DNA of 64,000 nucleotides from Candidatus Woesearchaeota archaeon (GTDB lineage: Archaea > Nanobdellota > Nanobdellia > Woesearchaeales > WAPY01). The DNA lies in NCBI GenBank assembly GCA_049700835.1, contig JBNAUL010000001.1, positions 246,043-310,042 of the forward strand. Reading direction: 5' to 3'. Shown here one piece after another: positions 1 to 64,000 of the stretch (within the stretch, counting starts at the first letter, position 1; every line of letters starts with the position of its first letter). Both the position numbers and the translations under genes were made by a program. The notes beneath the pieces were generated by a model. The model was not told the origin of the DNA. It did no database searches and was given only the letters and a program-made list of their open reading frames with translations.

Positions 1-174
1 AAAATCATTCTTTTCCTGATTGACATGATACTTGAATGTTTCTTCGTTCATCATCTTCAAATGTTCTAAAAGTTCATCAAGATTTTTTATTGTTGAACCA
101 TCACAAAGCCAAAAAACAAACTCTGGCTTGACATCCTTCAAAGCCTCTAACGCCTGAAATTTTGTTCTTATCAT
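1..174 (-). CDS. DUF5752-like domain protein (runs off the window edge)
   Basis: Manual translation MIRTKFQALEALKDVKPEFVFWLCDGSTIKNLDELLEHLKMMNEETFKYHVNQEKNDF..., with the DG..IKNL.EL / F..HVN..KNDF pattern; GAAGGTG RBS upstream of the ATG at 174. Confidence 0.7.
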   Translation of the reverse strand, partial: MIRTKFQALEALKDVKPEFVFWLCDGSTIKNLDELLEHLKMMNEETFKYHVNQEKNDF

Positions 175-272
175 GGATTAGCACCTTCTTTATTTTAATG
201 CATATTAATTATTTGTTGTAAAACAAAACTTTTAAATTTTTATATTCACTTAAAAGTTGATTAAAACAAAGA

Positions 273-569
273 TTATTTTCGTTGCCTGTTGTTTTTTCTG
301 AAAAAGGATTTTGTCATGTTTAAGATCCAATCAAAATGCAGGATTATGTGAATGGTCATCATTATGATTAAAATTATTCCTGAATAACTATGAAAATCCT
401 TTAAGGAACTTCTCTGCATACCCAAAAAATTAGTTCTGTAATTATGATTTCTTCCGCCTTGAAAACCTCCATTGCCCATGAAAAATATCACAACTCCAGT
501 AAAAGCGCAAACTAAAAACAGAACAATCATTGCTAAATCCAAAAAATAATTTATTCTTATTTTATTCAT
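273..569 (-). CDS. DUF4405-like small membrane protein (His-containing, cytochrome b-like)
   Basis: Two TM helices; H..SG and HIILHFDW motifs. Confidence 0.65.
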   Translation of the reverse strand: MNKIRINYFLDLAMIVLFLVCAFTGVVIFFMGNGGFQGGRNHNYRTNFLGMQRSSLKDFHSYSGIILIIMMTIHIILHFDWILNMTKSFFRKNNRQRK

Positions 570-693
570 AAATTATAAAAAATTGAAATTGTTTTTAAAA
601 GTTTTGAAAACTTAAAGTAACTTAAAAGTTATAAAAAATAAAGATTAAGTAATAACCGTTATACCGCATACTTATTATTTGTATTGTAAGTTA

Positions 694-793
694 NNNNNNN
701 NNNNNNNNNNNNNNNNNNNNNNNNNNNNNNNNNNNNNNNNNNNNNNNNNNNNNNNNNNNNNNNNNNNNNNNNNNNNNNNNNNNNNNNNNNNNN
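694..793. other. Assembly gap (100 N)
   Basis: Run of 100 N in the sequence. Confidence 1.
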
Positions 794-1153
794 AAATACA
801 ACAAACCAAGATCATTATAAAAAAAGGAGAATAGAAGAATTTAAGTACTTTCCTGAAATATAATTTTAACAGCTGTTGGAAGAAGAATCTTTGATAAAAT
901 AATTGCTGTTTATGATAAAGAACTAATTGTAATTCAATGCAAATATAATAAAAAACAAAAATATATACTTTCAGCTGTGTATTTGCCTGATAAGAATTCT
1001 TATAAATATAAAACAGATATCATCTTAGGAGGTGAACTTAAACTTTCAAAGGTAGAGCGTTTAAATGCTGAAGACAAAGATAAATTAACAAAAGGAAGAC
1101 TGGAAAATATTCTGCACGAAAAAGGATTTTACGGTTACTTAAATTTTTGGTAA
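794..1153 (+). pseudogene. Fragment of a possible PD-(D/E)xK nuclease-like gene
   Basis: Open frame 857-1153 lacking a start codon near its 5' end, reading ...FDKIIAVYDKELIVIQCKY...; preceded by an in-frame TGA, next to the gap. Confidence 0.35.
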
Positions 1154-1202
1154 TTTAAAATTATCTTAAACCACACAAAAACGGAAAATTTTTTAAGTTC
1201 TG

Positions 1203-2546
1203 TTGCAAATTACTTGGATTATGATAGAACTTAGGAGTGTTAGCGGATATGAAGAAGTTGGCAGGAACATGAGTGCTTTGAGAGTTGACAATTCTGTAAT
1301 TATTTTAGACATGGGCTTGGAATTGGAGGCTTATGTCAATTACATTGAAGACGAAGATGTAAATAAAATCAGCGTCAATGAATTGATAAAGAGCAGAGCA
1401 ATACCAGACATAAGCTATATAAGTGATTGGAGGAACGATGTTAGGGCAATACTATCAACGCACGCTCATTTAGACCACATCGGAGCAATGCCATTCTTAG
1501 CAGAGAACTTCAATGCTCCTATAATCGCATCTCCATACACAATAGAAGTTCTCAATAGGACAGCTACAGACAACGGACTAAAAATAAAAAACCCTTTGAA
1601 GAAGATAAATACGAATTCAAGAATAAAGATTGATGACAATTTAATGCTCGAATTCATAGGAGTTACTCATTCAACTCCGCAAACAGCAATGATTGCAATA
1701 CACACTCCAGAAGGCACAATAGTATATGCCAATGACTACAAGTTTGACAGCTATCCTATAATTGGAAAGAAGACGAACAAGGAAAGGTTAAAGGAGCTTG
1801 GAAACCAAGGGGTTCTTGCGCTCATTGTTGACAGCACAAGAGCTTCTGAACCAAGGAAAACGCCTTCAGAATCTGTTGCAAGGGTCATGCTTAGGGATGT
1901 GATGCTTGCAACTGACAACAGACGCAAGATTATGATAGTTACAACATTTTCATCTCACATAGCAAGATTAAAATCAATAGTAAGCTTTGGGGAGAGGTTG
2001 GGAAGGAAAATTGTTTTTTTAGGCAGAAGCTTGGCAAGGTATGTAAATGCTTCTGATTACCTGCAGATAAGTGATTTTTCAAAAAAAGCAACAGTAATTC
2101 CTTATGCTGACAGGATAAAGAAATTCTTGAGAGACATTAATGATTCAGAAAGAGGAGATTATCTTTTAGTTGTTACAGGGCACCAAGGCGAGCAGAATTC
2201 TGTTCTTTCAAGGATGGCAAACGGAACTTTCAAATTTGATTTTCATAGAGAGGACTCTGTAATATTTTCATGCACAACAATACCAACGCAGACAAATCTC
2301 AAGAACAGGGAAGTATTAGAAAAGGCATTGTTGAAGAAAAGGGTTAGATTGTTTAAAGATATTCATGTTTCAGGGCATGCTGCAAAAGAAGACCATAGAG
2401 ATTTAATAAACATGCTGAAACCAAAACACATAATACCAACTCACGGAAACTTTGAAATGGCTAAAAAATTAGAAGAATTAGCAGTTGAGATGGAATACAA
2501 AAACATACACATTTTGGGTAACCAAAATTCAATAACTCTAAAATAA
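1203..2546 (+). CDS. rnj: Ribonuclease J (MBL/beta-CASP); likely start ATG 1221
   Basis: GYEEVGRNM, THAHLDHIG, VTHSTP, HVSGHA, PTHG motifs. Confidence 0.9.
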   Translation: MQITWIMIELRSVSGYEEVGRNMSALRVDNSVIILDMGLELEAYVNYIEDEDVNKISVNELIKSRAIPDISYISDWRNDVRAILSTHAHLDHIGAMPFLAENFNAPIIASPYTIEVLNRTATDNGLKIKNPLKKINTNSRIKIDDNLMLEFIGVTHSTPQTAMIAIHTPEGTIVYANDYKFDSYPIIGKKTNKERLKELGNQGVLALIVDSTRASEPRKTPSESVARVMLRDVMLATDNRRKIMIVTTFSSHIARLKSIVSFGERLGRKIVFLGRSLARYVNASDYLQISDFSKKATVIPYADRIKKFLRDINDSERGDYLLVVTGHQGEQNSVLSRMANGTFKFDFHREDSVIFSCTTIPTQTNLKNREVLEKALLKKRVRLFKDIHVSGHAAKEDHRDLINMLKPKHIIPTHGNFEMAKKLEELAVEMEYKNIHILGNQNSITLK

Positions 2547-2570
2547 AAATAAACAAAAGAGGTTTTTGCA

Positions 2571-2837
2571 ATGGCTGAAAAAAAAGAAGATAAAACAAAA
2601 GAAACAAACATGGTTTCAAAAGAAGAAGAAATTGGATTTCACAAAGGAGCTTTGACAACCCTTGCAAAGGAAAGGCAGGAATTCATAAGATTGTTAGGGG
2701 TTGTTGAGCAGTTGATGAAATTGCACATTGAGTCGTTAAAGAAATTAGGAGTTGATTTGGAAAAAGAAGCATCTGAAATTCAGAAGAGCGAGAAAAAAGA
2801 GAAGAAGGAAAAGAAACCTTTGGATGAAGTTCTTTGA
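2571..2837 (+). CDS. Hypothetical coiled-coil protein
   Basis: 88-aa ORF with GAGGT RBS, follows rnj on the same strand. Confidence 0.75.
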   Translation: MAEKKEDKTKETNMVSKEEEIGFHKGALTTLAKERQEFIRLLGVVEQLMKLHIESLKKLGVDLEKEASEIQKSEKKEKKEKKPLDEVL

Positions 2838-2878
2838 GTTTTCTTTTTTGTTTTTTTTTAAAACAATAAAATTTATTA

Positions 2879-3556
2879 ATGCAATTCATTTTATTGCACT
2901 TTATGAATATTTTTGAAGTAATTGAGAGGAGAAGGAGCATAAGAAATTATTCTGAAGAACCTGTAGAGTGGGATAAGGTTGTTAAAATCTTGGAATCAGC
3001 AATAAAAGCACCTTCTTCAGGCAATGTTCAAAATTGGAGGTTTGTAATAGTAACTGATAAAAATTTAAGGGCAAAACTTGCAGAAGCTTCTTTGCAACAG
3101 TATTGGATGGAAAAAGCTCCAATCCATATTGTTGTTTGTTCTGAAAATTTTATGGTGAAAAAGCTTTATGGCGAGCGCGGGGAAAAACTCTATGCAATAC
3201 AAAACTGCGCTGCCGCGATACAGAACATGCTCTTGACAGCAACCGCCTTAGGGCTTGGCAGTTGTTGGGTTGGAGCCTTTGAGGATGAAGCGGTTGCTAG
3301 GATTCTCGGGATTTCAGGAGATGTTACAATACAGGCAATAATCACTCTTGGCTACTCCCATGAAAAGCCTTCAACGCCTATGCACATTACATTGGAAGAT
3401 GTTTGCTATTTTGAAAAGTATAAAAACAAGATTAAGGATATTGATACTGTTCTCTGGAACTTCAATGTTGTTGGCAAGGCAGTAAAATCAACTAAGAATT
3501 TTGGTTTAAAAATAACTGAGAAACTAAAGAGACGCTTGAAGCAAAAGAACAAATAA
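2879..3556 (+). CDS. Nitroreductase family protein (likely start 2903)
   Basis: RRSIRNY, APSSGNVQNW, QNMLLTATALGLGSCWVG motifs. Confidence 0.9.
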   Translation: MQFILLHFMNIFEVIERRRSIRNYSEEPVEWDKVVKILESAIKAPSSGNVQNWRFVIVTDKNLRAKLAEASLQQYWMEKAPIHIVVCSENFMVKKLYGERGEKLYAIQNCAAAIQNMLLTATALGLGSCWVGAFEDEAVARILGISGDVTIQAIITLGYSHEKPSTPMHITLEDVCYFEKYKNKIKDIDTVLWNFNVVGKAVKSTKNFGLKITEKLKRRLKQKNK

Positions 3557-3616
3557 ACCACAGGACAATTCTTAAAAACAAATTTTTAAATAGTAATTCC
3601 AAAATAAGAGAACATA

Positions 3617-5518
3617 ATGCTGGATTTTGATTCTTCGGATAAAGAAACCAACGAACTTGAATTTTTCCCTTTTGAAAAACTAAGGCCTGAACAGGAAAGG
3701 ATGATTCTTGACATAGCAAATGCTATTAAGAAAAAAAGAAACATTCTCATAAACGCTCCAACAGGGATTGGAAAGACAATAGCGGCATTGACGCCTTGCT
3801 TGAAGCTGATTTCAAAAAATCCTGAAATGAAGATTTTGTTCTTGACATCGAGACACACGCAACACCAAATTGTAGTAGAAACAATAATGAAAATAAACAA
3901 AATTCTTAAAAAGGATTTCAAAGTCGCGAGCGTTTTTGGCAAGAAAAACCTTTGTTCTTTTGAGGCAGTAAACTTCACCAACTCCGAATTTCTGGATTAC
4001 TGCAAAAAACTCAGGGAGTCCAAAAAGTGTTTTTTTTACTCAAATGTTTATGAAGCAAAGAACAACAAAATCTTTTCAGAAACAGCAAGCTCTGCAATGA
4101 ACTATCTCGCAAAGAATTTTGAGCAGGTTGAAAGTTTAAAGGATTTTTGCAAGGCAAGGAATCTCTGCACTTATGAAATTTCTTGCGCTCTTGCAAGGAA
4201 GGCAAATGTAATTGTTTTGGACTACAATTATGTTTTCAACGATTCAATAAGAGAGGGCTTTTTCAAGAAGATAAATGCCTCGCTTAAAAACTCGGTTTTG
4301 ATAATAGACGAAGCACACAACCTGCACGAAAGATTGAAAGAAATCCTAAGCCAAAGGATAAGCAGCAAAACGATACGGCTTGCAAAGAAAGAGGCAGAGA
4401 GATTTAATTTTGATTTTCAAAACGAACTCAATGTTTTGGAGGAATTCTTCAGCAAGGAAGCATCTTTGATAAAAGAGAAAAACTTCAACGAAAGGCTGAT
4501 ACCAAATAACAAGCTCATAGAATGCGTAGAGTCATTTGACAAAGATTCAAGTTTTGAAGAGTTTGCAAATCTTTTTTATTTGTATGGAGAAAGGGTTAGG
4601 GAATTAGAAAACAGGAGTTTCATTGGAAGAATAGCGGATTTTTTATTTTTATTAAAGCAAACGCACAAGTCTGAAGCATTCATAACAGTTTTAAAGAAAA
4701 TGGATGATGTTTTATTCTTAAATTACACCTGCTTGGATCCATCAGTCCTGAGCGAGAAAATACTTAACGATGCGTTTTTTGTCATTGCAATGAGTGCAAC
4801 CCTTAATCCTCCTGAGATGTTTAGAAAGATATTGGGTTTTAAGAATACTGAGATTAAATCCTACAAAAACCCTTTTCCAAAGAAGAACAGATTAACTCTT
4901 GTTATTCCAAAAACAACGACAAAGTACGATTTCAGGAACGAGCAGGAGTTTATCAAAAATGCAATGATTATCTCAAGCATAATGGAAATTGTTCCTGGAA
5001 GGATGCTTGTTTTTTTTCCGAGCTACTACATAATGAAGAGGATTTCTTCATTCATAAAATTTCCTGCTAAAAAATTGTTTTTTGAAAATCAGAGAATGAG
5101 TAAGGAAGAAAAGAAAAGGCTAATTGAAGAATTTCTAAGTTATAAAAACTCTGCGCTTTTTGGAGTGATAAGGGCCTCTTTTTCAGAGGGAATAGATCTT
5201 CCAAACAAATTGAAAGCAGTGGTTGTTGTAGGAATTCCTTTAGAACCTCCAAGTTCAGAAGTGAAGAAAGTAATAAGTTATTATGACAAAAAATTTGGAA
5301 ATGGATTACAGTATGGCTACATTATACCAACAATAAATAAGACAATACAAGCAGCTGGAAGATGTATACGAACAGAGAAGGATAAAGGTGCTTTGATTTT
5401 TATTGACAGAAGGTATTTGTCAAAATTTTACAATTCATTCTTTCCAAAGGATTGGGAAATCAAGGTTGGTTTTGATTTTGAAAACGAACTTAAAAAGTTT
5501 TTTAGAGAAGAAAATTAA
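3617..5518 (+). CDS. xpd: XPD/Rad3/DinG-family SF2 DNA helicase (Fe-S)
   Basis: Q motif LRPEQ, APTGIGKT, Fe-S cysteines, IDEAH, SAT, QAAGRCIR. Confidence 0.9.
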   Translation: MLDFDSSDKETNELEFFPFEKLRPEQERMILDIANAIKKKRNILINAPTGIGKTIAALTPCLKLISKNPEMKILFLTSRHTQHQIVVETIMKINKILKKDFKVASVFGKKNLCSFEAVNFTNSEFLDYCKKLRESKKCFFYSNVYEAKNNKIFSETASSAMNYLAKNFEQVESLKDFCKARNLCTYEISCALARKANVIVLDYNYVFNDSIREGFFKKINASLKNSVLIIDEAHNLHERLKEILSQRISSKTIRLAKKEAERFNFDFQNELNVLEEFFSKEASLIKEKNFNERLIPNNKLIECVESFDKDSSFEEFANLFYLYGERVRELENRSFIGRIADFLFLLKQTHKSEAFITVLKKMDDVLFLNYTCLDPSVLSEKILNDAFFVIAMSATLNPPEMFRKILGFKNTEIKSYKNPFPKKNRLTLVIPKTTTKYDFRNEQEFIKNAMIISSIMEIVPGRMLVFFPSYYIMKRISSFIKFPAKKLFFENQRMSKEEKKRLIEEFLSYKNSALFGVIRASFSEGIDLPNKLKAVVVVGIPLEPPSSEVKKVISYYDKKFGNGLQYGYIIPTINKTIQAAGRCIRTEKDKGALIFIDRRYLSKFYNSFFPKDWEIKVGFDFENELKKFFREEN

Positions 5519-5946
5519 AATATATTCTTTAAAACATGTTTTTTGATATATAAAAACCTAAGAATATTAAATATAATAATATATAAAAAAGTATTTCAGT
5601 ATACAAATTAGTAACATTTAAATATAAGTTATGCTTTATAATCTTTAATAAGGCGAAGCAAGCAAAAAATTCTTGCAAAACAAGCCCTAAAATCAAGCTT
5701 TCTGAAATGTTTTAAACAAGCGCTCAAAAGCAAGAAGACAGTAGCAATGCAAGCCCATAGTTGTAGGTTCAGCAAATAAGAGATAAAACAAGCATTGAAA
5801 TTTTTATGAACAGTATTTGAATAGACTAAATTAAAATGTATTTAATTAGTTAGTAAACCTTAGTTAGCAAACTAAGAAATCAAAGCAAGAATCATAATCA
5901 ATTATAATAAAGGATTTCAATAATCACAATCCCAATCAAGGTTAAA

Positions 5947-6960
5947 ATGATACAAAGCAGTTATGCAGAAGAAAGGATTGAAAAGATAATAAACAACAAT
6001 TCAATATTTGCAATTGCTTTAAAAGAGGTAATTCCAAAAACAAACGAGATTAAGGAGCCAAAGAGGGAATACAACGAACTGAAAAACGCTCCTGTCAGAA
6101 CACTTGATTTTTATGTTTCAAAGAAAAACAACATTGATGAAATTTTAGGCAGAACAGCAGCTCAGATTGCAATTGAAATAGGAGCAAATTGCGTTGTTTC
6201 TTTTAAAAAAATAAACAGCGAAGTTCAGAATGAAGATAGGATACCTATAAAAGTCAGTGTTTTCAAAAAGGATTTTGATTTCAAAAAGATAGAATATGAA
6301 ACAAAGGTTAAAAAGGAAGTGCTTGGCTCAATAAACCAGACTAAGGAAATTCTGATTGAAGCTGTCAATAAAAAATTCATAAAGAACGGAGATAGAGTTG
6401 TTTGCGTTCAGGACCAGAGTTTAGGAACAGGGTTTCATGGCCTAATATTTGTTTTTGATGTTGACAAGTTATTCTTTAATATAAGCTCCTACAGGCTGAC
6501 AGAAAATATTGATCCAGAAGTTATAAAATCAGTAATAAATCTTGCTTTGGAAATAGGAAAAGAAGGAAGGGAAGGAAAACACATAGGAACAGCGTTCATA
6601 ATAGGACCTCAGGAGGAGATCTTGAAGTATTCAAAACAAATGATTCTCAATCCTTTCAATGGTTATCCAGAAAGCATGAGGAAGATAATTGACGAGGACC
6701 TGAAAGAAACAATAAAGAATTTCGCGCAACTTGATGGGGTTTTTATAATAAACAATGACGGCACGATAGTATCAGCAGGAACATACATTGAGGCAAACAC
6801 AAACATAGAAGAAGTTAAAAACCTTAAGGGATTTGGAACAAGGCACTTGTGCTCAGCAGCAATAACAAAGCTCACAAAATCCATCGCAGTTGTTGTTTCT
6901 GAATCAGGAGGGGTTGTGAGGGTTTTCAAGAATGGAAAGATAATATTAACTCTATCATAA
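5947..6960 (+). CDS. dacZ: Diadenylate cyclase (DisA_N/DAC domain), archaeal DacZ-like
   Basis: [31 protein letters not shown] motifs; N-terminal extension. Confidence 0.85.
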
Positions 6961-6962
6961 AG

Positions 6963-7030
6963 AGCAGGGGTTAGAATTCCACAGCAAAAGCTATCGCCCC
7001 TGCTTCACAATTTATTTTTTTATTTCTTAT
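6963..7030 (+). terminator. Hairpin plus T-tract downstream of dacZ
   Basis: AGCAGGGG (6963-6970) pairs with CCCCTGCT (6997-7004), followed by T-rich run. Confidence 0.45.
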
Positions 7031-7214
7031 ATTTTATAAGCAGATTTTAAACATTGTATCTTCTAAGGATGTGTTTAACTTGTTTTAGCTCTGAATGTTA
7101 TCTAACAACTAATACAAAAAGATTTAAATAATCAACACTTGTTTTTATAATCTCAATCTGTTTAATGCGCAATAAACTCAAAATTAAAAAATCAAAAATA
7201 AAAAATAAAAAAAG

Positions 7215-8945
7215 GTGAATTTTATGGAAAGAACAAATTCCTCAAGCTTTCTGTTTTTATCAATTGCAATTTTTGTCTTGGTTTTTGTTCTAAAAGATTC
7301 AAACGCATACACTGTTGAAAGGAACAATGTGACATTTGTTGCAGGTGGAAATGTTTATGTTGATTTAAAATTCTCAACAACAGGATATCATTTGAAAGAT
7401 GGCTACGATAATTTAGTTCCCAATAATTCCTATGTTTGCAACAAGGAGAATTACCTGAAAGCGCTGAAGGACGATTTTTATGATTACTATGAAGGAGACA
7501 GCAATGGAGAATGGTACTTCAACGGAGGATCAGTTGGAAGCCCTGAAATAACATTTGATGAAGAAATTTTCAAAATACTCAGCGATTTGGTTCAATGCAG
7601 AAGTGGAATGGAAACTTGCAACAATTATACTTTTCAAGGCGCAACCCACGAGAATTGTTATATCTATGGTCCAGGAGATTTAATTTTTAATGGGAAGAGA
7701 ACAGGATGCAATGTTCAGTGTTCAAAGAAAGATGGGGTTTTTATGTGGGGAACAGCTTATTGCCCAGAGGGACTCTATTCTGACTGGAACGCATTCTTTG
7801 AAAACAGAATAAAATTCAGCAATGTTCAGATAAACTCTGGCTGGAACAACGATAACGGAATAAGGCCTTTTGCAGTAATATGCAAAAGTGATTTTGAAGG
7901 AATAAAATGCTTGGCATTGATAACAGGAATTCACAATGATCTAAGGGTTCTCTGGCCTAAAGACCATCTTGAGGATCTGCTCGTTGTAAAGAATGAAATG
8001 CTGGAAAAAGCAGAATTTCTCAAAGGCAGCGAAATAAAGAGTTTTGAAGACTTGATTGAAAATTATAACATCACAGATGCTTCTGATTTAAAACCTGGAC
8101 TGAAAATTAAAAATACCAATGTTTCCCTGACATTTGATTCCGCTGTTCTTTCTTTTAATTTGGTTAATGATGGAGAACTGCCATTAAAAATAACAGAGGT
8201 TATTGTCAAGGATTCTAAGGGCAAAGAGCGCAATGTTCAGGATTTGACAAATAATCTCTTTGAAGAACTTGATTTAAACCAAAACAGGAGCGTTTCCCTG
8301 CTCTTAAAAGATGAAATATGCGATCTCAAGGGAGAAGAATTGAGTTTGATAATAAAATATCAGGCAGAAAATTTCATCTGCAACTATACAGTAAACTCAG
8401 AAGCTGAAAGCAAATTCGAGATTAATGAAAAGAGCGTGCTCAACTTTGAGAGGAAGGTGTTTTATCCTGACTATGATTTCTATGTTTATTCAAAAGAACC
8501 AAAGAAGAACTTTGACAACAGAATAGACCTGCATGTAGGCAACAAAGAAGGAATAATGAGAAGTTATGTGCACTATGACATCTCAGAAATAAAGAGAGAA
8601 AACCTTGTTAGAGCATACCTTAAATTAACTTCCTTTGAAAACTCAAGTTTAGGTGAAGTGAGTTTAAATTCAATACCAAACGACTGGAATTTTGGAAAGG
8701 TATCTTTTGTTGTCAAGCCAAAAACAGGAAGTTTGCTTGAAAAAAAGAACATAACATCAGGGGCAAACAATTTTGATATTACAGAATATGTCAAGAGCGG
8801 TAGAGGATTTGGTTTTGAAATAAAGGCTTATGACGAATCCATTGATCAGGACATAGTTTTTTATGCATTAGAATCAGACAAGAAACCAAAGATAATATTA
8901 TACTACACAGGGGAGGGAATAACCCTGAAAGAACTTTGCAAGTAA
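7215..8945 (+). CDS. Secreted/surface protein: Cys-rich N-terminus, Ig-like middle, C-terminal DNRLRE/CBM96-like domain
   Basis: N-terminal hydrophobic signal; NFD....L.VG, RSYVHYDIS, AYLKL, FDIT.YV, KPKIIL pattern. Confidence 0.6.
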   Translation: MNFMERTNSSSFLFLSIAIFVLVFVLKDSNAYTVERNNVTFVAGGNVYVDLKFSTTGYHLKDGYDNLVPNNSYVCNKENYLKALKDDFYDYYEGDSNGEWYFNGGSVGSPEITFDEEIFKILSDLVQCRSGMETCNNYTFQGATHENCYIYGPGDLIFNGKRTGCNVQCSKKDGVFMWGTAYCPEGLYSDWNAFFENRIKFSNVQINSGWNNDNGIRPFAVICKSDFEGIKCLALITGIHNDLRVLWPKDHLEDLLVVKNEMLEKAEFLKGSEIKSFEDLIENYNITDASDLKPGLKIKNTNVSLTFDSAVLSFNLVNDGELPLKITEVIVKDSKGKERNVQDLTNNLFEELDLNQNRSVSLLLKDEICDLKGEELSLIIKYQAENFICNYTVNSEAESKFEINEKSVLNFERKVFYPDYDFYVYSKEPKKNFDNRIDLHVGNKEGIMRSYVHYDISEIKRENLVRAYLKLTSFENSSLGEVSLNSIPNDWNFGKVSFVVKPKTGSLLEKKNITSGANNFDITEYVKSGRGFGFEIKAYDESIDQDIVFYALESDKKPKIILYYTGEGITLKELCK

Positions 8946-8992
8946 AAAGTGAATTGAAGAATTTTGGAATTGCGCATTTATTTTCTTTAATC

Positions 8993-9265
8993 TTATCTTA
9001 TGTCAAAAAAACTGTATTCCTTTTCAGGATTTATTTCTTCAACCCTGAAATCCTCAACATAGGCGAACAAAGGGCCTCTCTTGCATTCCTTTATAAACAG
9101 TTCAAGATTTTTTTCATCACTACTTTGCGCTACTATTTCAAGAGTTCCGTTGCTCAAATTTCTAGCAACGCCCTTTATTCCATGCATTTGGGCTTTCTGC
9201 CTTGCAAACAATCTGAAACCAACACCCTGAACTCTTCCAGATATTGTAATTTTTACTGTCTTCAT
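8993..9265 (-). CDS. acyP: Acylphosphatase
   Basis: ISGRVQGVGFR, G.ARNLSNG.LE motifs. Confidence 0.95.
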   Translation of the reverse strand: MKTVKITISGRVQGVGFRLFARQKAQMHGIKGVARNLSNGTLEIVAQSSDEKNLELFIKECKRGPLFAYVEDFRVEEINPEKEYSFFDIR

Positions 9266-9941
9266 AAAGAAAGGTTAATCTTTAGAATTTAAAAAATTTT
9301 AGTTAAAAATCAAGAATTGCAGCAAAATTTCAGCATTTCAGCAACAGAGTTTTTTCTAACGATGTTTTTTTGATTTAAATTTTTTCAAAACAACAAATGC
9401 ATTTTAATCATTTCAATGAAATTTTTTTGCGATATGTTTTAAGGATAAAAAGGCACAATTGAAATAACTGCTTTTTAGTACATTGTTAAAAATTGTTAAA
9501 ATGAAATTAAAAAAGGGTTAATATTTTAAATTTAACATTTAACCTTGCATCAAAGATTTTTATGAACCTTATAAAAGTCGCTTAGCTATTTTTTACTTAA
9601 CTAAAAATTAAAAACAAAAATTTAAAAGTTAAATCATTGAAAATATTCAAGCAGAATTTTGATTGCATAGTTGCATGGTTTATAAAATATTCACTGCTCG
9701 TGAACTTTTACTTAAACTAACTTAAACTATGTAAAGAAAAATTATAAGGAGAACAAATTACAAAAAGAACACTCCTGATTTATTATTTTGATGCATTTTT
9801 AAGCATCTAAGTTTAGGCATTGAGCGCATTATAAAGCAAACTATGCTTCTGCAAATTTTCTAATCTCTTCTACACATCATTTATTTAACTCATCAAAGTG
9901 CTAAAATCAAAAAGGTATTTATAATATTTATAATGTATTTC

Positions 9942-10049
9942 TTAATAATAAGGGACAATCTTCCTGTTGTTCTTTGTTGCTTTGATGCTTAATTCCTTCA
10001 TCCTTTCAAAGAACAATCTTTCAATAGTTTCTTTGCTGAGATCAATCAT
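9942..10049 (-). CDS. Small hypothetical protein (35 aa, not in ORF track)
   Basis: MIDLSKETIERLFFERMKELSIKATKNNRKIVPYY; GGTGA RBS 5 nt upstream and a TATA-like element further up. Confidence 0.5.
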   Translation of the reverse strand: MIDLSKETIERLFFERMKELSIKATKNNRKIVPYY

Positions 10050-10165
10050 TTTAATCACCAAGAAAATCTTAAGAAGTTATGCTTTTTATAGTTTATACGC
10101 AGGAATGTCCTGTGGTTTTTGTACAGTGCTTTTGCTTCTGCTATTTTGGTCTTTTTTTGCTTTAA

Positions 10166-10768
10166 TCAGATATCAATGATTTTGCCGTTTTTTCCAACAT
10201 TTATAACCAATGTCTTGCCTATCTTTTCTTCAATTCCTTCTGCCTCGTGAACATGACTGCAAAGAAGTATGTCTGGCTTCAATTCTTCAATTGCTTTTCT
10301 CACAGCAGAACTTCCTTTAAAGAATTTTGTAAAGTTTTCCATCTTAGAATTAGAAGGGTGAACATGAGTTACCATTATTTTTTTGTCAGCATCTTTAACT
10401 CCTTCAAAACCCTTTTTAAGGAGATAAAACATCTCATCCTCGTCAATTTGGAAGAGCCCTATGTTTGCTCCTCCTGCCCCAAAAAATCCTATGTTGTTAT
10501 AAAAAAAATAATAGCCATGAAGATTTTTTATTTGATAAACATTTGCCAAGAAATCAACTGTTGAGACAGTTTCATGGTTTCCTGGAATAAGCAGAACATC
10601 CTTTCCTATTTCCTTGAAAGGGCCTATAAGGTTTTTTATTGATTTTTCTCCATTGGTTATATCGCCGCACAAAACCACAAGACTTACATCTTCCTTTTTT
10701 GCTTTCTCTGCAAGTTTCTTGACCAATCCAATGTCTCCGTGAATGTCTCCTGAAGCAAGTATTTTCAT
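10166..10768 (-). CDS. Calcineurin-like metallophosphoesterase
   Basis: DIHG, CGD, PGNHE, THVHP, HVHE motifs. Confidence 0.9.
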   Translation of the reverse strand: MKILASGDIHGDIGLVKKLAEKAKKEDVSLVVLCGDITNGEKSIKNLIGPFKEIGKDVLLIPGNHETVSTVDFLANVYQIKNLHGYYFFYNNIGFFGAGGANIGLFQIDEDEMFYLLKKGFEGVKDADKKIMVTHVHPSNSKMENFTKFFKGSSAVRKAIEELKPDILLCSHVHEAEGIEEKIGKTLVINVGKNGKIIDI

Positions 10769-10861
10769 ATTTTCAGCAGTTTGTTTTTCTTATTTAAAAA
10801 GTTTATCTATATTCCTTAAGAATTATGATTAAGCAAGATTAAGCAATATTCAAACAAGCAG

Positions 10862-11434
10862 TCATCTGTTTATTATTTTCGCTTCTTCTTTTGTGAGATC
10901 AACTATCGTTGAAGGTTTTCCGATAATTTCTCCATCGTATATTATGAAATCTGTTTCTGCTTTTATTCTTTCATCAAGGTTGTTGAGTGATGTCATGTAG
11001 TCCTCTCCACTTATGTTCACGCTTGTTGTTATTATCAGCAACTCTTCCTTTTGGAAATACTTTGTGAGCCAATGGTTTGGAATTCTTACGCCGATTGTTC
11101 CCAAATCATTGTTGACTTCCTTTGGAACAGCATTGGCATTCTGCAGTTTGAATATAAGGGTATAAGGCCCCGGAAGTTTCTTAATCCATTCCTCGTGTTC
11201 TTCTTTAACAATGCAGTTCTTATAAATCCATTCTTTTGACGGGATTATTATTGTAAAAGGCATTTTAGGTCTTTGCTTTATTTCCCTTACCTTATTAACT
11301 GCTTTTGGGTTTGTTGCTATGCATCCTATCCCATATATAGTGTCTGTAGGATAAATGAATACTGCTCCCTTTCTTATCATCCTTAAATACTCCTCATTGT
11401 TGAGTTCAAATTCTTCCTTAGAGAGTATTATCAT
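10862..11434 (-). CDS. tsaC: L-threonylcarbamoyladenylate synthase (TsaC/Sua5, single domain)
   Basis: YPTDTIYG, K.R, PGPYT, GVRIP, TSVN.SG, PSTIVD. Confidence 0.9.
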   Translation of the reverse strand: MIILSKEEFELNNEEYLRMIRKGAVFIYPTDTIYGIGCIATNPKAVNKVREIKQRPKMPFTIIIPSKEWIYKNCIVKEEHEEWIKKLPGPYTLIFKLQNANAVPKEVNNDLGTIGVRIPNHWLTKYFQKEELLIITTSVNISGEDYMTSLNNLDERIKAETDFIIYDGEIIGKPSTIVDLTKEEAKIINR

Positions 11435-11506
11435 CTTAACCCCCTAAGGATTAGAAAAGGATTTGCTGATTTAAAAATCTTTGCTTTTAAAATAATAATA
11501 AGAACC

Positions 11507-12499
11507 TCAACCAATGTCAAAAAGATTTGCAACGAAACTCTTACAACTTATTGTCCTAAAAACATTCTTAAGATTACCATTTTTCAAAGCATCATAGGTT
11601 AAACACTGTTTGAAAGATCTTCTCAGTTCCGCAGGGTTTTCAAGATTAAGATTAGTAGATTTAAACTTCATAACAGAATAACCTGCGTTTTCAACATCTC
11701 CAAGCACAGAGTCGATTCCTACCACAACAGGAATCAATTTTTCATTTGAATAAGACAAAACTTTTTTTCTGTAAGGAAATATTAATTCAAAATTGTCAAA
11801 GATTTTCGGCACTTGGCAATTCCATTCAATAGCATCAGTTTTTGTTTTTTCAGATTCCAACAATCCATTCAGTGTTTTTTCATCAATTCCAGAAACAAAT
11901 CTCATGAAAGGATGAGCAATTATTATTATAGAATTTTTTTCCTTTAACTCAGCAATCATTTCTTTCGTGCTTTCAACGCCCTTGCCGCAATATTTTCTGA
12001 AAATATTTTCAATACTTCTGTCATAAAAGAATGCAAGAGTGTGCGGAGGGCTCTTTATTCCAAAGTGAAGTTCCATTCCCTTGACAAGATAAATATCTGA
12101 CATTTTATTCTGGTTTTTTTCATAAAATGAAAACCTTGCAAAATAATCATTAAATTCTAAACCTATTTCCTCAATTGAATTTTCCTTAGCTATCCTTTCA
12201 AAATCTTTCTTTTCTTTTTTTTGGTTTGTTTATTTCTCTTTTGATAAATTTGATTGTTTTTGACATTTCATTCTTATTCTCAAGTTTTCTTAAGAAATTG
12301 TAATAATCCTTATCGCTTATTCTTTCCTTATAACTTGTTCCTGCAAGCACTATAAAATTTCTTTTTGGCTCTGCATCGAAAGCGCTGACTATTAATCTTT
12401 CAAGCCCAAGATTATTTTTATCCTTGGGAATGTGAACATGAAACTCGTATTTTGCATGACAGATTCCATTGACTCTTTAGCATTTTTCTCTTCGTTCAT
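11507..12499 (-). pseudogene. PHP-domain phosphoesterase-like gene with two compensating frameshifts
   Basis: RBS plus ATG at 12499; EFHVH motif in the -1 frame; returns to frame at an A8 run near 12215-12222; then GME, AHP, IEWN, GIDS motifs in 11507-12103. Confidence 0.6.
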
Positions 12500-12612
12500 G
12501 TTTGCACCTAAAAAAGAAGAAAAACTCAATTTTAAAATCTTTCTATTTTAATTACTAATTAGTGATAAATAATCTCTATTTGTTGTTTGCTCATTGCTTT
12601 GCTTGCAGATTT

Positions 12613-14046
12613 TTATCCTTTCATAACTCCCAAAGGAACTAATTTTGCAACAAGATTGCCAATCCCTAACTTGTGCGAAATCAAAACAACCTCGTCTATG
12701 TCCTTGTAAACATCAGGAGCTTCTTCAGCAATTCCTTTCCAGGAAACGCCCTTGACATAAATTCCCTTGGCTTTTAGGCTGTTTGCTATCTGTTCCCCTC
12801 TAAATTGCTTCAATGCTTGAATTCTTGACATAACCCTTCCAGCTCCATGGGCTGTGCTTCCAAAACTAATCTCCTCTGCTTTCTTGGTTCCAACAAGAAC
12901 ATAGGAAGAAGTTCCCATGCTTCCAGGAATGATTACAGGTTGCCCAAAATTCCTATAAACTTCAGGAACTTCTTTTCTTCCAGGACCAAAACTCCTTGTT
13001 GCTCCCTTTCTATGGACTACTAATTTTCTATTAATGCCATCAACAACATGCTCCTCAACCTTTGCAATGTTGTGGCACACATCGTAGACCTGCTTTATCT
13101 CAACATTTCCAAACAATTCATCAAATGCCTGTCTCACATAGAATGCAATCATCTGCCTGTTAGCAAATGCAAAATTCACAGCAGAGCACATTGCTTTGAA
13201 ATACCTTTGCCCGTATTCAGAGTTGAATGGAGCATTAACGAGTTCTCTATCAGGTAGGTTCTTTGAACCAAATTTCTCTTCAAAAATCTCAATATAGTCA
13301 GAAGCTATTTGATGCCCTAAACCGCGGGAACCGCAATGAATCATTACTGTTATCTGCCCTTTTAATAATCCAAATGCGTTTGCCATTTTTTCATCATAAA
13401 CTTCTTTTACAAGCTGAACTTCAAGAAAATGATTTCCGCTGCCAAGGGTTCCGAGCTGATTTTTTCCTCTTGAGAAAGCTCTCTCTGAAACAAAATCAGG
13501 ATTTGCTTCCTTCATGCAGCCGTATTCTTCAGTTGTTTCAAGATCTTCCCTTGAAGCATAGCCTTTTTGCAGGCACCACTCAGCTCCTTTTGATAGAACC
13601 TCTTTCAGTTCATCCTTGTTAATCTTTAAACCTCCTATTTCGCCAATCCCAGCAGGAACTTTTGAAAATATTTTGTCAACAATCTGTGGAATTTTGTCTT
13701 TGATATCTGCGTAATTCAGGTTTGTCCTCAACAACCTAACCCCACAATTGATATCATAACCAACGCCTCCAGGGCTTATTATTCCTTGGTTTATGTCAAA
13801 AGCCCCAACCCCCCCAATTGGAAAACCATAACCCTCGTGAGCATCAGGCATTACAAGAGCATGCTTTACAATCCCTCGCAGAGTTGCAACATTTATCAGT
13901 TGCTGTATTGTTTTGTCCTCCTTTATCTTATTTAAAAGTTTTTCAGAACTGTAGATTACCGCAGGCACATTCATAGAACCCTGCTTTTCAACAGTCCAAA
14001 CATAATCGCTTTTCTTCTTTATTTCATAGTTCATACAAACCACCAA
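12613..14046 (-). CDS. rtcB: RNA-splicing ligase RtcB
   Basis: MPDAHEGYGFPIGG, GYDINCG, GSGNHF, HCGSRG, HRKGAT, PGSMG, HGAGR. Confidence 0.97.
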   Translation of the reverse strand: MVVCMNYEIKKKSDYVWTVEKQGSMNVPAVIYSSEKLLNKIKEDKTIQQLINVATLRGIVKHALVMPDAHEGYGFPIGGVGAFDINQGIISPGGVGYDINCGVRLLRTNLNYADIKDKIPQIVDKIFSKVPAGIGEIGGLKINKDELKEVLSKGAEWCLQKGYASREDLETTEEYGCMKEANPDFVSERAFSRGKNQLGTLGSGNHFLEVQLVKEVYDEKMANAFGLLKGQITVMIHCGSRGLGHQIASDYIEIFEEKFGSKNLPDRELVNAPFNSEYGQRYFKAMCSAVNFAFANRQMIAFYVRQAFDELFGNVEIKQVYDVCHNIAKVEEHVVDGINRKLVVHRKGATRSFGPGRKEVPEVYRNFGQPVIIPGSMGTSSYVLVGTKKAEEISFGSTAHGAGRVMSRIQALKQFRGEQIANSLKAKGIYVKGVSWKGIAEEAPDVYKDIDEVVLISHKLGIGNLVAKLVPLGVMKG

Positions 14047-14105
14047 AGATTAGTTGCATAATTTTAATACAAGAACATAAGATTTGTTTTTAATTTAAAA
14101 ATATT

Positions 14106-15158
14106 TTGAATCAAAAAAGAAAAGAAACAAAAAAAGAAAATTTTAATACTCTAAAAATTTTAAAACTTACAAACAGTTTATCAAAGGATTTTAAAGGTGC
14201 TGCAATGGAGCTCAAAGAATTGGAAAACAAAATGAAAATCAAGCCAGAGACTGAAACAAGAAGAATAGTTAATTTTATTCAAGATTTTCTTAAGAAGTTG
14301 AAAAGGGAAAGAATAGTTATTGGATTAAGCGGAGGCTTGGATTCAAGTGTGATTTTAGAGCTCTGCATAAGAGCGATTGAAAACAAAAAAATAACCGCTT
14401 TGATAATGCCTGACAAGGACACGAGCAGAAAACACCTCAGGGATGCTGTTCTTTCAGCAAAAAAATCAGGGGTTAATTACAAGATTATAAATATAACAAG
14501 ACACCAAAAGGTTTTTGGAACCTATTACTTGTCATTTTACAATAAATTTTTCATACCGAGAATTCTGAGTGAGAAACTTTCAAAAAAGGCCTACTCGTAC
14601 TATGCTGAAAAAACCGAGAGTAGTCCATTCTCAGAATCAATTGTCTGCAGCAAACCTTCTGAAAAAATATTTTTCTCAAAATATGTAAAGGAAATTAATG
14701 CTTATTACAGGATAAAACACAGAATTAGGATGCTCTTGATGTACAAGTACGCTGAATTGAACAATGCCCTTGTCGTAGGGGCAGCAAACAAAACAGAATT
14801 CTTAACAGGATTCTTTGTGAAGCACGGCTGTGACAGCTCAACAGATATAATGCCCATAATGCATCTCTACAAAACCCAAGTTAGAATTTTGGCAGAATAC
14901 TTGGGAGTTGAAAAAAGAATAATCAACAAGGCGCCTTCTCCGGACATAATCCCTGGAATTGACGATGAATTTGCGCTTGGAATTGATTACAAGACGCTTG
15001 ACCTTTGCCTTTTGGGGCTTGAATTGAAAATAGGAAATGATGAACTTTCAAGGATTCTAAAAATCTCTTTAGAAAAGATTGAGCGCATAAAACTTCTTGT
15101 GAAAAATTCAGAGCACATGAGAAATGTTTATTCGTTATTGAAAAAAACATGTTTTTAA
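14106..15158 (+). CDS. nadE: NH3-dependent NAD+ synthetase (likely start 14205)
   Basis: GLSGGLDS, R.RM..LY-like, NKTE, KHGC, YKTQV, KAPSPD. Confidence 0.9.
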   Translation: MNQKRKETKKENFNTLKILKLTNSLSKDFKGAAMELKELENKMKIKPETETRRIVNFIQDFLKKLKRERIVIGLSGGLDSSVILELCIRAIENKKITALIMPDKDTSRKHLRDAVLSAKKSGVNYKIINITRHQKVFGTYYLSFYNKFFIPRILSEKLSKKAYSYYAEKTESSPFSESIVCSKPSEKIFFSKYVKEINAYYRIKHRIRMLLMYKYAELNNALVVGAANKTEFLTGFFVKHGCDSSTDIMPIMHLYKTQVRILAEYLGVEKRIINKAPSPDIIPGIDDEFALGIDYKTLDLCLLGLELKIGNDELSRILKISLEKIERIKLLVKNSEHMRNVYSLLKKTCF

Positions 15159-15209
15159 TTCACAAAACAGAAATTTTTATATAGTATGATAAATTAATTC
15201 TTTTTTGGG

Positions 15210-15821
15210 GTGATTTTAATGGGTTCTAACTTCAAGAAGTTCAAGACAGTTGAAAATTTTGCAAAGGCATTTGTTGGAGAATGCATGGCGAGAAACAGAT
15301 ACACATTCTATGCAAGCACTGCAAAAAAAGAGGGCTATGAGCAAATCTCAGAAATATTCACAATAACAGCAGACAATGAAAGAGAACACGCAAGTTGGTT
15401 TTACAAAATGCTCATGGAAATAAGAGACAAACACAATATTGATCTTAGCGATTTGAAAATAGAAACGCATGTTCCTGTACTTAGAGCAACAACTCTTGAA
15501 AATTTGAAAGGAGCAATAATAGGGGAAACAGAGGAATACAGCATGCTCTATCCTGAATTTGCAAGGATAGCAGAAGAAGAGGGTTTTAAAGAGATTGCTG
15601 CAAGGATAAGAGCAATAGCAGTTGCTGAAAAACACCATTCAGAGAGGTACTCAAAACTGAAAAAAGAGTTGGAAGCAGGAACTCTGTTCAAGAAAAACAA
15701 GGAAACATGGTGGGTTTGCAGGGAATGCGGTTATGTTCATTACGGTGCAGAGCCACCTGAAAAATGCCCTTCCTGTGGACACGAGAGGGCTTTTTATCAA
15801 GTGATGTGCGAGAATTATTAA
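15210..15821 (+). CDS. rbr: Rubrerythrin
   Basis: AFVGE..ARNRY, EREHA, EKHH, C-terminal CRECG/CPSC rubredoxin-like site. Confidence 0.95.
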   Translation: MILMGSNFKKFKTVENFAKAFVGECMARNRYTFYASTAKKEGYEQISEIFTITADNEREHASWFYKMLMEIRDKHNIDLSDLKIETHVPVLRATTLENLKGAIIGETEEYSMLYPEFARIAEEEGFKEIAARIRAIAVAEKHHSERYSKLKKELEAGTLFKKNKETWWVCRECGYVHYGAEPPEKCPSCGHERAFYQVMCENY

Positions 15822-15856
15822 CAGAAAAATAAATAGAATTTTTTTTTTAAAATAAA

Positions 15857-16567
15857 ATGATGAAAATGAATGCAAAAGCCCTTTACAAAATCAGTTATGG
15901 ACTCTATGTTGTAAGTTCAAAATTGGATGACAATAAATTCAATGCTCAAATAGTAAACACAGTATTTCAGGTTACTTCAGAACCAAAAAAACTCGCTTTT
16001 GCAACAAACAAGCAAAACTTTACTCACAACTACTTGGTTAAGAGCAAGGTTGTGGGGATAAGCGTTTTATCTAAAGATACGCCATTGGAGTTTATTGGAA
16101 GGTTTGGCTTTAAATCAGGAAGGGATTTCAACAAATTTGAAGGGATAAACTACAAAATCGGAATTTCAGGAGCGCCAATAGTTTTAGATAATGCCACAGC
16201 ATTCATAGAAGGAAGAATAGTTAAGAGTTTTGATTTAGGAACCCACACTCTGTTTATAGCAGAAGTTGTTGATGCTGAAATTATTGATGAGAAAGAACCA
16301 ATGACATATGACTACTATCAAAAAATAAAAAAGGGTTTTGTTCCAAAAACAGCACCGACTTATAATGAGGACTTAAATTCAATAGGAAATTTAAATAAAG
16401 AAAAACCAAAGAGGTACAGGTGCAAGGTTTGCGGCTATGTTTATGACACAGAAATTGGAGACAGTGCACATAATGTTAAACCAGGAACAAAGTTTGAGGA
16501 ACTTCCTGAAAACTGGAAGTGTCCTGTATGCGGAGTTTCAAAAGAATATTTTGAAGTTTTAAATTAA
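15857..16567 (+). CDS. Flavin reductase-rubredoxin fusion (high-molecular-weight rubredoxin)
   Basis: [26 protein letters not shown]-terminal CKVCGY/CPVCG. Confidence 0.9.
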
Positions 16568-16587
16568 AAATAATTAAAAATAAGGAG

Positions 16588-17295
16588 GTGGTTTTTATGG
16601 ACGATGAAATAAAAAGCTTGCCATTGATTGGTGATAAGATACCAAGTTTTGAAGCGCAGACAACTATGGGCAAAATAAAAGTGCCGGATTTTTACAAGGG
16701 AAAATGGTTTGTTTTGTTCAGCCATCCGGCTGATTTCACGCCTGTTTGCACAACAGAGTTTGTTGCGTTTCAAAAAAGATATCAAGAATTTAAGAAGTTA
16801 AACTGCGAGCTGATAGGACTAAGTATAGACCAAGTTTTCAGTCACATAAAGTGGAAGGAATGGATTAATGAAAAACTAAAAGTAAAAATAGAATTTCCAA
16901 TAATTGCCGATGACCAAGGAGAAATTGCTAAAAGCTTAGGCATGCTTCATCCTAAGAAAGGGAAGAATACTGTCAGAGCAGTATTTATCGTTGATCCTAA
17001 TGGAACTATAAGAACAATACTTTACTATCCGCAGGAAGTTGGAAGAAATATGGATGAAATTTTAAGAGTTGTGAGAGCATTGCAAGTGGCAGATAGAGAA
17101 GGAGTTGCTATGCCGGCAAATTGGCCTAACAACGAGTTAATAGGAGATAATGTTATAATTCCTCCAGCAACAGATGAAAAAACAGCAATGAAGAGGTTAA
17201 CAGAATTTAAGAATTATGATTGGTGGTTTTGTTATAAAAAATTAGAATCAAAAAATAGAAATTTTTTTAAAAATGTTACTGAGGTGAGATTATGA
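16588..17295 (+). CDS. Peroxiredoxin (Prx6/archaeal TPx type)
   Basis: [33 protein letters not shown]. Confidence 0.95.
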
Positions 17296-17672
17296 CTGAA
17301 AGATTGCAGGTTTATAGATGCAATGTTTGCGGGAACATCGTTGAGGTTTTGAATACAGGAGCAGGAACTTTAGTATGCTGCAATCAAAAAATGGAATTGT
17401 TGAAGGAAAAAGAAGAAGATGTTGGAATGGAAAAGCATGTTCCAGTGATAGAAAAAACAAAATCAGGAGTGAATGTAAAAGTAGGTTCTGTTCCGCATCC
17501 AATGGAAGAAAAACACTTCATACAATGGATTGAGTTGGTAACAGAAAAGAATTCTTACTTAAAATTTTTAAAACCAGGAGAAAAACCAGAAGCAGAGTTT
17601 AAGATCAATAAAGAAAAAGTTTTATTTGCCAGAGAATACTGTAACATGCATGGGTTTTGGAAGAGCAAGTAA
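17292..17672 (+). CDS. dfx: Desulfoferrodoxin (2Fe superoxide reductase)
   Basis: CNVCGN...LVCC, EKHVP, HPM...H.IQWIE, YCNMHG. Confidence 0.95.
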
Positions 17673-17780
17673 AAGAAGTTTTGTTTTTATTTGTTTTTTA
17701 TATTTTACTTAATGTTCTTAAACAACTTCGTGAAAAATTTTGAAAGTGATTTAAAAATAATTTTAAGAGGATTTGCTTGA

Positions 17781-18098
17781 ATGATAGAAAAAATTCCTAC
17801 TGAAAAAAATTCAATAAGAATAATTGAAAATGATAATAAGAAAAACCATATTTTGGTTATAAAAAAGATAATAAATGATTTTAATGCTCATAGAAGTCCT
17901 GAAATAACTGCTGAGTTTATTTTTATTAAGAACAAATTCTTGAGAATTAGCTTCTCTGGAAGTTTTTGTTATGCTTGTGGTTTTTACGATTACTTTGAAG
18001 ATTTTTTAATTGAGTTAGAAAAGCATAAAATTAAAGCAAAAACAATAAATATAAAAGAAGTTGGTAATAAAATCCTTGTAGATTACAAATTAATTTAA
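17781..18098 (+). CDS. Hypothetical CxxC protein
   Basis: HRSPE and GSFCYACGFYDYFED motifs; lies within the redox cluster. Confidence 0.65.
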   Translation: MIEKIPTEKNSIRIIENDNKKNHILVIKKIINDFNAHRSPEITAEFIFIKNKFLRISFSGSFCYACGFYDYFEDFLIELEKHKIKAKTINIKEVGNKILVDYKLI

Positions 18099-18159
18099 AT
18101 TTTTAATAATTTTTGTTTACTAACTTTTTTGAATTAACTCGATTTAATAAGGTGTTTTA

Positions 18160-18819
18160 ATGAAACCAAAAGAATTTGAATTAATAAAAAAGATAGAAAA
18201 TTTAAAGAAAACAAGCATTAAGAAAAAAATAAACAGCAGAATAAGAGAATTTGAAGATATTTTAAGAAAGAGAAATTATAACAAAATAATGAGCGAGTTG
18301 TTCTTCTGCATTCTGACTGCAAACTTCAATGCAGAGAGGAGCATAAAAATACAGAACACCATCGGAGATGATTTCTTAAAACTTAGAGATTACGAGCTTG
18401 CTTCAAGGCTAAAAGATTGTGGTCACAGATTTCCAAATACTCGGGCAAACTTTATCTGCAACGCAAGAGAAAGGAAAAAAGAGATAATTGAGAAAATAAA
18501 AAGCATAAATGAAAATCATGGAGAGCATGAAGAGCACGAAATTAGGGAATGGTTGGTTAAGAACATAAAAGGAATTGGTTACAAGGAAGCATCCCATTTC
18601 TTGAGAAACATTGGTTTTAAGAATTTGGCAATAATAGATTTTCACATCGTTGATATTCTTGAAAGGCACAAAATTATAAAGAGGCCAAAAAACCTGGGTA
18701 AAAAAAATTATTTGAAAATAGAATCTGTTCTCAAAGAAATAGCAGGAAAAACCAATCTTAGTTTGGCAGAACTTGATTTGTACCTTTGGTTTCTTGAAAC
18801 AGGAAAAATATTGAAATAA
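18160..18819 (+). CDS. ogg: 8-oxoguanine DNA glycosylase/AP lyase (Ogg2 type)
   Basis: ELFFCILTAN, HRFPN.R, KGIGYKEASHFLRN, AIIDFH, LDLYLW. Confidence 0.92.
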   Translation: MKPKEFELIKKIENLKKTSIKKKINSRIREFEDILRKRNYNKIMSELFFCILTANFNAERSIKIQNTIGDDFLKLRDYELASRLKDCGHRFPNTRANFICNARERKKEIIEKIKSINENHGEHEEHEIREWLVKNIKGIGYKEASHFLRNIGFKNLAIIDFHIVDILERHKIIKRPKNLGKKNYLKIESVLKEIAGKTNLSLAELDLYLWFLETGKILK

Positions 18820-18852
18820 ATATTAGACCAAATATGAAAACAACACAAAAAC

Positions 18853-19419
18853 CTAAAATTCTTTTTTGTTTTTGAGATAATCAACTACTCCAGGAGTTAT
18901 CTCAGGATTTCCATCTTTGCCAAGCAAAAACCTGAAAGGAAGAATAACCTCTTCATTCTTTCTAATCTTTAAAATAATCCTGTCTTTGAACTTCAACTCC
19001 TCAAACTTTCTCCCTTCAAGGATAAGTTTTGCAACTTTGACAGCAGTATCTGTTGGCATTTGTTTTTTTCCAAGATTTCTTGTTTTGCAGCAAAACTTTG
19101 AACTAAGGAGTTTTTGAGTTCTTTTTTTAGCAGGAAAATCCCCAAGAATTCCGCCAAAAACAAAATAATCAAATTTTTTTGAATCTTTGCAATCCAATCT
19201 TTTCTTAGCTTCAGGATCAAGAACGCAAACCCTTTTCAGATTTAATTCAGATACAGATTTTTCCATTACTGTACCATAATCCTTTAATTTTTCAAAAAAT
19301 TTTCTTCTTATGTTTGTAAATATAAGATTATCTCTGCCGACAATTTTTGAAATATTGACATATTCCAAATAACACCACTTTGGCAGTCCATTTTCCAAAT
19401 GTTCTATTATATATTTCAT
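18853..19419 (-). CDS. Sfm1/DUF431-like SPOUT methyltransferase
   Basis: YIIEHLE, LEY, VLDP, FVFGGILGD, RNLG..QM.TDTAV, LPFR. Confidence 0.85.
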   Translation of the reverse strand: MKYIIEHLENGLPKWCYLEYVNISKIVGRDNLIFTNIRRKFFEKLKDYGTVMEKSVSELNLKRVCVLDPEAKKRLDCKDSKKFDYFVFGGILGDFPAKKRTQKLLSSKFCCKTRNLGKKQMPTDTAVKVAKLILEGRKFEELKFKDRIILKIRKNEEVILPFRFLLGKDGNPEITPGVVDYLKNKKEF

Positions 19420-19452
19420 TCTAAAAAAGCCCTAAAAATCAGCTAAAATAAG

Positions 19453-19899
19453 CTAAACATCAAGAGTTATTTCAGCAACATAAAATCCATACCCTCTCTT
19501 GAAAACAAAATCATTGTAAGTAACAGCCTTAACACTGAGGGAAAAATCGTATTCTTTAAGATTTTTATCCCCTAAGACAAACGCATTCAGAACATAAAAA
19601 CCTTTCTTGCGCGTGATTTTTACGCATTCCAATTCAGATGCAATGAAATTCTCAGAATCCAACAAGAACAAAATCTCTTCCAAAAATTTTATCAACAATT
19701 TGTCAAGAGTTTTTGCTTTGACCTCAACCCCTATTTTTTCTTTTTTTTTAACCTTATCAGAATCAACCATTACATTGATCATAGCTCTAAATGAATTTTT
19801 AAGAAGTTCTTCAAAGTCCTTGCCAACAGCCCTAAATCTAACATCTGCTGTTTTCTTCAGGTATTCAAATTCCCTTTTAGTAGAGTTGCACTCCCTCAT
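19453..19899 (-). CDS. Archease
   Basis: TADV, VKAVTY, terminal LDV. Confidence 0.9.
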   Translation of the reverse strand: MRECNSTKREFEYLKKTADVRFRAVGKDFEELLKNSFRAMINVMVDSDKVKKKEKIGVEVKAKTLDKLLIKFLEEILFLLDSENFIASELECVKITRKKGFYVLNAFVLGDKNLKEYDFSLSVKAVTYNDFVFKRGYGFYVAEITLDV

Positions 19900-20113
19900 A
19901 AAAATCTAAATCTTCTTCTTCGTTGCCTTTTGTTTTTTTATTTTCTCCCGCTGTATTTTCCTGTTTTCCGAAGAAATCAGCAAATTGCTCTGAAGCTTCA
20001 GAAGCAATCTCAAAGTTCTTCTTTGGTTCCTTTTTTACAACAGCGTTCAGAAAGCTTATCAATGCTTCAATATCCTCTTTTGAATCGTTCTTCGTGTCAA
20101 GTATTATTTTCAT
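19877..20113 (-). CDS. Hypothetical protein
   Basis: 78-aa ORF with GGAGG RBS; overlaps the archease start. Confidence 0.7.
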   Translation of the reverse strand: MKIILDTKNDSKEDIEALISFLNAVVKKEPKKNFEIASEASEQFADFFGKQENTAGENKKTKGNEEEDLDFYEGVQLY

Positions 20114-20224
20114 GGCAATCCTCCTTTTTTTGTTTGCATATTGTTTGCATCAACGCATTATATAATCTATAATATTTAATATATGATTTTATTTATTTTG
20201 CGATTTGCATTTTAATTTTTGTAA

Positions 20225-20752
20225 TTATTTTTTCCAGTAATATATTCTTATTATTTTGTATTTGCTGCTGTTTGTCTTGTTGTAAATAAACAATGATTCT
20301 GAAAAAACATCTTTGTCAGCAAAAACCAAACTTAAATTCTGGTTTTTGGTTATTATGAAAGAAAAGTTATAGTTTTTTGCGCTTGCATTAAATATTTCCT
20401 CTAAAAAAGCCCTGACCAAAGTATAGTTCTCGTTCAAAACAGCACTTCTAAAATCCTCGTTGTAAGGAAAGTTCCTAAATATGTAAGATTTTTGCTCCTT
20501 AAACTTGTTTTGTTCTGGCAGAACAAAGATTATGAACAACAAAGTTATTATGACTGCAACAACCATTTCAAGAGTTCTTATCACTCCTTCTCTTTTCTTT
20601 TTGTTTGCTCTGAAAAATCTACCAGGTAGCAATTGTGATAATTTCATTTTCATAGCTCCCATTGCGATGCAGTATTGGTTTTGAGACTGTTCTTGCATAT
20701 ATGTTAAGATTTTCAATAGTTTCGTTTCCGTAATAAAAAACACTATTACCAA
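20225..20752 (-). CDS. Class III signal-peptide-like (pilin-like) protein; true start probably about 20650-20660
   Basis: KKKREG|VIRTLEMVVAVIITLLFIIF; Asn-rich ectodomain. Confidence 0.6.
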   Translation of the reverse strand: MVIVFFITETKLLKILTYMQEQSQNQYCIAMGAMKMKLSQLLPGRFFRANKKKREGVIRTLEMVVAVIITLLFIIFVLPEQNKFKEQKSYIFRNFPYNEDFRSAVLNENYTLVRAFLEEIFNASAKNYNFSFIITKNQNLSLVFADKDVFSESLFIYNKTNSSKYKIIRIYYWKK

Positions 20753-21905
20753 TCCTCATTGAAACCCTAAATTTTTTTGAAGGGCTTAAATTTTTTGAAA
20801 GTATGTTATTAACAAGCGAAGAGTTTTCCAAATAATCATAGTATATGCCTGAAAGTTCTTTTGCAAAACCGTATGCATAGTAATAGAAGCCCTTAAATTG
20901 AAGGGTTGAATAGCTTGAATTGTGCGCAACTATTGTGCACGAAAACAAATCATCAAGTGTTGAGCTTATGTTCAAAATTATAGAATCATCTTCAGAACAA
21001 AAACTGATTTCTGAAAAGTTGCTCAGTATAAAAGACAAACCCTTATCTTCATCATAAAAATCAACATAGTCAGAGTTGAAATTGTAGCAGTTCTCATACG
21101 AGTAGTTTATTATGCCGCTGTTAAGATTGTCAGAGTAAAAATTGGTGAAATTAGCAATGCTGAAAGTCATGAGAATGTTGTATGAAATGTTTGAATTGCT
21201 CTGATTTCTAAAGTTTTCATTTTCAAAAAAGGAATATATTCTTTCCTTGTCCTTAAAAATGTAAATGCTCTCCTTAATTCCTGAGGAATAAACCTTATAC
21301 AAATTTACAAAGCCTTTGTTCAAAAATGATGAGTTGCTGCTATGAAAAGAAGCATTGTTTATCAGTATGTTAAAATCATTAACCAAAACAGAACCGTTGA
21401 ATGAAACATTTTTGACAAAAAAATCTGAAAATTCAACTCTGAGATTTTGCGTTGTTGTATAGTTTTCATTTCCAACTGTTATTTCAGAACTTCTTGTCTG
21501 GTTTGAGAAATTATATTTAGAATGGATTATATAGAAAACATTTTTAGAGCTTAGATTATAGTATAGGAGAATTTTTCCTTCGTCTATGTAAAAATCAACA
21601 GGAGCATCTTTATTGTCAGTTACCATGATGTTATCAGAACTCCAATTCAATGGAAAATTTAATATCAAAGGTTCATCTGAACTAATGTTTGAACGCACAT
21701 AGAGCATTAATTTATTGACCTCAGCATAGAGCTGTTCAAGATTTTTTTCTATTGTCTTTGTCTCCTGATTTGGATTAACATTTGATTTTAAACTTGGGGT
21801 TATGAAGAAGAAAACAACAATCAAATAAAGAACAAAGAGCGCTATGCTTATTATTGTATCTATTTGAGTATCCCCCCTTTTATCATAAAAAATTACTGAA
21901 TTCAT
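20619..21905 (-). CDS. Class III signal-peptide-like surface glycoprotein
   Basis: DKRG|DTQIDTIISIALFVLYL; many N-x-S/T sequons. Confidence 0.65.
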   Translation of the reverse strand: MNSVIFYDKRGDTQIDTIISIALFVLYLIVVFFFITPSLKSNVNPNQETKTIEKNLEQLYAEVNKLMLYVRSNISSDEPLILNFPLNWSSDNIMVTDNKDAPVDFYIDEGKILLYYNLSSKNVFYIIHSKYNFSNQTRSSEITVGNENYTTTQNLRVEFSDFFVKNVSFNGSVLVNDFNILINNASFHSSNSSFLNKGFVNLYKVYSSGIKESIYIFKDKERIYSFFENENFRNQSNSNISYNILMTFSIANFTNFYSDNLNSGIINYSYENCYNFNSDYVDFYDEDKGLSFILSNFSEISFCSEDDSIILNISSTLDDLFSCTIVAHNSSYSTLQFKGFYYYAYGFAKELSGIYYDYLENSSLVNNILSKNLSPSKKFRVSMRIGNSVFYYGNETIENLNIYARTVSKPILHRNGSYENEIITIATW

Positions 21906-22070
21906 ATTTCAACTTATACGCCTTTAAAATGCACCTTCAAATGCTTGCTTTGCTTTTTTTGATTTTAACAATTTTCACAGGACTTATTGTTTATTGTTAT
22001 TTAAAAATGTTGTGAAAAATTTCAAAATATTCAAAATATTTTTATATGATTTCAGCATTCCAATCTCAGC

Positions 22071-25000
22071 ATGATTGAAAAGAGTTACAACCCTCAAAAG
22101 GTTGAAGAGGAAATGCTTGAGTTTTGGAAGGAGAACAAGACATACGAAAAACTGAAGAAGAAAAACAAAAACAATAAGAAATTCTATTATTTAGACGGCC
22201 CGCCTTATACAACAGGCGCAATACACATAGGGCATGCTTGGGGAAAAGCGCTCAGGGATTCTATAATGAGATACAAGAGAATGCAGGGCTTTGATGTGTA
22301 TGACAGGCCTGGATTTGATATGCATGGATTGCCTATAGAAGTTGCTGTTGAAAAGAAATTCGGCATAAAAGACAAAAAGGAATTATTAGAAAAGATAGGT
22401 ATTGACAATTTCATAAAATCCTGCAGAGAGTTTGCTCTTGAACAAATGTATCCAATGATCAACGATTTCAAGAGAGAAGGGGTTTGGATGGAATGGGATA
22501 ATCCATACATGACAATAAACAATGAGTACATAGAAGCTGTTTGGTGGGCTTTGAAAAGAGCGCACGAAAAAAAACTCTTATACAACGATTTCAAAACAAT
22601 GACTTGGTGCCCTAGATGCGCAACAGCCCTTGCAAAGCACGAGTTGGAATACAAAAATGTAAATGACAAGTCAATATTTGTAAAATTTCCAATAATTGGT
22701 TCTGAAAACAATTTTTTAATCGTTTGGACAACAACTCCTTGGACCATACCTTTCAACTTGGCGGTAATGGTTCATCCTGATTTTGACTATGTGAAAATTA
22801 AGGTTGAAAACGAGTTTTGGATCGTGGCAAAAGCGCTTTCAAATGCTCTCTTTGGATTAGTTGGAAAAGATTACAATGTAGTTCAAGAATTCAAGGGTTC
22901 AGCATTAGAAGGAATAAGATACAAAACACCATTCTACGAGGAGCTTGATTTTCACAATAAACTTTTTGAAGAGAACAAAAAATCGTATTCTGTTTTGCTT
23001 TCAGAAGAATATGTTGATTTGAGCGCAGGAACAGGGTTGGTGCATTGCGCTCCAGGATGCGGGCCAGAGGATTATGAAGTCGGGAAAAAGAACAACCTTC
23101 CAGCTTTTAATCTTCTGGATGAAGAAGGCAATTTTGTCAATGCTGGAAGCTTAACAGGGCTAAAGGCAAAGAAGGATGATGAAAATTTCATAAGATTGTT
23201 GAATGAAAAAAAACTATTGGTTGCTGAAACAACAGTTGAGCACGAATATGCGCACTGCTGGCGTTGCAAGACTCCTGTTGTTTACAGGGCAACAAAGCAA
23301 TGGTTCTTGACTGTTGAAAAACTCAAGCAGAGAATGAGAGACGAAAACAAGCGCATAGATTGGGTTCCAAACTGGGCTGGTTCAAAGTGGTTTGATTCAT
23401 GGCTCGATAATCTGCAGGACTGGTGCATTTCAAGACAGAGGTTTTGGGGAATTCCGCTGCCAATATGGGTTTGCGACAGATGCAACAGCATAAAGTTAAT
23501 TGGTTCAAAACAAGAGTTGGAAAAATTAAGCAAGCAGAAAATAGAAGATTTGCACAGACCTTGGATTGATAGCGTAAAACTAAAATGTTCCTGCGGGGCT
23601 GAAATGCAGAGAATTGAAGATGTCCTTGATGTGTGGCTTGATTCAGGAGCAGCTTCTTGGGCAACTTTGAAATATCCTTTAGAACAGGAGCAATTCAAGA
23701 AGCTATGGCCAGCAGATTTGATTCTCGAGGGAAAAGACCAAATAAGAGGATGGTTTAACTCCCTCATGTGTTTAAGCTTTGTTGCGTTGGAAAAATCTCC
23801 TTACAAGAGCGTTTACATGCATGGATTCATAAACGATGCCCAAGGAAGGAAAATGTCAAAATCGTTGAAAAACATAATTTCTCCTTATGAAATAATAGAC
23901 AAGTACGGAGCAGATACCATGCGCTATTACATGATTTCAGGAACAAGCCCAGGTGTTGACCTGAACTATAATTTTGACGACATGAGGATAAAGTTTAGAA
24001 ATCTTTCAATACTCTGGAACATACACCTCTATCTTTTTGACATTGTAAAAACTCATAACCTTAACATAAAAGATGTTGCCAGCGAAATAAAGAAAGAAGA
24101 ACTTGACACTGCTGAAAGGTTCATTGTTTCAAGAGCAAACAGCGCAATCAAGGAAATAACTGAAAAGTTCAACAAATACTATCTAAATGAAACTCCTGTT
24201 ATTGCAGAATCTCTGTTCTTGGATTTGAGCAGGAAGTACATAAGGTTGAGCAGGGAAAAGGCTAATAAGAAACCTGAAACGGTTGCAAAAATAATTTTCA
24301 ATGTTCTTATGTCTTCTCTTAAGATATTTGCTCCGATAGCGCCGTTTATTACAGAAAAAATATACCAAAATATTAGAAGAGAATTCGCTCTGAAAGACGA
24401 ACTTAAAGAGGAGAGCATACATCTTTTTGAATGGCCAAGTTACGATGAAACCTTGATAGACAAAAAATTGGAAAGCCAATTTCAGACAGTCTTTTCAATA
24501 ATACAGGCAGGACTTTCTTTGAGGGAAAAAATTGGACTTGGAATAAGATGGCCATTGAACAGATTAATCATAGTAACAGAAAATGGAGAAACAAGGGATG
24601 CGGCAAAGGTTTTGTATTCAATAATAAGGGAGCAGTTGAACATAAAGGAAATTTTATTTGAAGACAGAATAGAAACGCATAAGAAGGTAAAACTCAATTT
24701 TTCTTCATTGAATCAAGAGCATAGGAGAAGCATACCAAAGATAGTTTCAGAACTTTCTCAGGCAAGTCCTGATTTCATAATAAAAAGGATTGAAAAGGAA
24801 GGATGTTATAAGATAAAGGACGGATCTACAGAGATAAAAATTCTAAAGGAAAACTTGATAATAGAAGAGGAAATACCGAAAAATCTTGTTGTCTCGGAAA
24901 TAGAAAACGCAAAAGTTATTCTTGACTCAAAAATCACTCCTGAACTTGAAGCAGAGGGCTATGCAAGAGAACTTGTAAGGAGAATACAAAATATTAGAAA

Positions 25001-25217
25001 GAAGAAAGGGCTGACAAAGATTCAGAGGATAGAACTTAAGATTCTTTGCGAAGAAAAAATGCTTGATCTAATTTCAAGTTTTAGAGAAGCTATTGGAAAG
25101 AAGACAGGTGCTTCAAGCATTGAAATCTCAAAGATGGAAGAAAAGACGGAGAACTTTGAGTTAGAAAAGATAAGAGGAAAAGAGTTTGCGATAAGCATGC
25201 GCTTAATAGATGATTAA
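22071..25217 (+). CDS. ileS: Isoleucine--tRNA ligase
   Basis: DGPPY, HIGH, WTTTPWT, GTGLVH, WCISRQR, KMSKS. Confidence 0.97.
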   Translation: MIEKSYNPQKVEEEMLEFWKENKTYEKLKKKNKNNKKFYYLDGPPYTTGAIHIGHAWGKALRDSIMRYKRMQGFDVYDRPGFDMHGLPIEVAVEKKFGIKDKKELLEKIGIDNFIKSCREFALEQMYPMINDFKREGVWMEWDNPYMTINNEYIEAVWWALKRAHEKKLLYNDFKTMTWCPRCATALAKHELEYKNVNDKSIFVKFPIIGSENNFLIVWTTTPWTIPFNLAVMVHPDFDYVKIKVENEFWIVAKALSNALFGLVGKDYNVVQEFKGSALEGIRYKTPFYEELDFHNKLFEENKKSYSVLLSEEYVDLSAGTGLVHCAPGCGPEDYEVGKKNNLPAFNLLDEEGNFVNAGSLTGLKAKKDDENFIRLLNEKKLLVAETTVEHEYAHCWRCKTPVVYRATKQWFLTVEKLKQRMRDENKRIDWVPNWAGSKWFDSWLDNLQDWCISRQRFWGIPLPIWVCDRCNSIKLIGSKQELEKLSKQKIEDLHRPWIDSVKLKCSCGAEMQRIEDVLDVWLDSGAASWATLKYPLEQEQFKKLWPADLILEGKDQIRGWFNSLMCLSFVALEKSPYKSVYMHGFINDAQGRKMSKSLKNIISPYEIIDKYGADTMRYYMISGTSPGVDLNYNFDDMRIKFRNLSILWNIHLYLFDIVKTHNLNIKDVASEIKKEELDTAERFIVSRANSAIKEITEKFNKYYLNETPVIAESLFLDLSRKYIRLSREKANKKPETVAKIIFNVLMSSLKIFAPIAPFITEKIYQNIRREFALKDELKEESIHLFEWPSYDETLIDKKLESQFQTVFSIIQAGLSLREKIGLGIRWPLNRLIIVTENGETRDAAKVLYSIIREQLNIKEILFEDRIETHKKVKLNFSSLNQEHRRSIPKIVSELSQASPDFIIKRIEKEGCYKIKDGSTEIKILKENLIIEEEIPKNLVVSEIENAKVILDSKITPELEAEGYARELVRRIQNIRKKKGLTKIQRIELKILCEEKMLDLISSFREAIGKKTGASSIEISKMEEKTENFELEKIRGKEFAISMRLIDD

Positions 25218-25271
25218 CAACATAATCTTTCTCAGAAAAATTTTTAAAGAAAGCAACAATCTTATTCCAAA

Positions 25272-25742
25272 ATGAAAGTATCAAAGGAAACTCCTCTCTT
25301 AGAGATAACTTTGAGAAAATACGAGAGGCCTTCTTTTAAGGATTTGAGAACTCTGATAAAGAAATTTTGCCTTTGCCTTGGGCTCTTGCAAACAGGAGAC
25401 TCAAGAGACATAATCGTAGATGTTTTAATAATTTTATTAAAAAATTCTAAAAAGAAAAGAGAGCTTACATCGATGGAAGTCAGAGAAGAAGTTATGAATT
25501 ACAGGAAGAAGAGAAAACTTAGCTTAAACGGCACAGCGCACTCAAACATAAGAAGACAGCTTTTAAGATTGAGGGAGCTCATATTGGTTGAAAAGAAGAG
25601 AAACAAATACAGGATAACAGAGTTTCTAACGATGAAGGACATCTTGAACCAAAAGATAAAACTCTATCTTATTAATGATGCTTTGTCAAGAATAGAGGAA
25701 TATTGCGATGAAATAGACAGGCAGGTATTGACAGTCAAGTGA
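25272..25742 (+). CDS. Hypothetical winged-helix-like protein
   Basis: EITLRKYE, LGLLQ.GDSRD, SNIRRQL.RL pattern. Confidence 0.6.
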   Translation: MKVSKETPLLEITLRKYERPSFKDLRTLIKKFCLCLGLLQTGDSRDIIVDVLIILLKNSKKKRELTSMEVREEVMNYRKKRKLSLNGTAHSNIRRQLLRLRELILVEKKRNKYRITEFLTMKDILNQKIKLYLINDALSRIEEYCDEIDRQVLTVK

Positions 25743-25853
25743 GCATTTGATGTATAAAAATAGTAAAGTTTAAATACTAATTCAATTTATTTTCAGACGA
25801 AATAAAAAGGCTTGGGGTTTATATGCCTAAGAGATAAAAAAAGGTGATATGTA

Positions 25854-26099
25854 ATGGCACAGAAAGTTGCGAAAGTAGGTGTTAAGAAAGAAAAAGGATA
25901 TCTCTATTTTGTGGATAAGAATGGAGATGTCTCAAGAGCTGTAATGGCTCGCGGTGGAAAAGTAAAGGGAAAGAAGGTAGAGAAGGTTGCAAAAGTCGGA
26001 ATAAAGAAAGAAGATGGCTATCTCTACTTTATAGACAAGCAGGGAGATATCTCAAGAGCAAAGATGGTCAGAGGAGGAAGGAAAAAAAGGAAGAAATAA
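25854..26099 (+). CDS. Small, highly basic protein with an internal tandem repeat
   Basis: Two copies of KVAKVG.KKE.GYLYF.DK.GD.SRA.M.RGG; GGTGA RBS and T-rich terminator. Confidence 0.85.
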   Translation: MAQKVAKVGVKKEKGYLYFVDKNGDVSRAVMARGGKVKGKKVEKVAKVGIKKEDGYLYFIDKQGDISRAKMVRGGRKKRKK

Positions 26100-26210
26100 A
26101 CCTTTAATCAAATTTTTTATTTTTATTTTTTTAATTCTATGTTAATTTTATATTAATTCTATATTCTTTCACATTAAAACTTAAATACGCATTCATTTTA
26201 TTTACGATTC

Positions 26211-27467
26211 ATGAAACCATATACAGCAGAACTCTGCATTAGGTGCAAGGGAAATCTGCTCTGCGGACTGAACTATTGTCCGTTGATAGCAAAAAAACTT
26301 TCAGTAGCAGCAGTAAAGGAAAAGTTTGAGAAGATAAATGACGAATTCTCCACGCTATCAAATTCAGTGCTAGTAGGAGCAAAGAACTATCCAAACATAA
26401 ATCTTGGAGTTCTTGGAAGCCTTGAAAGAGATTCGCAGGAAAAAACATTCTTTGATTCTCCGAGGGAGTGGAGCGCAAGGAACCTTGGAATAAATGATGT
26501 AGTAAGACTTAGAATTTCCCTAATGAATTCAATAAAGAAAACATTGGGGGTTAATATAAGAACAAAGTATTTAGAAAAGGCGCAGGAGATTGCGCTCTCC
26601 TCAAAGCCGTTGTACACAGACATAAAGCTTTCCAAAAAAGCGTCCTTCAATGTTAATTTTGACGCATTCACCCCACCGTATGGACCAAGTGGCTATATGA
26701 AAAACATAATCATAAATGAAAACCCAAGAATTGATTTTAGGATTGAGAGATTTTACAACGATTACGATGCAAAAGCAGGTTTGGCAATAGTAGAGCTTTA
26801 CAAAAAAGGTTTTGAAGAAAATTTTCTTTCAAAAGCATTGAGCGTAGGAGCTTTTGGAGTAAAGACAGAAAGAAAGATAGTTCCTACGAGGTGGGCAATA
26901 ACAGCAGTTGATGACAACATCGGAAAACAACTGATAGAGGAAATAAAGAATTACGGCAATTCTGAGAACTGTGCTTTTTTTGGAGGATACTTAGGCAACT
27001 ATTACTTGATTCTATTTTTTGAAAGGTTTTGGAGTTATGAATTGTTTGAGAGTTACATGCCAAATGTTGATTGGAACATAAGCAACAAACTTATGTTCAT
27101 GAAGGATTACGAGAATTATTACGGAAGAAAAAACTATGCTGAAAACACCTCAGGAGGTTACTACGCAGCAAGATTAGCAATTCTTGAAAAACTTTCAAAA
27201 ATAAGGAGACAAGCATCTGTTCTTTGCATAAGGGTGATAACTCCTGAGTACTATGCTCCTTTAGGGGTTTGGGTTGTAAGAGAAGCAACAAGAAAAGCCC
27301 TTTCCAAAAACCCGATTGCATTTTCAGATCAAGAACTAATGCTGAGGTATGCTGAAATCCTGCTAAAAAAGAAATTCGGTATTGAACTGAGCGCTATTTT
27401 AAAAGAGAGCAAACTCTTTAAAGAGATGAAGCATCAGAAGAGCTTGAATTCTTTCAAGAGAACTTAA
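26211..27467 (+). CDS. nreA: Nre-family DNA repair protein
   Basis: CxxCKG..LCG...CP, VPTRWAITAVD, GGYYAAR, P.GVW.VRE; C-terminal PIP box QKSLNSF. Confidence 0.9.
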   Translation: MKPYTAELCIRCKGNLLCGLNYCPLIAKKLSVAAVKEKFEKINDEFSTLSNSVLVGAKNYPNINLGVLGSLERDSQEKTFFDSPREWSARNLGINDVVRLRISLMNSIKKTLGVNIRTKYLEKAQEIALSSKPLYTDIKLSKKASFNVNFDAFTPPYGPSGYMKNIIINENPRIDFRIERFYNDYDAKAGLAIVELYKKGFEENFLSKALSVGAFGVKTERKIVPTRWAITAVDDNIGKQLIEEIKNYGNSENCAFFGGYLGNYYLILFFERFWSYELFESYMPNVDWNISNKLMFMKDYENYYGRKNYAENTSGGYYAARLAILEKLSKIRRQASVLCIRVITPEYYAPLGVWVVREATRKALSKNPIAFSDQELMLRYAEILLKKKFGIELSAILKESKLFKEMKHQKSLNSFKRT

Positions 27468-27567
27468 AGAGAAATTAAAAAGGAATTAACAAAAGATTTT
27501 TGCATTCGAGAAAACAAAATCAGAACAATATTTTAAAGATTTGTTTCAAAGATCTAAAGTTGCTTAT

Positions 27568-30117
27568 CTATTGCTTTAAACTCTTATTCTCTTTAAGAGA
27601 TTTCTTTATCTCCGAAGCAAACCTGTTTATTGTCTTTAAAAGAAACTCTTCTTGAGTTTTTAAGATGTCGCACGATTTCTTTATTATCTCATCATCGCTT
27701 CCTTCAAAAATCTTTTTTGAGGAAAGTTTAAACATTCTTTTTTTATTCTTTTTTACAATGTCCTTCCACAAGCTAAACAATTCCTCAACCCTTCCAGGAA
27801 TTTCGCTCTTATTGCAGTCCAAAATCCTGCAGAGCTCTCTTAGCAATTCCTGCTGCTCTTTGATTATTTTCATAGCAGCGTTGCCAGCAACAAACTCAAT
27901 CCTCACAATTCCGTCTTGTATCTTTGATGTCTTTACTATCTTTATGACCTCTGCCTCAGAGGTGTTATTCAAGTGCGTCCCACCGCAGGCCTCAACATCA
28001 AAATTAGGAATTTCAACAATCCTTAATTCCCTTCCAGGAACAGCCCCTCCTTGATATATCATAAAACCAAACCTTTCCTCTGCTTCGTTCCTAAGCATCA
28101 AATACTTTTTAACAGCAATTGCTTTTTTTACAATATCATTAGACAACCTTTCAATTTCCTTTGTTTCCTTATCGCTCAACTGCTCGTAATGGGTTATATC
28201 CAATCTTGCCCTTTCCAATGTTTTTGAAGCTCCTGCCTGCCAAACATGATTTCCAAGAACCATCCTTGCAGCTCCATTGATAATATGAGTTGAGGTATGA
28301 TGTTGGGTCAATTGTTTCCTAATCTCAAAATCAATCTTTCCAATAACAATGTCACCTTCTTTGAAATCAACGCTATCTAGGACATGGACAACTAAATTGT
28401 TCTGCTTGAAAACATCCAAAACCTTGTTGCTGTTCAAGAAACCAAAGTCATGCATTTGTCCTCCCGAGGTAGGATAAAACGCTGTTTTGTCAAGAACAAC
28501 ATAAAACTTGTTGTTTTCCTTTTTAATTTCCAAAACCCTTGCCTTAAAATCCACCAATGAGTAATCATCGTAGTATAAGACTTCTGTCTTTTTTTCTGTT
28601 TTTAAATTTACAGCATCCTCTTTAAATGTCTGAGTTTTTTCAATGCTCTTTGAACTTTGGTGTCTTTCATTTAGCAGAGCATAAAAATTGTCAGGAATTT
28701 TTATTTCAATTCCTTTTTCAAGAGCCTTCCTCACTATCAAATCAGGGCTTATGCCGTTGCTGTCATACAATTCAACAAACTTTTCAGTTGAAAGTTCTCC
28801 TTTGTTCAAGAATCTTTCAATGATAACCTCTGATTTTTCAATGGAACTCCTGTATTTCTTTTTTTCAACATCCAAAATCTTTATTGAATCTTCAAGATTT
28901 TCGCTAACTTCAGGGAATATTTCCTTAAGTTCAGCAGCATGCAGCTCCATCACTTCCTTTAAATCAATGCTCCACTTGTACTTTTCAATGAACGACAAAG
29001 CCCGTCTCAAAATCATTCTTAAATTATAACCACCTCCTGAGTTGCTTGGCAAGCATCCGTCGCTGAAAGCAAACAACAGTGTTCTTGAGTGCTCTGCAAT
29101 GCTGTAAAGAGCAGCAATCCTGTAAATCATTTCTTTAAGCTCGTTTACATTAACTCCAATTTTTTTGCTTATGAAAGACCAAACGCTGTTTAGATCCTCA
29201 TTCTCATCAACATTCAGCATGGATGCAAATGGAAGAAACTTTTTCAAAATGGAACTGTCATAACTTTCTCCTGAAACCTCTTTCAATCTCTTCATAACCT
29301 TTGGAAAAACAGCATCATAACTTGTTGGAGTTGCCTGAGAAAACCATGTGTTGCGCTCATGCCCCATTCCCATATCCAAAACTTTCAGCTTCAACGGCTC
29401 AATTCCATCGTTTGTTATTTGGTGACTCATATAGACCTGATTTCCAAGCTCTAATCCTCTTGAAAAGAACTCCATGCAAACCCCTGCATTGCCTCCGCCA
29501 GCCCAGGCATCCTCATGATAAATAATTTCCTTAACAGGAATCTTTAACCCCTTTACAAGCCAATTGTGGATGTCTTCAAAATACTTTTCCTGATCGAACT
29601 CAGAGGGTTTTTTAAAAGCGTGCTGCCCAATCATTACAAAACCAGTATAGTGAGATCCAGTTAAACCTACATTATCCACATCATTGAACCTTAAGCAGAA
29701 TTGCGGAACAACCAACGGGTTTGCAGGCGGTTCTATCATTCCAGAAACAACATACGGCTGAAAGTCATAGATTGATGCCTGAACAAAATCAGTATCGTCG
29801 CGCCATCTTGCAGCAACAGGATAGCGTTTTATTGGAGCATAACCAAAATCCTTGAACATTGAAGAAAACCTCTTCCAAAGCCCTGCATAGGTGAAGCTTT
29901 TCCTTGCAGGAGTTTTTTCAATAAAACCATAACCTCCAACGCATGTTGAATCCCCGCAGAAATCCCTTTCCTCTATGCTCCAGAAGAACCTTCCGCATTT
30001 CTTGCATGTCCTTCTTGAAAATCCAAATTCTCTTAGTTTATTGACTGCAAAAAACCTTTCAGGATTATCCCTTGACAATTTCCTGAATTCTGATTTAACT
30101 TCCTTGTCTGTTAGCAT
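27568..30117 (-). CDS. alaS: Alanine--tRNA ligase (archaeal type; no recognisable C-terminal DHHA1)
   Basis: RYPVAARWRDD, ASIYDFQP, WAGGGN, HHTSTH, YQGG, EACGGTH. Confidence 0.95.
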   Translation of the reverse strand: MLTDKEVKSEFRKLSRDNPERFFAVNKLREFGFSRRTCKKCGRFFWSIEERDFCGDSTCVGGYGFIEKTPARKSFTYAGLWKRFSSMFKDFGYAPIKRYPVAARWRDDTDFVQASIYDFQPYVVSGMIEPPANPLVVPQFCLRFNDVDNVGLTGSHYTGFVMIGQHAFKKPSEFDQEKYFEDIHNWLVKGLKIPVKEIIYHEDAWAGGGNAGVCMEFFSRGLELGNQVYMSHQITNDGIEPLKLKVLDMGMGHERNTWFSQATPTSYDAVFPKVMKRLKEVSGESYDSSILKKFLPFASMLNVDENEDLNSVWSFISKKIGVNVNELKEMIYRIAALYSIAEHSRTLLFAFSDGCLPSNSGGGYNLRMILRRALSFIEKYKWSIDLKEVMELHAAELKEIFPEVSENLEDSIKILDVEKKKYRSSIEKSEVIIERFLNKGELSTEKFVELYDSNGISPDLIVRKALEKGIEIKIPDNFYALLNERHQSSKSIEKTQTFKEDAVNLKTEKKTEVLYYDDYSLVDFKARVLEIKKENNKFYVVLDKTAFYPTSGGQMHDFGFLNSNKVLDVFKQNNLVVHVLDSVDFKEGDIVIGKIDFEIRKQLTQHHTSTHIINGAARMVLGNHVWQAGASKTLERARLDITHYEQLSDKETKEIERLSNDIVKKAIAVKKYLMLRNEAEERFGFMIYQGGAVPGRELRIVEIPNFDVEACGGTHLNNTSEAEVIKIVKTSKIQDGIVRIEFVAGNAAMKIIKEQQELLRELCRILDCNKSEIPGRVEELFSLWKDIVKKNKKRMFKLSSKKIFEGSDDEIIKKSCDILKTQEEFLLKTINRFASEIKKSLKENKSLKQ

Positions 30118-30182
30118 CTAAGTAAGAGTTTTATATTGCTTATAAATATTTTTTGATTAAAGAAAATCTATTAAATCTTTGA

Positions 30183-30255
30183 TGGGCCTGTCCGGATTCG
30201 AACCGGAGACCTCTGCCTCGTGAAGGCAGCGTTATAGCCACTAAACCACAGGCCC
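30183..30255 (-). tRNA. tRNA-Val (CAC)
   Basis: GGGCCTG acceptor stem, CTGCC-TTCACGA-GGCAG anticodon arm, TTCGAAT T-loop; no intron, no encoded CCA. Confidence 0.95.
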
Positions 30256-30351
30256 TTTTACCAATTTGATGTTAGGATAATTCTGCATTTTTAAAGTTTT
30301 TTAAAACGCACAGTTAAAATCCTTAAAAGGAAAAATTCCTGAAAAAGCAAA

Positions 30352-30990
30352 CTAAAAATTATTAAGCAATTCTTTTGAAATTTTATGGGCAATCCTTATT
30401 GGTTCTGGAAGTTTTTGTTTTTCACTTAAAAAGCATTTGCTAACAATTCGAACTGCTGTTTTTAAGGTTATCATGTTTCCAGGGTTTACAAACAACTCTC
30501 TAAAATCATTCCTCTTCAAAACAAAACCAATCTTTTTATCGTTCAAATAAACATATACTCCCTTCATAATCCCGCACAGCAAATTCTTAGCAATTCCTAT
30601 TGTTGGTTTTTTCAAAACAACCCCTGCGTGAGATGCAAAACCTGCAAATCTCGGATGGATAATTCCATTGGCGTCAAAAAGAAAAACCTCTGGCTTTAAT
30701 CTCAATTTCTTAAAAGTCCTTAAAAATCTAGGAAGTTCCCTGAAACTCAAGAAATTAGGAACATATGGAAATTCTATTTTTGAAAATGAACTCTTGATTT
30801 CAAGAACGCTCAATGTTTTAAAATCCAAAACAGCTATTGCATTGACGCAATATTCTTTTCCATTGATCTTTTTATAAGAGGAATCAACCCCTGCAACGCA
30901 ATTTATGCTTTCAATTTTAACAAAATCTTTAAATATTATTTTCTTTGCAATCTTAGATTGTTCACTTTTTAATCTATCAAGATCTAGCAT
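30352..30990 (-). CDS. nfi: Endonuclease V
   Basis: AGVD, FPYVP.FLSFRE, DANGIIHPR, PTIGIAK, LPEPIR.AH. Confidence 0.93.
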   Translation of the reverse strand: MLDLDRLKSEQSKIAKKIIFKDFVKIESINCVAGVDSSYKKINGKEYCVNAIAVLDFKTLSVLEIKSSFSKIEFPYVPNFLSFRELPRFLRTFKKLRLKPEVFLFDANGIIHPRFAGFASHAGVVLKKPTIGIAKNLLCGIMKGVYVYLNDKKIGFVLKRNDFRELFVNPGNMITLKTAVRIVSKCFLSEKQKLPEPIRIAHKISKELLNNF

Positions 30991-31018
30991 CTTAGATTTT
31001 TGCTCTTTGTTTTGTTTT

Positions 31019-32302
31019 TTAACTTTGTGCTTGCTTCAAAATTCTGAGAAGCATTTCTCTTATGCTTTTAGGTTCATTGCAAAGTATTCTGCCAGTAACA
31101 TAGTTTTCATTTCCTCCAATCTTTCCAGGAAACTCTTTGGTTATTATGCTCTCAAAAAATCCTTTTAAATCAATGTTTATATCTTTTGAACTCATTGCAA
31201 CAACATCGTAACTGCAGTTATCCTCAATTTTGCTCCCAATATTTTCTTTGTTTTCATTACTGCATTCTGTTCTGTTCAAAAAACAGACAACCCTTTTTTT
31301 AGTGCAGAGTTTTGAAGCGTTCTTTACAAGTAGTTTTAAATCCTCATCCTCAAAAACAAGAAAACAGAACTCCAAGCCATTGATGTTTTCAAAACAAACC
31401 CTCTGCAAGAAATCAGAGAAATAATTGTAATATTTTTCCTTGAACCTTTCCTTGTCTGAAATCTGTTTTTTCAAAAAATCAAGAATTTCAAGCTCATTCT
31501 TTCCAGAATATTCCTCAATCAATCTCAAAACCCTACTCTGCAAAACAAATGCTCTCTTCGCTTCACTCCCTGTTTTAAATTTTATTACAAATCTTTCATT
31601 TCCAAGATTTTTGAAATCAGTTATTAAGAAAGATTCAATCTCTTTTGCATTCTTGACATGTGTTCCTGTGCATGCAGAAATATCAATTCCTTTGAACTCA
31701 ACTATTCTTACGAAATCTTCTTCAATCCTTTCTGTTTTTATCCTCAACCCATTTTTTATTTGTTTGTCAATGTTGTTTTTGTCAGAGTAATGAACAAGGA
31801 CATCCACGCCATTTTCTATGAGGTTGTTAGCAATTTCCTCTGCTTTGAACAAAATGTCAAAATCAAGTTTTTCAGTTTTAACAAAAAGATTTCCTTCATC
31901 CTCTTCAAGATTGATCTTTTCTGCCTCTAAAAAACTTCCTTGCTCTTCCAACAATCTTTTTAAAATTCCAAAGAAGAGGTGTTCGCCAGAGTGCATCATC
32001 CTAAGCTTTTTTCTTCTTTCAGCATCTATTCTTGCAATGACAAAATCATCATTTTTCAAACTGCCAAATTCAACCTTAACCTTATGGATTAGAAATTCTC
32101 TATCTAAAACCTCCAAAACAAAACCCTTGAAATAATCGTTTTCCAAAAAACCGTTGTCGCTTGGCTGTCCTCCAGAACTTGGCCTGAAAGGAGTTTTTTC
32201 AAGAACAACTTCCAAAAAATCTTGCTTTTCCTTCGCGCTCAAAACTCTTGTTTTCAATTCATAAATATCATTGTCATAAATTTCAAAATTTTCCCTTTTC
32301 AT
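31019..32302 (-). CDS. alaX: Free-standing alanyl-tRNA editing protein (AlaX-L-like) with C-terminal DHHA1-like region
   Basis: T.F.P.SGGQPSD.G, HSGEH, ACTGTHV; C-terminal KIGG. Confidence 0.85.
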   Translation of the reverse strand: MKRENFEIYDNDIYELKTRVLSAKEKQDFLEVVLEKTPFRPSSGGQPSDNGFLENDYFKGFVLEVLDREFLIHKVKVEFGSLKNDDFVIARIDAERRKKLRMMHSGEHLFFGILKRLLEEQGSFLEAEKINLEEDEGNLFVKTEKLDFDILFKAEEIANNLIENGVDVLVHYSDKNNIDKQIKNGLRIKTERIEEDFVRIVEFKGIDISACTGTHVKNAKEIESFLITDFKNLGNERFVIKFKTGSEAKRAFVLQSRVLRLIEEYSGKNELEILDFLKKQISDKERFKEKYYNYFSDFLQRVCFENINGLEFCFLVFEDEDLKLLVKNASKLCTKKRVVCFLNRTECSNENKENIGSKIEDNCSYDVVAMSSKDINIDLKGFFESIITKEFPGKIGGNENYVTGRILCNEPKSIREMLLRILKQAQS

Positions 32303-32427
32303 AATTTAGATTATCAGTTTGAGTTTAATAAAGTTTTTGATGCTTTGTTTTGCTGAAATTAATTTTAGCTAAATAAAAAACAAAAATTTATATATGATGA
32401 TCTCTTAAAAAGATTTGGGGTGGTCTA

Positions 32428-32679
32428 ATGGAAAAGCCTGTTGGAAAAATAACCCATTATTACACGAAAATAGGGGTTGCAGTAGTCGAACTGACAGACG
32501 CTTTGAAAGTAGGAGATAGGATACATATAAAAGGGGCTCATACGGATTTTGAGCAAGATGTTGTTTCAATGCAAATTGAGCATAAAAATGTCAGCGAAGC
32601 AAAAGCAAAGGCATCTATAGGGCTTAAAGTCAAAGATCATGTAAGAAATGGGGATGTTGTTTTCAAGATTGAGGAATAA
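32428..32679 (+). CDS. Translation-factor domain II-like / U32 C-terminal-like small protein
   Basis: VGKITHYY.KIGVA, LKVGD.I.IKG..TDFEQ.V.SMQ. Confidence 0.8.
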   Translation: MEKPVGKITHYYTKIGVAVVELTDALKVGDRIHIKGAHTDFEQDVVSMQIEHKNVSEAKAKASIGLKVKDHVRNGDVVFKIEE

Positions 32680-32745
32680 ACTTTTTTATTTTTTATGGTT
32701 TCTTTAGAAACATTTATTAAATAACAATGCAAAATACTTTCTATT

Positions 32746-34056
32746 ATGAGGATAGAACAACTCAAGGGAACAAGGGAATTTTTGCCAGAAGAACAGATAT
32801 TAAGAGAATATGTTCAAGATACTTTAAGGTCTGTTTTCAAGCTTTATGGTTACAAACCGATTGAAACATCAATCCTTGAATTCTATGAAATAGGCGCTTC
32901 AAAATACGCAGGCGGTGCCGAAATCCTAAAAGAAACATACAGATTAAAAGATCAAGGCAACAGGGATTTGATTTTAAGATATGAACTGACATTCAAACTT
33001 GCAAAACTAATTGCATTAAATCCAAACATAAGAATGCCTTTTAAGAGGTATGAAATAGGAAAGGTTTTCAGGGACGGGCCTGTAAAATCAGCTAGATTGA
33101 GGGAATTTACCCAATGCGATGTGGATGTTGTTGGCATAAAGAGCGTTGTTGCTGACGCTGAAATTATCTCGATGGTTTTTGATGTTTTTAAAAAACTAAA
33201 ACTTGATGTTTTTGTCAAGGTAAACAACAGGAAATTGCTTTTTGGAATACTAAAGGAATTTGATGTTAAGGATGAAAAGTTCATTGATTTCGCGCTTTCT
33301 CTTGACAAGATTGAAAAGATTGGAGAGGAGGAAGTGATAAATGAACTGAAAACAAAGGGCTTCAATGAAGGAACAATAAAAAAGATATTCTCGCTCTTTG
33401 AAGAAGCATCAGGAAAAAAGGATAACAAGGAGGTTCTTGAATTCTTAAAAGACAGATTAAGAAATGAATACGCTAAAGAAGGCATAATGGAATTGGAAGA
33501 TTTTTTTAATTATTGCAGTTCATTCGGAATAAAAGAGGATGTTGTTTTATCAATAACCCTTGCAAGAGGGCTTGGTTATTACACAGGAATAATGTATGAG
33601 GTTTTTCTTAAAAAATCCTCAATAAAGAGCACAATAGCTGCAGGAGGAAGATGGGACAAGATGATTCAGAATTTTGCCCAGTCAAAACAAGAATATCCTG
33701 CAACAGGAATAGCATTTGGTTTGGATGTTATTTACGAAGCATTGAAAGAAAAAAACACAGAAATTAACATAAAAGTACCTTCAGTACTGATAGTCTCTTT
33801 TGACAATACAGAAGAATCCTTAAGAACAGCAAGGGAATTGAGGGCTTTTGGAATAAGTTGTGACATAGCGTTCAACAAGAAACTTACAAAAGCGCTTGAC
33901 TATGCAAACAAAGAAAAGATACCTTACTGCATAATAATTGGAGAGGACGAAATAAAAAAGAAACTTTTGAGATTAAAGGACATGAGTTCAGGAAGCGAAG
34001 AACTGCTGAACATGGGAGAAATCAAAAGATTCTTTTCTGAGAAAAACAAAAAATAA
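32746..34056 (+). CDS. hisS: Histidine--tRNA ligase
   Basis: KGTR, LRYELT, FRDGP...RLREFTQ, ARGLGYYTG, GGRWD. Confidence 0.95.
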   Translation: MRIEQLKGTREFLPEEQILREYVQDTLRSVFKLYGYKPIETSILEFYEIGASKYAGGAEILKETYRLKDQGNRDLILRYELTFKLAKLIALNPNIRMPFKRYEIGKVFRDGPVKSARLREFTQCDVDVVGIKSVVADAEIISMVFDVFKKLKLDVFVKVNNRKLLFGILKEFDVKDEKFIDFALSLDKIEKIGEEEVINELKTKGFNEGTIKKIFSLFEEASGKKDNKEVLEFLKDRLRNEYAKEGIMELEDFFNYCSSFGIKEDVVLSITLARGLGYYTGIMYEVFLKKSSIKSTIAAGGRWDKMIQNFAQSKQEYPATGIAFGLDVIYEALKEKNTEINIKVPSVLIVSFDNTEESLRTARELRAFGISCDIAFNKKLTKALDYANKEKIPYCIIIGEDEIKKKLLRLKDMSSGSEELLNMGEIKRFFSEKNKK

Positions 34057-34369
34057 TCAAAAAATAAAAAAATATTTTTATAGAACATAAAAAACATAAA
34101 AAACAAATCAAACTGAACAAATCGAGCAAGAAAATAAAAAAAGAAAAAATAAGACAATGGCCTGCATTCTTTGAGAATTCTTGCAAAATTTTGGATTAAT
34201 TTTAAATTCTAAGAAATGCAAACATGTTCTTAACCATACAGTCTCTATTTTTCTTGCATTGTTATTAAGATAAAATTTTGCATTAAAAATTATCATTTTT
34301 TAATTTTTGTTAAATTGCAATGCTTTATTCTTAAGATTGTTAAAAATTTACAAATTAGCTGTTCTGTTT

Positions 34370-35512
34370 TTAATAAACAAAACTTAATCTTCTCAAAGCA
34401 TCCCTCTTTTCAAAATCGCCAAGTTTTGCCTGTTTTAGAGCTTCTCTTAGCAATTTAGTATTATCGTCCATCATTTCTTTATCAACAGGATATGGAATTT
34501 TGTCTTTGCCTCCGTGAGCATAGCTGAACTTTGCAGGATCTTGCCAAGAAGTTTCAGCTCCGTATACGAGCTGAGATATCAAAGCTAAAGCCCTTATTGT
34601 CTTAGGACCAATTCCCTTGATCATTAAAAAACTTTCGTAGTCCTTTGGCTGTATTTCATAAACCCTTTTCAGAGTTTCATAATCTTTTTCTATCATTTTA
34701 GGAATTAAATGATTGCTTTGCATTGTAAAGCCACATCTTAAGCTGGATCTTAAGCGTGATTCTTCTTTTGAAGAAAAATCTCCAAGGGTTTTTTGATTTT
34801 CAAAGAACCTATTAAAAATTCCTTTAAGATGAAACGGGTTTTCCCTTGCCAAATCAAGAGACACAGCTCTGTTCTCTCTGCTTTCCTTTGATGTTAAATC
34901 CATTACATTTTCTAAAAGAATCTTTGAATGAATGCCTGAATGCGGTTCCTCAACAAAACTCTCAACCTTGAAACTCAACCAATGGTATCTTCTTGCATAA
35001 AGAGAATTTTCATTCAAGCCCTGTTGAACAACGCTCCACGAACCATTCTCGCTTATAAAGAATGAATGGTGGTAAAGCTGAAAACCATCTTGCACCATGG
35101 AATTATCAACCTTTGCGCTTAGCCTTGACGCCTTTTTAAGTTCTTGCTCTTTTTTTGAACTTAAATTAAAATTTTCAACAGCAGTTTCTATGTCCTCAAG
35201 AGTTTTTTTAGAAGCACTTCCTTTCCCTCCAGCACAGAACAATCCAAGTTCTTGAGAATGCTCGTTTATTGATTTTTTCAAAGCAGCGGTTACTGTTGTT
35301 GTCAGGCCAGAACTGTGCCAGTCAAAACCCAAAATGCAGCCTAAACTTTGAAAGAAAAATGGATTTGCAATTCTACTCAAAAATTCTTCCTGTCCGAATT
35401 CAAAAACAATGAAAGCAGTTATTTCTTTGCCTAACCTTGCCATCCTAGGGAAGAGCCATTTAGGACATTTTCCAGGATGGAGCGGCAGATTAACAACTCC
35501 TGTTCTTTGCAT
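34370..35512 (-). CDS. DUF763 domain protein
   Basis: LPLH.G..P.WL, DWHSSGLTT, GGKG, KVD....QDG..LYHH, VQQG, KGIGP.T.RAL, DPAKFSYAHGGKD. Confidence 0.9.
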   Translation of the reverse strand: MQRTGVVNLPLHPGKCPKWLFPRMARLGKEITAFIVFEFGQEEFLSRIANPFFFQSLGCILGFDWHSSGLTTTVTAALKKSINEHSQELGLFCAGGKGSASKKTLEDIETAVENFNLSSKKEQELKKASRLSAKVDNSMVQDGFQLYHHSFFISENGSWSVVQQGLNENSLYARRYHWLSFKVESFVEEPHSGIHSKILLENVMDLTSKESRENRAVSLDLARENPFHLKGIFNRFFENQKTLGDFSSKEESRLRSSLRCGFTMQSNHLIPKMIEKDYETLKRVYEIQPKDYESFLMIKGIGPKTIRALALISQLVYGAETSWQDPAKFSYAHGGKDKIPYPVDKEMMDDNTKLLREALKQAKLGDFEKRDALRRLSFVY

Positions 35513-35560
35513 GAGACTAATTCTTAGTTTGGAATTTAAAAATATTTAGAGCAGGAATGT

Positions 35561-36343
35561 CTAGTGATTTTTGTTCAACAATCTTTCAAACTCTAAAGCA
35601 TTCTCGTACATGGAATAATTGTTGAAAAGAATGAAAATCTGTTTCGGCTTGAATTTTTTTTTCAACTCAAAAATTCTCTTTTTTAAAAGTTTTAATTCTT
35701 TGTAATCAAAATTGTAATTATACATTATCTTCTTTCCAAACCCGTGCAATCTGAAATACAAAAATTGCCTGCAAAATAAAGGATTGTTTCTGAAAACATC
35801 AACGCAATGCTCAATGTTGTTTTCCTCGCATATTTTTCTAATAATTTCCTCATGATCCAAGAAATCTCCGCGAAACTCAAAAACAATTCTTTCATCATCC
35901 AATTCTTCTGACGCCTTTTTCAAGAATTTTCTTAGATTATTGACATTGTTCTTTGTTGGTTTGAAAGAACTTGGAGTTTGAATTAACAAGATTTTTGAAT
36001 TCAATGTTCTTGCAATATCTAACGATTTTAAAAAACTTTGTTCAGAATCTCTTGTTTTAAACATATCAATGTGAGAAACAACCTTATTTACCTTCAATGC
36101 AAAAACAAACCTTTTGTTGACAGCGTGTGCTTCTTCAAGCCATCTTGATGTGGTTTTTTCATTAGGAAAGTTATAGAATGTGGAATTCACTTCAATAAAA
36201 TTAAAGAGAGAAGCATAGCACTGCAATCTTGAAACAAATCTCTTTTTCCAATCGTTACTAAAGTATTTTTTAGGTGAGAAGTAGCCCCAGCCGCAACAGC
36301 CAACAAAGCATTTTTCTGATTTCATACTTTGTTTATAAAGCAA
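35561..36343 (-). CDS. DUF72 (YecE-like) domain protein
   Basis: VG.CGW, EVNSTFY, Q.PSSF, EFR, YFRLHG, FNN. Confidence 0.9.
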   Translation of the reverse strand: MLYKQSMKSEKCFVGCCGWGYFSPKKYFSNDWKKRFVSRLQCYASLFNFIEVNSTFYNFPNEKTTSRWLEEAHAVNKRFVFALKVNKVVSHIDMFKTRDSEQSFLKSLDIARTLNSKILLIQTPSSFKPTKNNVNNLRKFLKKASEELDDERIVFEFRGDFLDHEEIIRKICEENNIEHCVDVFRNNPLFCRQFLYFRLHGFGKKIMYNYNFDYKELKLLKKRIFELKKKFKPKQIFILFNNYSMYENALEFERLLNKNH

Positions 36344-36832
36344 TCTTTCTTTAAAATTTTTGCTCTTTCAAACGAAAGTTTTATTTATTTAAAACAATGC
36401 CTTTCGAACATGCCTGCTGAAACGAGTTGCGGAGCAATAATTTTCAATAAGAGCCACGGAGCAATAAAATACCTTTTGCTCCATTACGAGTCAGGGCATT
36501 GGGACTTTGTAAAAGGGCACAAAGAAAACAAAGAGACGGATTTTGAGACAGTAATCAGGGAAACAAGAGAGGAGACAGGAATAGAAGATTTAAAATTCAT
36601 AGACGGCTTTAAGGAGAGAATAACATACTTTTATAAAACTCCTGATGGAAAAACAAGCTTTAAACAGGTTTTCTTTTATCTTGCAGAAACAAAGACAACA
36701 GAAGTGAAACTCTCTTTTGAGCACATCGGATACAAATGGCTGAGTTTTGAGGATGCTTACAACATGGTTACTTATAAGAATGCAAAAGATGTTCTCTTGA
36801 AAGCGCACTCATTCTTGAAAACCAAGTCCTAA
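36329..36832 (+). CDS. Nudix hydrolase, Ap4A hydrolase-like (likely start 36410)
   Basis: GHWDFVKGH.E..E......RE..EETG Nudix box; LSFEH..YKW. Confidence 0.9.
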   Translation: MFIKQSFFKIFALSNESFIYLKQCLSNMPAETSCGAIIFNKSHGAIKYLLLHYESGHWDFVKGHKENKETDFETVIRETREETGIEDLKFIDGFKERITYFYKTPDGKTSFKQVFFYLAETKTTEVKLSFEHIGYKWLSFEDAYNMVTYKNAKDVLLKAHSFLKTKS

Positions 36833-36844
36833 TAATTTTATCAC

Positions 36845-38675
36845 TTGATAATAGAAAAATTTATAAAAGATTGTGCCATAATTGCAAGGATGCACGAACT
36901 CGGATTTGAGGCGTTGAGCAAAAAAATAATTTTATTTTCAGACCAATTCTTAGGACTGAATCACAAGATTACATATTATTGGTGGGGAAGCGTAACAGGA
37001 ATTGAAGCAGATTTTGAAGATGAAAAATTAACTTCTGAATTTGAAGATTTTATAAACAAGAATTACAATTCAACCAAACTGTTTTTGAGATGCTCTGAAA
37101 TGCAAATGCCTTCTTATACAGTTCTACCAATCAGATACAATATTCATAATAGATTAGAGCACATGATTGCCACAGCAAAAATAACAAAAGAAGCATTGGA
37201 AAAGATTGCTTTTGAAAGAGAATTAAGCCAAAAAGAAAAAGAGATTTTGATTTTGTATGCAAACATGCATGACATAGGGCACATAGGGCACGAACTTGAA
37301 TGGTTCTTCAAAGAGTATTACAAGAAAAATCATGAGAGCATAGGACTTACCTTGATAAAAAAATATGCTGATATGAAAGAGGAAGATTTTGAGCTTCTTG
37401 AACAATTTTTTAAAGAAGAGAATGTGCTGTCAAAGATCATTTCTGGGGTGATTGGAACAGATAGAATAGCTTATATAAAATGAGATTTGGAAGTTTTAAA
37501 GCGTTTGGTAGAAGACAATTCTTATTTTTTGGCGTCTCTCAAAAAAGAAGAGAGACAATTTTGATTTCATTAGGGAGCAAACCATTTCTATCATCAAAGA
37601 AGTAGAAGATGAGTTGGATTGCAACATAATAAAGAGGGATTTTTCAGAAGTGATAGATAAAAATTGGAATTTCAAAAATGAAAAAGCAAAGAAAGAATAT
37701 TGTAGAGATTGGCTTGACAAAAAACTTGATTATTCAAAGATGTTTGAAAATGCAGCGTTTCCTTTCAACAGAACATTTATAGTGAATGAAAACGCATTTG
37801 AAACAGCTAAGAATTTTATAAAAGTCAGAATGATGTTGTACGACAGGCTTTATGGAGGACCATTGTCTTATGTGAACGCGGCATTGTTTGAGGCATTCAC
37901 AAAAAAACTCATAGATCTAGGTTTTATAAATACCAAATTGAATTTTTCCAATTATTGGAGAAAAAAAGAAGAGTTGATAAATGAGATTCTAAAAATAAAC
38001 AGTCAGCTTTATTCTTATAAAAAGATTAATGCAAAAATTGGAATCGACAGCATTAACGGAATAGTAATCTTTCAAGACAATTCACCAATAATCAGGATGC
38101 ATATGAACGGAAAAAAACCAGAATCATTTTTAGGACTTTTAACAGAAAATGAAGAACTAAGCACTAGTCTGCGCCAACAAATAGAAGATTTATTTAGTGA
38201 TTTTAAGAATATGCAGTTTTTGGAATACAAGCCAAACCTCATTGAGCTGACAGATTTGGATATATACAGGCTAATGATGGGAGTTGACTCTTTCGTTGAA
38301 AGGCGAAATCTTAATGAAAAGGATAAAGCAAAACTGAAAGTATTATCAGATGCGTACAACAAAATATCCTCAAATCCAAACATGATAAAAAGGTTCAGCA
38401 AAGAAGAAGTTAAAGTATTCCTGAATGAAACGAGCTCTAAAGACTATTACAAACAGATATTCAGCAACTTTCATTCAAAGGTTTTCTTGAACATGCATGA
38501 AAATAAGCTCGTTGTGATTGCAAATACAGATATGGTTATACATCCTGAAGAAATTTATGGAATAAAGGATAAAAAACTAAAAAACCTTTATGAAGAGAAA
38601 GATGTTGTTTATTTAATGAGTGAAATAAACAAGAGAAGAAAAGATTACTATTTTGCTGACATAAAACTTTCTTAG
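36845..38675 (+). pseudogene. Interrupted HD-domain phosphohydrolase (SAMHD1/dNTPase-like)
   Basis: HNRLEH, HDIGH, HE, DRIAYIK-TGA-D; then a +1 frame change near 37540 into the 37614-38675 ORF containing R.MLY..LY. Confidence 0.65.
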
Positions 38676-38750
38676 AGTATTGTAATGTGATTGCAAGATT
38701 ATTATCATTTTTAGAAAAATTTTTAATGAAGAAAAATATTTTCATATTGG

Positions 38751-40463
38751 ATGAAAAACATAGAAGTTGCAAATTTGTTATATGACATTGCTGACATTCT
38801 TGAAATACTTGGAGAAGCATTCAAACCGCAAGCATATAGAAAAGCTGCAAAGTCAATAGAGAGTTTAGGCGAAGACATTGAGGACTACTATAAAAACGGC
38901 AAATTGAGGGAAATTCCAGGAGTAGGAGAGAGCATAAGCGAGAAGATAAAAGAGTTCATAGCAACAGGAAAATCAAGTTATTATGAAGAACTCAAGAAAA
39001 AGATTCCAGAGGGAGTTGCAAGTTTAATAGAAATACCTGGAATGGGGCCTAAAAAGGCAATTTACTTATACAAGACATTGAATATAAAATCAATCGAGGA
39101 TTTGGAAGAAGCAGCAAAGAAAGGAAAATTGAAAGAGCTCAAAGGTTTTGGAGAAAAGAGCGAACAGGATATTCTAAAAGGAATAGAAATCCTGAAGAAG
39201 GGGCAGGAAAGATTTCTTTTAGGAGTTGCTCTGCCAATCGCAGAGGACATAGTTAATAGATTAAAAACCCTGAAAGAAGTTCAGAGGATAAGCATTGCAG
39301 GCTCTCTGAGAAGGATGAAGGAAACGATAGGAGATGTTGATATATTGGTGGTCTCGAAAAATCCAGAACCTGTAATGAATTATTTTACAAGCATTAAGGA
39401 GGTTAAAGATGTTATTGCAAAGGGAAAGACAAAGTCATCTGTAATATTGAACAGCAATTTGCAGGTTGATATAAGAGTCGTTGAAGATGAGAGTTTTGGT
39501 TCTGCTCTGCAGTATTTTACAGGAAGCAAAGAACACAACATTGCTTTGAGGGAGATATGCAAAAAAAAGAATTTGAAATTGAGCGAGTACGGGCTTTTTG
39601 ACAGCAAGAACAAAAGGATTGCAGGAAAGAATGAAGAAGAAGTTTACAAGAAGCTTGGGATGCAGTTCATAGAACCAGAACTTAGGGAAAACAATGGGGA
39701 GATAGAAGCTGCCCTAAAATGGAAATTGCCAAAACTTTTAGCATACGATGATGTGAGAGGGGACTTGCATGTCCACAGCAAATGGAGCGATGGAGTTGAT
39801 GAAATAAGGGAGGTTGCAATAGAGGCAAAAAAACTCGGCTATGAATACATCGCAATAACAGATCATTCAAAATCTCAGAGAATTGCCAGAGGACTTTCAG
39901 AACAAGATTTGGAAAAGAGAAATAGGGAAATAGATTCCTTGAATGAAAAGCTTCCAATAAATATATTGAAAGGCGCTGAGGTCGACATTCTTCCAGACGG
40001 AAGTTTGGATTATGATGACAGAGTGCTAAAAAATCTTGATTTAGTGATAGTTTCAATACACTCTAGGTTCAAATCAACAAAGGAGGAAATGACAAATAGA
40101 ATATTAAAAGCGCTTGACAACCCCTATGTAAACATCTTGGGGCATCCGACAGGAAGAATAATAACATCGAGGATTGAATATGAGGTAGATATTGACAGAA
40201 TAATAGAAAAGGCAAAATCAAACAGGATTGCATTGGAAATAAACTCAAATCCTGAAAGGTTGGATTTAAGGGATACCTATGTAAGAAAAGCAGTAAATTC
40301 TGGCGCAAAGCTTGCAATAGGAACTGATGCGCATTCAAAACTCCATCTCCATTTTATTAAATTTGGGATTGCCACAGCAAGGAGGGGATGGGCTGAAAAG
40401 AAGGATGTCATCAATGCTATGAGCTTTAAAGAACTCAACAAATTCTTGAAAAAAACAGAGTAG
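38751..40463 (+). CDS. polX: DNA polymerase X / PHP 3'-5' exonuclease
   Basis: HhH motifs, AGSLRR.KETIGDVD, YFTGSKEHN, DLHVHS.WSDG, ITDHS, TDAH. Confidence 0.95.
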   Translation: MKNIEVANLLYDIADILEILGEAFKPQAYRKAAKSIESLGEDIEDYYKNGKLREIPGVGESISEKIKEFIATGKSSYYEELKKKIPEGVASLIEIPGMGPKKAIYLYKTLNIKSIEDLEEAAKKGKLKELKGFGEKSEQDILKGIEILKKGQERFLLGVALPIAEDIVNRLKTLKEVQRISIAGSLRRMKETIGDVDILVVSKNPEPVMNYFTSIKEVKDVIAKGKTKSSVILNSNLQVDIRVVEDESFGSALQYFTGSKEHNIALREICKKKNLKLSEYGLFDSKNKRIAGKNEEEVYKKLGMQFIEPELRENNGEIEAALKWKLPKLLAYDDVRGDLHVHSKWSDGVDEIREVAIEAKKLGYEYIAITDHSKSQRIARGLSEQDLEKRNREIDSLNEKLPINILKGAEVDILPDGSLDYDDRVLKNLDLVIVSIHSRFKSTKEEMTNRILKALDNPYVNILGHPTGRIITSRIEYEVDIDRIIEKAKSNRIALEINSNPERLDLRDTYVRKAVNSGAKLAIGTDAHSKLHLHFIKFGIATARRGWAEKKDVINAMSFKELNKFLKKTE

Positions 40464-40572
40464 AATTTCCAAGCAGGAGCAAATATGAGAGCAAAGCACT
40501 GAGCATAGCAGTGTTCTAACAGCATTTTCTAAAAATCGTTAAAAACTGTTGTTAAAACTGCAAAACGAAAGA

Positions 40573-40607
40573 TTTATATATCTATATAGATATATCTGTT
40601 TAGATAT
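40573..40607 (+). promoter_or_regulatory. TATA box with overlapping palindromic operator(s), probably bound by the PadR protein
   Basis: TTTATATA at 40573; ATATCT-N4-AGATAT at 40578-40593 and 40592-40607; ATG at 40606. Confidence 0.6.
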
Positions 40608-41118
40608 GTTTACAGGCTATCTAAAAATCGCAATTCTGAATGAGCTTCAGGCAGGGGAAAAGACAGGATATGACATCATGAAGAGCATACATGAAAGGAC
40701 AAAAATCTTAAGGCCTTCTCCTGGTTGCGTTTACCCCTCTTTGAAGGAACTTTTAGAAAAGGGACTTGTAAAAATAACTAAGAAAAAATCAAAAAAGTAT
40801 TATTCCCTTACGAGGGAAGGAAAAAAGAAGATAGAAGAATTGAATGCGCAGAGAAAGAAAATTTTTGAAACTGTCTTAAACAAGCTTAGAGCTGCAAGGA
40901 TAAGCAGCAGTGTTAAAGAATTTGATGAAGTAGAACTGTCTTATGAAAACTTGAAACTTATAAAACCTCTGTTGAAAGATATAATCTCTTTGAGAAATAA
41001 TTTAATAAAATATTTAAGCATTGAGAAGAGGTACAGTTCAAAGATAAGAGAAATAAAAAAGATACTTTTAGAAGCAAACGGCAAAATAGCAAAGCTGATA
41101 GAAAAATCCGAAGCATAA
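40606..41118 (+). CDS. PadR-family transcriptional regulator
   Basis: GYDIMK.I, PSPG.VYP.L..L...GLV, KYYSLT..G. Confidence 0.88.
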   Translation: MFTGYLKIAILNELQAGEKTGYDIMKSIHERTKILRPSPGCVYPSLKELLEKGLVKITKKKSKKYYSLTREGKKKIEELNAQRKKIFETVLNKLRAARISSSVKEFDEVELSYENLKLIKPLLKDIISLRNNLIKYLSIEKRYSSKIREIKKILLEANGKIAKLIEKSEA

Positions 41119-41119
41119 A

Positions 41120-41833
41120 ATGAAAAGCAAAAAAACAAAAATTGTTATAAAACTAGAGAATGTATGGAAGATTTATGATTTTGGAAATTCAAAGGTTGAG
41201 GTGCTAAAAGGGCTGAATCTTGAAGTCTACAGTGGAGAATTTTTGGTCATAATGGGCCCAAGCGGAGCTGGAAAATCAACAACTATGAACATGATTGGCT
41301 GTTTGGACATACCAACCCATGGTAAAATATACCTTGATGGGGTTGACATTTCAAAACTCTCTGACTCGCAGTTGGCGAGATTAAGGGGAAAAAAGATAGG
41401 TTTTGTTTTCCAGCAGTTCAATCTAATACAATCTCTTAACGCTCTTGAAAATGTAATGCTTCCAATGATGTTTCAGAATGTTGCAAAAGATGAACGAATA
41501 AAAAAAGCCAAAGAGCTCTTGGAAAGCGTAGGGCTTGGAAGGAGATTATACCACAAGCCAAGACAGTTATCAGGAGGAGAGCAACAGAGAGTAGCGATAG
41601 CAAGAGCGCTGTCAAACAATCCTGAATTCATATTAGCTGATGAGCCTACAGGAAATTTGGACACGAAGAGCGGTGCAGCAATAATAAAAATATTGGAGGA
41701 ATTGCACGAGCAGGGGAAGACAATAGTTTTAGTAACTCACGATTCAAGATTAACTCAGCACGCTAATAGAACAGTATACCTTATTGATGGAAAATTTGTT
41801 GACAGAGAAACATTCAGCAAGTACAAGTTTTGA
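41120..41833 (+). CDS. ABC transporter ATP-binding protein (LolD/MacB type)
   Basis: GPSGAGKST, GFVFQQFNL, LSGGEQQR, ADEPTGNLD, VTHD. Confidence 0.95.
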   Translation: MKSKKTKIVIKLENVWKIYDFGNSKVEVLKGLNLEVYSGEFLVIMGPSGAGKSTTMNMIGCLDIPTHGKIYLDGVDISKLSDSQLARLRGKKIGFVFQQFNLIQSLNALENVMLPMMFQNVAKDERIKKAKELLESVGLGRRLYHKPRQLSGGEQQRVAIARALSNNPEFILADEPTGNLDTKSGAAIIKILEELHEQGKTIVLVTHDSRLTQHANRTVYLIDGKFVDRETFSKYKF

Positions 41834-41875
41834 AATATTGTTAAGCCAAAAGAAAAAAACAAAAGCAAAGCAAAA

Positions 41876-43276
41876 ATGGTAAATCAAAAACGCATGCTAA
41901 AAATAATTAAAGATAAGGAATCAAAGACGAGGTGGTTTTTTATGAAGAATCAAATTGAAAAGAATTTTGAAAAGAATTTTTTGGGCAATAAAATTGTAAG
42001 AAATTTGTTTGCAGCAACAATCATTGTGCTTTTGTTCAGCAGTTATGCTTTTTCTGTTGACACGATAAGCACGGGCTCTTCTCTAAGGGCAACGCTGCTA
42101 AACCAAGAGCCATACCCTGCAACTCCTGGAAGCTATGTTACTTTGAGATTTAAACTTGAAAACATAGGAATAAAAAACATAAAAAACCTGCATGTGAGAA
42201 TTGTTCCAAGATACCCATTTTCATTAGCTGATGACGAATTAAAATACATAGGAAACATTGGAGGAATGCAGATGAACGATTATGGAACAACCATACAGTA
42301 TAGATTGAAGGTTGACAAAGATGCTTATCCTGGATACTTCGATGTTGATTTGGAATACACAATAGACAATTACACTTGGATAAAAGTCAGCGGTTTCAGT
42401 ATAAAAGTGGAATCAACAGATGTTAGGGTTGGAATAACATCTGTAAGCACGCAACCTAAATTCATAAAACCAGGAGAAGAAGGCATTTTGAGCATAAACA
42501 TAACGAATTTTGGCGATACTTTGATAAAGGACATAACGCTAAAACTTGATTTGACTTTGTCTTCATTATCTCAAACCCAACTTTCGCTGCTAAGTTCAGC
42601 AGGATTTCAGGTTCCTTTCTCTCCAATAGACACTTCAACAGAACAGAAGATAAAGAATATAATGCCTTCAGAAACAAAGCAGTTTGTCTTCAAAATAATG
42701 ACAGCATCTTCTGCAACTTCAAATGTCTATAAAATTCCAGTAATAATAACCTACTACGATGTTGACAATCAAAAATATGAAAACCATGATTTGATAAGTT
42801 TGTTCGTTGGAGGTAAACCAGAACTTAGGGCAAGCATTGAAAAATCAGAGGTTCTGTTTCAAAATCAAAAAGGAAAGATTACACTAAAAGTGATAAATTC
42901 AGGGAAGATAGATGCCAAATTTACAGAGGTCTATTTAGAAGACGGAAAAAATTTTGTTGTTCTTTCAAATAAATACGATTACATTGGAGATATAGATTCT
43001 GATGATTACGAAACAGTTGAGTTTACAATATTCGTTGAAAATGCAAAGGACTATCTGGAATTGCCAGTAAAGATGAAATTTGAAGATTCTCTTGGGAACA
43101 AATACGAGCAAACAGAAACAGTTAACTTGAGATTGTACACTCCGCAAGAAGCAAGGAAATACAAGCTGGTAAAAACCAGCAGTGCATTTGGAATTTTAAT
43201 CTTTCTGGTCATAGTAGGAGTTGGTTATTTTATCTATAAAAAGAGAAAGCACAGGCAAAAAGCAAAGCAGGCATAA
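41876..43276 (+). CDS. COG1361 S-layer-like Ig-domain protein (start probably later)
   Basis: Q.PYPA.PG, P....PG, YIGDIDSDD motifs; C-terminal TM and basic tail. Confidence 0.8.
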   Translation: MVNQKRMLKIIKDKESKTRWFFMKNQIEKNFEKNFLGNKIVRNLFAATIIVLLFSSYAFSVDTISTGSSLRATLLNQEPYPATPGSYVTLRFKLENIGIKNIKNLHVRIVPRYPFSLADDELKYIGNIGGMQMNDYGTTIQYRLKVDKDAYPGYFDVDLEYTIDNYTWIKVSGFSIKVESTDVRVGITSVSTQPKFIKPGEEGILSINITNFGDTLIKDITLKLDLTLSSLSQTQLSLLSSAGFQVPFSPIDTSTEQKIKNIMPSETKQFVFKIMTASSATSNVYKIPVIITYYDVDNQKYENHDLISLFVGGKPELRASIEKSEVLFQNQKGKITLKVINSGKIDAKFTEVYLEDGKNFVVLSNKYDYIGDIDSDDYETVEFTIFVENAKDYLELPVKMKFEDSLGNKYEQTETVNLRLYTPQEARKYKLVKTSSAFGILIFLVIVGVGYFIYKKRKHRQKAKQA

Positions 43277-43345
43277 GCATTTGCATTAGCTTTGCTTTAA
43301 GCTTTAACTTTGCTTTAGTTTCAGATCTGATTTAGGAGCTGAAAA

Positions 43346-44557
43346 ATGTTATCGGACTATATTAATTTGGTTTTTTCGAACTTTATACACAGGAAAATGC
43401 GTTCTTGGTTGACAATTATAGGAATCTTTATAGGAATAACATCCATAGTTGCTTTGATAAGTTTAAGCCAAGGATTCAAGAATGCAATGAACGAGCAATT
43501 TGAAATGATAGGCTCTGACAAGATAATATTGACTGCGAAAGCAGGTTTCTTTGGAATTGGTTCTGGACTTGTCTTAACAGAGCGAGATTTGGAAGCAATA
43601 AGAGACACCCCAGGAGTAATAGAAGCAGCAGGTTTTTCATTTAAAATAGCGCCTGTTTTATTTGAAAGAGAAGTTAAGTATATTTACATTACAGGAGTGC
43701 CTACTGACAGCTCAAAGAAAATTCTTGACGAGATGCAAAACATAAAAATATCTTCTGGGAGAAACCTTATGGAAGGAGACCGCAAAAAAGCCCTTGTTGG
43801 TTATTATCTGTGCAACAAAAACCTGTTCAAAAAGAATGTTAAAGTTGGTGATAAGTTAGTAATCAACGGGGAAAGTTTTGAGGTAGTAGGGTGTTTGGAG
43901 ACATTTGGCAACAGACAAGATGACAACAACATAATGATTCCATTGAGCGATGCTAAGGTTGTTTTAAACGAGCCAGAAAAGTATTTTGAGATAGTTTTAA
44001 AGGTCTCAGATGCTTCTGAAATTGAAAAAATTTCTGAGAGCATCGAAAAAAGGTTGAGAAAGCTTCACAATGTAAAGAAAGGAGAAGAAGATTTCAGCAT
44101 ACAAACAAGCCAAGACATAATGAGGTCAATGAATACAGTGCTGTTGATAGTGCAAATAGTATTTTTAGGAGTTGCTTCTATTTCTCTCTTGGTTGGTGGG
44201 GTTGGGATTATGAATACTATGTATACTTCTGTTTTGGAGCGCACAAGAGATATTGGAGTTATGAAGGCAGTTGGAGCAAAGAACTCTGACATACTTCAAC
44301 TATTCCTAGTAGAATCAGGCCTATTGGGACTTACAGGAGGAATAATAGGAGTTTTGTTTGGAATTTTGATTGCAAAAGCAGTTGAGATTTTTTCAACAGT
44401 TTATTTTGGAACCATGTTATTAAAAGCAAACATAAGTTTCAGCTTAATCTTTGGTTCGATATTATTTTCCTTTTTGCTTGGAGTAATCTCAGGGGTTACT
44501 CCTGCGCTGCAAGCATCAAGACTAAAACCAACAGAAGCTTTGAGGTTTAATCTCTAA
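43346..44557 (+). CDS. ABC transporter permease (MacB/FtsX family)
   Basis: RSWLTIIGIFIG, VGGVGIMNTM..SVLERTRDIG.MKAVGA, PA..AS.L.P.EALR. Confidence 0.93.
   Translation: MLSDYINLVFSNFIHRKMRSWLTIIGIFIGITSIVALISLSQGFKNAMNEQFEMIGSDKIILTAKAGFFGIGSGLVLTERDLEAIRDTPGVIEAAGFSFKIAPVLFEREVKYIYITGVPTDSSKKILDEMQNIKISSGRNLMEGDRKKALVGYYLCNKNLFKKNVKVGDKLVINGESFEVVGCLETFGNRQDDNNIMIPLSDAKVVLNEPEKYFEIVLKVSDASEIEKISESIEKRLRKLHNVKKGEEDFSIQTSQDIMRSMNTVLLIVQIVFLGVASISLLVGGVGIMNTMYTSVLERTRDIGVMKAVGAKNSDILQLFLVESGLLGLTGGIIGVLFGILIAKAVEIFSTVYFGTMLLKANISFSLIFGSILFSFLLGVISGVTPALQASRLKPTEALRFNL
44166..44293 (+). repeat. 128-bp exact repeat, copy 1 (copy 2 at 45403-45530)
   Basis: Base-by-base identical between the two permease genes. 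Confidence 0.95.
44485..44530 (+). repeat. 46-bp exact repeat, copy 1 (copy 2 at 45722-45767)
   Basis: AATCTCAGGGGTTACTCCTGCGCTGCAAGCATCAAGACTAAAACCA in both permeases. Confidence 0.95.
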
Positions 44558-44558
44558 A

Positions 44559-45791
44559 ATGATAAACGATTATTTTTTGTTTGTTTTGAAGAATCTTGTA
44601 AGCAGGAAATTGAGGACAGTTTTAACTCTCATAGGAATAATGATTGGAATAACAGCCATTGTTTCATTAGTAACATTAAGCCAGGGAATGCAAAACGCCA
44701 TAGAAGAACAATTCAAGATAATAGGAGCGAACAGAGTAATAATATCTCCGGCATCTTCAACAGGAATTAGAGGAGGATTTGTATCAAGTTTATCAACGAT
44801 AAAACTCACGAAAAGAGATGTTGAAACGATAAGAAAGGTTCAAGGAGTTGAATACGCGTTTGGAAGGACGCTTAGGATTTACAATGCAATATTCAAAAAC
44901 GAACAAAAACAGAGCTACATTCTTGGGCTGCCTACAGACAAAGAAACGCTTTCTTACATAAAGAAGATTAGCAATTTTGAGGTTGAATACGGAAGGCAGA
45001 TTGAGCAGGGAGAAAGAAAGGTTGCTGTTCTTGGATACGATGTTGCGCACACTCTTTTCAAGAGAGAAATAAAAACAGGGGATGAAATAAAGATAGAAAA
45101 CAATTATTTCAAAGTTGTTGGAATACAAAAAAAACTTGGCTCTGAAGCGTTTGACAAAATCATAAGGATTCCAGAAGAAGATATAAGGGAGATAAGCAAT
45201 GATTTGGCAAAAGACGAAGTTTCAACAATAATCGCTTTTGTTTCTGAAAATTTTGAACCAGATGAAGTTGCTGAGAGCATAGAAAAGGCTTTGAGAAAAT
45301 CAAGAGATGTCAAGGAAGGCCAAGAGGATTTCACAGTTCAGACAGCAAAGCAAATAGTTGACACATTCAAAAATGTTCTTTTAATTATACAAATTTTATT
45401 GATAGGAGTTGCTTCTATTTCTCTCTTGGTTGGTGGGGTTGGGATTATGAATACTATGTATACTTCTGTTTTGGAGCGCACAAGAGATATTGGAGTTATG
45501 AAGGCAGTTGGAGCAAAGAACTCTGACATATTCATTATATTTCTCCTTGAATCAGGCTTGTTAGGGCTTACCGGAGGAGCAATAGGAGTAATCTTTGGCT
45601 TGCTTATAGGAAAATCAGCAGAGATAGCTGCGCAGCAGCTTCTAAATTCAAGAATTTTGGTTATAAGTTGCCCTTATTATTTTATCATCGCAACTCTCAT
45701 CTTTTCCTTTCTGATAGGAGCAATCTCAGGGGTTACTCCTGCGCTGCAAGCATCAAGACTAAAACCAGCAGACACTCTAAGGTATGAATAA
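44559..45791 (+). CDS. ABC transporter permease (MacB/FtsX family), paralog
   Basis: Same motifs as the upstream permease. Confidence 0.93.
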   Translation: MINDYFLFVLKNLVSRKLRTVLTLIGIMIGITAIVSLVTLSQGMQNAIEEQFKIIGANRVIISPASSTGIRGGFVSSLSTIKLTKRDVETIRKVQGVEYAFGRTLRIYNAIFKNEQKQSYILGLPTDKETLSYIKKISNFEVEYGRQIEQGERKVAVLGYDVAHTLFKREIKTGDEIKIENNYFKVVGIQKKLGSEAFDKIIRIPEEDIREISNDLAKDEVSTIIAFVSENFEPDEVAESIEKALRKSRDVKEGQEDFTVQTAKQIVDTFKNVLLIIQILLIGVASISLLVGGVGIMNTMYTSVLERTRDIGVMKAVGAKNSDIFIIFLLESGLLGLTGGAIGVIFGLLIGKSAEIAAQQLLNSRILVISCPYYFIIATLIFSFLIGAISGVTPALQASRLKPADTLRYE

Positions 45792-45834
45792 AAAAGAGTA
45801 ATCTTTAAAAACAATTGTTAAATTTTTATCTGAA

Positions 45835-46872
45835 ATGAACAAGAAACTATCTTTGCTGATTTCGCTCTTGCTCGGTTTGAGTTTAATAGTCGTAATAGCA
45901 TACTATATTGGTTTTGAAGCGATAAGATCAGTATTTACTTTTTTTTCTTTCAGATACTTAATACTTTTTTTGATAGTATCCTTTCTGATATTTTTCTTGA
46001 GAACGCTGAAATGGTATTTTATAGCAGAGAGCCATGACATAAGGGTTCCTTTTTACAAGCTCTTTATTTACAGAATAGCTGATTTCTCAATAAGTTTCTT
46101 AACTCCAAGCGCGCATGTAGGAGGAGAGCCTATAAGGGCTTATCTTTTATCACAACACAACATCAAATTCAAGAAGGCGTTTTCTTCAGTAATCATTGAC
46201 AAATCCATAGAACTGACTCTAAACGGATTATTTACATGCATATTCTTGATTTTGGTGTTAATAAATTTCAAACTTCCTGAAAGCATAAAACTATTTTCAA
46301 TTTTTTTATCCATTTTGATTATAATGCTGATATTTTTGTTCTATTACAAAACGCTTTCAAGAGAGGGGTTCTTTTCATTCTTTTACAGAATTCTTAAACT
46401 TGACAAATTAAAATTTAGCGCGAAGTACACAGACTATGTAAGGAGTTTAGACAATGAAGTTTCGATTCTTTTCTACAAGAGCAGATATTACTTTGGGGTT
46501 GCATTCTTGCTGCACATGAGCGCGTGGATTTTGTCTGTATTTGAATACCAGATAATTCTTAAAATGCTTGGATTGAAAGTAGATATTCTTTCGGCATTTG
46601 CAGCATATGCAGCAACAGGAGTTTCTTACATAATTCCAATACCAGCTGCTCTCGGGGTTTTGGAATTCTCGCAATCAATAATGAGCTCAATATCAGGTTT
46701 TGGCTCGCAAGTTGGTTTTGTTCTAAGTTTCATCATAAGAGGAAGAGATGGGCTTATAACCTTGTTTGGCATCATTTACCTCTATTTCAGAAAAATAAAT
46801 TTTATAACACAACTCATCTCCAACAATGGAAAGGCAAAAGAGCCAAAAATCAGAATTAAGAATAGTAATTAA
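45835..46872 (+). CDS. Lysylphosphatidylglycerol synthase TM / UPF0104 flippase-like membrane protein
   Basis: R..KW, TPSAHVGGEP.R, P.PAALGV.E; multiple TM helices. Confidence 0.85.
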   Translation: MNKKLSLLISLLLGLSLIVVIAYYIGFEAIRSVFTFFSFRYLILFLIVSFLIFFLRTLKWYFIAESHDIRVPFYKLFIYRIADFSISFLTPSAHVGGEPIRAYLLSQHNIKFKKAFSSVIIDKSIELTLNGLFTCIFLILVLINFKLPESIKLFSIFLSILIIMLIFLFYYKTLSREGFFSFFYRILKLDKLKFSAKYTDYVRSLDNEVSILFYKSRYYFGVAFLLHMSAWILSVFEYQIILKMLGLKVDILSAFAAYAATGVSYIIPIPAALGVLEFSQSIMSSISGFGSQVGFVLSFIIRGRDGLITLFGIIYLYFRKINFITQLISNNGKAKEPKIRIKNSN

Positions 46873-46899
46873 GAATAATAAATAAGAACTTGATAAAAA

Positions 46900-47871
46900 A
46901 TGAATGAAAATAAGAATCCAAGTTTTGGAATAGCATTGAGCGGAGGAGGGGCGAGGTGCGCTGCCCACATAGGATTTTTAAAAGTTGTTGATGGAAAAAT
47001 AGATGTAAAACAATTGGCAGGAGCCAGCGGCGGGGCTATTGTTTCAATTCTCTACTCTGCTGGAAAACTTGATGAGCTGGAAAATTTTTTATTTAAGATA
47101 AAGAGCAGCGAGATAACTGCATTTTTCAAACCTTCAAATCTAAAAGATGGGCTTTTTGACTCTTCAAAAATAGAGGATTTTATCAGAAGTTTCATAGGAG
47201 ATTTGAAACTCGAAGATTTGAAAATTCCAGTAATAATAGCAGCCTCTGATATGACGCATAACAGGCCTGTTTATTTCAAAAAGGGCGATGCTGCAAAAGC
47301 AGTTGCTGCAAGTTGTGCAATTCCAGGATTGTTTTCTCCTGTTAAAATAGGGAACAGTTATTTTGTTGATGGGGGTTTGTTCAACAACACACCTTCAGAT
47401 GTCTTAGACAGAAATTTGGATTTCAGGGTTTTGGTGGATGCTGGAATAAAGGGCGGGATTGCAGATTTTCTGAAAATTTTTACTCATAACTACAGAAAAA
47501 TAAGAAGGATTGTTGGAGAATACAGAAACAGGTTAAGTTCAGATGAAAGAATTAAGAGAATCCAAAGAAGCATGGTTGCGAAAAGATTAGTTAGGGAGCT
47601 TGGAGCAATTGCTCTTAAAAGCCAACTTGATGAAACCTCACGCAACAAAGAAAGATATACCCTTGCAAGAATAATAATTTCTTCCTTGGACAATTTTGAT
47701 ATCTGCGATTTAGAACAAATCAAAAAGAAGTGCGATTTCTACATAAGACCAAACATAAAAATTGCTAACTTGTCATTTCACAAATCAAAACTGGCAATTG
47801 TTCCTGGAGAAAAAGCAGGCAGAGATTTCTTGAGGCAATTAAAACAAAAAAATATAATAAATTTCAGTTAG
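46900..47871 (+). CDS. Patatin-like phospholipase
   Basis: LSGGGAR..AHIG, GASGG, ASCAIPG.F, VDGG. Confidence 0.92.
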   Translation: MNENKNPSFGIALSGGGARCAAHIGFLKVVDGKIDVKQLAGASGGAIVSILYSAGKLDELENFLFKIKSSEITAFFKPSNLKDGLFDSSKIEDFIRSFIGDLKLEDLKIPVIIAASDMTHNRPVYFKKGDAAKAVAASCAIPGLFSPVKIGNSYFVDGGLFNNTPSDVLDRNLDFRVLVDAGIKGGIADFLKIFTHNYRKIRRIVGEYRNRLSSDERIKRIQRSMVAKRLVRELGAIALKSQLDETSRNKERYTLARIIISSLDNFDICDLEQIKKKCDFYIRPNIKIANLSFHKSKLAIVPGEKAGRDFLRQLKQKNIINFS

Positions 47872-47924
47872 AAAACAACAAAAACTAAAAAAGATTTAAA
47901 TACAAGTTTAGATTAAATTGCTTC

Positions 47925-48281
47925 ATGTTGAGAAAGATTAGATACAGGAAGAACTTGACAAGGTTTTTGAGATTCTTAGAGGAAAACTTTCCAAATCCTG
48001 TTCATGAGGAGGAGATATGCTCAAAACTTCATTTCAACGATGAGGACTATCACTATGTATCAAGCTATTCCTTGAGAAGGGGCTTTGTTGAGAAGAAACA
48101 CAACGGATTTGTTCTGAAGGGAGAAGGGCTTATATTTTTAGAACAAAATCTCCTTAAGAACAAGATACTGCATTTCTTCAACACTTACAGCGTTGTAATA
48201 AATATGATTTTAACAATATTGAATATAATTCTGTTTTGGGTATTTCTAAAGATTCTAGGATTGAAAATAAGCTTAAGATAA
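47925..48281 (+). CDS. Hypothetical protein (wHTH-like plus C-terminal TM)
   Basis: 118-aa ORF after a TATA-like element; hydrophobic C-terminus. Confidence 0.6.
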   Translation: MLRKIRYRKNLTRFLRFLEENFPNPVHEEEICSKLHFNDEDYHYVSSYSLRRGFVEKKHNGFVLKGEGLIFLEQNLLKNKILHFFNTYSVVINMILTILNIILFWVFLKILGLKISLR

Positions 48282-48309
48282 GCACGAGTTGGTTTTAGAA
48301 CTTGTTTGT

Positions 48310-48765
48310 TCACTCTTCTTTTCTTTTTATTAGAGTTGATTTTTCTTCTGGAAGCTTTGATTTGACGAGTTCTAAAACTTTTTTACAGATAGACTTTTTA
48401 ACAGGAACAACTATTGGAAATGCGTAGTCAAACAAGAAACCCTTGAGCAGGATAATGCATTTTTCCTTTTCATGAATTACTTCAAAGCATTTAAAGTAAC
48501 TCCATTTGTAACTGAAGAATCCTGCTCTTATCATGCTTTCATTCAAATAAAAATGGAGTTTCCAATTGATTGGATGCCTGAAGTAGGTGTCGTAGAACAT
48601 TACAATCAGAAAGATGTTTATTAATAAGAAAAGATAAAAACCAATTACTTCTAAAAATAAGAAAATGAAATTTAAAAATATTATCAAGAGGAGAATGAAC
48701 AGGAAAGCGTCCCTTCTGTATCTCAATACATCGTTGCTGTTTGAATAAAAACTTATGCTTTTCAT
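48310..48765 (-). CDS. Hypothetical membrane protein (2 TM)
   Basis: 151-aa ORF directly downstream of tRNA-Thr. Confidence 0.6.
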   Translation of the reverse strand: MKSISFYSNSNDVLRYRRDAFLFILLLIIFLNFIFLFLEVIGFYLFLLINIFLIVMFYDTYFRHPINWKLHFYLNESMIRAGFFSYKWSYFKCFEVIHEKEKCIILLKGFLFDYAFPIVVPVKKSICKKVLELVKSKLPEEKSTLIKRKEE

Positions 48766-48791
48766 TTTTTGTTTCTCTCTTTTGCTTATTA

Positions 48792-48864
48792 AGCCCCTAC
48801 TGGGATTTGAACCCAGGATCTGCTGCTTACGAGGCAGCTGCTCTGACCACTAAGCTATAGGGGC
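48792..48864 (-). tRNA. tRNA-Thr (CGT)
   Basis: GCCCCTA acceptor stem, GCTGC-CTCGTAA-GCAGC anticodon arm, TTCAAAT T-loop; no encoded CCA. Confidence 0.95.
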
Positions 48865-48931
48865 TTTTGGTTATTTAAATCTTCTTTTATTCTCTAATCT
48901 TCCTTTTTATTTTTTACGGTCCGACTGCTTC

Positions 48932-49507
48932 TTACGGTCCTACTGCTGTGTTCAACGGAGTTGCTGATGCTGCGATGCAGTTCTCAACAATTATCTTATC
49001 GCTCTCTGTTTTTGAAGGAAGCGAAAATGAAGAGCACGAAAATTCGTATTCATATGAACCTTGGCAGGCAGAATTTTTTATTTCAAGCAACTTTTTATTC
49101 TTATTGCTTGCATTGTATATTCTAACAATCGCGCAATCATAAAAAAATTCCAAAAAACTGCTCGTTTCTTTCATCAAGGAATCTTTGTAATTCTTGTCCT
49201 TTGCATACAGAACTATCAAATCTCCAATGTTCTGCTGCTGGTTGTTTATCAAGACAGGTTTTCTCAAATAACTGAGCAGAGCATTGTTGGATTTCACTCC
49301 AGAAGTCATGTTTGAGATTATCTGATTTTCATTGTTGCCACAACCCTCTAATTTGAATATTAAAAAGAATACAATGGCTGTTAAAAAGGTAAAAATTATT
49401 GCAATGATGTCAACTAACCCTTCCATAACTAACTGCGATTTTTTGTTGCAATTTTTTGTTCTTCTCTTGAATTTCATTTTAGGTTTTATCCTTCTTTTTG
49501 CATTCAA
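48932..49507 (-). CDS. Pilin-like protein (class III signal peptide-like)
   Basis: Basic leader NKKSQ then hydrophobic helix; Cys-containing C-terminus. Confidence 0.7.
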   Translation of the reverse strand: MNAKRRIKPKMKFKRRTKNCNKKSQLVMEGLVDIIAIIFTFLTAIVFFLIFKLEGCGNNENQIISNMTSGVKSNNALLSYLRKPVLINNQQQNIGDLIVLYAKDKNYKDSLMKETSSFLEFFYDCAIVRIYNASNKNKKLLEIKNSACQGSYEYEFSCSSFSLPSKTESDKIIVENCIAASATPLNTAVGP

Positions 49508-50067
49508 ACCTGCTCCATTAAAATTTCAACTTCCAATACAGCATTGTAGAACTTGTCTTTGTCCTTTACAATTATAACTTCCCTCATAATGTTCCTCTTT
49601 GTTGAACCTTTTCCTGAAAAATAACTTCTGGTTAGCATATCCTGATACCTTTCATCATTAAATATTATTTCTTTCAGAACATTGCCGTCCTTTGTTTTTA
49701 TTGATAACTTCATAGACATATACTTGTTGTATTCAAAATAGAATATCTTGTTAAGATTTTCAATATTGAAATTTTCAAGTTCAATGATTCCAGGATGATA
49801 TGTTGAGCCGTCATAAAAACTTATTTCTTTGCTGTAAATCAGTTTTTGGGTTTCAACAAAGGATTTTAACTTGCTTATGTCTTTTTGGCTTGACAGGAAG
49901 TTATAAACAAAAATCCATGCAGTTAAGAGCACAAGCGTCAACAAAACCATCTTTGGAATAAAGTTTATTGCTGCCAAAACAGTGCTTCCTGATTTTCCAA
50001 GACAGAACTTCTTGTTTTTAAATATCATTTTAACCAACAATGCCAATCGCATTGCCTTTTTTCGCAA
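49504..50067 (-). CDS. Pilin-like protein
   Basis: Basic leader GKSG then hydrophobic helix; overlaps neighbours. Confidence 0.65.
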   Translation of the reverse strand: MRKKAMRLALLVKMIFKNKKFCLGKSGSTVLAAINFIPKMVLLTLVLLTAWIFVYNFLSSQKDISKLKSFVETQKLIYSKEISFYDGSTYHPGIIELENFNIENLNKIFYFEYNKYMSMKLSIKTKDGNVLKEIIFNDERYQDMLTRSYFSGKGSTKRNIMREVIIVKDKDKFYNAVLEVEILMEQV

Positions 50068-50449
50068 TGCTCAAACTTTCATTCAAATCCTCAAAAATTA
50101 TTCTTTGATTTGAGTTTTTTGAAAACCAATAACTGACAGGAGTTTCCTTTTCAAAAAAACTTACAAGAACAGAATTGTTTACAATATTTATCCTTGCGCC
50201 TATTTTTGAAGTGTTTATCGGATAATTGCACTCGAGGTCTCCTTTAGCAGACTGCGCTGCCTCAATCAACAACGAGATATCCCTTGAAAGAAACAACTCC
50301 TCATAAGCCTTGTTCTTTGCAAACCTTGAAACATAGATTATCAGAGCAATTAGAATTATTGCTACAATTAACAAATTTCCAAGTTCTATCAAACTCCAAT
50401 CAGTAGAACCTTTCTTTGTTTTTTTAAATTTCATTTTGATAAATTTCAA
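50030..50449 (-). CDS. Pilin-like protein
   Basis: KTKKG|STDWSLIELGNLLIVAIIL. Confidence 0.7.
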   Translation of the reverse strand: MKFIKMKFKKTKKGSTDWSLIELGNLLIVAIILIALIIYVSRFAKNKAYEELFLSRDISLLIEAAQSAKGDLECNYPINTSKIGARINIVNNSVLVSFFEKETPVSYWFSKNSNQRIIFEDLNESLSIAKKGNAIGIVG

Positions 50450-50451
50450 TT

Positions 50452-51084
50452 TTAAGGTTTGTATTCTGAAATAACAACATCATTTCCAACCCTTTTTAAT
50501 GAAAGCACTATTTTGCTGTCATCATCTTTGCTAAAGTAAGCAAGTGGGTTATTTAACATAAACAAATAATAACCTTTACTGATGTCGTTGTTGTCTATTT
50601 GCGCACCAAAATTATATTTTAGTTTTTCAACAACTCTTATGTTTTCAATACTATCACTTAGAATCTTGCAATCCTGAAATGATCTGCAATCATCTTTTTT
50701 CTTACAAACGCATATGCAAGCATTATCTCCGCAAATCTTCGGCTTGTCAATCAATTTGTTTCCGCTCTCAAAAGTGGACAATTTTCCTCTCACAGCATAA
50801 TCCTTAAAACCATTTTTTCCAAAACCAACAACTATGAAATTATCTATCAAAGCAAAGAATTCTGTTGCATTGTTTCCATCTTTTAAGAGATTGTTATTTA
50901 TAGTGTTGAAAAGTCTATTAAAGGATTGGCTTACCATAAACCTTGCTTTATTATTAGATAGGTATGGATAAATTAACAAAGAAATAATGCTAACAATAGT
51001 TATCACTACAATTACTCCAATCATTGCTCCTCCTAAATTTTTTAAACTCTCTTCGGTTCCACCACTTCCTTCTCCATTGCTCAT
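50452..51084 (-). CDS. Pilin-like/membrane-anchored Cys-rich protein
   Basis: N-terminal TM; C.DNACICVC....C....C motif; GAGGA RBS. Confidence 0.7.
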   Translation of the reverse strand: MSNGEGSGGTEESLKNLGGAMIGVIVVITIVSIISLLIYPYLSNNKARFMVSQSFNRLFNTINNNLLKDGNNATEFFALIDNFIVVGFGKNGFKDYAVRGKLSTFESGNKLIDKPKICGDNACICVCKKKDDCRSFQDCKILSDSIENIRVVEKLKYNFGAQIDNNDISKGYYLFMLNNPLAYFSKDDDSKIVLSLKRVGNDVVISEYKP

Positions 51085-51093
51085 AAAATCCTC

Positions 51094-52011
51094 TTAGCAC
51101 TTTAGGTTTTCTTTATTACATTCTTTTCCTGACTTAAAATCCTTACTATCAATAATATCAAAAATAACGCTTTTACACTTGTTGTGTCCTATTAGATTAA
51201 AACTGAATGGTAAGTTTGCAGTGCAGGTTTTAACTTTGTTATTATTTTTAATTGAACAATAACCAAGAGTTTTTTTATTGTAAGTATCAATTATCTCAAA
51301 ATTGAGATAAGCATTACTTGCAAACGAATTAGAGTTACAATCAGTCATAGCATAAGGTTCACTAAAACTTTTCCAAACAATTGTGTATGGTTGTTTTTCA
51401 TAGTTGCCCAAATCCCAGCATATTGTTGTTATGTCGTTGTCAGGTTTCTCCAATTTTATTTCGGTAAGGCTCTTTTTGCACAAATCGTAATATGAATAAT
51501 CAACTGTATTGACTTCATAATCATACTTTCTAAGATACGCTTCAACTATCTTAAAGCAAACATTGAGTTTTTTGTTCTTGCAGCATTCGGTTCCATGAAG
51601 AGTTACAACAAAATTCTTGCTGTTGTTACAATCAATAGCCTTTTTGTTTTTGTCTTTAATATTCACTTTTAACAATTCGCAATCAACATGCCCTTGGTTG
51701 TCTGTTTTTTCTTTCAAACAATCAAAACTTACACTGTAATTCGCATCTCCATACTGAAAATCCGCCCAATCACCAAACTTTAAGGAGAACTCTTCATTGT
51801 TTTTAGTTTCCTTGCTAAGATAGTCACTAACTTCCTTTAAAGCAATTTCTTCTTCGCTCTTTGTTTCATTAATTGAAGTGTTTATTACACTTCTGCCGTG
51901 AGCTACAACATTGTATATTATTCCTAAGAGCACCACTCCGACTGTTAGAACTAGAACAGTAATAACTATTGTGTTTATACTTAGTTCTATTCCTTTCTTT
52001 TTTAAAAGCAT
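51094..52011 (-). CDS. Pilin-like protein with Cys-rich ectodomain
   Basis: KKKG|IELSINTIVITVLVL; GGAGG RBS. Confidence 0.78.
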   Translation of the reverse strand: MLLKKKGIELSINTIVITVLVLTVGVVLLGIIYNVVAHGRSVINTSINETKSEEEIALKEVSDYLSKETKNNEEFSLKFGDWADFQYGDANYSVSFDCLKEKTDNQGHVDCELLKVNIKDKNKKAIDCNNSKNFVVTLHGTECCKNKKLNVCFKIVEAYLRKYDYEVNTVDYSYYDLCKKSLTEIKLEKPDNDITTICWDLGNYEKQPYTIVWKSFSEPYAMTDCNSNSFASNAYLNFEIIDTYNKKTLGYCSIKNNNKVKTCTANLPFSFNLIGHNKCKSVIFDIIDSKDFKSGKECNKENLKC

Positions 52012-52012
52012 T

Positions 52013-52138
52013 TTAAACCTCCATTTTTAATAGAGGAGCAAGCAGATTCTTTAATGGCGGAAAAACAATAAAGATAAGCACTAATAAAACAATCAGCGCT
52101 ATCAAGAATTTTATTATCGTTGAAAGCGTAAGTTCCAT
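52013..52138 (-). CDS. Small pilin-like hydrophobic peptide (41 aa, not in ORF track)
   Basis: MELTLSTIIKFLIALIVLLVLIFIVFPPLKNLLAPLLKMEV; GAGGTG RBS. Confidence 0.6.
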   Translation of the reverse strand: MELTLSTIIKFLIALIVLLVLIFIVFPPLKNLLAPLLKMEV

Positions 52139-52206
52139 TAAAACACCTCTTTTTGCTTTTTACTATTATTTTTTTTAATTTTAATTAATTTTATCCGAAA
52201 ATAATT

Positions 52207-52395
52207 TTATCTGAAAAAGAGCAGTTCCCTGATTCTTTCAACTAAGCTTATGTTCTTATTTTTTATTTGGTAAATTATAAACAAGATTACAACCAACAAG
52301 AGCAATAAAAAGATAATTGTTGTTATTACATCATGAACTTCGTATCCTTTTTTGAAAAATCTTAATTTCATTTTAACCATATCTTGATTTAACAT
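52207..52395 (-). CDS. Small pilin-like protein
   Basis: FFKKG|YEVHDVITTIIFLLLLLVVIL. Confidence 0.7.
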   Translation of the reverse strand: MLNQDMVKMKLRFFKKGYEVHDVITTIIFLLLLLVVILFIIYQIKNKNISLVERIRELLFFR

Positions 52396-52430
52396 ACTAT
52401 TTTGTTTTCTTCTTTAAAAATTTTGTTTTT

Positions 52431-53360
52431 TTATTGAGTTTGAACAGCAGGTAGTTCCTCGCAACCAAGCTCGTCAAAAGCTTCTTTTTTGTAATCCCTA
52501 AAAACAACGAATGAAATCCATTGCGGCTCTGCCTTCGCAGCATACATACCAACACCGCCAACTCCAATTCCAGCAAGAGTAAGTCCTTTCCAAATCAAAG
52601 CAGGTCCAAAACCAAATTTTGTTGTAACTACTCCGACAGCAATCATCGCGATTCCAGGAACAGCACCCTTTGCTTTGGTTAAAAAATTATCCCACGGGTC
52701 TCTGCCTTTAATGTAAGTGAAGACAATTGCATAATCCTTGCTTCTTTTAGTGTCAATGTATGCAAGGGAATTAACAACTTCTTCTTCATCCTTTTTTAGA
52801 CTTTCTGTTTTCTCTGTTTTGTAAGCAGTCAGATAATCAAAATAACTAATCCCTCCTGATTTCTTCTTTGATTTTAAAACATCAACAAAGTTATTAAGTT
52901 GAACATCGTTAGACATCTCAAAGTGTATGCTTGAGCAAACAACGCAGAAAATTCCATCCTTGTTGAAGAGCAGCAACTTGCCTTCATGAAATTTGTTCCA
53001 GCAAAGAACGGTTTCGTCAGCAACAACATCTTCTACAATACTCTTGATGTTTTGATTTCCCTTGTAATCCTTGAACTTTTCATTATTGACATAAACCCCT
53101 TCATCCTTGAAGGTAACATACCTTGTTGGACATTTTAGTTGGGTTGAAAATGTTTCTTTTGTTGCATAGGAAGATGCAGCAGCAATTTCAACGCTGCTCT
53201 TGCATTCTTCTATTTCTTGATTTTCAGAATACATTATCTTAAACTTATAGATTATTATACTTATCACAATTAAAACTGCCAAAATTATTATTATGCTTAC
53301 AATTTGCGAATACTCCAATCCGATCTTGTTTTTTTTATTGTTTTTTTTAATTATTATCAT
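52431..53360 (-). CDS. Pilin-like protein with conserved Cys ectodomain
   Basis: KNKIG|LEYSQIVSIIII; CKSSV, ADE..LCW..F.EGK, CVVCS. Confidence 0.75.
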   Translation of the reverse strand: MIIIKKNNKKNKIGLEYSQIVSIIIILAVLIVISIIIYKFKIMYSENQEIEECKSSVEIAAASSYATKETFSTQLKCPTRYVTFKDEGVYVNNEKFKDYKGNQNIKSIVEDVVADETVLCWNKFHEGKLLLFNKDGIFCVVCSSIHFEMSNDVQLNNFVDVLKSKKKSGGISYFDYLTAYKTEKTESLKKDEEEVVNSLAYIDTKRSKDYAIVFTYIKGRDPWDNFLTKAKGAVPGIAMIAVGVVTTKFGFGPALIWKGLTLAGIGVGGVGMYAAKAEPQWISFVVFRDYKKEAFDELGCEELPAVQTQ

Positions 53361-53397
53361 TTTTATAATTTACTTTTATAATTCAACATTTTATAAT

Positions 53398-54189
53398 TTA
53401 ACCATACAGTAAAGTGCAACCATTTATTAACAATTTCAACGGCGCAATTGTTACCATTGAATGATGCGTTTTTGCCAATCTAAAGAATGAGCCTTCGCTA
53501 GCAATAAAAGCAAGATAATATTCATTGTTTGTTCTTATGTTAAACTCCTCTCTTTTTATAACGTCCACTTTTGGGAGTATTGTTGCAACTCCATAAATTT
53601 TTAAAGAAATTATGTAAACATTTTCAAACACTTCTTCTTTTTTATTCTTATCAGCATTAGGATACAAGTAATCAAAGTAACTCATTTTTTTGTCTTTCAT
53701 TTCATTCTTCATAAGAAAATCCATTAATTCGCTAAAAGTTATTTCGTTGAAAGGAGCATCCTTAACATTTATCTTTGAGCAAACATTGCACAGAATTTTA
53801 TTTCCTACCAAAACCTTATTGTATTCTATTTTTCCTTCAACAAAAATGTTCCAGCACTTTGCCATTTCATCAGCAAGTATCTTCATAGTACTGTTCTTTA
53901 CTTCTTCATTGCTCAAGCCTTTATAGCTCACCTGCTTTTTATTGTTAATATAAATTCCATCCTTTTTTATAGAGATATCTTTTGATTCGCATTGTAAAAC
54001 AGCATCGCTAAAACTCAAAGCATTCTTTCCAATATAATTTTTTAAAACGCTTGCTCTGCAAGCGCTTTCTTTGGCTGATTCGTTGCTCACTTGGCTTAAT
54101 AAACCAGCTATTACAAGAAGGATAAAAATTACGATTAGAACTATTATTATTGCAACTAAAATTCCAATTCCTTTTTTGTTTTTTATCAT
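53398..54189 (-). CDS. Pilin-like protein, paralog of 52431-53360
   Basis: KNKKG|IGILVAIIIV; CRASV, ADEMAKCW..F.EGK, CNVCS. Confidence 0.75.
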   Translation of the reverse strand: MIKNKKGIGILVAIIIVLIVIFILLVIAGLLSQVSNESAKESACRASVLKNYIGKNALSFSDAVLQCESKDISIKKDGIYINNKKQVSYKGLSNEEVKNSTMKILADEMAKCWNIFVEGKIEYNKVLVGNKILCNVCSKINVKDAPFNEITFSELMDFLMKNEMKDKKMSYFDYLYPNADKNKKEEVFENVYIISLKIYGVATILPKVDVIKREEFNIRTNNEYYLAFIASEGSFFRLAKTHHSMVTIAPLKLLINGCTLLYG

Positions 54190-54350
54190 GCTTGCTCTGT
54201 TGGTTTGTTTTTATTAAAAAATATAATTGTTTTTTTAAGCTTTTCTTTATTTTTCAATGTAGGCATTAATTATTTCTAAAATTATTTATTTTTCAAAATA
54301 CATCTTAGAAAACAAAAAATAATATAAATTTAAGCAATCATTCATTTGAG

Positions 54351-56132
54351 ATGCTCCAAAATTCAAATTTAAAAAATTTTTCTGGTTCAAAAAAAAAGAA
54401 ATTTATATTCATATCAGGAGGAGTAATAAGCGGAGTTGGAAAAGGGGTTGCAACTGCTTCTATAGCAAAGATAATGAAAGAATTTGGATTCAAAGCAACA
54501 TGCATAAAAATAGACCCATACATAAATGTTGATGCAGGGACTTTAAGGCCAACAGAGCATGGAGAGGTGTGGGTTACTTTTGATGGAGGAGAAACAGACC
54601 AGGACTTAGGAAACTATGAGAGATTCACGCACCAAAACCTTCCAAAGAAAAACAACATAACAACAGGGCAAATCTATGAAGAACTTATAAGGAAGGAACG
54701 CTCTGGTTTATTTCTTGGAAAAACAGTTCAGATAATTCCTCATTTTATTGACGAGGTAAAGAAAAGGATTTTAGATGCAGGTAAGGACTTTGAAATTATT
54801 TTGGTTGAAATAGGAGGTACTGTAGGTGATTATGAAAACATGCCATTCCTTTTTGCAGCAAAGAGTTTGGAAAAGGACTTTGGAAAGGAAAACATAGTTT
54901 ATGTTTTAGTAAGTTACCTGCCAACTCCAGGCAATATTGGGGAGATGAAGACAAAACCAACTCAGCAGGCAATAAAGATGCTTTCAGAGACAGGAATATA
55001 TCCTGACATTGTTATTGCAAGAGCAGCAGAGCCATTAGATGATGTAAGAAAAGAGAAAATAGAGAGGTATGCAAACATAAACAAGGAATTCATAATATCA
55101 GCACCTGATGTTGATAACATCTATTTTATTCCTCTTAATTTTGAAAGAGAAATGCTTGGAGCGAAGATCCTTAAAAGATTGAACTTAAAACCAAGAAAGA
55201 GGGCTAATTGGAGTGCGTGGAAAAGGAGTGCGGAGTTAATAGAAAAATCAGATAGAGTTGCAAAAATAGCAATCGTAGGAAAATACTTTAAGATAGGAAA
55301 TTACAACCTAAAGGACTCGTACATTTCTGTTATTGAATCGTTAAAGCATGCTGCTGCTTATTTAGGAGCAAGGGTCTGCATTGAAGAAGTTTCTTCTCAG
55401 GATTTAGAAAGCAATGAAATAAAACTTGAAGATATTCTAAGCAGGTTTGACGGTGTGCTTATTCCAGGAGGATTTGGAAGCCAGGGTGTTTCTGGAAAGA
55501 TAAATGCAATAAGATATGCAAGGGAAAATAGAAAGCCGTTTTTAGGGCTCTGCTTTGGAATGCAATTGGCAATCATAGAATTCTGCAGGAATGTTTTAGG
55601 AATGCGCGATGCTGATAGCGTTGAAATAAATCCAAGAACAGAAAATCCTGTCATAACGATACTTCCTGAACAGCAAGAATTGTTGAAGAATAATGCTTAC
55701 GGAGCGACGATGAGGTTAGGGGGTTATGCAGCGGTTCTTGATAGAGAAAGCATCGTGTACATGCTTTACAAGGAGTTTGGGAGAATAAAAAATGATATGA
55801 AAACAATTGAATTTTATCTGAAAGACAAAGATTTAAGGTTCAGGGTTGGTTATATTCCTAAAAATTCTGAAGCGGTTCTTGAAAGGCATAGGCACAGGTA
55901 TGAGGTAAATCCAAAATATGTTGAACTCTTAGAGAAGAATGGAGTAAGAATAAGCGGCTGTCACTTTATTGACCAAAGAAAAAAGCTTGTTGAGTTTATT
56001 GAATTGAAAGAACATCCATTCTTTGTTGCAACTCAATCACATCCAGAATTCAGTTCAAAATTCTTAAGTCCTTCTCCTTTATTTGTAGGTTTTTTAAGGG
56101 CTTGCTTGAGTTCAAATGGTAAGAATATTTGA
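54351..56132 (+). CDS. pyrG: CTP synthase
   Basis: GGVISGVGKG, KIDPYINVDAGT, HGEV, KTKPTQ, GLCFGMQ, RHRHRYE, QSHPE. Confidence 0.97.
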   Translation: MLQNSNLKNFSGSKKKKFIFISGGVISGVGKGVATASIAKIMKEFGFKATCIKIDPYINVDAGTLRPTEHGEVWVTFDGGETDQDLGNYERFTHQNLPKKNNITTGQIYEELIRKERSGLFLGKTVQIIPHFIDEVKKRILDAGKDFEIILVEIGGTVGDYENMPFLFAAKSLEKDFGKENIVYVLVSYLPTPGNIGEMKTKPTQQAIKMLSETGIYPDIVIARAAEPLDDVRKEKIERYANINKEFIISAPDVDNIYFIPLNFEREMLGAKILKRLNLKPRKRANWSAWKRSAELIEKSDRVAKIAIVGKYFKIGNYNLKDSYISVIESLKHAAAYLGARVCIEEVSSQDLESNEIKLEDILSRFDGVLIPGGFGSQGVSGKINAIRYARENRKPFLGLCFGMQLAIIEFCRNVLGMRDADSVEINPRTENPVITILPEQQELLKNNAYGATMRLGGYAAVLDRESIVYMLYKEFGRIKNDMKTIEFYLKDKDLRFRVGYIPKNSEAVLERHRHRYEVNPKYVELLEKNGVRISGCHFIDQRKKLVEFIELKEHPFFVATQSHPEFSSKFLSPSPLFVGFLRACLSSNGKNI

Positions 56133-56291
56133 AAGCATGTTTTTTACTATAATCACTAGTACAAATATTAGGAGCAGAGTTAGAATTATTATGATCAGTT
56201 GCTTCATGGCCATGCTCAAACTATAACCTCAATTAATATAAAAATCTAACTGTTATTTCTTTACTCTTTTTTACTTAAACATTCTTGCAGC

Positions 56292-56444
56292 GCAAAAATA
56301 AGACAATTTTATGACAAAAGTAATACAAATATAATACAAATAAATTACAAAAACAAAAAACTGATGAAATTCTTTTGAAAAACACTCAAAAGAGAAAACT
56401 TTATATATCAGTAAATAAACAAATGTCTTACAAATGAATTACAA
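56292..56444 (+). promoter_or_regulatory. Promoter flanked by 11-bp-phased ACAA repeats
   Basis: (G/A)CAA at 56292, 56303, 56314, 56325, 56336, 56347; TTTATATA at 56400; ACAA at 56419, 56430, 56441. Confidence 0.6.
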
Positions 56445-56499
56445 TTATGTATTTAGTATACTAATCTAACAAAAGACAAACAAGCAAGCAGGTGATTTT

Positions 56500-56694
56500 T
56501 TGAGGAAGAAGAGGAAAGAGGATGCGGAAATTCTTAACATAAGGCTGCCTTCAAACATAATTTCTTGGATCGATTCCCAAATAAAGAACAACGCATATAG
56601 AACAAGGTCTGAAGCAGTAAGAGAACTTCTAAGGGAATTCATTTTTTCTTATTCCAAAAATCAGGAAAAAGAAGACAAGGGTGATGAACAATAG
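56500..56694 (+). CDS. Ribbon-helix-helix (CopG-like) regulator
   Basis: LNIRLP......ID..I....Y.TRSEAVRELLRE; GGTGA RBS, TTG start. Confidence 0.85.
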   Translation: MRKKRKEDAEILNIRLPSNIISWIDSQIKNNAYRTRSEAVRELLREFIFSYSKNQEKEDKGDEQ

Positions 56695-56705
56695 CAGAAA
56701 GAATA

Positions 56706-56978
56706 GTGAGCATAAGGATTCCAAAATCAATGATGCAGGAATTGAGGAAAATAGCAGAAAGGGAACACTACATGGACCTTAGCGAAGCAGTAAGGAGTTT
56801 TTTAAGGAAGAAGATGCTTGAAAGCTCAAGCAGGAAGAATTCTGTTAATTTAGAAATAAAGGATTATTTAGGGAGAATACTTGAGAAGAAAATAAGCGAA
56901 GAGAACAAAAAATTGCTGATAGAGCAATTAAGGATAATAGAAGAATTGCTTGAAAATAACAATCTTTCAAAAAAATAA
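56706..56978 (+). CDS. Ribbon-helix-helix regulator (possible ATA start at 56691)
   Basis: VSIRIPKS...EL.......HYMDLSEAVRS. Confidence 0.8.
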   Translation: MSIRIPKSMMQELRKIAEREHYMDLSEAVRSFLRKKMLESSSRKNSVNLEIKDYLGRILEKKISEENKKLLIEQLRIIEELLENNNLSKK

Positions 56979-56993
56979 AATAATAAAAATAGA

Positions 56994-59900
56994 ATGATAA
57001 ATTCAAATGAAATATGGAAAAGCGAAAGAAGCAGAACAGCAAATGCAACGCTCATAAGCATCGTTGTTTTAACTGCTTTCCTGCTCATATTCCTATTGCA
57101 GAACCCGAACAAAACAATAATCTCAGCAGTCTCAGCAGAAACAGGAGAGGACATAAATCAATCTCTCAATGATACTTTGAATGCGCAGATTAATGACAGC
57201 CAAAACAATGGAACGAATGCAAGCATAAATAATCCTCCGATTATGTTGAAAGAAATAAGCAATTACACGATTAATTATGGAGAAGAAATAACTCTAAATC
57301 TTTCAGAATACTTTTATGATCCGGACAATGATACGATCGTTTATTCAGCAGTTTCAACTCAGAACATTTCAATAACAATAATTGAAAACAAAGCATCCAT
57401 GAAAGCAATAAACAATTTCATAGGCATAGGATATGCAAAATTTTTGGCTTCTGATTTAAAGAACATAACCTTTAGCAACGAGTTCTCAATAAATGTTACG
57501 CAACAAGAAAACTATTCAAACAGCCCGCCGAACTGTACAATACCAAACATAACTTTAGTGAAGGATTACAGTAGAACAATAGATTTCAAAGAGTTTTGCA
57601 ATGATAATGAAAACCAAACTCTGAACTTTAACCTTTCAGCAGATTTAAACTTTACTCAAGAAAATTCGTTGTTCACATTCATTCCTAAAACCAAAGGAAC
57701 TTTCAACGCTACGCTGATAGTCAATGATTCAAAAAACATTTCACAATACTGCTTGCAGATTCAAGTGAAGGAGTTTTTGTTTAACATCTCCACAAACAAG
57801 CAGCAGTATCTGCCTGGAGAAGAAACATACATAAGCATAAATGCTCCTAACAATTCAATTGTCAATCTAACGCTTACAACCCCCTCTCAACAGAGAGAAC
57901 AAGAATTGATAAGCAGCTTTCCAATAACATACATATACTATGGTTCTGAAGAAGGAACATATTCAATAAAAGCAAAGGCAAGTTATTACTATGCAAATCA
58001 AGAAAAGAATTTGAATTTTACAATCAAAAGCCCGAGCAACTTAACAGCTTCGATCGATTCTGTTTCAGAAGCAAGAACAATAGACACTATAACGATTAGA
58101 GCAATAGTTTCAGGAAACTACGGGAGCGTTTCTTATGAATGGGATTTAAACAATGATAACATAACCGATTCAAATTCGCAGAATATAACATACAATTTCA
58201 GAAATACAGGAACAGCAAATGTGAGATTAAAAGCAAAAGATACTTACAAGGAAGTAACTGTTTACAAGCAAATAAGAATCTTGGGATTCTACGATGTTGC
58301 AATCATCGTGAATGATGAAAACGGTGAGCACTTAAATGCAGTTGTAAGTTTCAACAACGAAACAAAAAACACTCAAAATGGCAGTGCTGTCTTTAAAGAT
58401 GTTCTTGAAGGTGAGCATAAAGTATATATTTCAAAGGATGGATACTATGACTATGAAAGTTACATAGTAGTGTCTTCAAATAAAACAGTTGAAGTGCAAC
58501 TCGCAAAGATAAGGGAAAAACCCCGCATAACAATAATAGAACCAGAAAACAATTATGTCTTTGGCAATAAGAACATAAGCATAAAGTTCTCAGTCAGCGC
58601 TTACAGCAAATTAAACTGCATTTTATACCTTAAGAGCATTGGTGATTGGTGGATTGAAAAATCAAATCTAAAGAACATAGAGCCAAATTCAGAAGCGGTT
58701 TTTGAACTCAACTTGGAAGAAGGAAACTATACCTCTAAAATAGAGTGCTCTGATGGATTAATGAGTTCTGCAAGCAATGAGCTGAACTTTAAAATAAACC
58801 TCTCAGCAGTACAGCTCTTTGCAGGCTATGCAAGCTATGATTCAGTTTCTGTGTTTGACGATTCAATAGAAGAAATAGACAATTCAATTTCCTATGTTTA
58901 TTCCCTTAACACAGAGCTTTTGGAAACTCTTGTTAGCTTAAACATAGTAAAAGAACTTGAAAATTACAAGAAGGATGTTGAAAGGGCAAGAAGGGACTAC
59001 TTTGATTTGAGGCAAAAGGATTTGAACCAAAGCGAGTTGGAAAATCAGAGTGCTCAAATTTTAAAAAGGGTTTTAGATGCAAGAACAAGAATAGTTACCC
59101 GTGTTGTTCTGAAAGATGTAGCATCATTCATAAAATACCCAACAGAAGAAGACATCTACAATGTAACAATGGATTACTACCAAATCCTAAAACCAAAGGC
59201 AAAATATTCAGAATACAAAAAACTGAACGAGCAAGCGCAATCATTAGCAACAGTGACGACAAGAGTTGAAAGAATAGCGATTGAAAGAAAAAATTTTACA
59301 GAAGAATTCTATCTGATTAGAAAGACGATAAATCCGTCAGCAAATCTGAGCGAGATTTCTCTAATTCAAAAGATACCGAAGAGCATAGTAAATGATGCTT
59401 CAAAAATAAGATTTTTGTCAAAAACCAACATCTTGCAGCAAGATCCATTGATAGAGTTCAAAATCAGCGAGCTTGAGAACAACATTGCAACATATCTGAT
59501 AAACCTTGATATTACCGGAGAAAAGAACATGAAGGACTTTGAAGAAATAAAGGATGTCTTTGTACTAAACAAAATAAATCCAAAAGCTTCTCAAACAACA
59601 GGAATGGCAATAATTGATTTGAACAGATTGAACCTGAATTCAGATGCAATGTCCTTAAGAATATTTGTTGTAGTGCTGCTCCTGCTTGTTTTTCTATTCC
59701 TTTCTTTGGAGATAAACCCGATACTGCTTATGAGGAAAGGAAGGAATGTTGAAAAACAGATTTTCATACTGTTAGACCAAGCAAAGGAGTTGATGCAGCA
59801 CGCAAAGTACGATGAAGCAGCTTCGATATACTATGAGATAAAGCTTCTATACAATCTTTTAAGTTTCAAGCAAAAGGAGGCCCTCTACGAAGACATAAAG

Positions 59901-60101
59901 AATTTTTATGACAGCCTGAACGCAGCATATTTGGAGCAACTATTGGAAGAAGCGCAAACATCTGCTAATGAAAACAGGATTCAAGATGCTAAGAAGTTCT
60001 TGGAGTATTGCACATATGTTTATCAAATTCTGCCTCAAGAACTTAAAGAAATGTTCTCAAAAAAATACGAAAACCTGAAAAAATTTATTGAACAAAAATG
60101 A
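56994..60101 (+). CDS. Large membrane-anchored surface protein (cadherin/Ig-like, PKD, prealbumin-like domains, TM, cytoplasmic helical repeats)
   Basis: N-terminal TM; NNPP/NSPP..FYDPDND repeats; YEWDLNND PKD-like motif; many sequons; TTGMAI then TM near aa 890; A..IY.EI..LY..L tail. Confidence 0.75.
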   Translation: MINSNEIWKSERSRTANATLISIVVLTAFLLIFLLQNPNKTIISAVSAETGEDINQSLNDTLNAQINDSQNNGTNASINNPPIMLKEISNYTINYGEEITLNLSEYFYDPDNDTIVYSAVSTQNISITIIENKASMKAINNFIGIGYAKFLASDLKNITFSNEFSINVTQQENYSNSPPNCTIPNITLVKDYSRTIDFKEFCNDNENQTLNFNLSADLNFTQENSLFTFIPKTKGTFNATLIVNDSKNISQYCLQIQVKEFLFNISTNKQQYLPGEETYISINAPNNSIVNLTLTTPSQQREQELISSFPITYIYYGSEEGTYSIKAKASYYYANQEKNLNFTIKSPSNLTASIDSVSEARTIDTITIRAIVSGNYGSVSYEWDLNNDNITDSNSQNITYNFRNTGTANVRLKAKDTYKEVTVYKQIRILGFYDVAIIVNDENGEHLNAVVSFNNETKNTQNGSAVFKDVLEGEHKVYISKDGYYDYESYIVVSSNKTVEVQLAKIREKPRITIIEPENNYVFGNKNISIKFSVSAYSKLNCILYLKSIGDWWIEKSNLKNIEPNSEAVFELNLEEGNYTSKIECSDGLMSSASNELNFKINLSAVQLFAGYASYDSVSVFDDSIEEIDNSISYVYSLNTELLETLVSLNIVKELENYKKDVERARRDYFDLRQKDLNQSELENQSAQILKRVLDARTRIVTRVVLKDVASFIKYPTEEDIYNVTMDYYQILKPKAKYSEYKKLNEQAQSLATVTTRVERIAIERKNFTEEFYLIRKTINPSANLSEISLIQKIPKSIVNDASKIRFLSKTNILQQDPLIEFKISELENNIATYLINLDITGEKNMKDFEEIKDVFVLNKINPKASQTTGMAIIDLNRLNLNSDAMSLRIFVVVLLLLVFLFLSLEINPILLMRKGRNVEKQIFILLDQAKELMQHAKYDEAASIYYEIKLLYNLLSFKQKEALYEDIKNFYDSLNAAYLEQLLEEAQTSANENRIQDAKKFLEYCTYVYQILPQELKEMFSKKYENLKKFIEQK

Positions 60102-62500
60102 GATTAGGATTTTGTAGAGTAGGATGTAGGATAGGAAAATCAAAATTTTGCATTGCGCTAATTTTATTAGTTATTGGCATTTTGCTAAATATTGGAAAAG
60201 CAAATGCTTTAATCATAGAACCTCAGGAAATAAACGAGTTTGTCGCGATAAACAAGTTTTTGGAGCTAAATGTAACATTCAACAACGACGAATACCAAAC
60301 ATTGAATATAAATCTTGAAAAATCAAAAGAACTTGAGGATGTTTTAGATATAACAGAAACTTCCTTCAAATTAAATCCGAAAACATCAAAGAACATAAAA
60401 ATGCTTATTCTTGGAAATGCTGAACAGGAAATCTACTTCAACAAGAGCTTTAAGCAAGTTTCAGGATATATAACAATTCTTCCTTTAAATAAAAAAATTC
60501 CTGTAAAGATTGTAATAACTGACGGCAGAAAATCTTTGCTTCAAACAATGTTTGTAGAATTAGAGCCTGTAAACAAAGTTGTTGCTCAAGGTAGCGATTT
60601 CAAATACAAAATAAGCATCAACAACTTATTGACGGATTGGAATTACAATGTGACTTTATCTTACAAAATAATCAATGAAAAGGAAAACTTTTCAATAGAT
60701 TTGGAAAATGAAAACAACACAATTCTGCTAAAAACATCAAAGACACTGATAAAGACATTTAGAATTCCTGAAAACTTTACTTCAGGGGATTATAAGCTCA
60801 TAGTAAATACATATTATTTAAAGTACAATTCCACATACTCAACACTCTTTACTGTTCAAACGCCTCTTTTAAAAATAAAATTATTTGGTAGGATAATGGT
60901 ATGGCAGTTGATTCTTTTATTTGCCATAGCAGCTCTACTGAGTTTTGCTTATGTTCGTTATCGTGTTTTTAGGAGGTCTAGGCTTAGGTATGGTGTTTCT
61001 GTTGATGTTAGGAGTTTGCGTCGTGTTTCTGATAAGTTGGGTTTTGTTGGTAAGGTTGCTGAGGTTGGTGTTCCTTTTTATTTTGATTTGAATTTGTTGT
61101 CTACTCATTGTATTGTTGCTGGTGCTACTGGTGGTGGTAAGAGTGTTGCTGCTCAGGTTTTTGTTGAGGAGTGTTTGAAGCGTGGTGTTGGTGTTTTGGT
61201 TTTTGATCCTACGGCTCAGTGGTCTGGTTTTTTGAGGGCTTGTTCTGATGTTAGGATGTTGGGTTTGTATTCTGGTTTTGGTTTGCGTAGGGGTGATGCT
61301 CGTGGTTTTCCTGGTAATGTTCGTTTGGTTAGGGATGCTAGGGAGGTTGTTGATGTTAGGCGTTTTTTGAAGGCTGGTGAGATTAATGTTTTTGTTTTGA
61401 GTAGGTTGGAGCCTGAGGATATTGATTTTTTTGTTGCTAATACTGTTCGTGAGGTTTTTAGGGCTGGTTTTGATGAGTTTGGTGGTTTGCGTTTTTTGTT
61501 GGTTTATGATGAGGTTCATCGTTTGTTGCCTAGGTTTGGTGGTTCTGGTGAGGGTTTTGTTCAGATTGAGCGTGCTTGTCGTGAGTTTCGTAAGTGGGGT
61601 GTTGGTGTTGTTTTGATTAGTCAGGTTTTGTCTGATTTTGTTGGTGAGATTAAGGCTAATATTAATACTGAGGTTCAGGTTAGGACTCGTGATGAGGGTG
61701 ATTTGCAGCGTGTTCGTGAGAAGTATGGTGAGGAGTTTTTGAGGGGTTTGGTTAGGGCTAGTGTTGGTACTGGTTTGTTTGAGAATCCTGTTTATAATGG
61801 TGGTAGGCCTTTTTTTGTTAGTTTTAGGCCTTTGTTGCATAGTGTTTCTAGGTTGTCTGATGGGGAGTTGGATGCTTATGATCGTTTTAATGGTTTGGTT
61901 GATCAGTTGGGTTTTGAGTTGGATTCTTTGGAGGGTTTGGGTGTTGATGTTTTTGATTTGCGTTTGGAGTTGAGGTTGGCTTTGGATAAGTTGAAGGTTG
62001 GTAATTTTGGTATGGTTGAGGTTTATTTGGATGGTTTGAGGTCTAGGGTTGATAGTGTTTGGAGGGGTTTGGGTAGGGTTGCTCCTGTTTTTGAGCGTCG
62101 TTTGGTTTCTCGTGATGAAGTTTTGCGTAGTGTTGAGGAGGCTAGGAGGGAGAGGCAGAAAGCCATAAAAGAAGAAAAATCTTCTGAAAAAGAAAAACAA
62201 AAAGATAAAGAAAAGAAAAAGGAAAAGATAGTAAAACCTCTTGTTTTTGACAACGGCGCAATGGTTGGTTCAATAGAAGAATTATTAGACGCTTTACCTC
62301 CGATGAGTGTTTCTGTGTTCAGTAAACATGTAAATCAGTCAAAGAACGACATTAAGGATTGGATTGAAAAGGAGTTTAAGGATGAGCAGTTAATAAAAGC
62401 AGTTAGTGTTTTAACTAAAAAGGAGATGATAGACAACATAAAAAAATATTTAGAAGAAAAGAACAAAGATAAGAAAGAGGAAAAAGAAGAAAAGAAATAG
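60098..62500 (+). CDS. Membrane-anchored HerA/VirB4/DUF87-like ATPase with Ig-like ectodomain and C-terminal DUF5752-like domain
   Basis: Signal peptide; TM about aa 262-287; H..VAGATGGGKS Walker A, VFDPT, VYDEVH Walker B, REFRKWG, LISQ; C-terminal F.KHVN..KNDI..W. Confidence 0.85.
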   Translation: MRLGFCRVGCRIGKSKFCIALILLVIGILLNIGKANALIIEPQEINEFVAINKFLELNVTFNNDEYQTLNINLEKSKELEDVLDITETSFKLNPKTSKNIKMLILGNAEQEIYFNKSFKQVSGYITILPLNKKIPVKIVITDGRKSLLQTMFVELEPVNKVVAQGSDFKYKISINNLLTDWNYNVTLSYKIINEKENFSIDLENENNTILLKTSKTLIKTFRIPENFTSGDYKLIVNTYYLKYNSTYSTLFTVQTPLLKIKLFGRIMVWQLILLFAIAALLSFAYVRYRVFRRSRLRYGVSVDVRSLRRVSDKLGFVGKVAEVGVPFYFDLNLLSTHCIVAGATGGGKSVAAQVFVEECLKRGVGVLVFDPTAQWSGFLRACSDVRMLGLYSGFGLRRGDARGFPGNVRLVRDAREVVDVRRFLKAGEINVFVLSRLEPEDIDFFVANTVREVFRAGFDEFGGLRFLLVYDEVHRLLPRFGGSGEGFVQIERACREFRKWGVGVVLISQVLSDFVGEIKANINTEVQVRTRDEGDLQRVREKYGEEFLRGLVRASVGTGLFENPVYNGGRPFFVSFRPLLHSVSRLSDGELDAYDRFNGLVDQLGFELDSLEGLGVDVFDLRLELRLALDKLKVGNFGMVEVYLDGLRSRVDSVWRGLGRVAPVFERRLVSRDEVLRSVEEARRERQKAIKEEKSSEKEKQKDKEKKKEKIVKPLVFDNGAMVGSIEELLDALPPMSVSVFSKHVNQSKNDIKDWIEKEFKDEQLIKAVSVLTKKEMIDNIKKYLEEKNKDKKEEKEEKK
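60938..62158 (+). other. Extreme G+T (keto)-biased tract within the ATPase gene
   Basis: By manual reading, 406 of 407 codons end in T or G (exception GAA at 62117); abrupt return to A-rich codons on both sides. Confidence 0.95.
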
Positions 62501-62689
62501 ATGTGCACATAAAAGGAACTCAGTGAAATCTAAATTTACTAATTTAAATTATTAAATTAACAAATCTAAATTTTATGTTTTTGTTCTCTTCAATCTTTTT
62601 TTGGTTGTTACATTCATTTAAAATATTTAAAATCAAATTTTTAGAAACAGAACAATTGTGAATTTTAGCAATTGTGTAAGTAATACTTT

Positions 62690-62815
62690 TACATACTTAG
62701 TATGTATTAGTAAGTAAAGTAATTTTAAGCGTTACAATTATTATAACTTTTAAAAAAGAGATATAAAACAGAAACATTTATATATCAATATACATATTTA
62801 GTATGTTTTAGTATG
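62690..62815 (+). promoter_or_regulatory. Promoter flanked by palindromic operators
   Basis: TACATACT-T-AGTATGTA at 62690-62706; TTTATATA at 62777; near-copy TACATATT-T-AGTATGTT at 62791-62807; extra TTAGTATG at 62808. Confidence 0.6.
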
Positions 62816-62909
62816 ATATTTCATTATGGGGTGATGCTCTATAAGAAAACAAGCGCGCGAGCAGGAAAAAAATGCTGCATATGAAAATAAGAATTCTAAA
62901 AAAGATTCT

Positions 62910-63164
62910 TTGTACAGAATTAAAAAAAACCAAAGCATTGATTTCAATTTTGCAGATTTATTCAACGATGTAAATACAAAAAAAATCAATAATAAAAAGC
63001 GCAGTAAAAGAATAACAATTACAATAGATAAAAATCTGCTTAATTTTTTGGATCACCTTATTTCTAAGAGAATTTTTGCCAATAGGAGTCATGCTTTTGA
63101 ATTTTTAATAAGAAAGAGAACAGAATTTGAGAATGAAAGAGAGAATTACTATTACCTTAAATGA
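62910..63164 (+). CDS. Ribbon-helix-helix regulator (possible ATA start at 62841)
   Basis: KRITITIDKNLL..LD..I..RIFANRSHAFEFLI. Confidence 0.8.
   Translation: MYRIKKNQSIDFNFADLFNDVNTKKINNKKRSKRITITIDKNLLNFLDHLISKRIFANRSHAFEFLIRKRTEFENERENYYYLK
63066..63110 (+). repeat. 45-bp exact repeat, copy 1 (copy 2 at 63199-63243)
   Basis: AAGAGAATTTTTGCCAATAGGAGTCATGCTTTTGAATTTTTAATA in both RHH genes. Confidence 0.95.
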
Positions 63165-63297
63165 GGAACTGCTGGACTGGATAGATAACAAAATTAAGAA
63201 GAGAATTTTTGCCAATAGGAGTCATGCTTTTGAATTTTTAATAGCAAGATTGATGGAAAACAACAAGCTTCAGAGCGAAGATGAAAACAAGAGATAA
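63133..63297 (+). CDS. Ribbon-helix-helix regulator (54 aa, not in ORF track)
   Basis: MKERITITLNEELLDWIDNKIKKRIFANRSHAFEFLIARLMENNKLQSEDENKR. Confidence 0.85.
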   Translation: MKERITITLNEELLDWIDNKIKKRIFANRSHAFEFLIARLMENNKLQSEDENKR

Positions 63298-63325
63298 AAC
63301 CAAAGATTTAGGAAAAGGGAAAAAC

Positions 63326-64000
63326 TTGAAAAATCTTAAAAAGCATTTTGACGAAGGCGGATTTAGGGCAACATTTTATGCCTTGCTGGCAGCAATACTT
63401 GCAATCCTTGCAATAATTGTTCTCATACATATTAAGAATTACATTGGATATATGGCACTTCAAACAAGAGCAGGTTCAATCTCTGAATTGAAGATTGACC
63501 TACGATTGCCAGCATCGATATGGAGCGGATTTTACGGTTTAGGGCTAATGGTTCCTGGATATACAGAACAACAACTTGATGTTGCAATTGGCAATACAAT
63601 TAAGAACAAGCACTTGGTTTTTGACTGCTTGAAATACGATGAAGAAAATCCTCCTGAAATTTATGCTTCAACCTCTCCTGTCATTCTCTGGGAAACACTA
63701 AGCCCAGCAACAACAGACATGGTTGACAATTACTTGGAAGTAAGCCCTGATTACATAATGTCAGGCACAAATACCTTCACAACGACTATGACAATAAGAT
63801 TAGGAGATAGAAACATAACAAACATTCCAGCAACACATACTAAAAAATTTGGAGCTCCTGACAGCATGCTCTTTGACATTGGAGTTTTGAGAGACGCAAA
63901 CAACAACTTAGTTTTTGTAACTCATGTTACAGACTATGTCAGGGGCTTTAACAACGAACTTGTAAACTATCAAATGCTACTTCCTGTAAAATCAGATACG
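63326..64000 (+). CDS. Secreted/membrane-anchored WxGxYG-motif protein (3' truncated by window)
   Basis: Open frame from TTG 63326 to the end: N-terminal TM, AGSISEL.I, IWSGFYG, GFNNELVNYQMLLP. Confidence 0.75.
   Translation, partial: MKNLKKHFDEGGFRATFYALLAAILAILAIIVLIHIKNYIGYMALQTRAGSISELKIDLRLPASIWSGFYGLGLMVPGYTEQQLDVAIGNTIKNKHLVFDCLKYDEENPPEIYASTSPVILWETLSPATTDMVDNYLEVSPDYIMSGTNTFTTTMTIRLGDRNITNIPATHTKKFGAPDSMLFDIGVLRDANNNLVFVTHVTDYVRGFNNELVNYQMLLPVKSDT

Follow-up and report, generated by a model that had tools for sequence, protein, structure and literature searches.

A sharply bounded G/T-only codon tract in a Woesearchaeota ATPase gene coincides with a cassette apparently homogenised between tandem paralogs

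Several processes are known to shift the composition of one DNA strand or to rewrite a part of a gene. The vertebrate mitochondrial H strand with its ND6 gene and the bacterial leading strand are G+T-rich and show a matching residue shift, and the mitochondrial case is a natural precedent for a skew caused by strand damage. Skews caused by single-strand damage span whole replicons or many genes and stay far from saturation; we know of no strand skew in which saturation exceeds 99%. Repeat-induced point mutation (RIP) of fungi acts on repeats, has its borders at the repeat edge, and its single events are strand-biased. RIP produces C>T transitions only and destroys genes. Diversity-generating retroelements (DGRs) have been reported in DPANN archaea. 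To our knowledge, none of the described conversion biases is strand-specific or keto-specific. In the mouse Fxy gene, GC-biased gene conversion raised the GC content and fixed residue changes, according to the available text of the report (PMC12290510). The available text on EndoMS/NucS, an archaeal mismatch endonuclease, states that it cleaves G/T, G/G and T/T mismatches well, T/C moderately, and A/G, A/A, A/C and C/C poorly (PMC4838380).

We analysed a 64-kb stretch of Woesearchaeota DNA (the window), in which a first-pass annotation had marked a tract with G or T at almost every third codon position. The third-base count confirmed this: at 60938–62158 (+ strand), in the frame of the ORF 60098–62500 (800 aa), 406 of the 407 codons end in G or T (T 277, G 129, A 1). 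The sole exception, GAA at 62117..62119 (+), lies near the 3' end of the tract, and a related Woesearchaeota genome (L001) has GAG there. When the share of codons with a final G or T (K3) is about 0.5, the chance probability of such a count is below 1e-100 by our own arithmetic; the other 38 window ORFs of at least 200 aa have K3 of 0.43–0.57. Nearly every amino acid is written with one codon (GTT 57/57, GGT 44/45, GCT 20/20, TTG 46/48, GAT 26/26, TTT 32/32, AAG 10/10, GAG 29/30), and only Arg (CGT 24, AGG 28) and Ser (TCT 14, AGT 10) use two. The described preference for T at four-fold sites and G at two-fold purine sites was also found: four-fold sites hold T 175, G 3, C 0 and A 0, two-fold purine sites G 121 and A 1, and two-fold pyrimidine sites T 95 and C 0. 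The protein is shifted as had been noticed, with 10 Lys and 7 Ile residues and abundant Arg (52), Val (57), Gly (45) and Phe (32). Translational selection was considered as the cause of the tract and fits poorly.

The annotated borders are correct, and the codons that flank the tract end in A (CTA 60935 before, AAA 62159 after). The proposed keto and K3 scan, run over the 64-kb window in six frames, found a single run of at least 25 G/T-ending codons (393 codons, 60938–62116) and no other. The keto content of the tract per 300 nt is 0.78–0.81, the whole window averages 0.488 (sd 0.057), and within the window a value above 0.62 is reached by this tract only. The skew does not extend into the neighbouring genes of the same strand, whose K3 is 0.43–0.50. 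A literature search found no published description of such a tract.

The ATG of the short-form gene overlaps the stop codon of the upstream gene. The encoded protein consists of a signal/anchor, an Ig-like ectodomain, a TM helix, an HerA/FtsK-like ATPase, a Lys/Glu linker and a C-terminal domain (Table 1), and the tract starts in the last turns of the putative TM helix. At E<=0.001 the protein has 759 relatives, the majority of which are named Woesearchaeota. This family of surface proteins with an ATPase domain is common in Woesearchaeota, where its members are membrane-anchored, have variable ectodomains and occur as tandem short and long forms. Pfam families matched by the protein are PF01935 (DUF87; 47.1 bits, cut-off 23.2), PF05872 (HerA_C; 29.0, cut-off 22) and PF01580 (FtsK_SpoIIIE; 27.6, cut-off 24). 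The best PDB fold match of the AF2 model of the cassette (pLDDT 91.9, pTM 0.90) is HerA 4d2i_A (E 1.6e-13, TM 0.51); the sequence also matches the HerA structure 4d2i (E 1.8e-7). The frame is unbroken and GATGGGKS, YDEVH, RKWG and SQ are intact, as had been claimed. Tract residues G62, G65, G67 and K68 of Walker A, D191 and H194 of the Walker B region, and R218, K219, W220, G221, S228 and Q229 of RKWG/SQ are invariant in 35 aligned cassettes, and the tract protein keeps 119 of 131 family-conserved columns. Judging from sequence and model, the protein is a HerA/FtsK-superfamily P-loop ATPase whose catalytic residues and fold are predicted to be intact. The motifs, the conserved columns and the model support the annotation in its view of a directional, local, strand-specific pressure under purifying selection; the pressure that it labels "mutational" may instead be a bias of conversion.

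Table 1. Positions of the tract, its gene and other features in the window
Feature	Position	Strand	Remarks
Short-form gene	60098..62500	+	800 aa; ORF list
Putative TM helix, coding region	60890..60955	+	~residues 265-286; hydrophobic stretch read from translation
G/T-only wobble tract, apparently the homogenised ATPase cassette	60938..62158	+	Residues 281-687; codon count, paralog identity
Walker A GATGGGKS	61121..61144	+	Read from sequence
Walker B region YDEVH	61505..61519	+	Read from sequence
RKWG to SQ block, family-conserved	61589..61624	+	Cassette alignment
Lys/Glu linker, purine-rich	62159..62230	+	Ordinary A-ending codons directly 3' of tract
C-terminal domain	62231..62497	+	Swapped for different sequence in protein P0003 (alignment)
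Long-form paralog start	63281..64000	+	Runs off window; cassette beyond window
Upstream surface protein	56994..60101	+	1035 aa; PKD and PEGA-like domains
Antisense open frame	60935..62200	-	421 aa; ORF list
Endonuclease V	30355-30990		Window gene
8-oxoguanine glycosylase	18160-18816		Window gene

The upstream surface protein gene has ordinary codons (K3 0.43) and is syntenic with L001 3791–6820 and L002 6477–10022. Tandem paralogs share the cassette; the short form has ~800 aa and the long form ~1200 aa, and their ectodomains are unrelated. The long-form paralog at 63281 is the ortholog of L002 12894–16439; protein P0121 is 100% identical over the window part of the long form, and P0009 (L002b) is 58% identical. 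The proposed search for further cassette copies gave one match only in the window, and the second cassette of the window species, which lies beyond it, is deduced from proteins, not DNA. The paralog identity in this species begins at the first codon of the tract: P0121 ends 26 residues into the cassette, and those are short-form residues 281–306, and P0122 ends 33 residues into the cassette and matches the short form without a difference from residue 283 on. The contigs of P0121 and P0122 are not longer than 3428 nt, as expected where assemblies break at a repeat. In protein P0003, identical otherwise, the C-terminal domain is replaced, which points to a recombination joint at the 3' border of the tract. 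In L002 the paralogs are 100% identical over 1156 nt (10824–11979 and 15004–16159), an identity that, like the other 100% identical repeats, comes from metagenome assemblies. The K3 runs there start at 10823 and 14997, i.e., 1–7 nt from the identity start, and end about 23 nt inside the identical segment. On this sequence evidence the tract appears to be a segment homogenised between tandem paralogs, which directly supports one candidate of the annotation, biased gene conversion among paralogous ATPase cassettes.

Concerted evolution by ectopic gene conversion gives the same picture of unrelated ends and an identical core (L002 1156, L059 1134 and L067 1131 nt), but ordinary homogenisation keeps composition. 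The two cassettes of L059 are 100% identical over the 1134 nt, yet their K3 is 0.46, and the pair of L067 is 98.9% identical with K3 of 0.58. Thus, homogenisation is insufficient, and something else that is specific to the lineage must contribute; what is new here is the compositional drive. In the tree, the two copies of L002 are each other's sisters, as are those of L059 and those of L067, so that paralogs group by genome; the L002 copies, with their 100% nucleotide identity, are more alike than the window and L002 orthologs, whose cassette proteins are 71% identical. Of the nine loci with two copies, six show no homogenisation: the nucleotide identity is 68–75% in five, and L065 lacks a nucleotide match. 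In L071 one cassette copy is seen in 23 kb.

It turned out that L001 carries the same tract at the same borders. The K3 of the cassette is 0.998 in the window, 0.988 in L001, 0.962 and 0.953 in the two copies of L002, and 0.888 in L071. These five cassettes exceed the K3 of their own upstream coding sequence by 0.42 to 0.57; the other 83 cassette copies examined are ordinary (difference of -0.17 to +0.24). The phenomenon is not restricted to the ATPase domain, because a third L002 tract lies in an unrelated Cys-rich gene. Relatives of this gene hold large internal repeats, and in another assembly the ORF P0153 starts inside the tract; the visible part of the L002 gene has short degenerate repeats only. 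All six known tracts are keto-rich on the sense strand.

The tract is natural and heritable and is not an artefact. The borders would fit a soluble-domain construct, the source assemblies are metagenomic, and the cassette is an assembly-breaking repeat; even so, an assembly chimera or a contaminating synthetic recoded construct is scarcely credible. Divergent tract-bearing versions (96%, 71% and 53% protein identity, 71% being the value for the window and L002) were deposited in separate records, nine proteins from four different source collections have the same residue shift, and a different L002 gene also has a tract. Moreover, the protein itself is shifted, unlike a recoded construct of a natural protein.

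The cassettes of the window, L001 and L002 belong to a single clade (SH-aLRT 100), which mirrors the kinship of the flanks, with the window nearest to L001, then L002. The L071 cassette stands apart; it groups first with L067 and next with L059, and apart from L002 no loci but these two have homogenised pairs. The L071 tract was acquired without the residue shift. The phylogeny suggests that the tract arose independently at least twice, in the window/L001/L002 clade and in L071.

The annotation had also proposed that the domain came from a GT-skewed donor. A cassette from, e.g., an ssDNA virus or plasmid with a homologous ATPase, with recombination limited to the conserved cassette, could give the sharp homology-limited borders and the same cassette in both L002 paralogs; archaeal viruses encode HerA/FtsK-type ATPases. 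The nucleotide identity of the window and L001 is 0.94–0.99 in the tract and 0.65–0.81 in the flanks, which could mean a younger exchanged cassette. However, where the two proteins have the same residue, the tract also has the same codon in 372 of 385 cases; the N-terminal part does so at 103 of 211 such residues and the C-terminal part at 20 of 37. The 13 synonymous mismatches in the tract include 5 CGT/AGG and 1 TCT/AGT. The synonymous sites of the tract thus appear pinned rather than young, and such pinning together with the 96% protein identity accounts for the high tract identity. In the proposed tree, the cassettes fall inside the chromosomal Woesearchaeota family and not with a foreign GT-skewed lineage among the 78 loci, and the flanks are syntenic with L001. 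Gene-wide K3 exceeds 0.82 at none of the 78 loci; the most skewed locus, L031, has an ordinary locus-wide strand skew (T3 0.44–0.66 in + genes, A3 0.53 in - genes). The L071 tract was gained separately. On these 78 loci, a donor appears unlikely.

We compared the window cassette with the family consensus. At codon positions 1 and 2 there are 123 amino>keto and 10 keto>amino changes, and three of the five control cassettes run gave 36:23, 22:13 and 35:25. The window changes show an excess of A>T (29) and of C>G (13, against G>C 4); in L071 the same comparison gave 18 C>G. On the L071 lineage, position 3 has 49 amino>keto and 3 keto>amino changes, with 4 C>G, and 26 of 26 inferred ancestral A were lost (13 to T, 11 to G, 2 to C). 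These reconstructions indicate that all kinds of amino-to-keto change occurred, transversions as well as transitions, and at each codon position. Of the columns conserved at 70%, 39 of 216 are changed in the window, against 13–29 of 218–220 in five control cassettes. In L002, tract codons 9–171 all end in G or T, and exceptions then become denser toward the 3' end; in L071 exceptions are near absent in codons 14–127 and then denser toward the 3' end. Thus, saturation falls from 5' to 3', the 5' border is fixed, and the 3' border varies between lineages.

A deaminase-type hypermutation (RIP-like or APOBEC-like) was rejected, as the changes are not transitions only. RIP differs from the tract in the same way, the tract being rich in transversions with its ORF and fold intact. 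The annotation had argued against simple deamination. This conclusion is valid (on the L071 lineage A>T is about as frequent as A>G), but its argument from the scarcity of G does not extend to the related tracts, which do have G at four-fold sites (T/G/C/A is 124/36/7/0 at 167 sites in L002 and 70/52/8/3 at 133 sites in L071).

A broader damage model is that the sense strand is often single-stranded (as a displaced strand, in R-loops or in resected tails). It would then suffer deamination (C>T, A>G) as well as depurination and oxidation, and copying of the lesions by insertion of A (G>T, A>T) would turn T into the main sink and G into the next one. The four-fold hierarchy T > G > C > A suits a T sink, and the sense strand, which is keto-rich in six of six tracts, is the non-template strand. 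Yet we consider this model unlikely. The enriched C>G is an unusual damage product, and single-strand exposure alone would not give codon-sharp borders that match the edge of paralog homology. The tract also differs from damage skews in being 1.2 kb long, more than 99% saturated and transversion-rich. In addition, endonuclease V, 8-oxoguanine glycosylase and PolX are encoded in the window, so that the relevant repair is not visibly missing.

DGRs resemble the tract in being a local, sharply bounded, templated rewriting of a part of a surface-protein gene, but they diversify their targets, and here a conserved cytoplasmic ATPase is homogenised. The annotation was right that they do not fit: a DGR template repeat was not found in the window, where the cassette has a single match, and the 30 codon differences between the window and L001 are not adenine-specific. 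More generally, an mRNA, perhaps A>I and C>U edited, could be reverse transcribed and the cDNA could overwrite the gene, possibly in a DGR-like form. The sense-strand bias and the sharp borders, as in DGR homing, agree with such copy-back, which the annotation had listed. But a reverse transcriptase, which a DGR would also have near its target, was found neither among the 57 proteins of the window nor among 28 from the L001, L002 and L071 loci, transversions are as common as transitions on the L071 lineage, and saturation peaks at the 5' end, while cDNA-mediated conversion is expected to favour 3' ends. This makes copy-back highly improbable.

With moderate confidence, we regard strand-polar, keto-biased gene conversion under purifying selection as the best reading. 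Homologous recombination (gene conversion) would keep the cassette copies identical in this lineage and would carry a strand-polar bias for keto (G, T) over amino (A, C) bases on the sense strand. Long repetition would have fixed every tolerated amino-to-keto change: all synonymous sites, the synonymous first position of Leu, and a large number of residue exchanges of a conservative kind (K>R, I>V, Y>F, N>G/D, M>L/V, P>A/S). The catalytic residues and the fold would be preserved by purifying selection. The razor-sharp 5' border would follow from a drive that ends where paralog homology ends. AT pressure of the genome would decide between the two keto bases, which would explain T at the four-fold sites of the low-GC window and L001. 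Indeed, the four-fold T:G ratio tracks genome GC: 70:52 in L071 (49%), 124:36 in L002 (40%), 175:3 in the window (33.5%) and 171:1 in L001 (29%). In the window it is 175:3 in the tract against 33:9 in the flank, so more than AT pressure may act. The bias is drawn from the sequence pattern; that conversion itself is the biased step, and what sets the strand, we infer. Keto richness of the sense strand in all six tracts is not predicted by conversion alone; it is predicted by a transcription-linked process.

In its available text, the Fxy report describes a case that began with a pseudoautosomal move and is alike in several respects (PMC12290510). It too has a recombination-linked, selection-like drive, one base class near fixation at synonymous sites, residue changes forced against purifying selection, and confinement to the recombining part of the gene. 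The difference is that GC-biased conversion favours G+C and the tract favours G and T, and hence is strand-specific. Furthermore, the recombination of Fxy is meiotic, whereas here it would occur between paralogous archaeal cassettes, with a bias deduced from the pattern.

It is also conceivable, but improbable, that selection acts on a property of the nucleic acid, a GT-rich sense strand with a structure-free A/C-rich complement aiding recombinase pairing or another strand-level function. Recombination would then be what the sequence is selected to promote and not what gave it its composition. Rad51 shares the preference of RecA for TGG-type repeats. The RecA preference is described in the available text of PMC3763553. 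The base class is biased at all three codon positions, as composition selection would have it, the antisense strand is nearly structure-free (mean MFE per 150 nt of -5.8 vs -27.8 for the sense strand), and the P0003 joint lies at the tract border. However, selection for a second-order benefit would be weak per synonymous site, yet 406 of 407 are saturated, and synonymous recodes of the sense RNA are only somewhat more structured than the RNA itself (-32.9, sd 1.8, vs -27.8). The sharp borders within the ORF and the 5'-to-3' decay better fit a tract-forming process, and L059 recombines to identity without bias.

If keto-biased conversion is accepted, its chemistry may lie in mismatch cutting by EndoMS/NucS. 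By its published cleavage preferences (PMC4838380), the enzyme treats keto-keto and amino-amino mismatches differently, and the bases of the tract divide into the same two classes. A strand-specific "keto drive" of this kind would be a new evolutionary force, and we regard it as a doubtful possibility. Ectopic conversion between tandem repeats would always begin from the same side, the antisense strand would invade, and cut mismatches would be recopied from the donor. Then a sense A or C would become G or T and never return, G could become T, and T would never be lost. The published enzyme preferences alone predict the sense hierarchy T > G > C > A, and four-fold sites fit it in three lineages (window, L002, L071). 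The start at the 5' border that the drive requires agrees with the 5'-to-3' decay of saturation. That the enzyme might bias ectopic conversion is our suggestion. A nucS gene was not seen in the window or at the L001, L002 and L071 loci, and a term search of the main text of a 2021 review did not find DPANN, Nanoarchae- or Woesearchae-.

If the conversion reading is true, the bias of gene conversion need not be GC-directed or strand-symmetric. Over 1.2 kb, a polar keto bias can then reduce the gene of an enzyme that looks essential to one codon per amino acid and exchange many residues (Lys to Arg, Ile to Val), and the enzyme is not destroyed. Near-perfect synonymous conservation, here next to flanks that are about 73% identical, can arise without RNA selection, which bears on how conservation is read. 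If the keto drive is true, the chemistry of mismatch repair is able to recode entire protein domains of archaeal genes that carry repeats, and the idea ties the in vitro specificity of EndoMS to genome composition. For annotation, such tracts flag places in DPANN genomes where repeats are homogenised and where assemblies are likely to break.

The tract is also covered by a long open frame on the opposite strand (Table 1), which has no Pfam family. We rejected an antisense gene and consider the frame a by-product of the codon composition of the tract: sense codons without a final A give antisense codons that never begin with T, and the antisense frame stays open.

Within the ATPase gene of the window lies a tract of 407 in-frame codons, of which 277 end in T, 129 in G and a single one in A (GAA at 62117). 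The first-pass annotation had given codon counts, borders, a motif list and residue counts for this tract, and our recount in the window reproduced all of them. Most amino acids are encoded almost exclusively by a single codon (GTT 57/57, GGT 44/45, GCT 20/20, TTG 46/48), and only Arg (CGT 24, AGG 28) and Ser (TCT 14, AGT 10) use two. The preference for keto bases (G/T) extends to a synonymous first position, since leucine is encoded by TTG in place of CTT or CTG. K3, the share of codons with G or T as third base, is 0.43–0.57 in the remaining 38 window ORFs of at least 200 aa. Across 1.32 Mb of related loci plus the window, the mean K3 of 100-codon windows is 0.50 (sd 0.088). A second run of at least 25 G/T-ending codons is absent from every frame of the 64-kb window.

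Coordinates of the tract, its gene and other features in the window and in related loci (L numbers)
Feature	Location	Strand	Description
Scaffold gap	window 694–793		run of 100 N near the left end
DisA-type protein	window 5947–6957	+	diadenylate cyclase domain
Oxidative-stress cluster	window 15210–18816	+	rubrerythrin, flavin reductase-rubredoxin, peroxiredoxin, desulfoferrodoxin, then 8-oxoguanine DNA glycosylase (Ogg)
Endonuclease V	window 30355–30990	-	deaminated adenine repair
PolX-PHP polymerase	window 38751–40460	+	
Nine consecutive ORFs	window 47925–54189	mostly -	118–309 aa, ordinary codon use
tRNA-Thr	window 48791–48865		inside the nine-ORF stretch
ATGA overlap	window 60098–60101		start codon of the ATPase gene overlapping the stop codon of the 1035-aa surface-protein gene upstream
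ATPase gene (short form), 800 aa	window 60098–62500	+	ORF; N-terminal anchor, Ig-like ectodomain, TM helix, DUF87/HerA-FtsK ATPase, Lys/Glu linker, small C-terminal domain
Tract	window 60938–62158	+	codons ending in G/T
AT-rich spacer	window 62500–62900		repeated tagtatgt-like words, upstream of the CopG-like ORFs
Two small tandem ORFs	window 62910–63297	+	ribbon-helix-helix (CopG-like), repeated RIFANRSHAFEFLI motif
Long-form gene	window 63281 onward		
Downstream ORF	L001 10992–13382		different protein
Third L002 tract	L002 2–1090	+	in ORF 2–1915 (5' open), unrelated Cys-rich secreted protein
Identical pair	L002 10824–11979 / 15004–16159		100% identity over 1156 nt
Cassette pair	L059 8375–9508 / 10684–11880		100% identity over 1134 nt, K3 0.46, no keto tract
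Cassette pair	L067 6497–7663 / 9036–10205		98.9% identity over 1131 nt, K3 0.58, no keto tract
895-aa ORF	L071 8225–10909	+	long-form-type CarboxypepD_reg ectodomains, no ATPase cassette
Skewed locus	L031 1–22820		strong locus-wide DNA-strand skew; + genes T3 0.44–0.66, - genes A3 0.53

Translational (tRNA) selection was rejected because the bias also appears at codon positions 1–2 and in the choice of residues. The two tRNA genes, Val-CAC and Thr-CGU, are the only known RNA families in the window, and they offer nothing special for the tract. An antisense gene was rejected too: the open frame of 421 aa on the antisense strand follows automatically from the sense codons and matched no Pfam family. 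Selection for unstructured mRNA was likewise rejected, since the effect is small (-27.8 versus -32.9, sd 1.8, kcal/150 nt for synonymous recodes). Folding of the antisense strand gave an MFE of -5.8 per 150 nt, and RecA has a preference for TGG repeats (accessible text of PMC3763553); both agree with selection for a strand that is free of structure or favours recombination, which we nevertheless consider unlikely.

The tract recurs in relatives. Public collections hold a nearly identical copy of the protein on another contig (P0002), a protein with 77% identity (P0004), and one that is the same through the ATPase and has a different C-terminal domain, with a recombination joint at the 3' border of the tract (P0003). 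All named matches belong to Woesearchaeota or Nanoarchaeota. At the protein level, a keto-shifted cassette (the ATPase segment) following an ordinary N-terminal part was found in 9 of the 120 best relatives (P0001–P0009). Scanning one genome per species gave 78 loci, whose cassettes were translated in frame. K3 was 0.988 in L001 (96% protein identity to the window), 0.962 and 0.953 in the two L002 copies (71% each) and 0.888 in L071 (53%). Compared with the coding sequence just upstream within the same ORF, K3 rises by 0.42 to 0.57 in these five copies, the window included, and the contrast is -0.17 to +0.24 in the other 83. Milder tracts in L007 and L054 were rejected, as their K3 is at most 0.16 above their own upstream coding sequence. 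L031 was rejected because its + strand is T-rich whatever the gene orientation.

An artefact, either an assembly chimera or synthetic contamination, is very unlikely because the tract recurs in relatives at both DNA and protein level. The gene content of the window is that of an ordinary chromosome (RNase J, XPD, RtcB, IleRS, AlaRS, HisRS, CTP synthase and others), and the window is syntenic with L001, both having CTP synthase and a large surface protein upstream. The ATGA overlap, also present in L001 and L002, suggests that the ATPase gene and the upstream surface-protein gene are translated as a unit. Replacement of the cassette from a GT-skewed donor seems improbable; no such donor was seen among the 78 loci.

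Where window and L001 residues are identical, codons match in 372 of 385 cases in the tract, in 103 of 211 in the ectodomain and in 20 of 37 in the C-terminal part. Nucleotide identity is 0.94–0.99 in the tract and 0.65–0.81 in its surroundings. The 13 synonymous differences in the tract include five CGT/AGG and one TCT/AGT, swaps between equally keto-rich codons. By this comparison, the tract is old and its synonymous sites pinned. We set codon positions 1–2 of the window against the consensus of 80 ordinary cassettes and counted 62 A>G versus 4 G>A, 29 A>T versus 2 T>A, 19 C>T versus 0 T>C, and 13 C>G versus 4 G>C. In three of five ordinary control cassettes, changes from amino (A/C) to keto bases and back stood at 36:23, 22:13 and 35:25. 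With L067 and L059 used to polarise changes in the L071 lineage, by parsimony on fairly saturated sites and hence roughly, position 3 shows 21 C>T, 13 A>T, 11 A>G and 4 C>G; in the opposite direction there are two G>A and one T>C, and none of the 26 A inferred for the ancestor is left. A pure-transition model fits the L071 four-fold totals but fails once the changes are polarised. The force thus acts on a base class rather than through one mutation type.

Four-fold sites rank T > G > C > A, and their T:G ratio tracks genome GC (L071 70:52, L002 124:36, window 175:3, L001 171:1). The 5' border is fixed, and the 3' border varies by up to ~30 codons among lineages. L002 has no exceptions in tract codons 9–171 and ten in 172–388; L071 has one in codons 14–127 and many beyond. 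This polarity is wrong for copy-back by a reverse transcriptase (RT), and no RT was found among the proteins examined from the window, L001, L002 and L071, which makes that process very improbable. Damage to a single-stranded sense strand would agree with six tracts that are all keto-rich on that strand; it is countered by borders sharp to the codon, by an excess of C>G and by the presence of genes for endonuclease V, Ogg and PolX, and we regard it as improbable. Since these three genes are present in the window, we rejected the idea that repair of deaminated or oxidised bases had been lost.

The protein survives this rewriting. Of the 131 columns conserved at 90% or more, 119 are kept in the window cassette, and the changed ones show K>R, I>V, P>A/S/R, M>L, Y>F and G>S. 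The AF2 model (pLDDT 91.9, pTM 0.90) predicts an intact fold, closest to the HerA hexameric translocase. L071 residues remain Lys- and Ile-rich, indicating that synonymous sites changed first.

The gene family consists of tandem paralogs, a short form of ~800 aa and a long form of ~1200 aa with CarboxypepD_reg ectodomains, and the ATPase cassette is the only part they have in common. The identical segment of the L002 pair is likewise the only one shared; the G/T-ending runs begin at 10823 and 14997, and saturation stops ~23 nt before identity does. The tract corresponds to the unit of concerted evolution in this family. In the window, the CopG-like ORFs separate the two forms; they are missing at that position in L002. 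The protein P0121 is 100% identical to the long-form part of the window and stops 26 residues into the cassette, and P0122 stops after 33. Their cassettes equal the short form from residues 281 and 283, respectively, and the tract opens with the codon of residue 281. Both contigs are at most 3428 nt, as is typical where a repeat interrupts an assembly. Among nine two-cassette loci, three (L002, L059, L067) are homogenised, that is, their copies are near-identical; of the other six, L065 shows no match at nucleotide level and the remaining five are 68–75% identical in nucleotide sequence. The L001 downstream ORF was rejected as a long-form paralog. In L071, the 895-aa ORF directly precedes the short-form gene with the tract and may derive from a long form by loss of the cassette. 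In the tree, the window, L001 and L002 form one clade with a long stem, and L071 is sister to L067 and then to L059, its nearest relatives. By this tree, the tract arose two or more times.

The best reading, at about even chances, is that gene conversion homogenising the cassettes carries a keto-favouring, strand-polar bias, which we infer, opposed by purifying selection. Such a bias would account for a 5' border that is sharp and limited by homology, for the polarity and the class-wide spectrum, for pinned synonymous sites and forced conservative residue changes, and for two origins in homogenising lineages. It leaves unaccounted for L059 and L067, which homogenise without bias. It would be the strand-specific counterpart of GC-biased gene conversion, known from mouse Fxy (accessible text of PMC12290510). 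As a candidate cause we propose, post hoc and with considerable doubt, EndoMS/NucS. According to the accessible text of PMC4838380, this enzyme cuts G/T, G/G and T/T well, T/C moderately, and A/G, A/A, A/C and C/C poorly. If the antisense strand always invaded and the donor served as template to repair cut mismatches, A and C on the sense strand could become G or T but not revert, G could become T, and T would be stable. This scheme would yield the observed four-fold hierarchy, and the start at the 5' side that it needs agrees with the tract polarity. No nucS gene was found in the 64-kb window or in L001, L002 and L071, and a term search of the main text of a 2021 NucS review gave no mention of DPANN, Nanoarchae- or Woesearchae-. 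The accessible part of a 2026 paper on archaeal skew reports little strand-specific mutation or repair in archaea, a background against which a local strand-specific tract is all the more unexpected. The data suggest gene conversion bias plus concerted evolution in a form apparently undescribed before; we found no published title on such tracts, which is weak evidence of absence given thin coverage of subscription journals.

The pattern is not specific to the ATPase gene, as the Cys-rich gene of L002 has a tract too. It runs from locus position 2 to about 1050 with K3 near 1.0 (TGT 45/46, GAT 31/32, GTT 34 versus GTG 13) and has a sharp 3' end near nt 1045–1085, within the ORF. Large internal repeats occur in relatives of this protein (P0150, P0151). 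In the L002 tract itself, the visible part contains only short degenerate modules. In another assembly, the P0153 ORF starts within the Cys-rich tract.

Elsewhere in the window, endonuclease V and PolX-PHP bear on the damage hypothesis. The nine consecutive ORFs gave no Pfam match at E ≤ 1e-5. The DisA-type domain suggests cyclic di-AMP signalling in this small-genome archaeon.

Follow-up and report, generated by a model that had tools for sequence, protein, structure and literature searches.

A 1.2-kb segment near the end of the analysed window (64,000 nucleotides of contig C1 of the Woesearchaeota genome G000) encodes the ATPase domain of a membrane protein in codons that end, with one exception, in G or T, and recurs as a near-identical copy beyond the window end. 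The segment and its twin are very probably an archaeal GRINS under recurrent gene conversion, shifted to G and T at the positions free to vary and with the catalytic core intact. GRINS are a known repeat type, described mainly in bacteria, whose origin is open according to the defining paper (PMC8256042; see also PMC10394414, in part). The first-pass annotation had regarded the tract as an undescribed system, a view that the published GRINS definition (PMC8256042) does not allow. Its proposal that paralogous ATPase cassettes undergo repeated biased conversion while purifying selection acts agrees with the twin copy, with concerted evolution in three genomes and with the retention of 102 of 107 highly conserved domain columns, whereas its other candidates, copying back by a reverse transcriptase and replacement from a skewed donor, find no support.

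The host protein consists of an N-terminal hydrophobic segment, a putative extracellular region, one TM helix, a P-loop ATPase, a Lys/Glu linker and a small C-terminal domain. The extracellular placement is presumed from the topology. The ATPase is predicted from its sequence to be HerA/DUF87-like and related to VirB4, TraD and CedD. With the HerA/FtsK superfamily (HerA 4d2i, CedD, TraC/VirB4, TraD) it has in common a P-loop core with Walker A, Walker B, RK.G and SQ motifs, but it differs in its TM anchor and large variable N-terminus, and the matches are weak. Pfam finds DUF87 (4e-12), HerA_C and FtsK, and the best PDB match is HerA 4d2i (1.8e-7). The NCBIfam scores for the named HerA, CedD and TraC families are 20-29 bits against curated cut-offs of 366-800, the broad Pfam domains alone passing. 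The protein belongs to a widespread unnamed DPANN family whose function is predicted, and for which a literature search gave nothing relevant. There is no RNA dataset among the listed runs carrying the locus that would report on expression.

Table 1. Features of the locus and of the permease pair, in window coordinates
Feature	Position	Strand	Basis or remark
MacB/FtsX permease paralogs	43346-44557, 44559-45791		
Converted patch in MacB/FtsX permease paralog, about 42 codons	44168..44293	+	K3 0.71 vs 0.42 outside
Twin of the MacB patch	45405..45530	+	coordinates approximate
PKD-domain protein gene, upstream of host gene	56994..60101	+	ordinary composition
Host gene, 800 aa	60098..62500	+	ORF listing; Pfam, NCBIfam, PDB searches; hydropathy
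Probable GRINS copy 1, 1,246-bp direct repeat	60933..62178	+	2 mismatches to copy 2
Antisense open frame, 421 aa	60935..62200	-	ORF listing; no Pfam match
G/T-only wobble tract, 406/407 codons	60938..62158	+	codon count
Walker A (GATGGGKS)	61121..61144	+	
ACG codon, four-fold G (two such in tract)	61211..61213	+	same codon in G000, G001, G041
Walker B region (YDEVH)	61505..61519	+	
Sole A-ending codon, GAA	62117..62119	+	GAG in run X1, G001, G041
Right margin	62159..62178	+	identical in both copies but A-rich, unskewed
Start of 1,266-aa paralog bearing probable GRINS copy 2 past window end	63281..64000	+	

The codon pattern is as the annotation had described it. The third bases of codons 281-687 are T in 277 cases, G in 129, A in one and C in none; against the third-position G+T of the genome, 0.486, the binomial tail is about 1e-125. 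The four-fold sites are T at 0.987 and G at 0.013 (n = 152), and the two-fold purine sites are G in 47 cases and A in one. The scarcity of four-fold G also bears out the earlier argument that plain A>G and C>T deamination would have left such sites. By codon position, G+T amounts to 287, 260 and 406 of 407. The protein composition is shifted, as reported, to 10 Lys, 7 Ile, 52 Arg and 57 Val in the tract, and the ATPase motifs are intact, with RKWG at 61589 and ISQ at 61616 following the two Walker motifs. The single A-ending codon is probably a recent private change. The tract starts at the end of the TM helix, where it had been placed, the hydrophobic 19-residue windows beginning at residues 262-268. 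Its sharp boundaries track the repeat, and the repeat tracks the conserved domain. Lacking TTA, CTA and TCA codons, the tract leaves a long antisense frame open, which was rejected as a real gene and is a by-product.

A search for near-identical copies, which the annotation had called for, found the twin at G000:C1:311430-312675, 4,455 bp downstream. Over the 1,221 nt of the tract the copies differ at one site, C/T. The 99.8% identity of the G000 copies may in part be assembly consensus. The identity extends through the final 20 nt, which carry no skew, and in G001 five codons before the right margin, common to both copies, still end in A. The annotation had also proposed to look for a chimera by coverage. 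One X1 contig crosses the left junction and spans window 60542 through the entire tract, but the right junction is overlapped by just 30 letters among the listed X1 contigs, which is below formal bridging. In X1 the contig depth over the tract is 10.2 against 5.4-7.6, which is compatible with two copies and is not a copy number. Run X3 has a relative 98% alike in the tract, and two other species, independently assembled, show it too. An assembly or sequencing artefact is refuted by these independent genomes.

A GRINS is a duplicated region of more than 500 bp that is skewed in composition and over 80% identical to a second region within its cluster or genome. Here the repeat is 1,246 bp long (1,156 bp in G041) and 99.8% identical to its twin, and over 60933-62178 the mean GC skew is 0.64 and the TA skew 0.52. 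Correlated GC and TA skews are typical of GRINS and are not a requirement; r is 0.67 over C1:305-314 kb and, within the tract, where the two skews are high throughout, -0.31. The likeness extends to a domain-sized near-identical repeat of about 1 kb shared by paralogous coding regions, GC and TA skews that are intense, agree in sign and are greatest at third positions, an accompanying amino-acid shift with Gly/Val enrichment in a protein that stays functional, paralogs closer than orthologs as a sign of gene conversion, and an unknown mechanism. The survey by Nivina et al. covered five bacterial phyla, with GRINS in 53-90% of genomes, Streptomyces, and the PKSs of amoebae and choanoflagellates, and reported that a GRINS can show the two skew signs on the same strand (PMC8256042). 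The present host is an archaeon and the protein an ATPase instead of a PKS or transposase. The skew is far more intense (0.64/0.52, K3 of 99.8%, where K3 is the G+T share at third codon positions), has one sign throughout and is dominated by T in an AT-rich genome, and the repeat, with orthologs in three species, is old instead of recent. No published account of archaeal GRINS was found in a literature search covering the main text of openly accessible articles.

To judge from their sequences, the tandem ATPase paralogs have kept one 1.2-kb domain identical by long mutual copying. The pair is found in three Woesearchaeota, G000, G001 and G041, with the gene order and the N-terminus of each copy preserved. 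It is an old tandem pair, having the ATPase domain in common and N-termini only 25-35% identical. The N-terminal tree (FastTree, three duplicate rows removed) sorts by copy, with support of 96 for the copy-1 clade and 99 for the copy-2 clade, whereas the domain tree (a quick tree, four duplicate rows removed) sorts by genome, which shows that concerted evolution has been long-running. The GRINS rows fail the composition test in the domain tree, so their exact sister is unsure. G001 carries both copies (contigs C26 and C68), with G001-specific variants common to both assembled ends; its flanking genes are orthologous, with a third-position identity of 0.52-0.61 compared to 0.97 in the tract. 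A pop-out chimera in G001 was rejected: the intervening segment is present on contig C68, and the apparent chimera is therefore an assembly collapse. In G041 the copies are 100% identical over 1,156 bp, with K3 of 0.95-0.97, and the domain is 71% identical in amino acids to that of G000. In the domain sample (the best 80 GTDB matches and loci from 41 relatives) K3 is at least 0.95 in just five of 97 domains, each with a near-identical twin. The next-highest value is 0.75, in a domain whose flank is equally skewed. In G013 the same domain has A/C wobble; a second copy was not found there, and a contig end truncates the domain.

The commonest changes in the domain are the conservative K>R (15) and I>V (9), with Y>F (4) in addition. 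The protein divergence of the domain is not above that of its N-terminus (0.96 at 0.83), and the G000-G041 value, 0.71, stands against a median of 0.70 over 186 comparable pairs. These pairs are unfiltered and show nothing unusual, an earlier filtered comparison having been biased toward similar domains, and accelerated or slowed evolution of the domain protein was rejected. CGT and AGG occur about equally often in each of the three genomes; of the 50 Arg codons that G000 and G001 have in common, five switched between the two. The four-fold T:G in G041 is 0.71:0.25, matching the AT:GC of its flanks, whereas in G000 it is about 75:1 against a background AT:GC of about 4:1.

Other skewed tracts, which the annotation had suggested looking for, are present in G000 and tied to near-identical repeats, including unrelated ones. 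K3 rises with repeat identity from 0.48 in unique sequence to 0.51 (80-90%), 0.59 (90-95%), 0.70 (95-99%) and 0.82 (at least 99%). Some skewed tracts have no assembled twin, and two seemingly single ones are collapsed repeats with exact 55-bp contig overlaps. A MacB control gave three of 29 pairs with a shared patch of at least 23 codons, in which K3 is 0.71, 0.87 and 1.00 compared to 0.42-0.51; the remaining 26 pairs show no such patch and no consistent skew. Since the skew rises with repeat identity and marks the converted MacB patch, conversion probably causes the skew and not the reverse. G/T-periodic runs occur in five of five family genomes; this count has no out-group control, and at least one run, a Pro/Thr linker in G002, is a false positive. 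Among 78 loci (988 kb) of other lineages there are three coding repeats of at least 93%, one of them skewed, which is too small a sample; L076 (99%) and L112 (95%) are unskewed near-identical repeats.

The strand that bears G and T is likely to be set by the direction of replication, assuming that the origin lies at cdc6. All ten segments of contig C1 with LLR of at least 20, of which about seven are independent, place G/T on the strand that leads away from cdc6. Two of them are A/C tracts whose genes run in the opposite orientation, and the polarity in G041 agrees. Eight of the ten are equally consistent with a coding-strand rule, and the two discriminating segments lack an assembled twin. 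At C1:460-473 kb, weak K patches (LLR 9-11) are on the opposite strand. The polarity of the tracts at C2 250-439 kb hinges on an unplaced terminus; in that region the background is nearly unskewed or skewed with the opposite sign, and a search for the terminus by background skew gave no clear position outside C1:120-490 kb.

The explanation that we prefer, tentatively and at less than even chances, is that cutting by NucS/EndoMS biases fork-polarised conversion at this locus. Strand invasion at a broken or stalled fork would have a fixed polarity, and the heteroduplex would always hold the leading-sense strand of one copy. In each of the allele pairs A/G, C/T, A/T and C/G, the mismatch would be G/T, G/G or T/T when that strand carries G or T, and A/C, C/C or A/A when it carries A or C. 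NucS/EndoMS cuts the former set and not the latter (PMC4838380, PMC6159521 and PMC11109965, each in part). One allele class would thereby win, with a sign that is not predicted beforehand. The choice of T or G, and of AGG or CGT, would be left to ordinary AT-biased mutation, which fits the near parity of CGT and AGG and the four-fold T:G of G041. The skew would be a by-product, and the gain to the cell, if any, would be identical ATPase rings behind different surface domains. NucS was found in G000, at full length and located at C2:421482-422255, in five of five family members, in G013 and in G041, and is present in all three pair-bearing genomes; MutS_V was not found in G000-G003 or G005, and G004 has a weak match only. 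However, NucS is widespread in the order, with 14 of 21 scoring over the cut-off, and occurs also in G031 and G040, where the ATPase paralogs show neither homogenisation nor skew, so that the presence profile has no power. The ATPase pairs in G019, G028 and G042, genomes without a NucS match, are not homogenised. Also against the explanation stand the use of MutS/L in several of the five phyla surveyed for GRINS, the two skew signs seen there on a single strand, and the unskewed repeats L076 and L112. The four-fold T excess of G000 is more than the model yields, and swaps between CGT and AGG need passage via disfavoured states, so that fast directional mutation fits better than a pure filter. 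According to PMC4838380, PMC6159521, PMC8228993 and PMC11109965, NucS limits homeologous recombination, contributes to the leading-strand G/T bias in Corynebacterium and is present in Streptomyces, as it is here. For M. tuberculosis, PMC13061034 (in part) suggests reduced NucS repair in conversion, with T>C enrichment and without strand skew. The link of NucS to GRINS is our own and appears in none of the papers found by literature search.

About as likely as the NucS model is the same repeat and conversion with a skew that arises from damage or low-fidelity resynthesis of one strand in the conversion intermediates. Repeated single-strandedness would cause C>T, A>G and G>T changes with T as the sink, which covers the tautomer or error-prone idea of Nivina et al. 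(PMC8256042). Such a process accounts for the excess of T over G at four-fold sites in G000 and for the CGT/AGG swaps, although with transitions only it predicts an abundance of four-fold G that is absent here. The GRINS clade has long branches, but the domain protein divergence is not raised relative to the N-terminus. The two best runs carrying the locus are from a hot-spring habitat, and a PolX-PHP gene lies at window 38751-40463. UDG was not found in G000 or G001; however, it has matches in G002-G005, of which G002, G004 and G005 have tracts, and G000 has EndoV. A causal loss of UDG or EndoV was rejected, since the losses are patchy and do not coincide with the tracts.

It is improbable that the G/T-rich repeat was selected for better pairing or recombination, the cassette acting as an arm for shuffling surface domains. 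RecA/RadA prefer GT-rich DNA. The extreme intensity, the long persistence and the tracts without assembled twins would suit this idea, as would the proposal of Nivina et al. that skew precedes conversion (PMC8256042). Nevertheless, no domain shuffling is seen in the three genomes, the one apparent chimera being a collapse; the identical margins are unskewed, two of the seemingly single tracts are collapsed repeats, and a widespread permease pair without an evident role of this kind is skewed as well over a patch of 70-130 bp. Removal of A and C by DGR-like copying back is largely refuted, with a small chance left for a divergent or virus-borne RT. A DGR has a repeat pair with adenine loss on one strand and diversifies its target. 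Both amino bases are lost on one strand here, but no RVT_1 match was found in G000 (98.7% complete) or in the five others of G001, G002, G004, G005 and G041. The 1.2-kb copies are identical, homogenised instead of diversified, with no template and variable partner, and mirror A/C tracts lie on coding strands. Very unlikely is a donor with genome-wide G/T skew. The sharp boundaries and long branch would fit it, but the domain nests among Woesearchaeota and Pacearchaeota orthologs in the quick tree, none of the 92 other sampled domains is similarly or uniformly skewed, unrelated repeats of G000 have this skew too, and the skew has persisted through 29% domain divergence of the three genomes.

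The locus extends GRINS to Archaea, and as a case it is unusually clean. Its two copies, the orthologous flanks, the occurrence in three species, the dose-response and the unskewed margins together argue that conversion leads to skew, contrary to the order first proposed. Such tracts break assemblies, may drop from composition-based bins, give false antisense ORFs and distort protein trees. It is a doubtful extension, less probable than the NucS model for this locus, that GRINS generally are the footprint of NucS/EndoMS on replication-polarised conversion heteroduplexes, a strand-specific keto/amino conversion drive. If true, this drive would be a counterpart of GC-biased gene conversion, able to recode a whole enzyme domain and persisting across species, and one enzyme would explain both the archaeal GRINS and their abundance in NucS-using Streptomyces. 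The locus suggests that a one-gene test would be feasible in culturable hosts.

The tract at window 60938-62158 lies in the gene for an 800-residue protein that has one transmembrane helix and a HerA/DUF87-like ATPase. All matches of this protein to named families fall under the cut-off, and its relatives are Woesearchaeota/Pacearchaeota-type records. The G/T-only wobble described in the first-pass annotation holds on recounting: the third bases are T 277, G 129 and A 1, so that 406 of the 407 codons end in G or T. The third-position G+T fraction (K3) averages 0.486 over the host genome, giving a binomial tail of about 1e-125 for the tract. T occupies 98.7% of the four-fold sites, and G outnumbers A by 47 to 1 at the two-fold purine sites. 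The tract encodes 10 Lys, 7 Ile, 52 Arg and 57 Val. An ACG codon at window 61211-61213 is kept in all three genomes with this gene pair, the other four-fold sites being T in the host and in its same-genus relative G001.

The tract sits within a 1,246-bp direct repeat (window 60933-62178), which has two mismatches to a second copy 4,455 bp downstream, inside a paralog starting at window 63281. It is also present in G001, with the same left edge and 95.8% amino-acid identity, and relative G041 carries two copies on a single contig (1,156 bp at 100% identity; K3 0.95-0.97; protein 71% identical). In contig-level data from sequencing run X1, a single contig spans window 60542-62178, and at the right junction the overlap amounts to just 30 letters. 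The lone GAA of the tract is GAG in X1, as it is in G001 and G041. The mean skews of the repeat are 0.64 (GC) and 0.52 (TA). By the definition of Nivina et al. (PMC8256042), a GRINS is a repeat of >500 bp and >80% identity with both mean skews >0.15, and the ATPase repeat lies within all three limits. It is a real and extreme feature and a new archaeal member of this described but unexplained class, rather than the undescribed system first proposed.

In a FastTree phylogeny of the 230 residues preceding the domain (91 rows), the N-termini sort by copy: those of copy 1 from all three genomes make up a clade (96), as do those of copy 2 (99), with 25-35% identity between the two sets. A quick IQ-TREE phylogeny of the domain itself (93 rows) groups the sequences by genome, nested among DPANN orthologs on long branches of deviant composition. 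The duplication therefore predates the divergence of the three species, and the domain has been homogenised after it. The G001 copies are collapsed in the assembly: contig C26 fuses N-terminus 1 with C-terminus 2, and C68 carries the segment between. G001-specific variants are common to the ends of both copies. Between G001 and the host, flanking genes are 72-79% identical in DNA, and third-position identity is 0.52-0.61 in them vs 0.97 in the tract. The skewed domain retains 102 of 107 columns that 95% of the other orthologs conserve; its commonest changes are K>R (15), I>V (9) and Y>F (4). The twin repeat, the grouping by genome and these retained columns bear out the earlier suggestion of biased gene conversion between paralogous copies under purifying selection. 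The placement among DPANN orthologs, in a quick tree with deviant composition, argues against the skewed-donor domain replacement also suggested there.

From sequence comparison, the skew appears to follow gene conversion. Five of 97 domains examined have a K3 of at least 0.95, each with a near-identical twin; the remaining 92 (three being duplicate records) vary between 0.20 and 0.75, in step with their flanks. No skew is seen in paralog pairs whose DNA identity is 65-78%. Across the host genome, K3 climbs as the local identity to some other locus increases (0.48, 0.50, 0.50, 0.51, 0.59, 0.70, 0.82), the top bin consisting mostly of a few repeats that include the ATPase repeat. The MacB/FtsX permease pair of the window served as a control, within a set of 29 such pairs (31 loci, two with one match). 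Three pairs, all close kin, share a patch of 23-42 codons with K3 of 0.71, 0.87 and 1.00 vs 0.42-0.51 outside; in the other 26 the patches are at most 17 codons and consistent skew is absent. At its margins the ATPase repeat is A-rich, although the copies are identical there, and five codons end in G in both host copies and in A in both G001 copies. Two seemingly single tracts are collapsed repeats, sharing 55 bp with other contig ends without a mismatch. A general rule is opposed by two near-identical repeats of other lineages that have no skew, and by certain host tracts without an assembled twin.

The strand carrying G/T is likely set by fork polarity. Background skew shifts at cdc6 (C1:112.4 kb in the host genome), and all ten C1 segments with a skew score (LLR) of at least 20, about seven of them independent, carry G/T on the strand heading away from it. 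G041 is concordant, with cdc6 at 588.6 kb and the repeat near 755-760 kb on the + strand. In relative G013 the same ATPase domain has C/A wobble up to the contig end (L059:2-310); a search of that genome for the rest of this domain found nothing. Replication and transcription are separated on C1 by just two of the ten segments, A/C tracts on genes of opposite orientation. Since there are also weak exceptions at C1:460-473 kb, and the polarity of the C2 tracts hinges on an unplaced terminus, fork polarity is likely rather than demonstrated.

Skewed, repeated and other features of the host genome and the window
Feature	Location	Remark
Converted G/T-skewed MacB/FtsX patch	window 44168-44293 + about 45405-45530	G/T-rich first half, second half not
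Short near-identical G/T-skewed patch, K3 0.92	G000:C1:312953-313057 + 313209-313307	paralog 2 C-terminal domain + next small gene
Further strong G/T tracts, large secreted-type genes	G000:C1:327260-327982, 341156-341878; C3:113650-115983; C2:27-527	the C2 and C3 tracts are collapsed repeats at contig breaks
A/C-wobble mirror tracts without assembled twin	G000:C2:318165-320030 (+); C1:413138-413722 (-); C1:23677-23964 (+)	
Exact 45-nt direct repeat	window 63066-63110 + 63199-63243	common to two small ORFs between ATPase genes; read by eye
Eight-gene run without Pfam match	window 48310-54189	- strand

The two small ORFs presumably resemble ribbon-helix-helix regulators; a similar small ORF lies at window 56706-56978. 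Several translated genes of the eight-gene run have at their start a stretch rich in Lys, then Gly and a hydrophobic segment, which we take to resemble type IV pilin signal peptides.

The skew might be produced by the mismatch endonuclease NucS acting on a polarised conversion heteroduplex, a reading that is tentative. The host NucS (257 residues) matches P. abyssi NucS and T. kodakarensis EndoMS over its full length, and NucS is also found in all five family members, G013 and G041. A search for MutS_V gave no match in G000-G003 and G005 and a weak one in G004. Strong MutS_V matches (frames of 820-850 residues) occur in G007, G009, G018 and G019, none of which has a NucS match; among the 21 genomes searched, the two systems look mutually exclusive. 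EndoMS is described as preferring G/T, G/G and T/T, while C/C, A/C and A/A are affected little if at all (PMC4838380, PMC6159521 and, for Streptomyces, PMC11109965), and NucS/EndoMS as limiting homeologous recombination (PMC8228993). With a heteroduplex of fixed polarity, this specificity would set G/T alleles apart from A/C alleles whether they differ by a transition or by an A/T or C/G transversion, and GRINS are skewed along this axis; the choice of T or G would be left to mutation. Four-fold T:G in G041 is 0.71:0.25, in line with its flanks, and in each of the three genomes CGT and AGG occur about equally often.

Several observations fit NucS filtering poorly. The T-richness of the host tract is far beyond the background prediction, and CGT and AGG are swapped between host and G001 at 5 of 50 shared Arg codons, single silent changes in the tract being almost nil. 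NucS is common and occurs in genomes without the tract as well, and GRINS are reported in all five phyla surveyed (PMC8256042). Both the T excess and the swaps are better fitted if the skew arises in conversion intermediates through damage or error-prone synthesis, which is possible though far from assured, and about as likely as NucS filtering; but this predicts faster protein change, and none is seen in the protein comparison. The PolX-PHP DNA polymerase at window 38751-40463 is a candidate error-prone enzyme for such a process. Reverse-transcriptase copy-back, another early candidate, loses ground, as the search for that enzyme found no match in any of six genomes.

A literature search that took in parts of PMC13061034 and PMC10394414 yielded no paper on archaeal GRINS and none joining GRINS with NucS, though supplements outside it could bear on the point. 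For GRINS, the locus supplies an age, the order in which events took place and a test that turns on a single gene.
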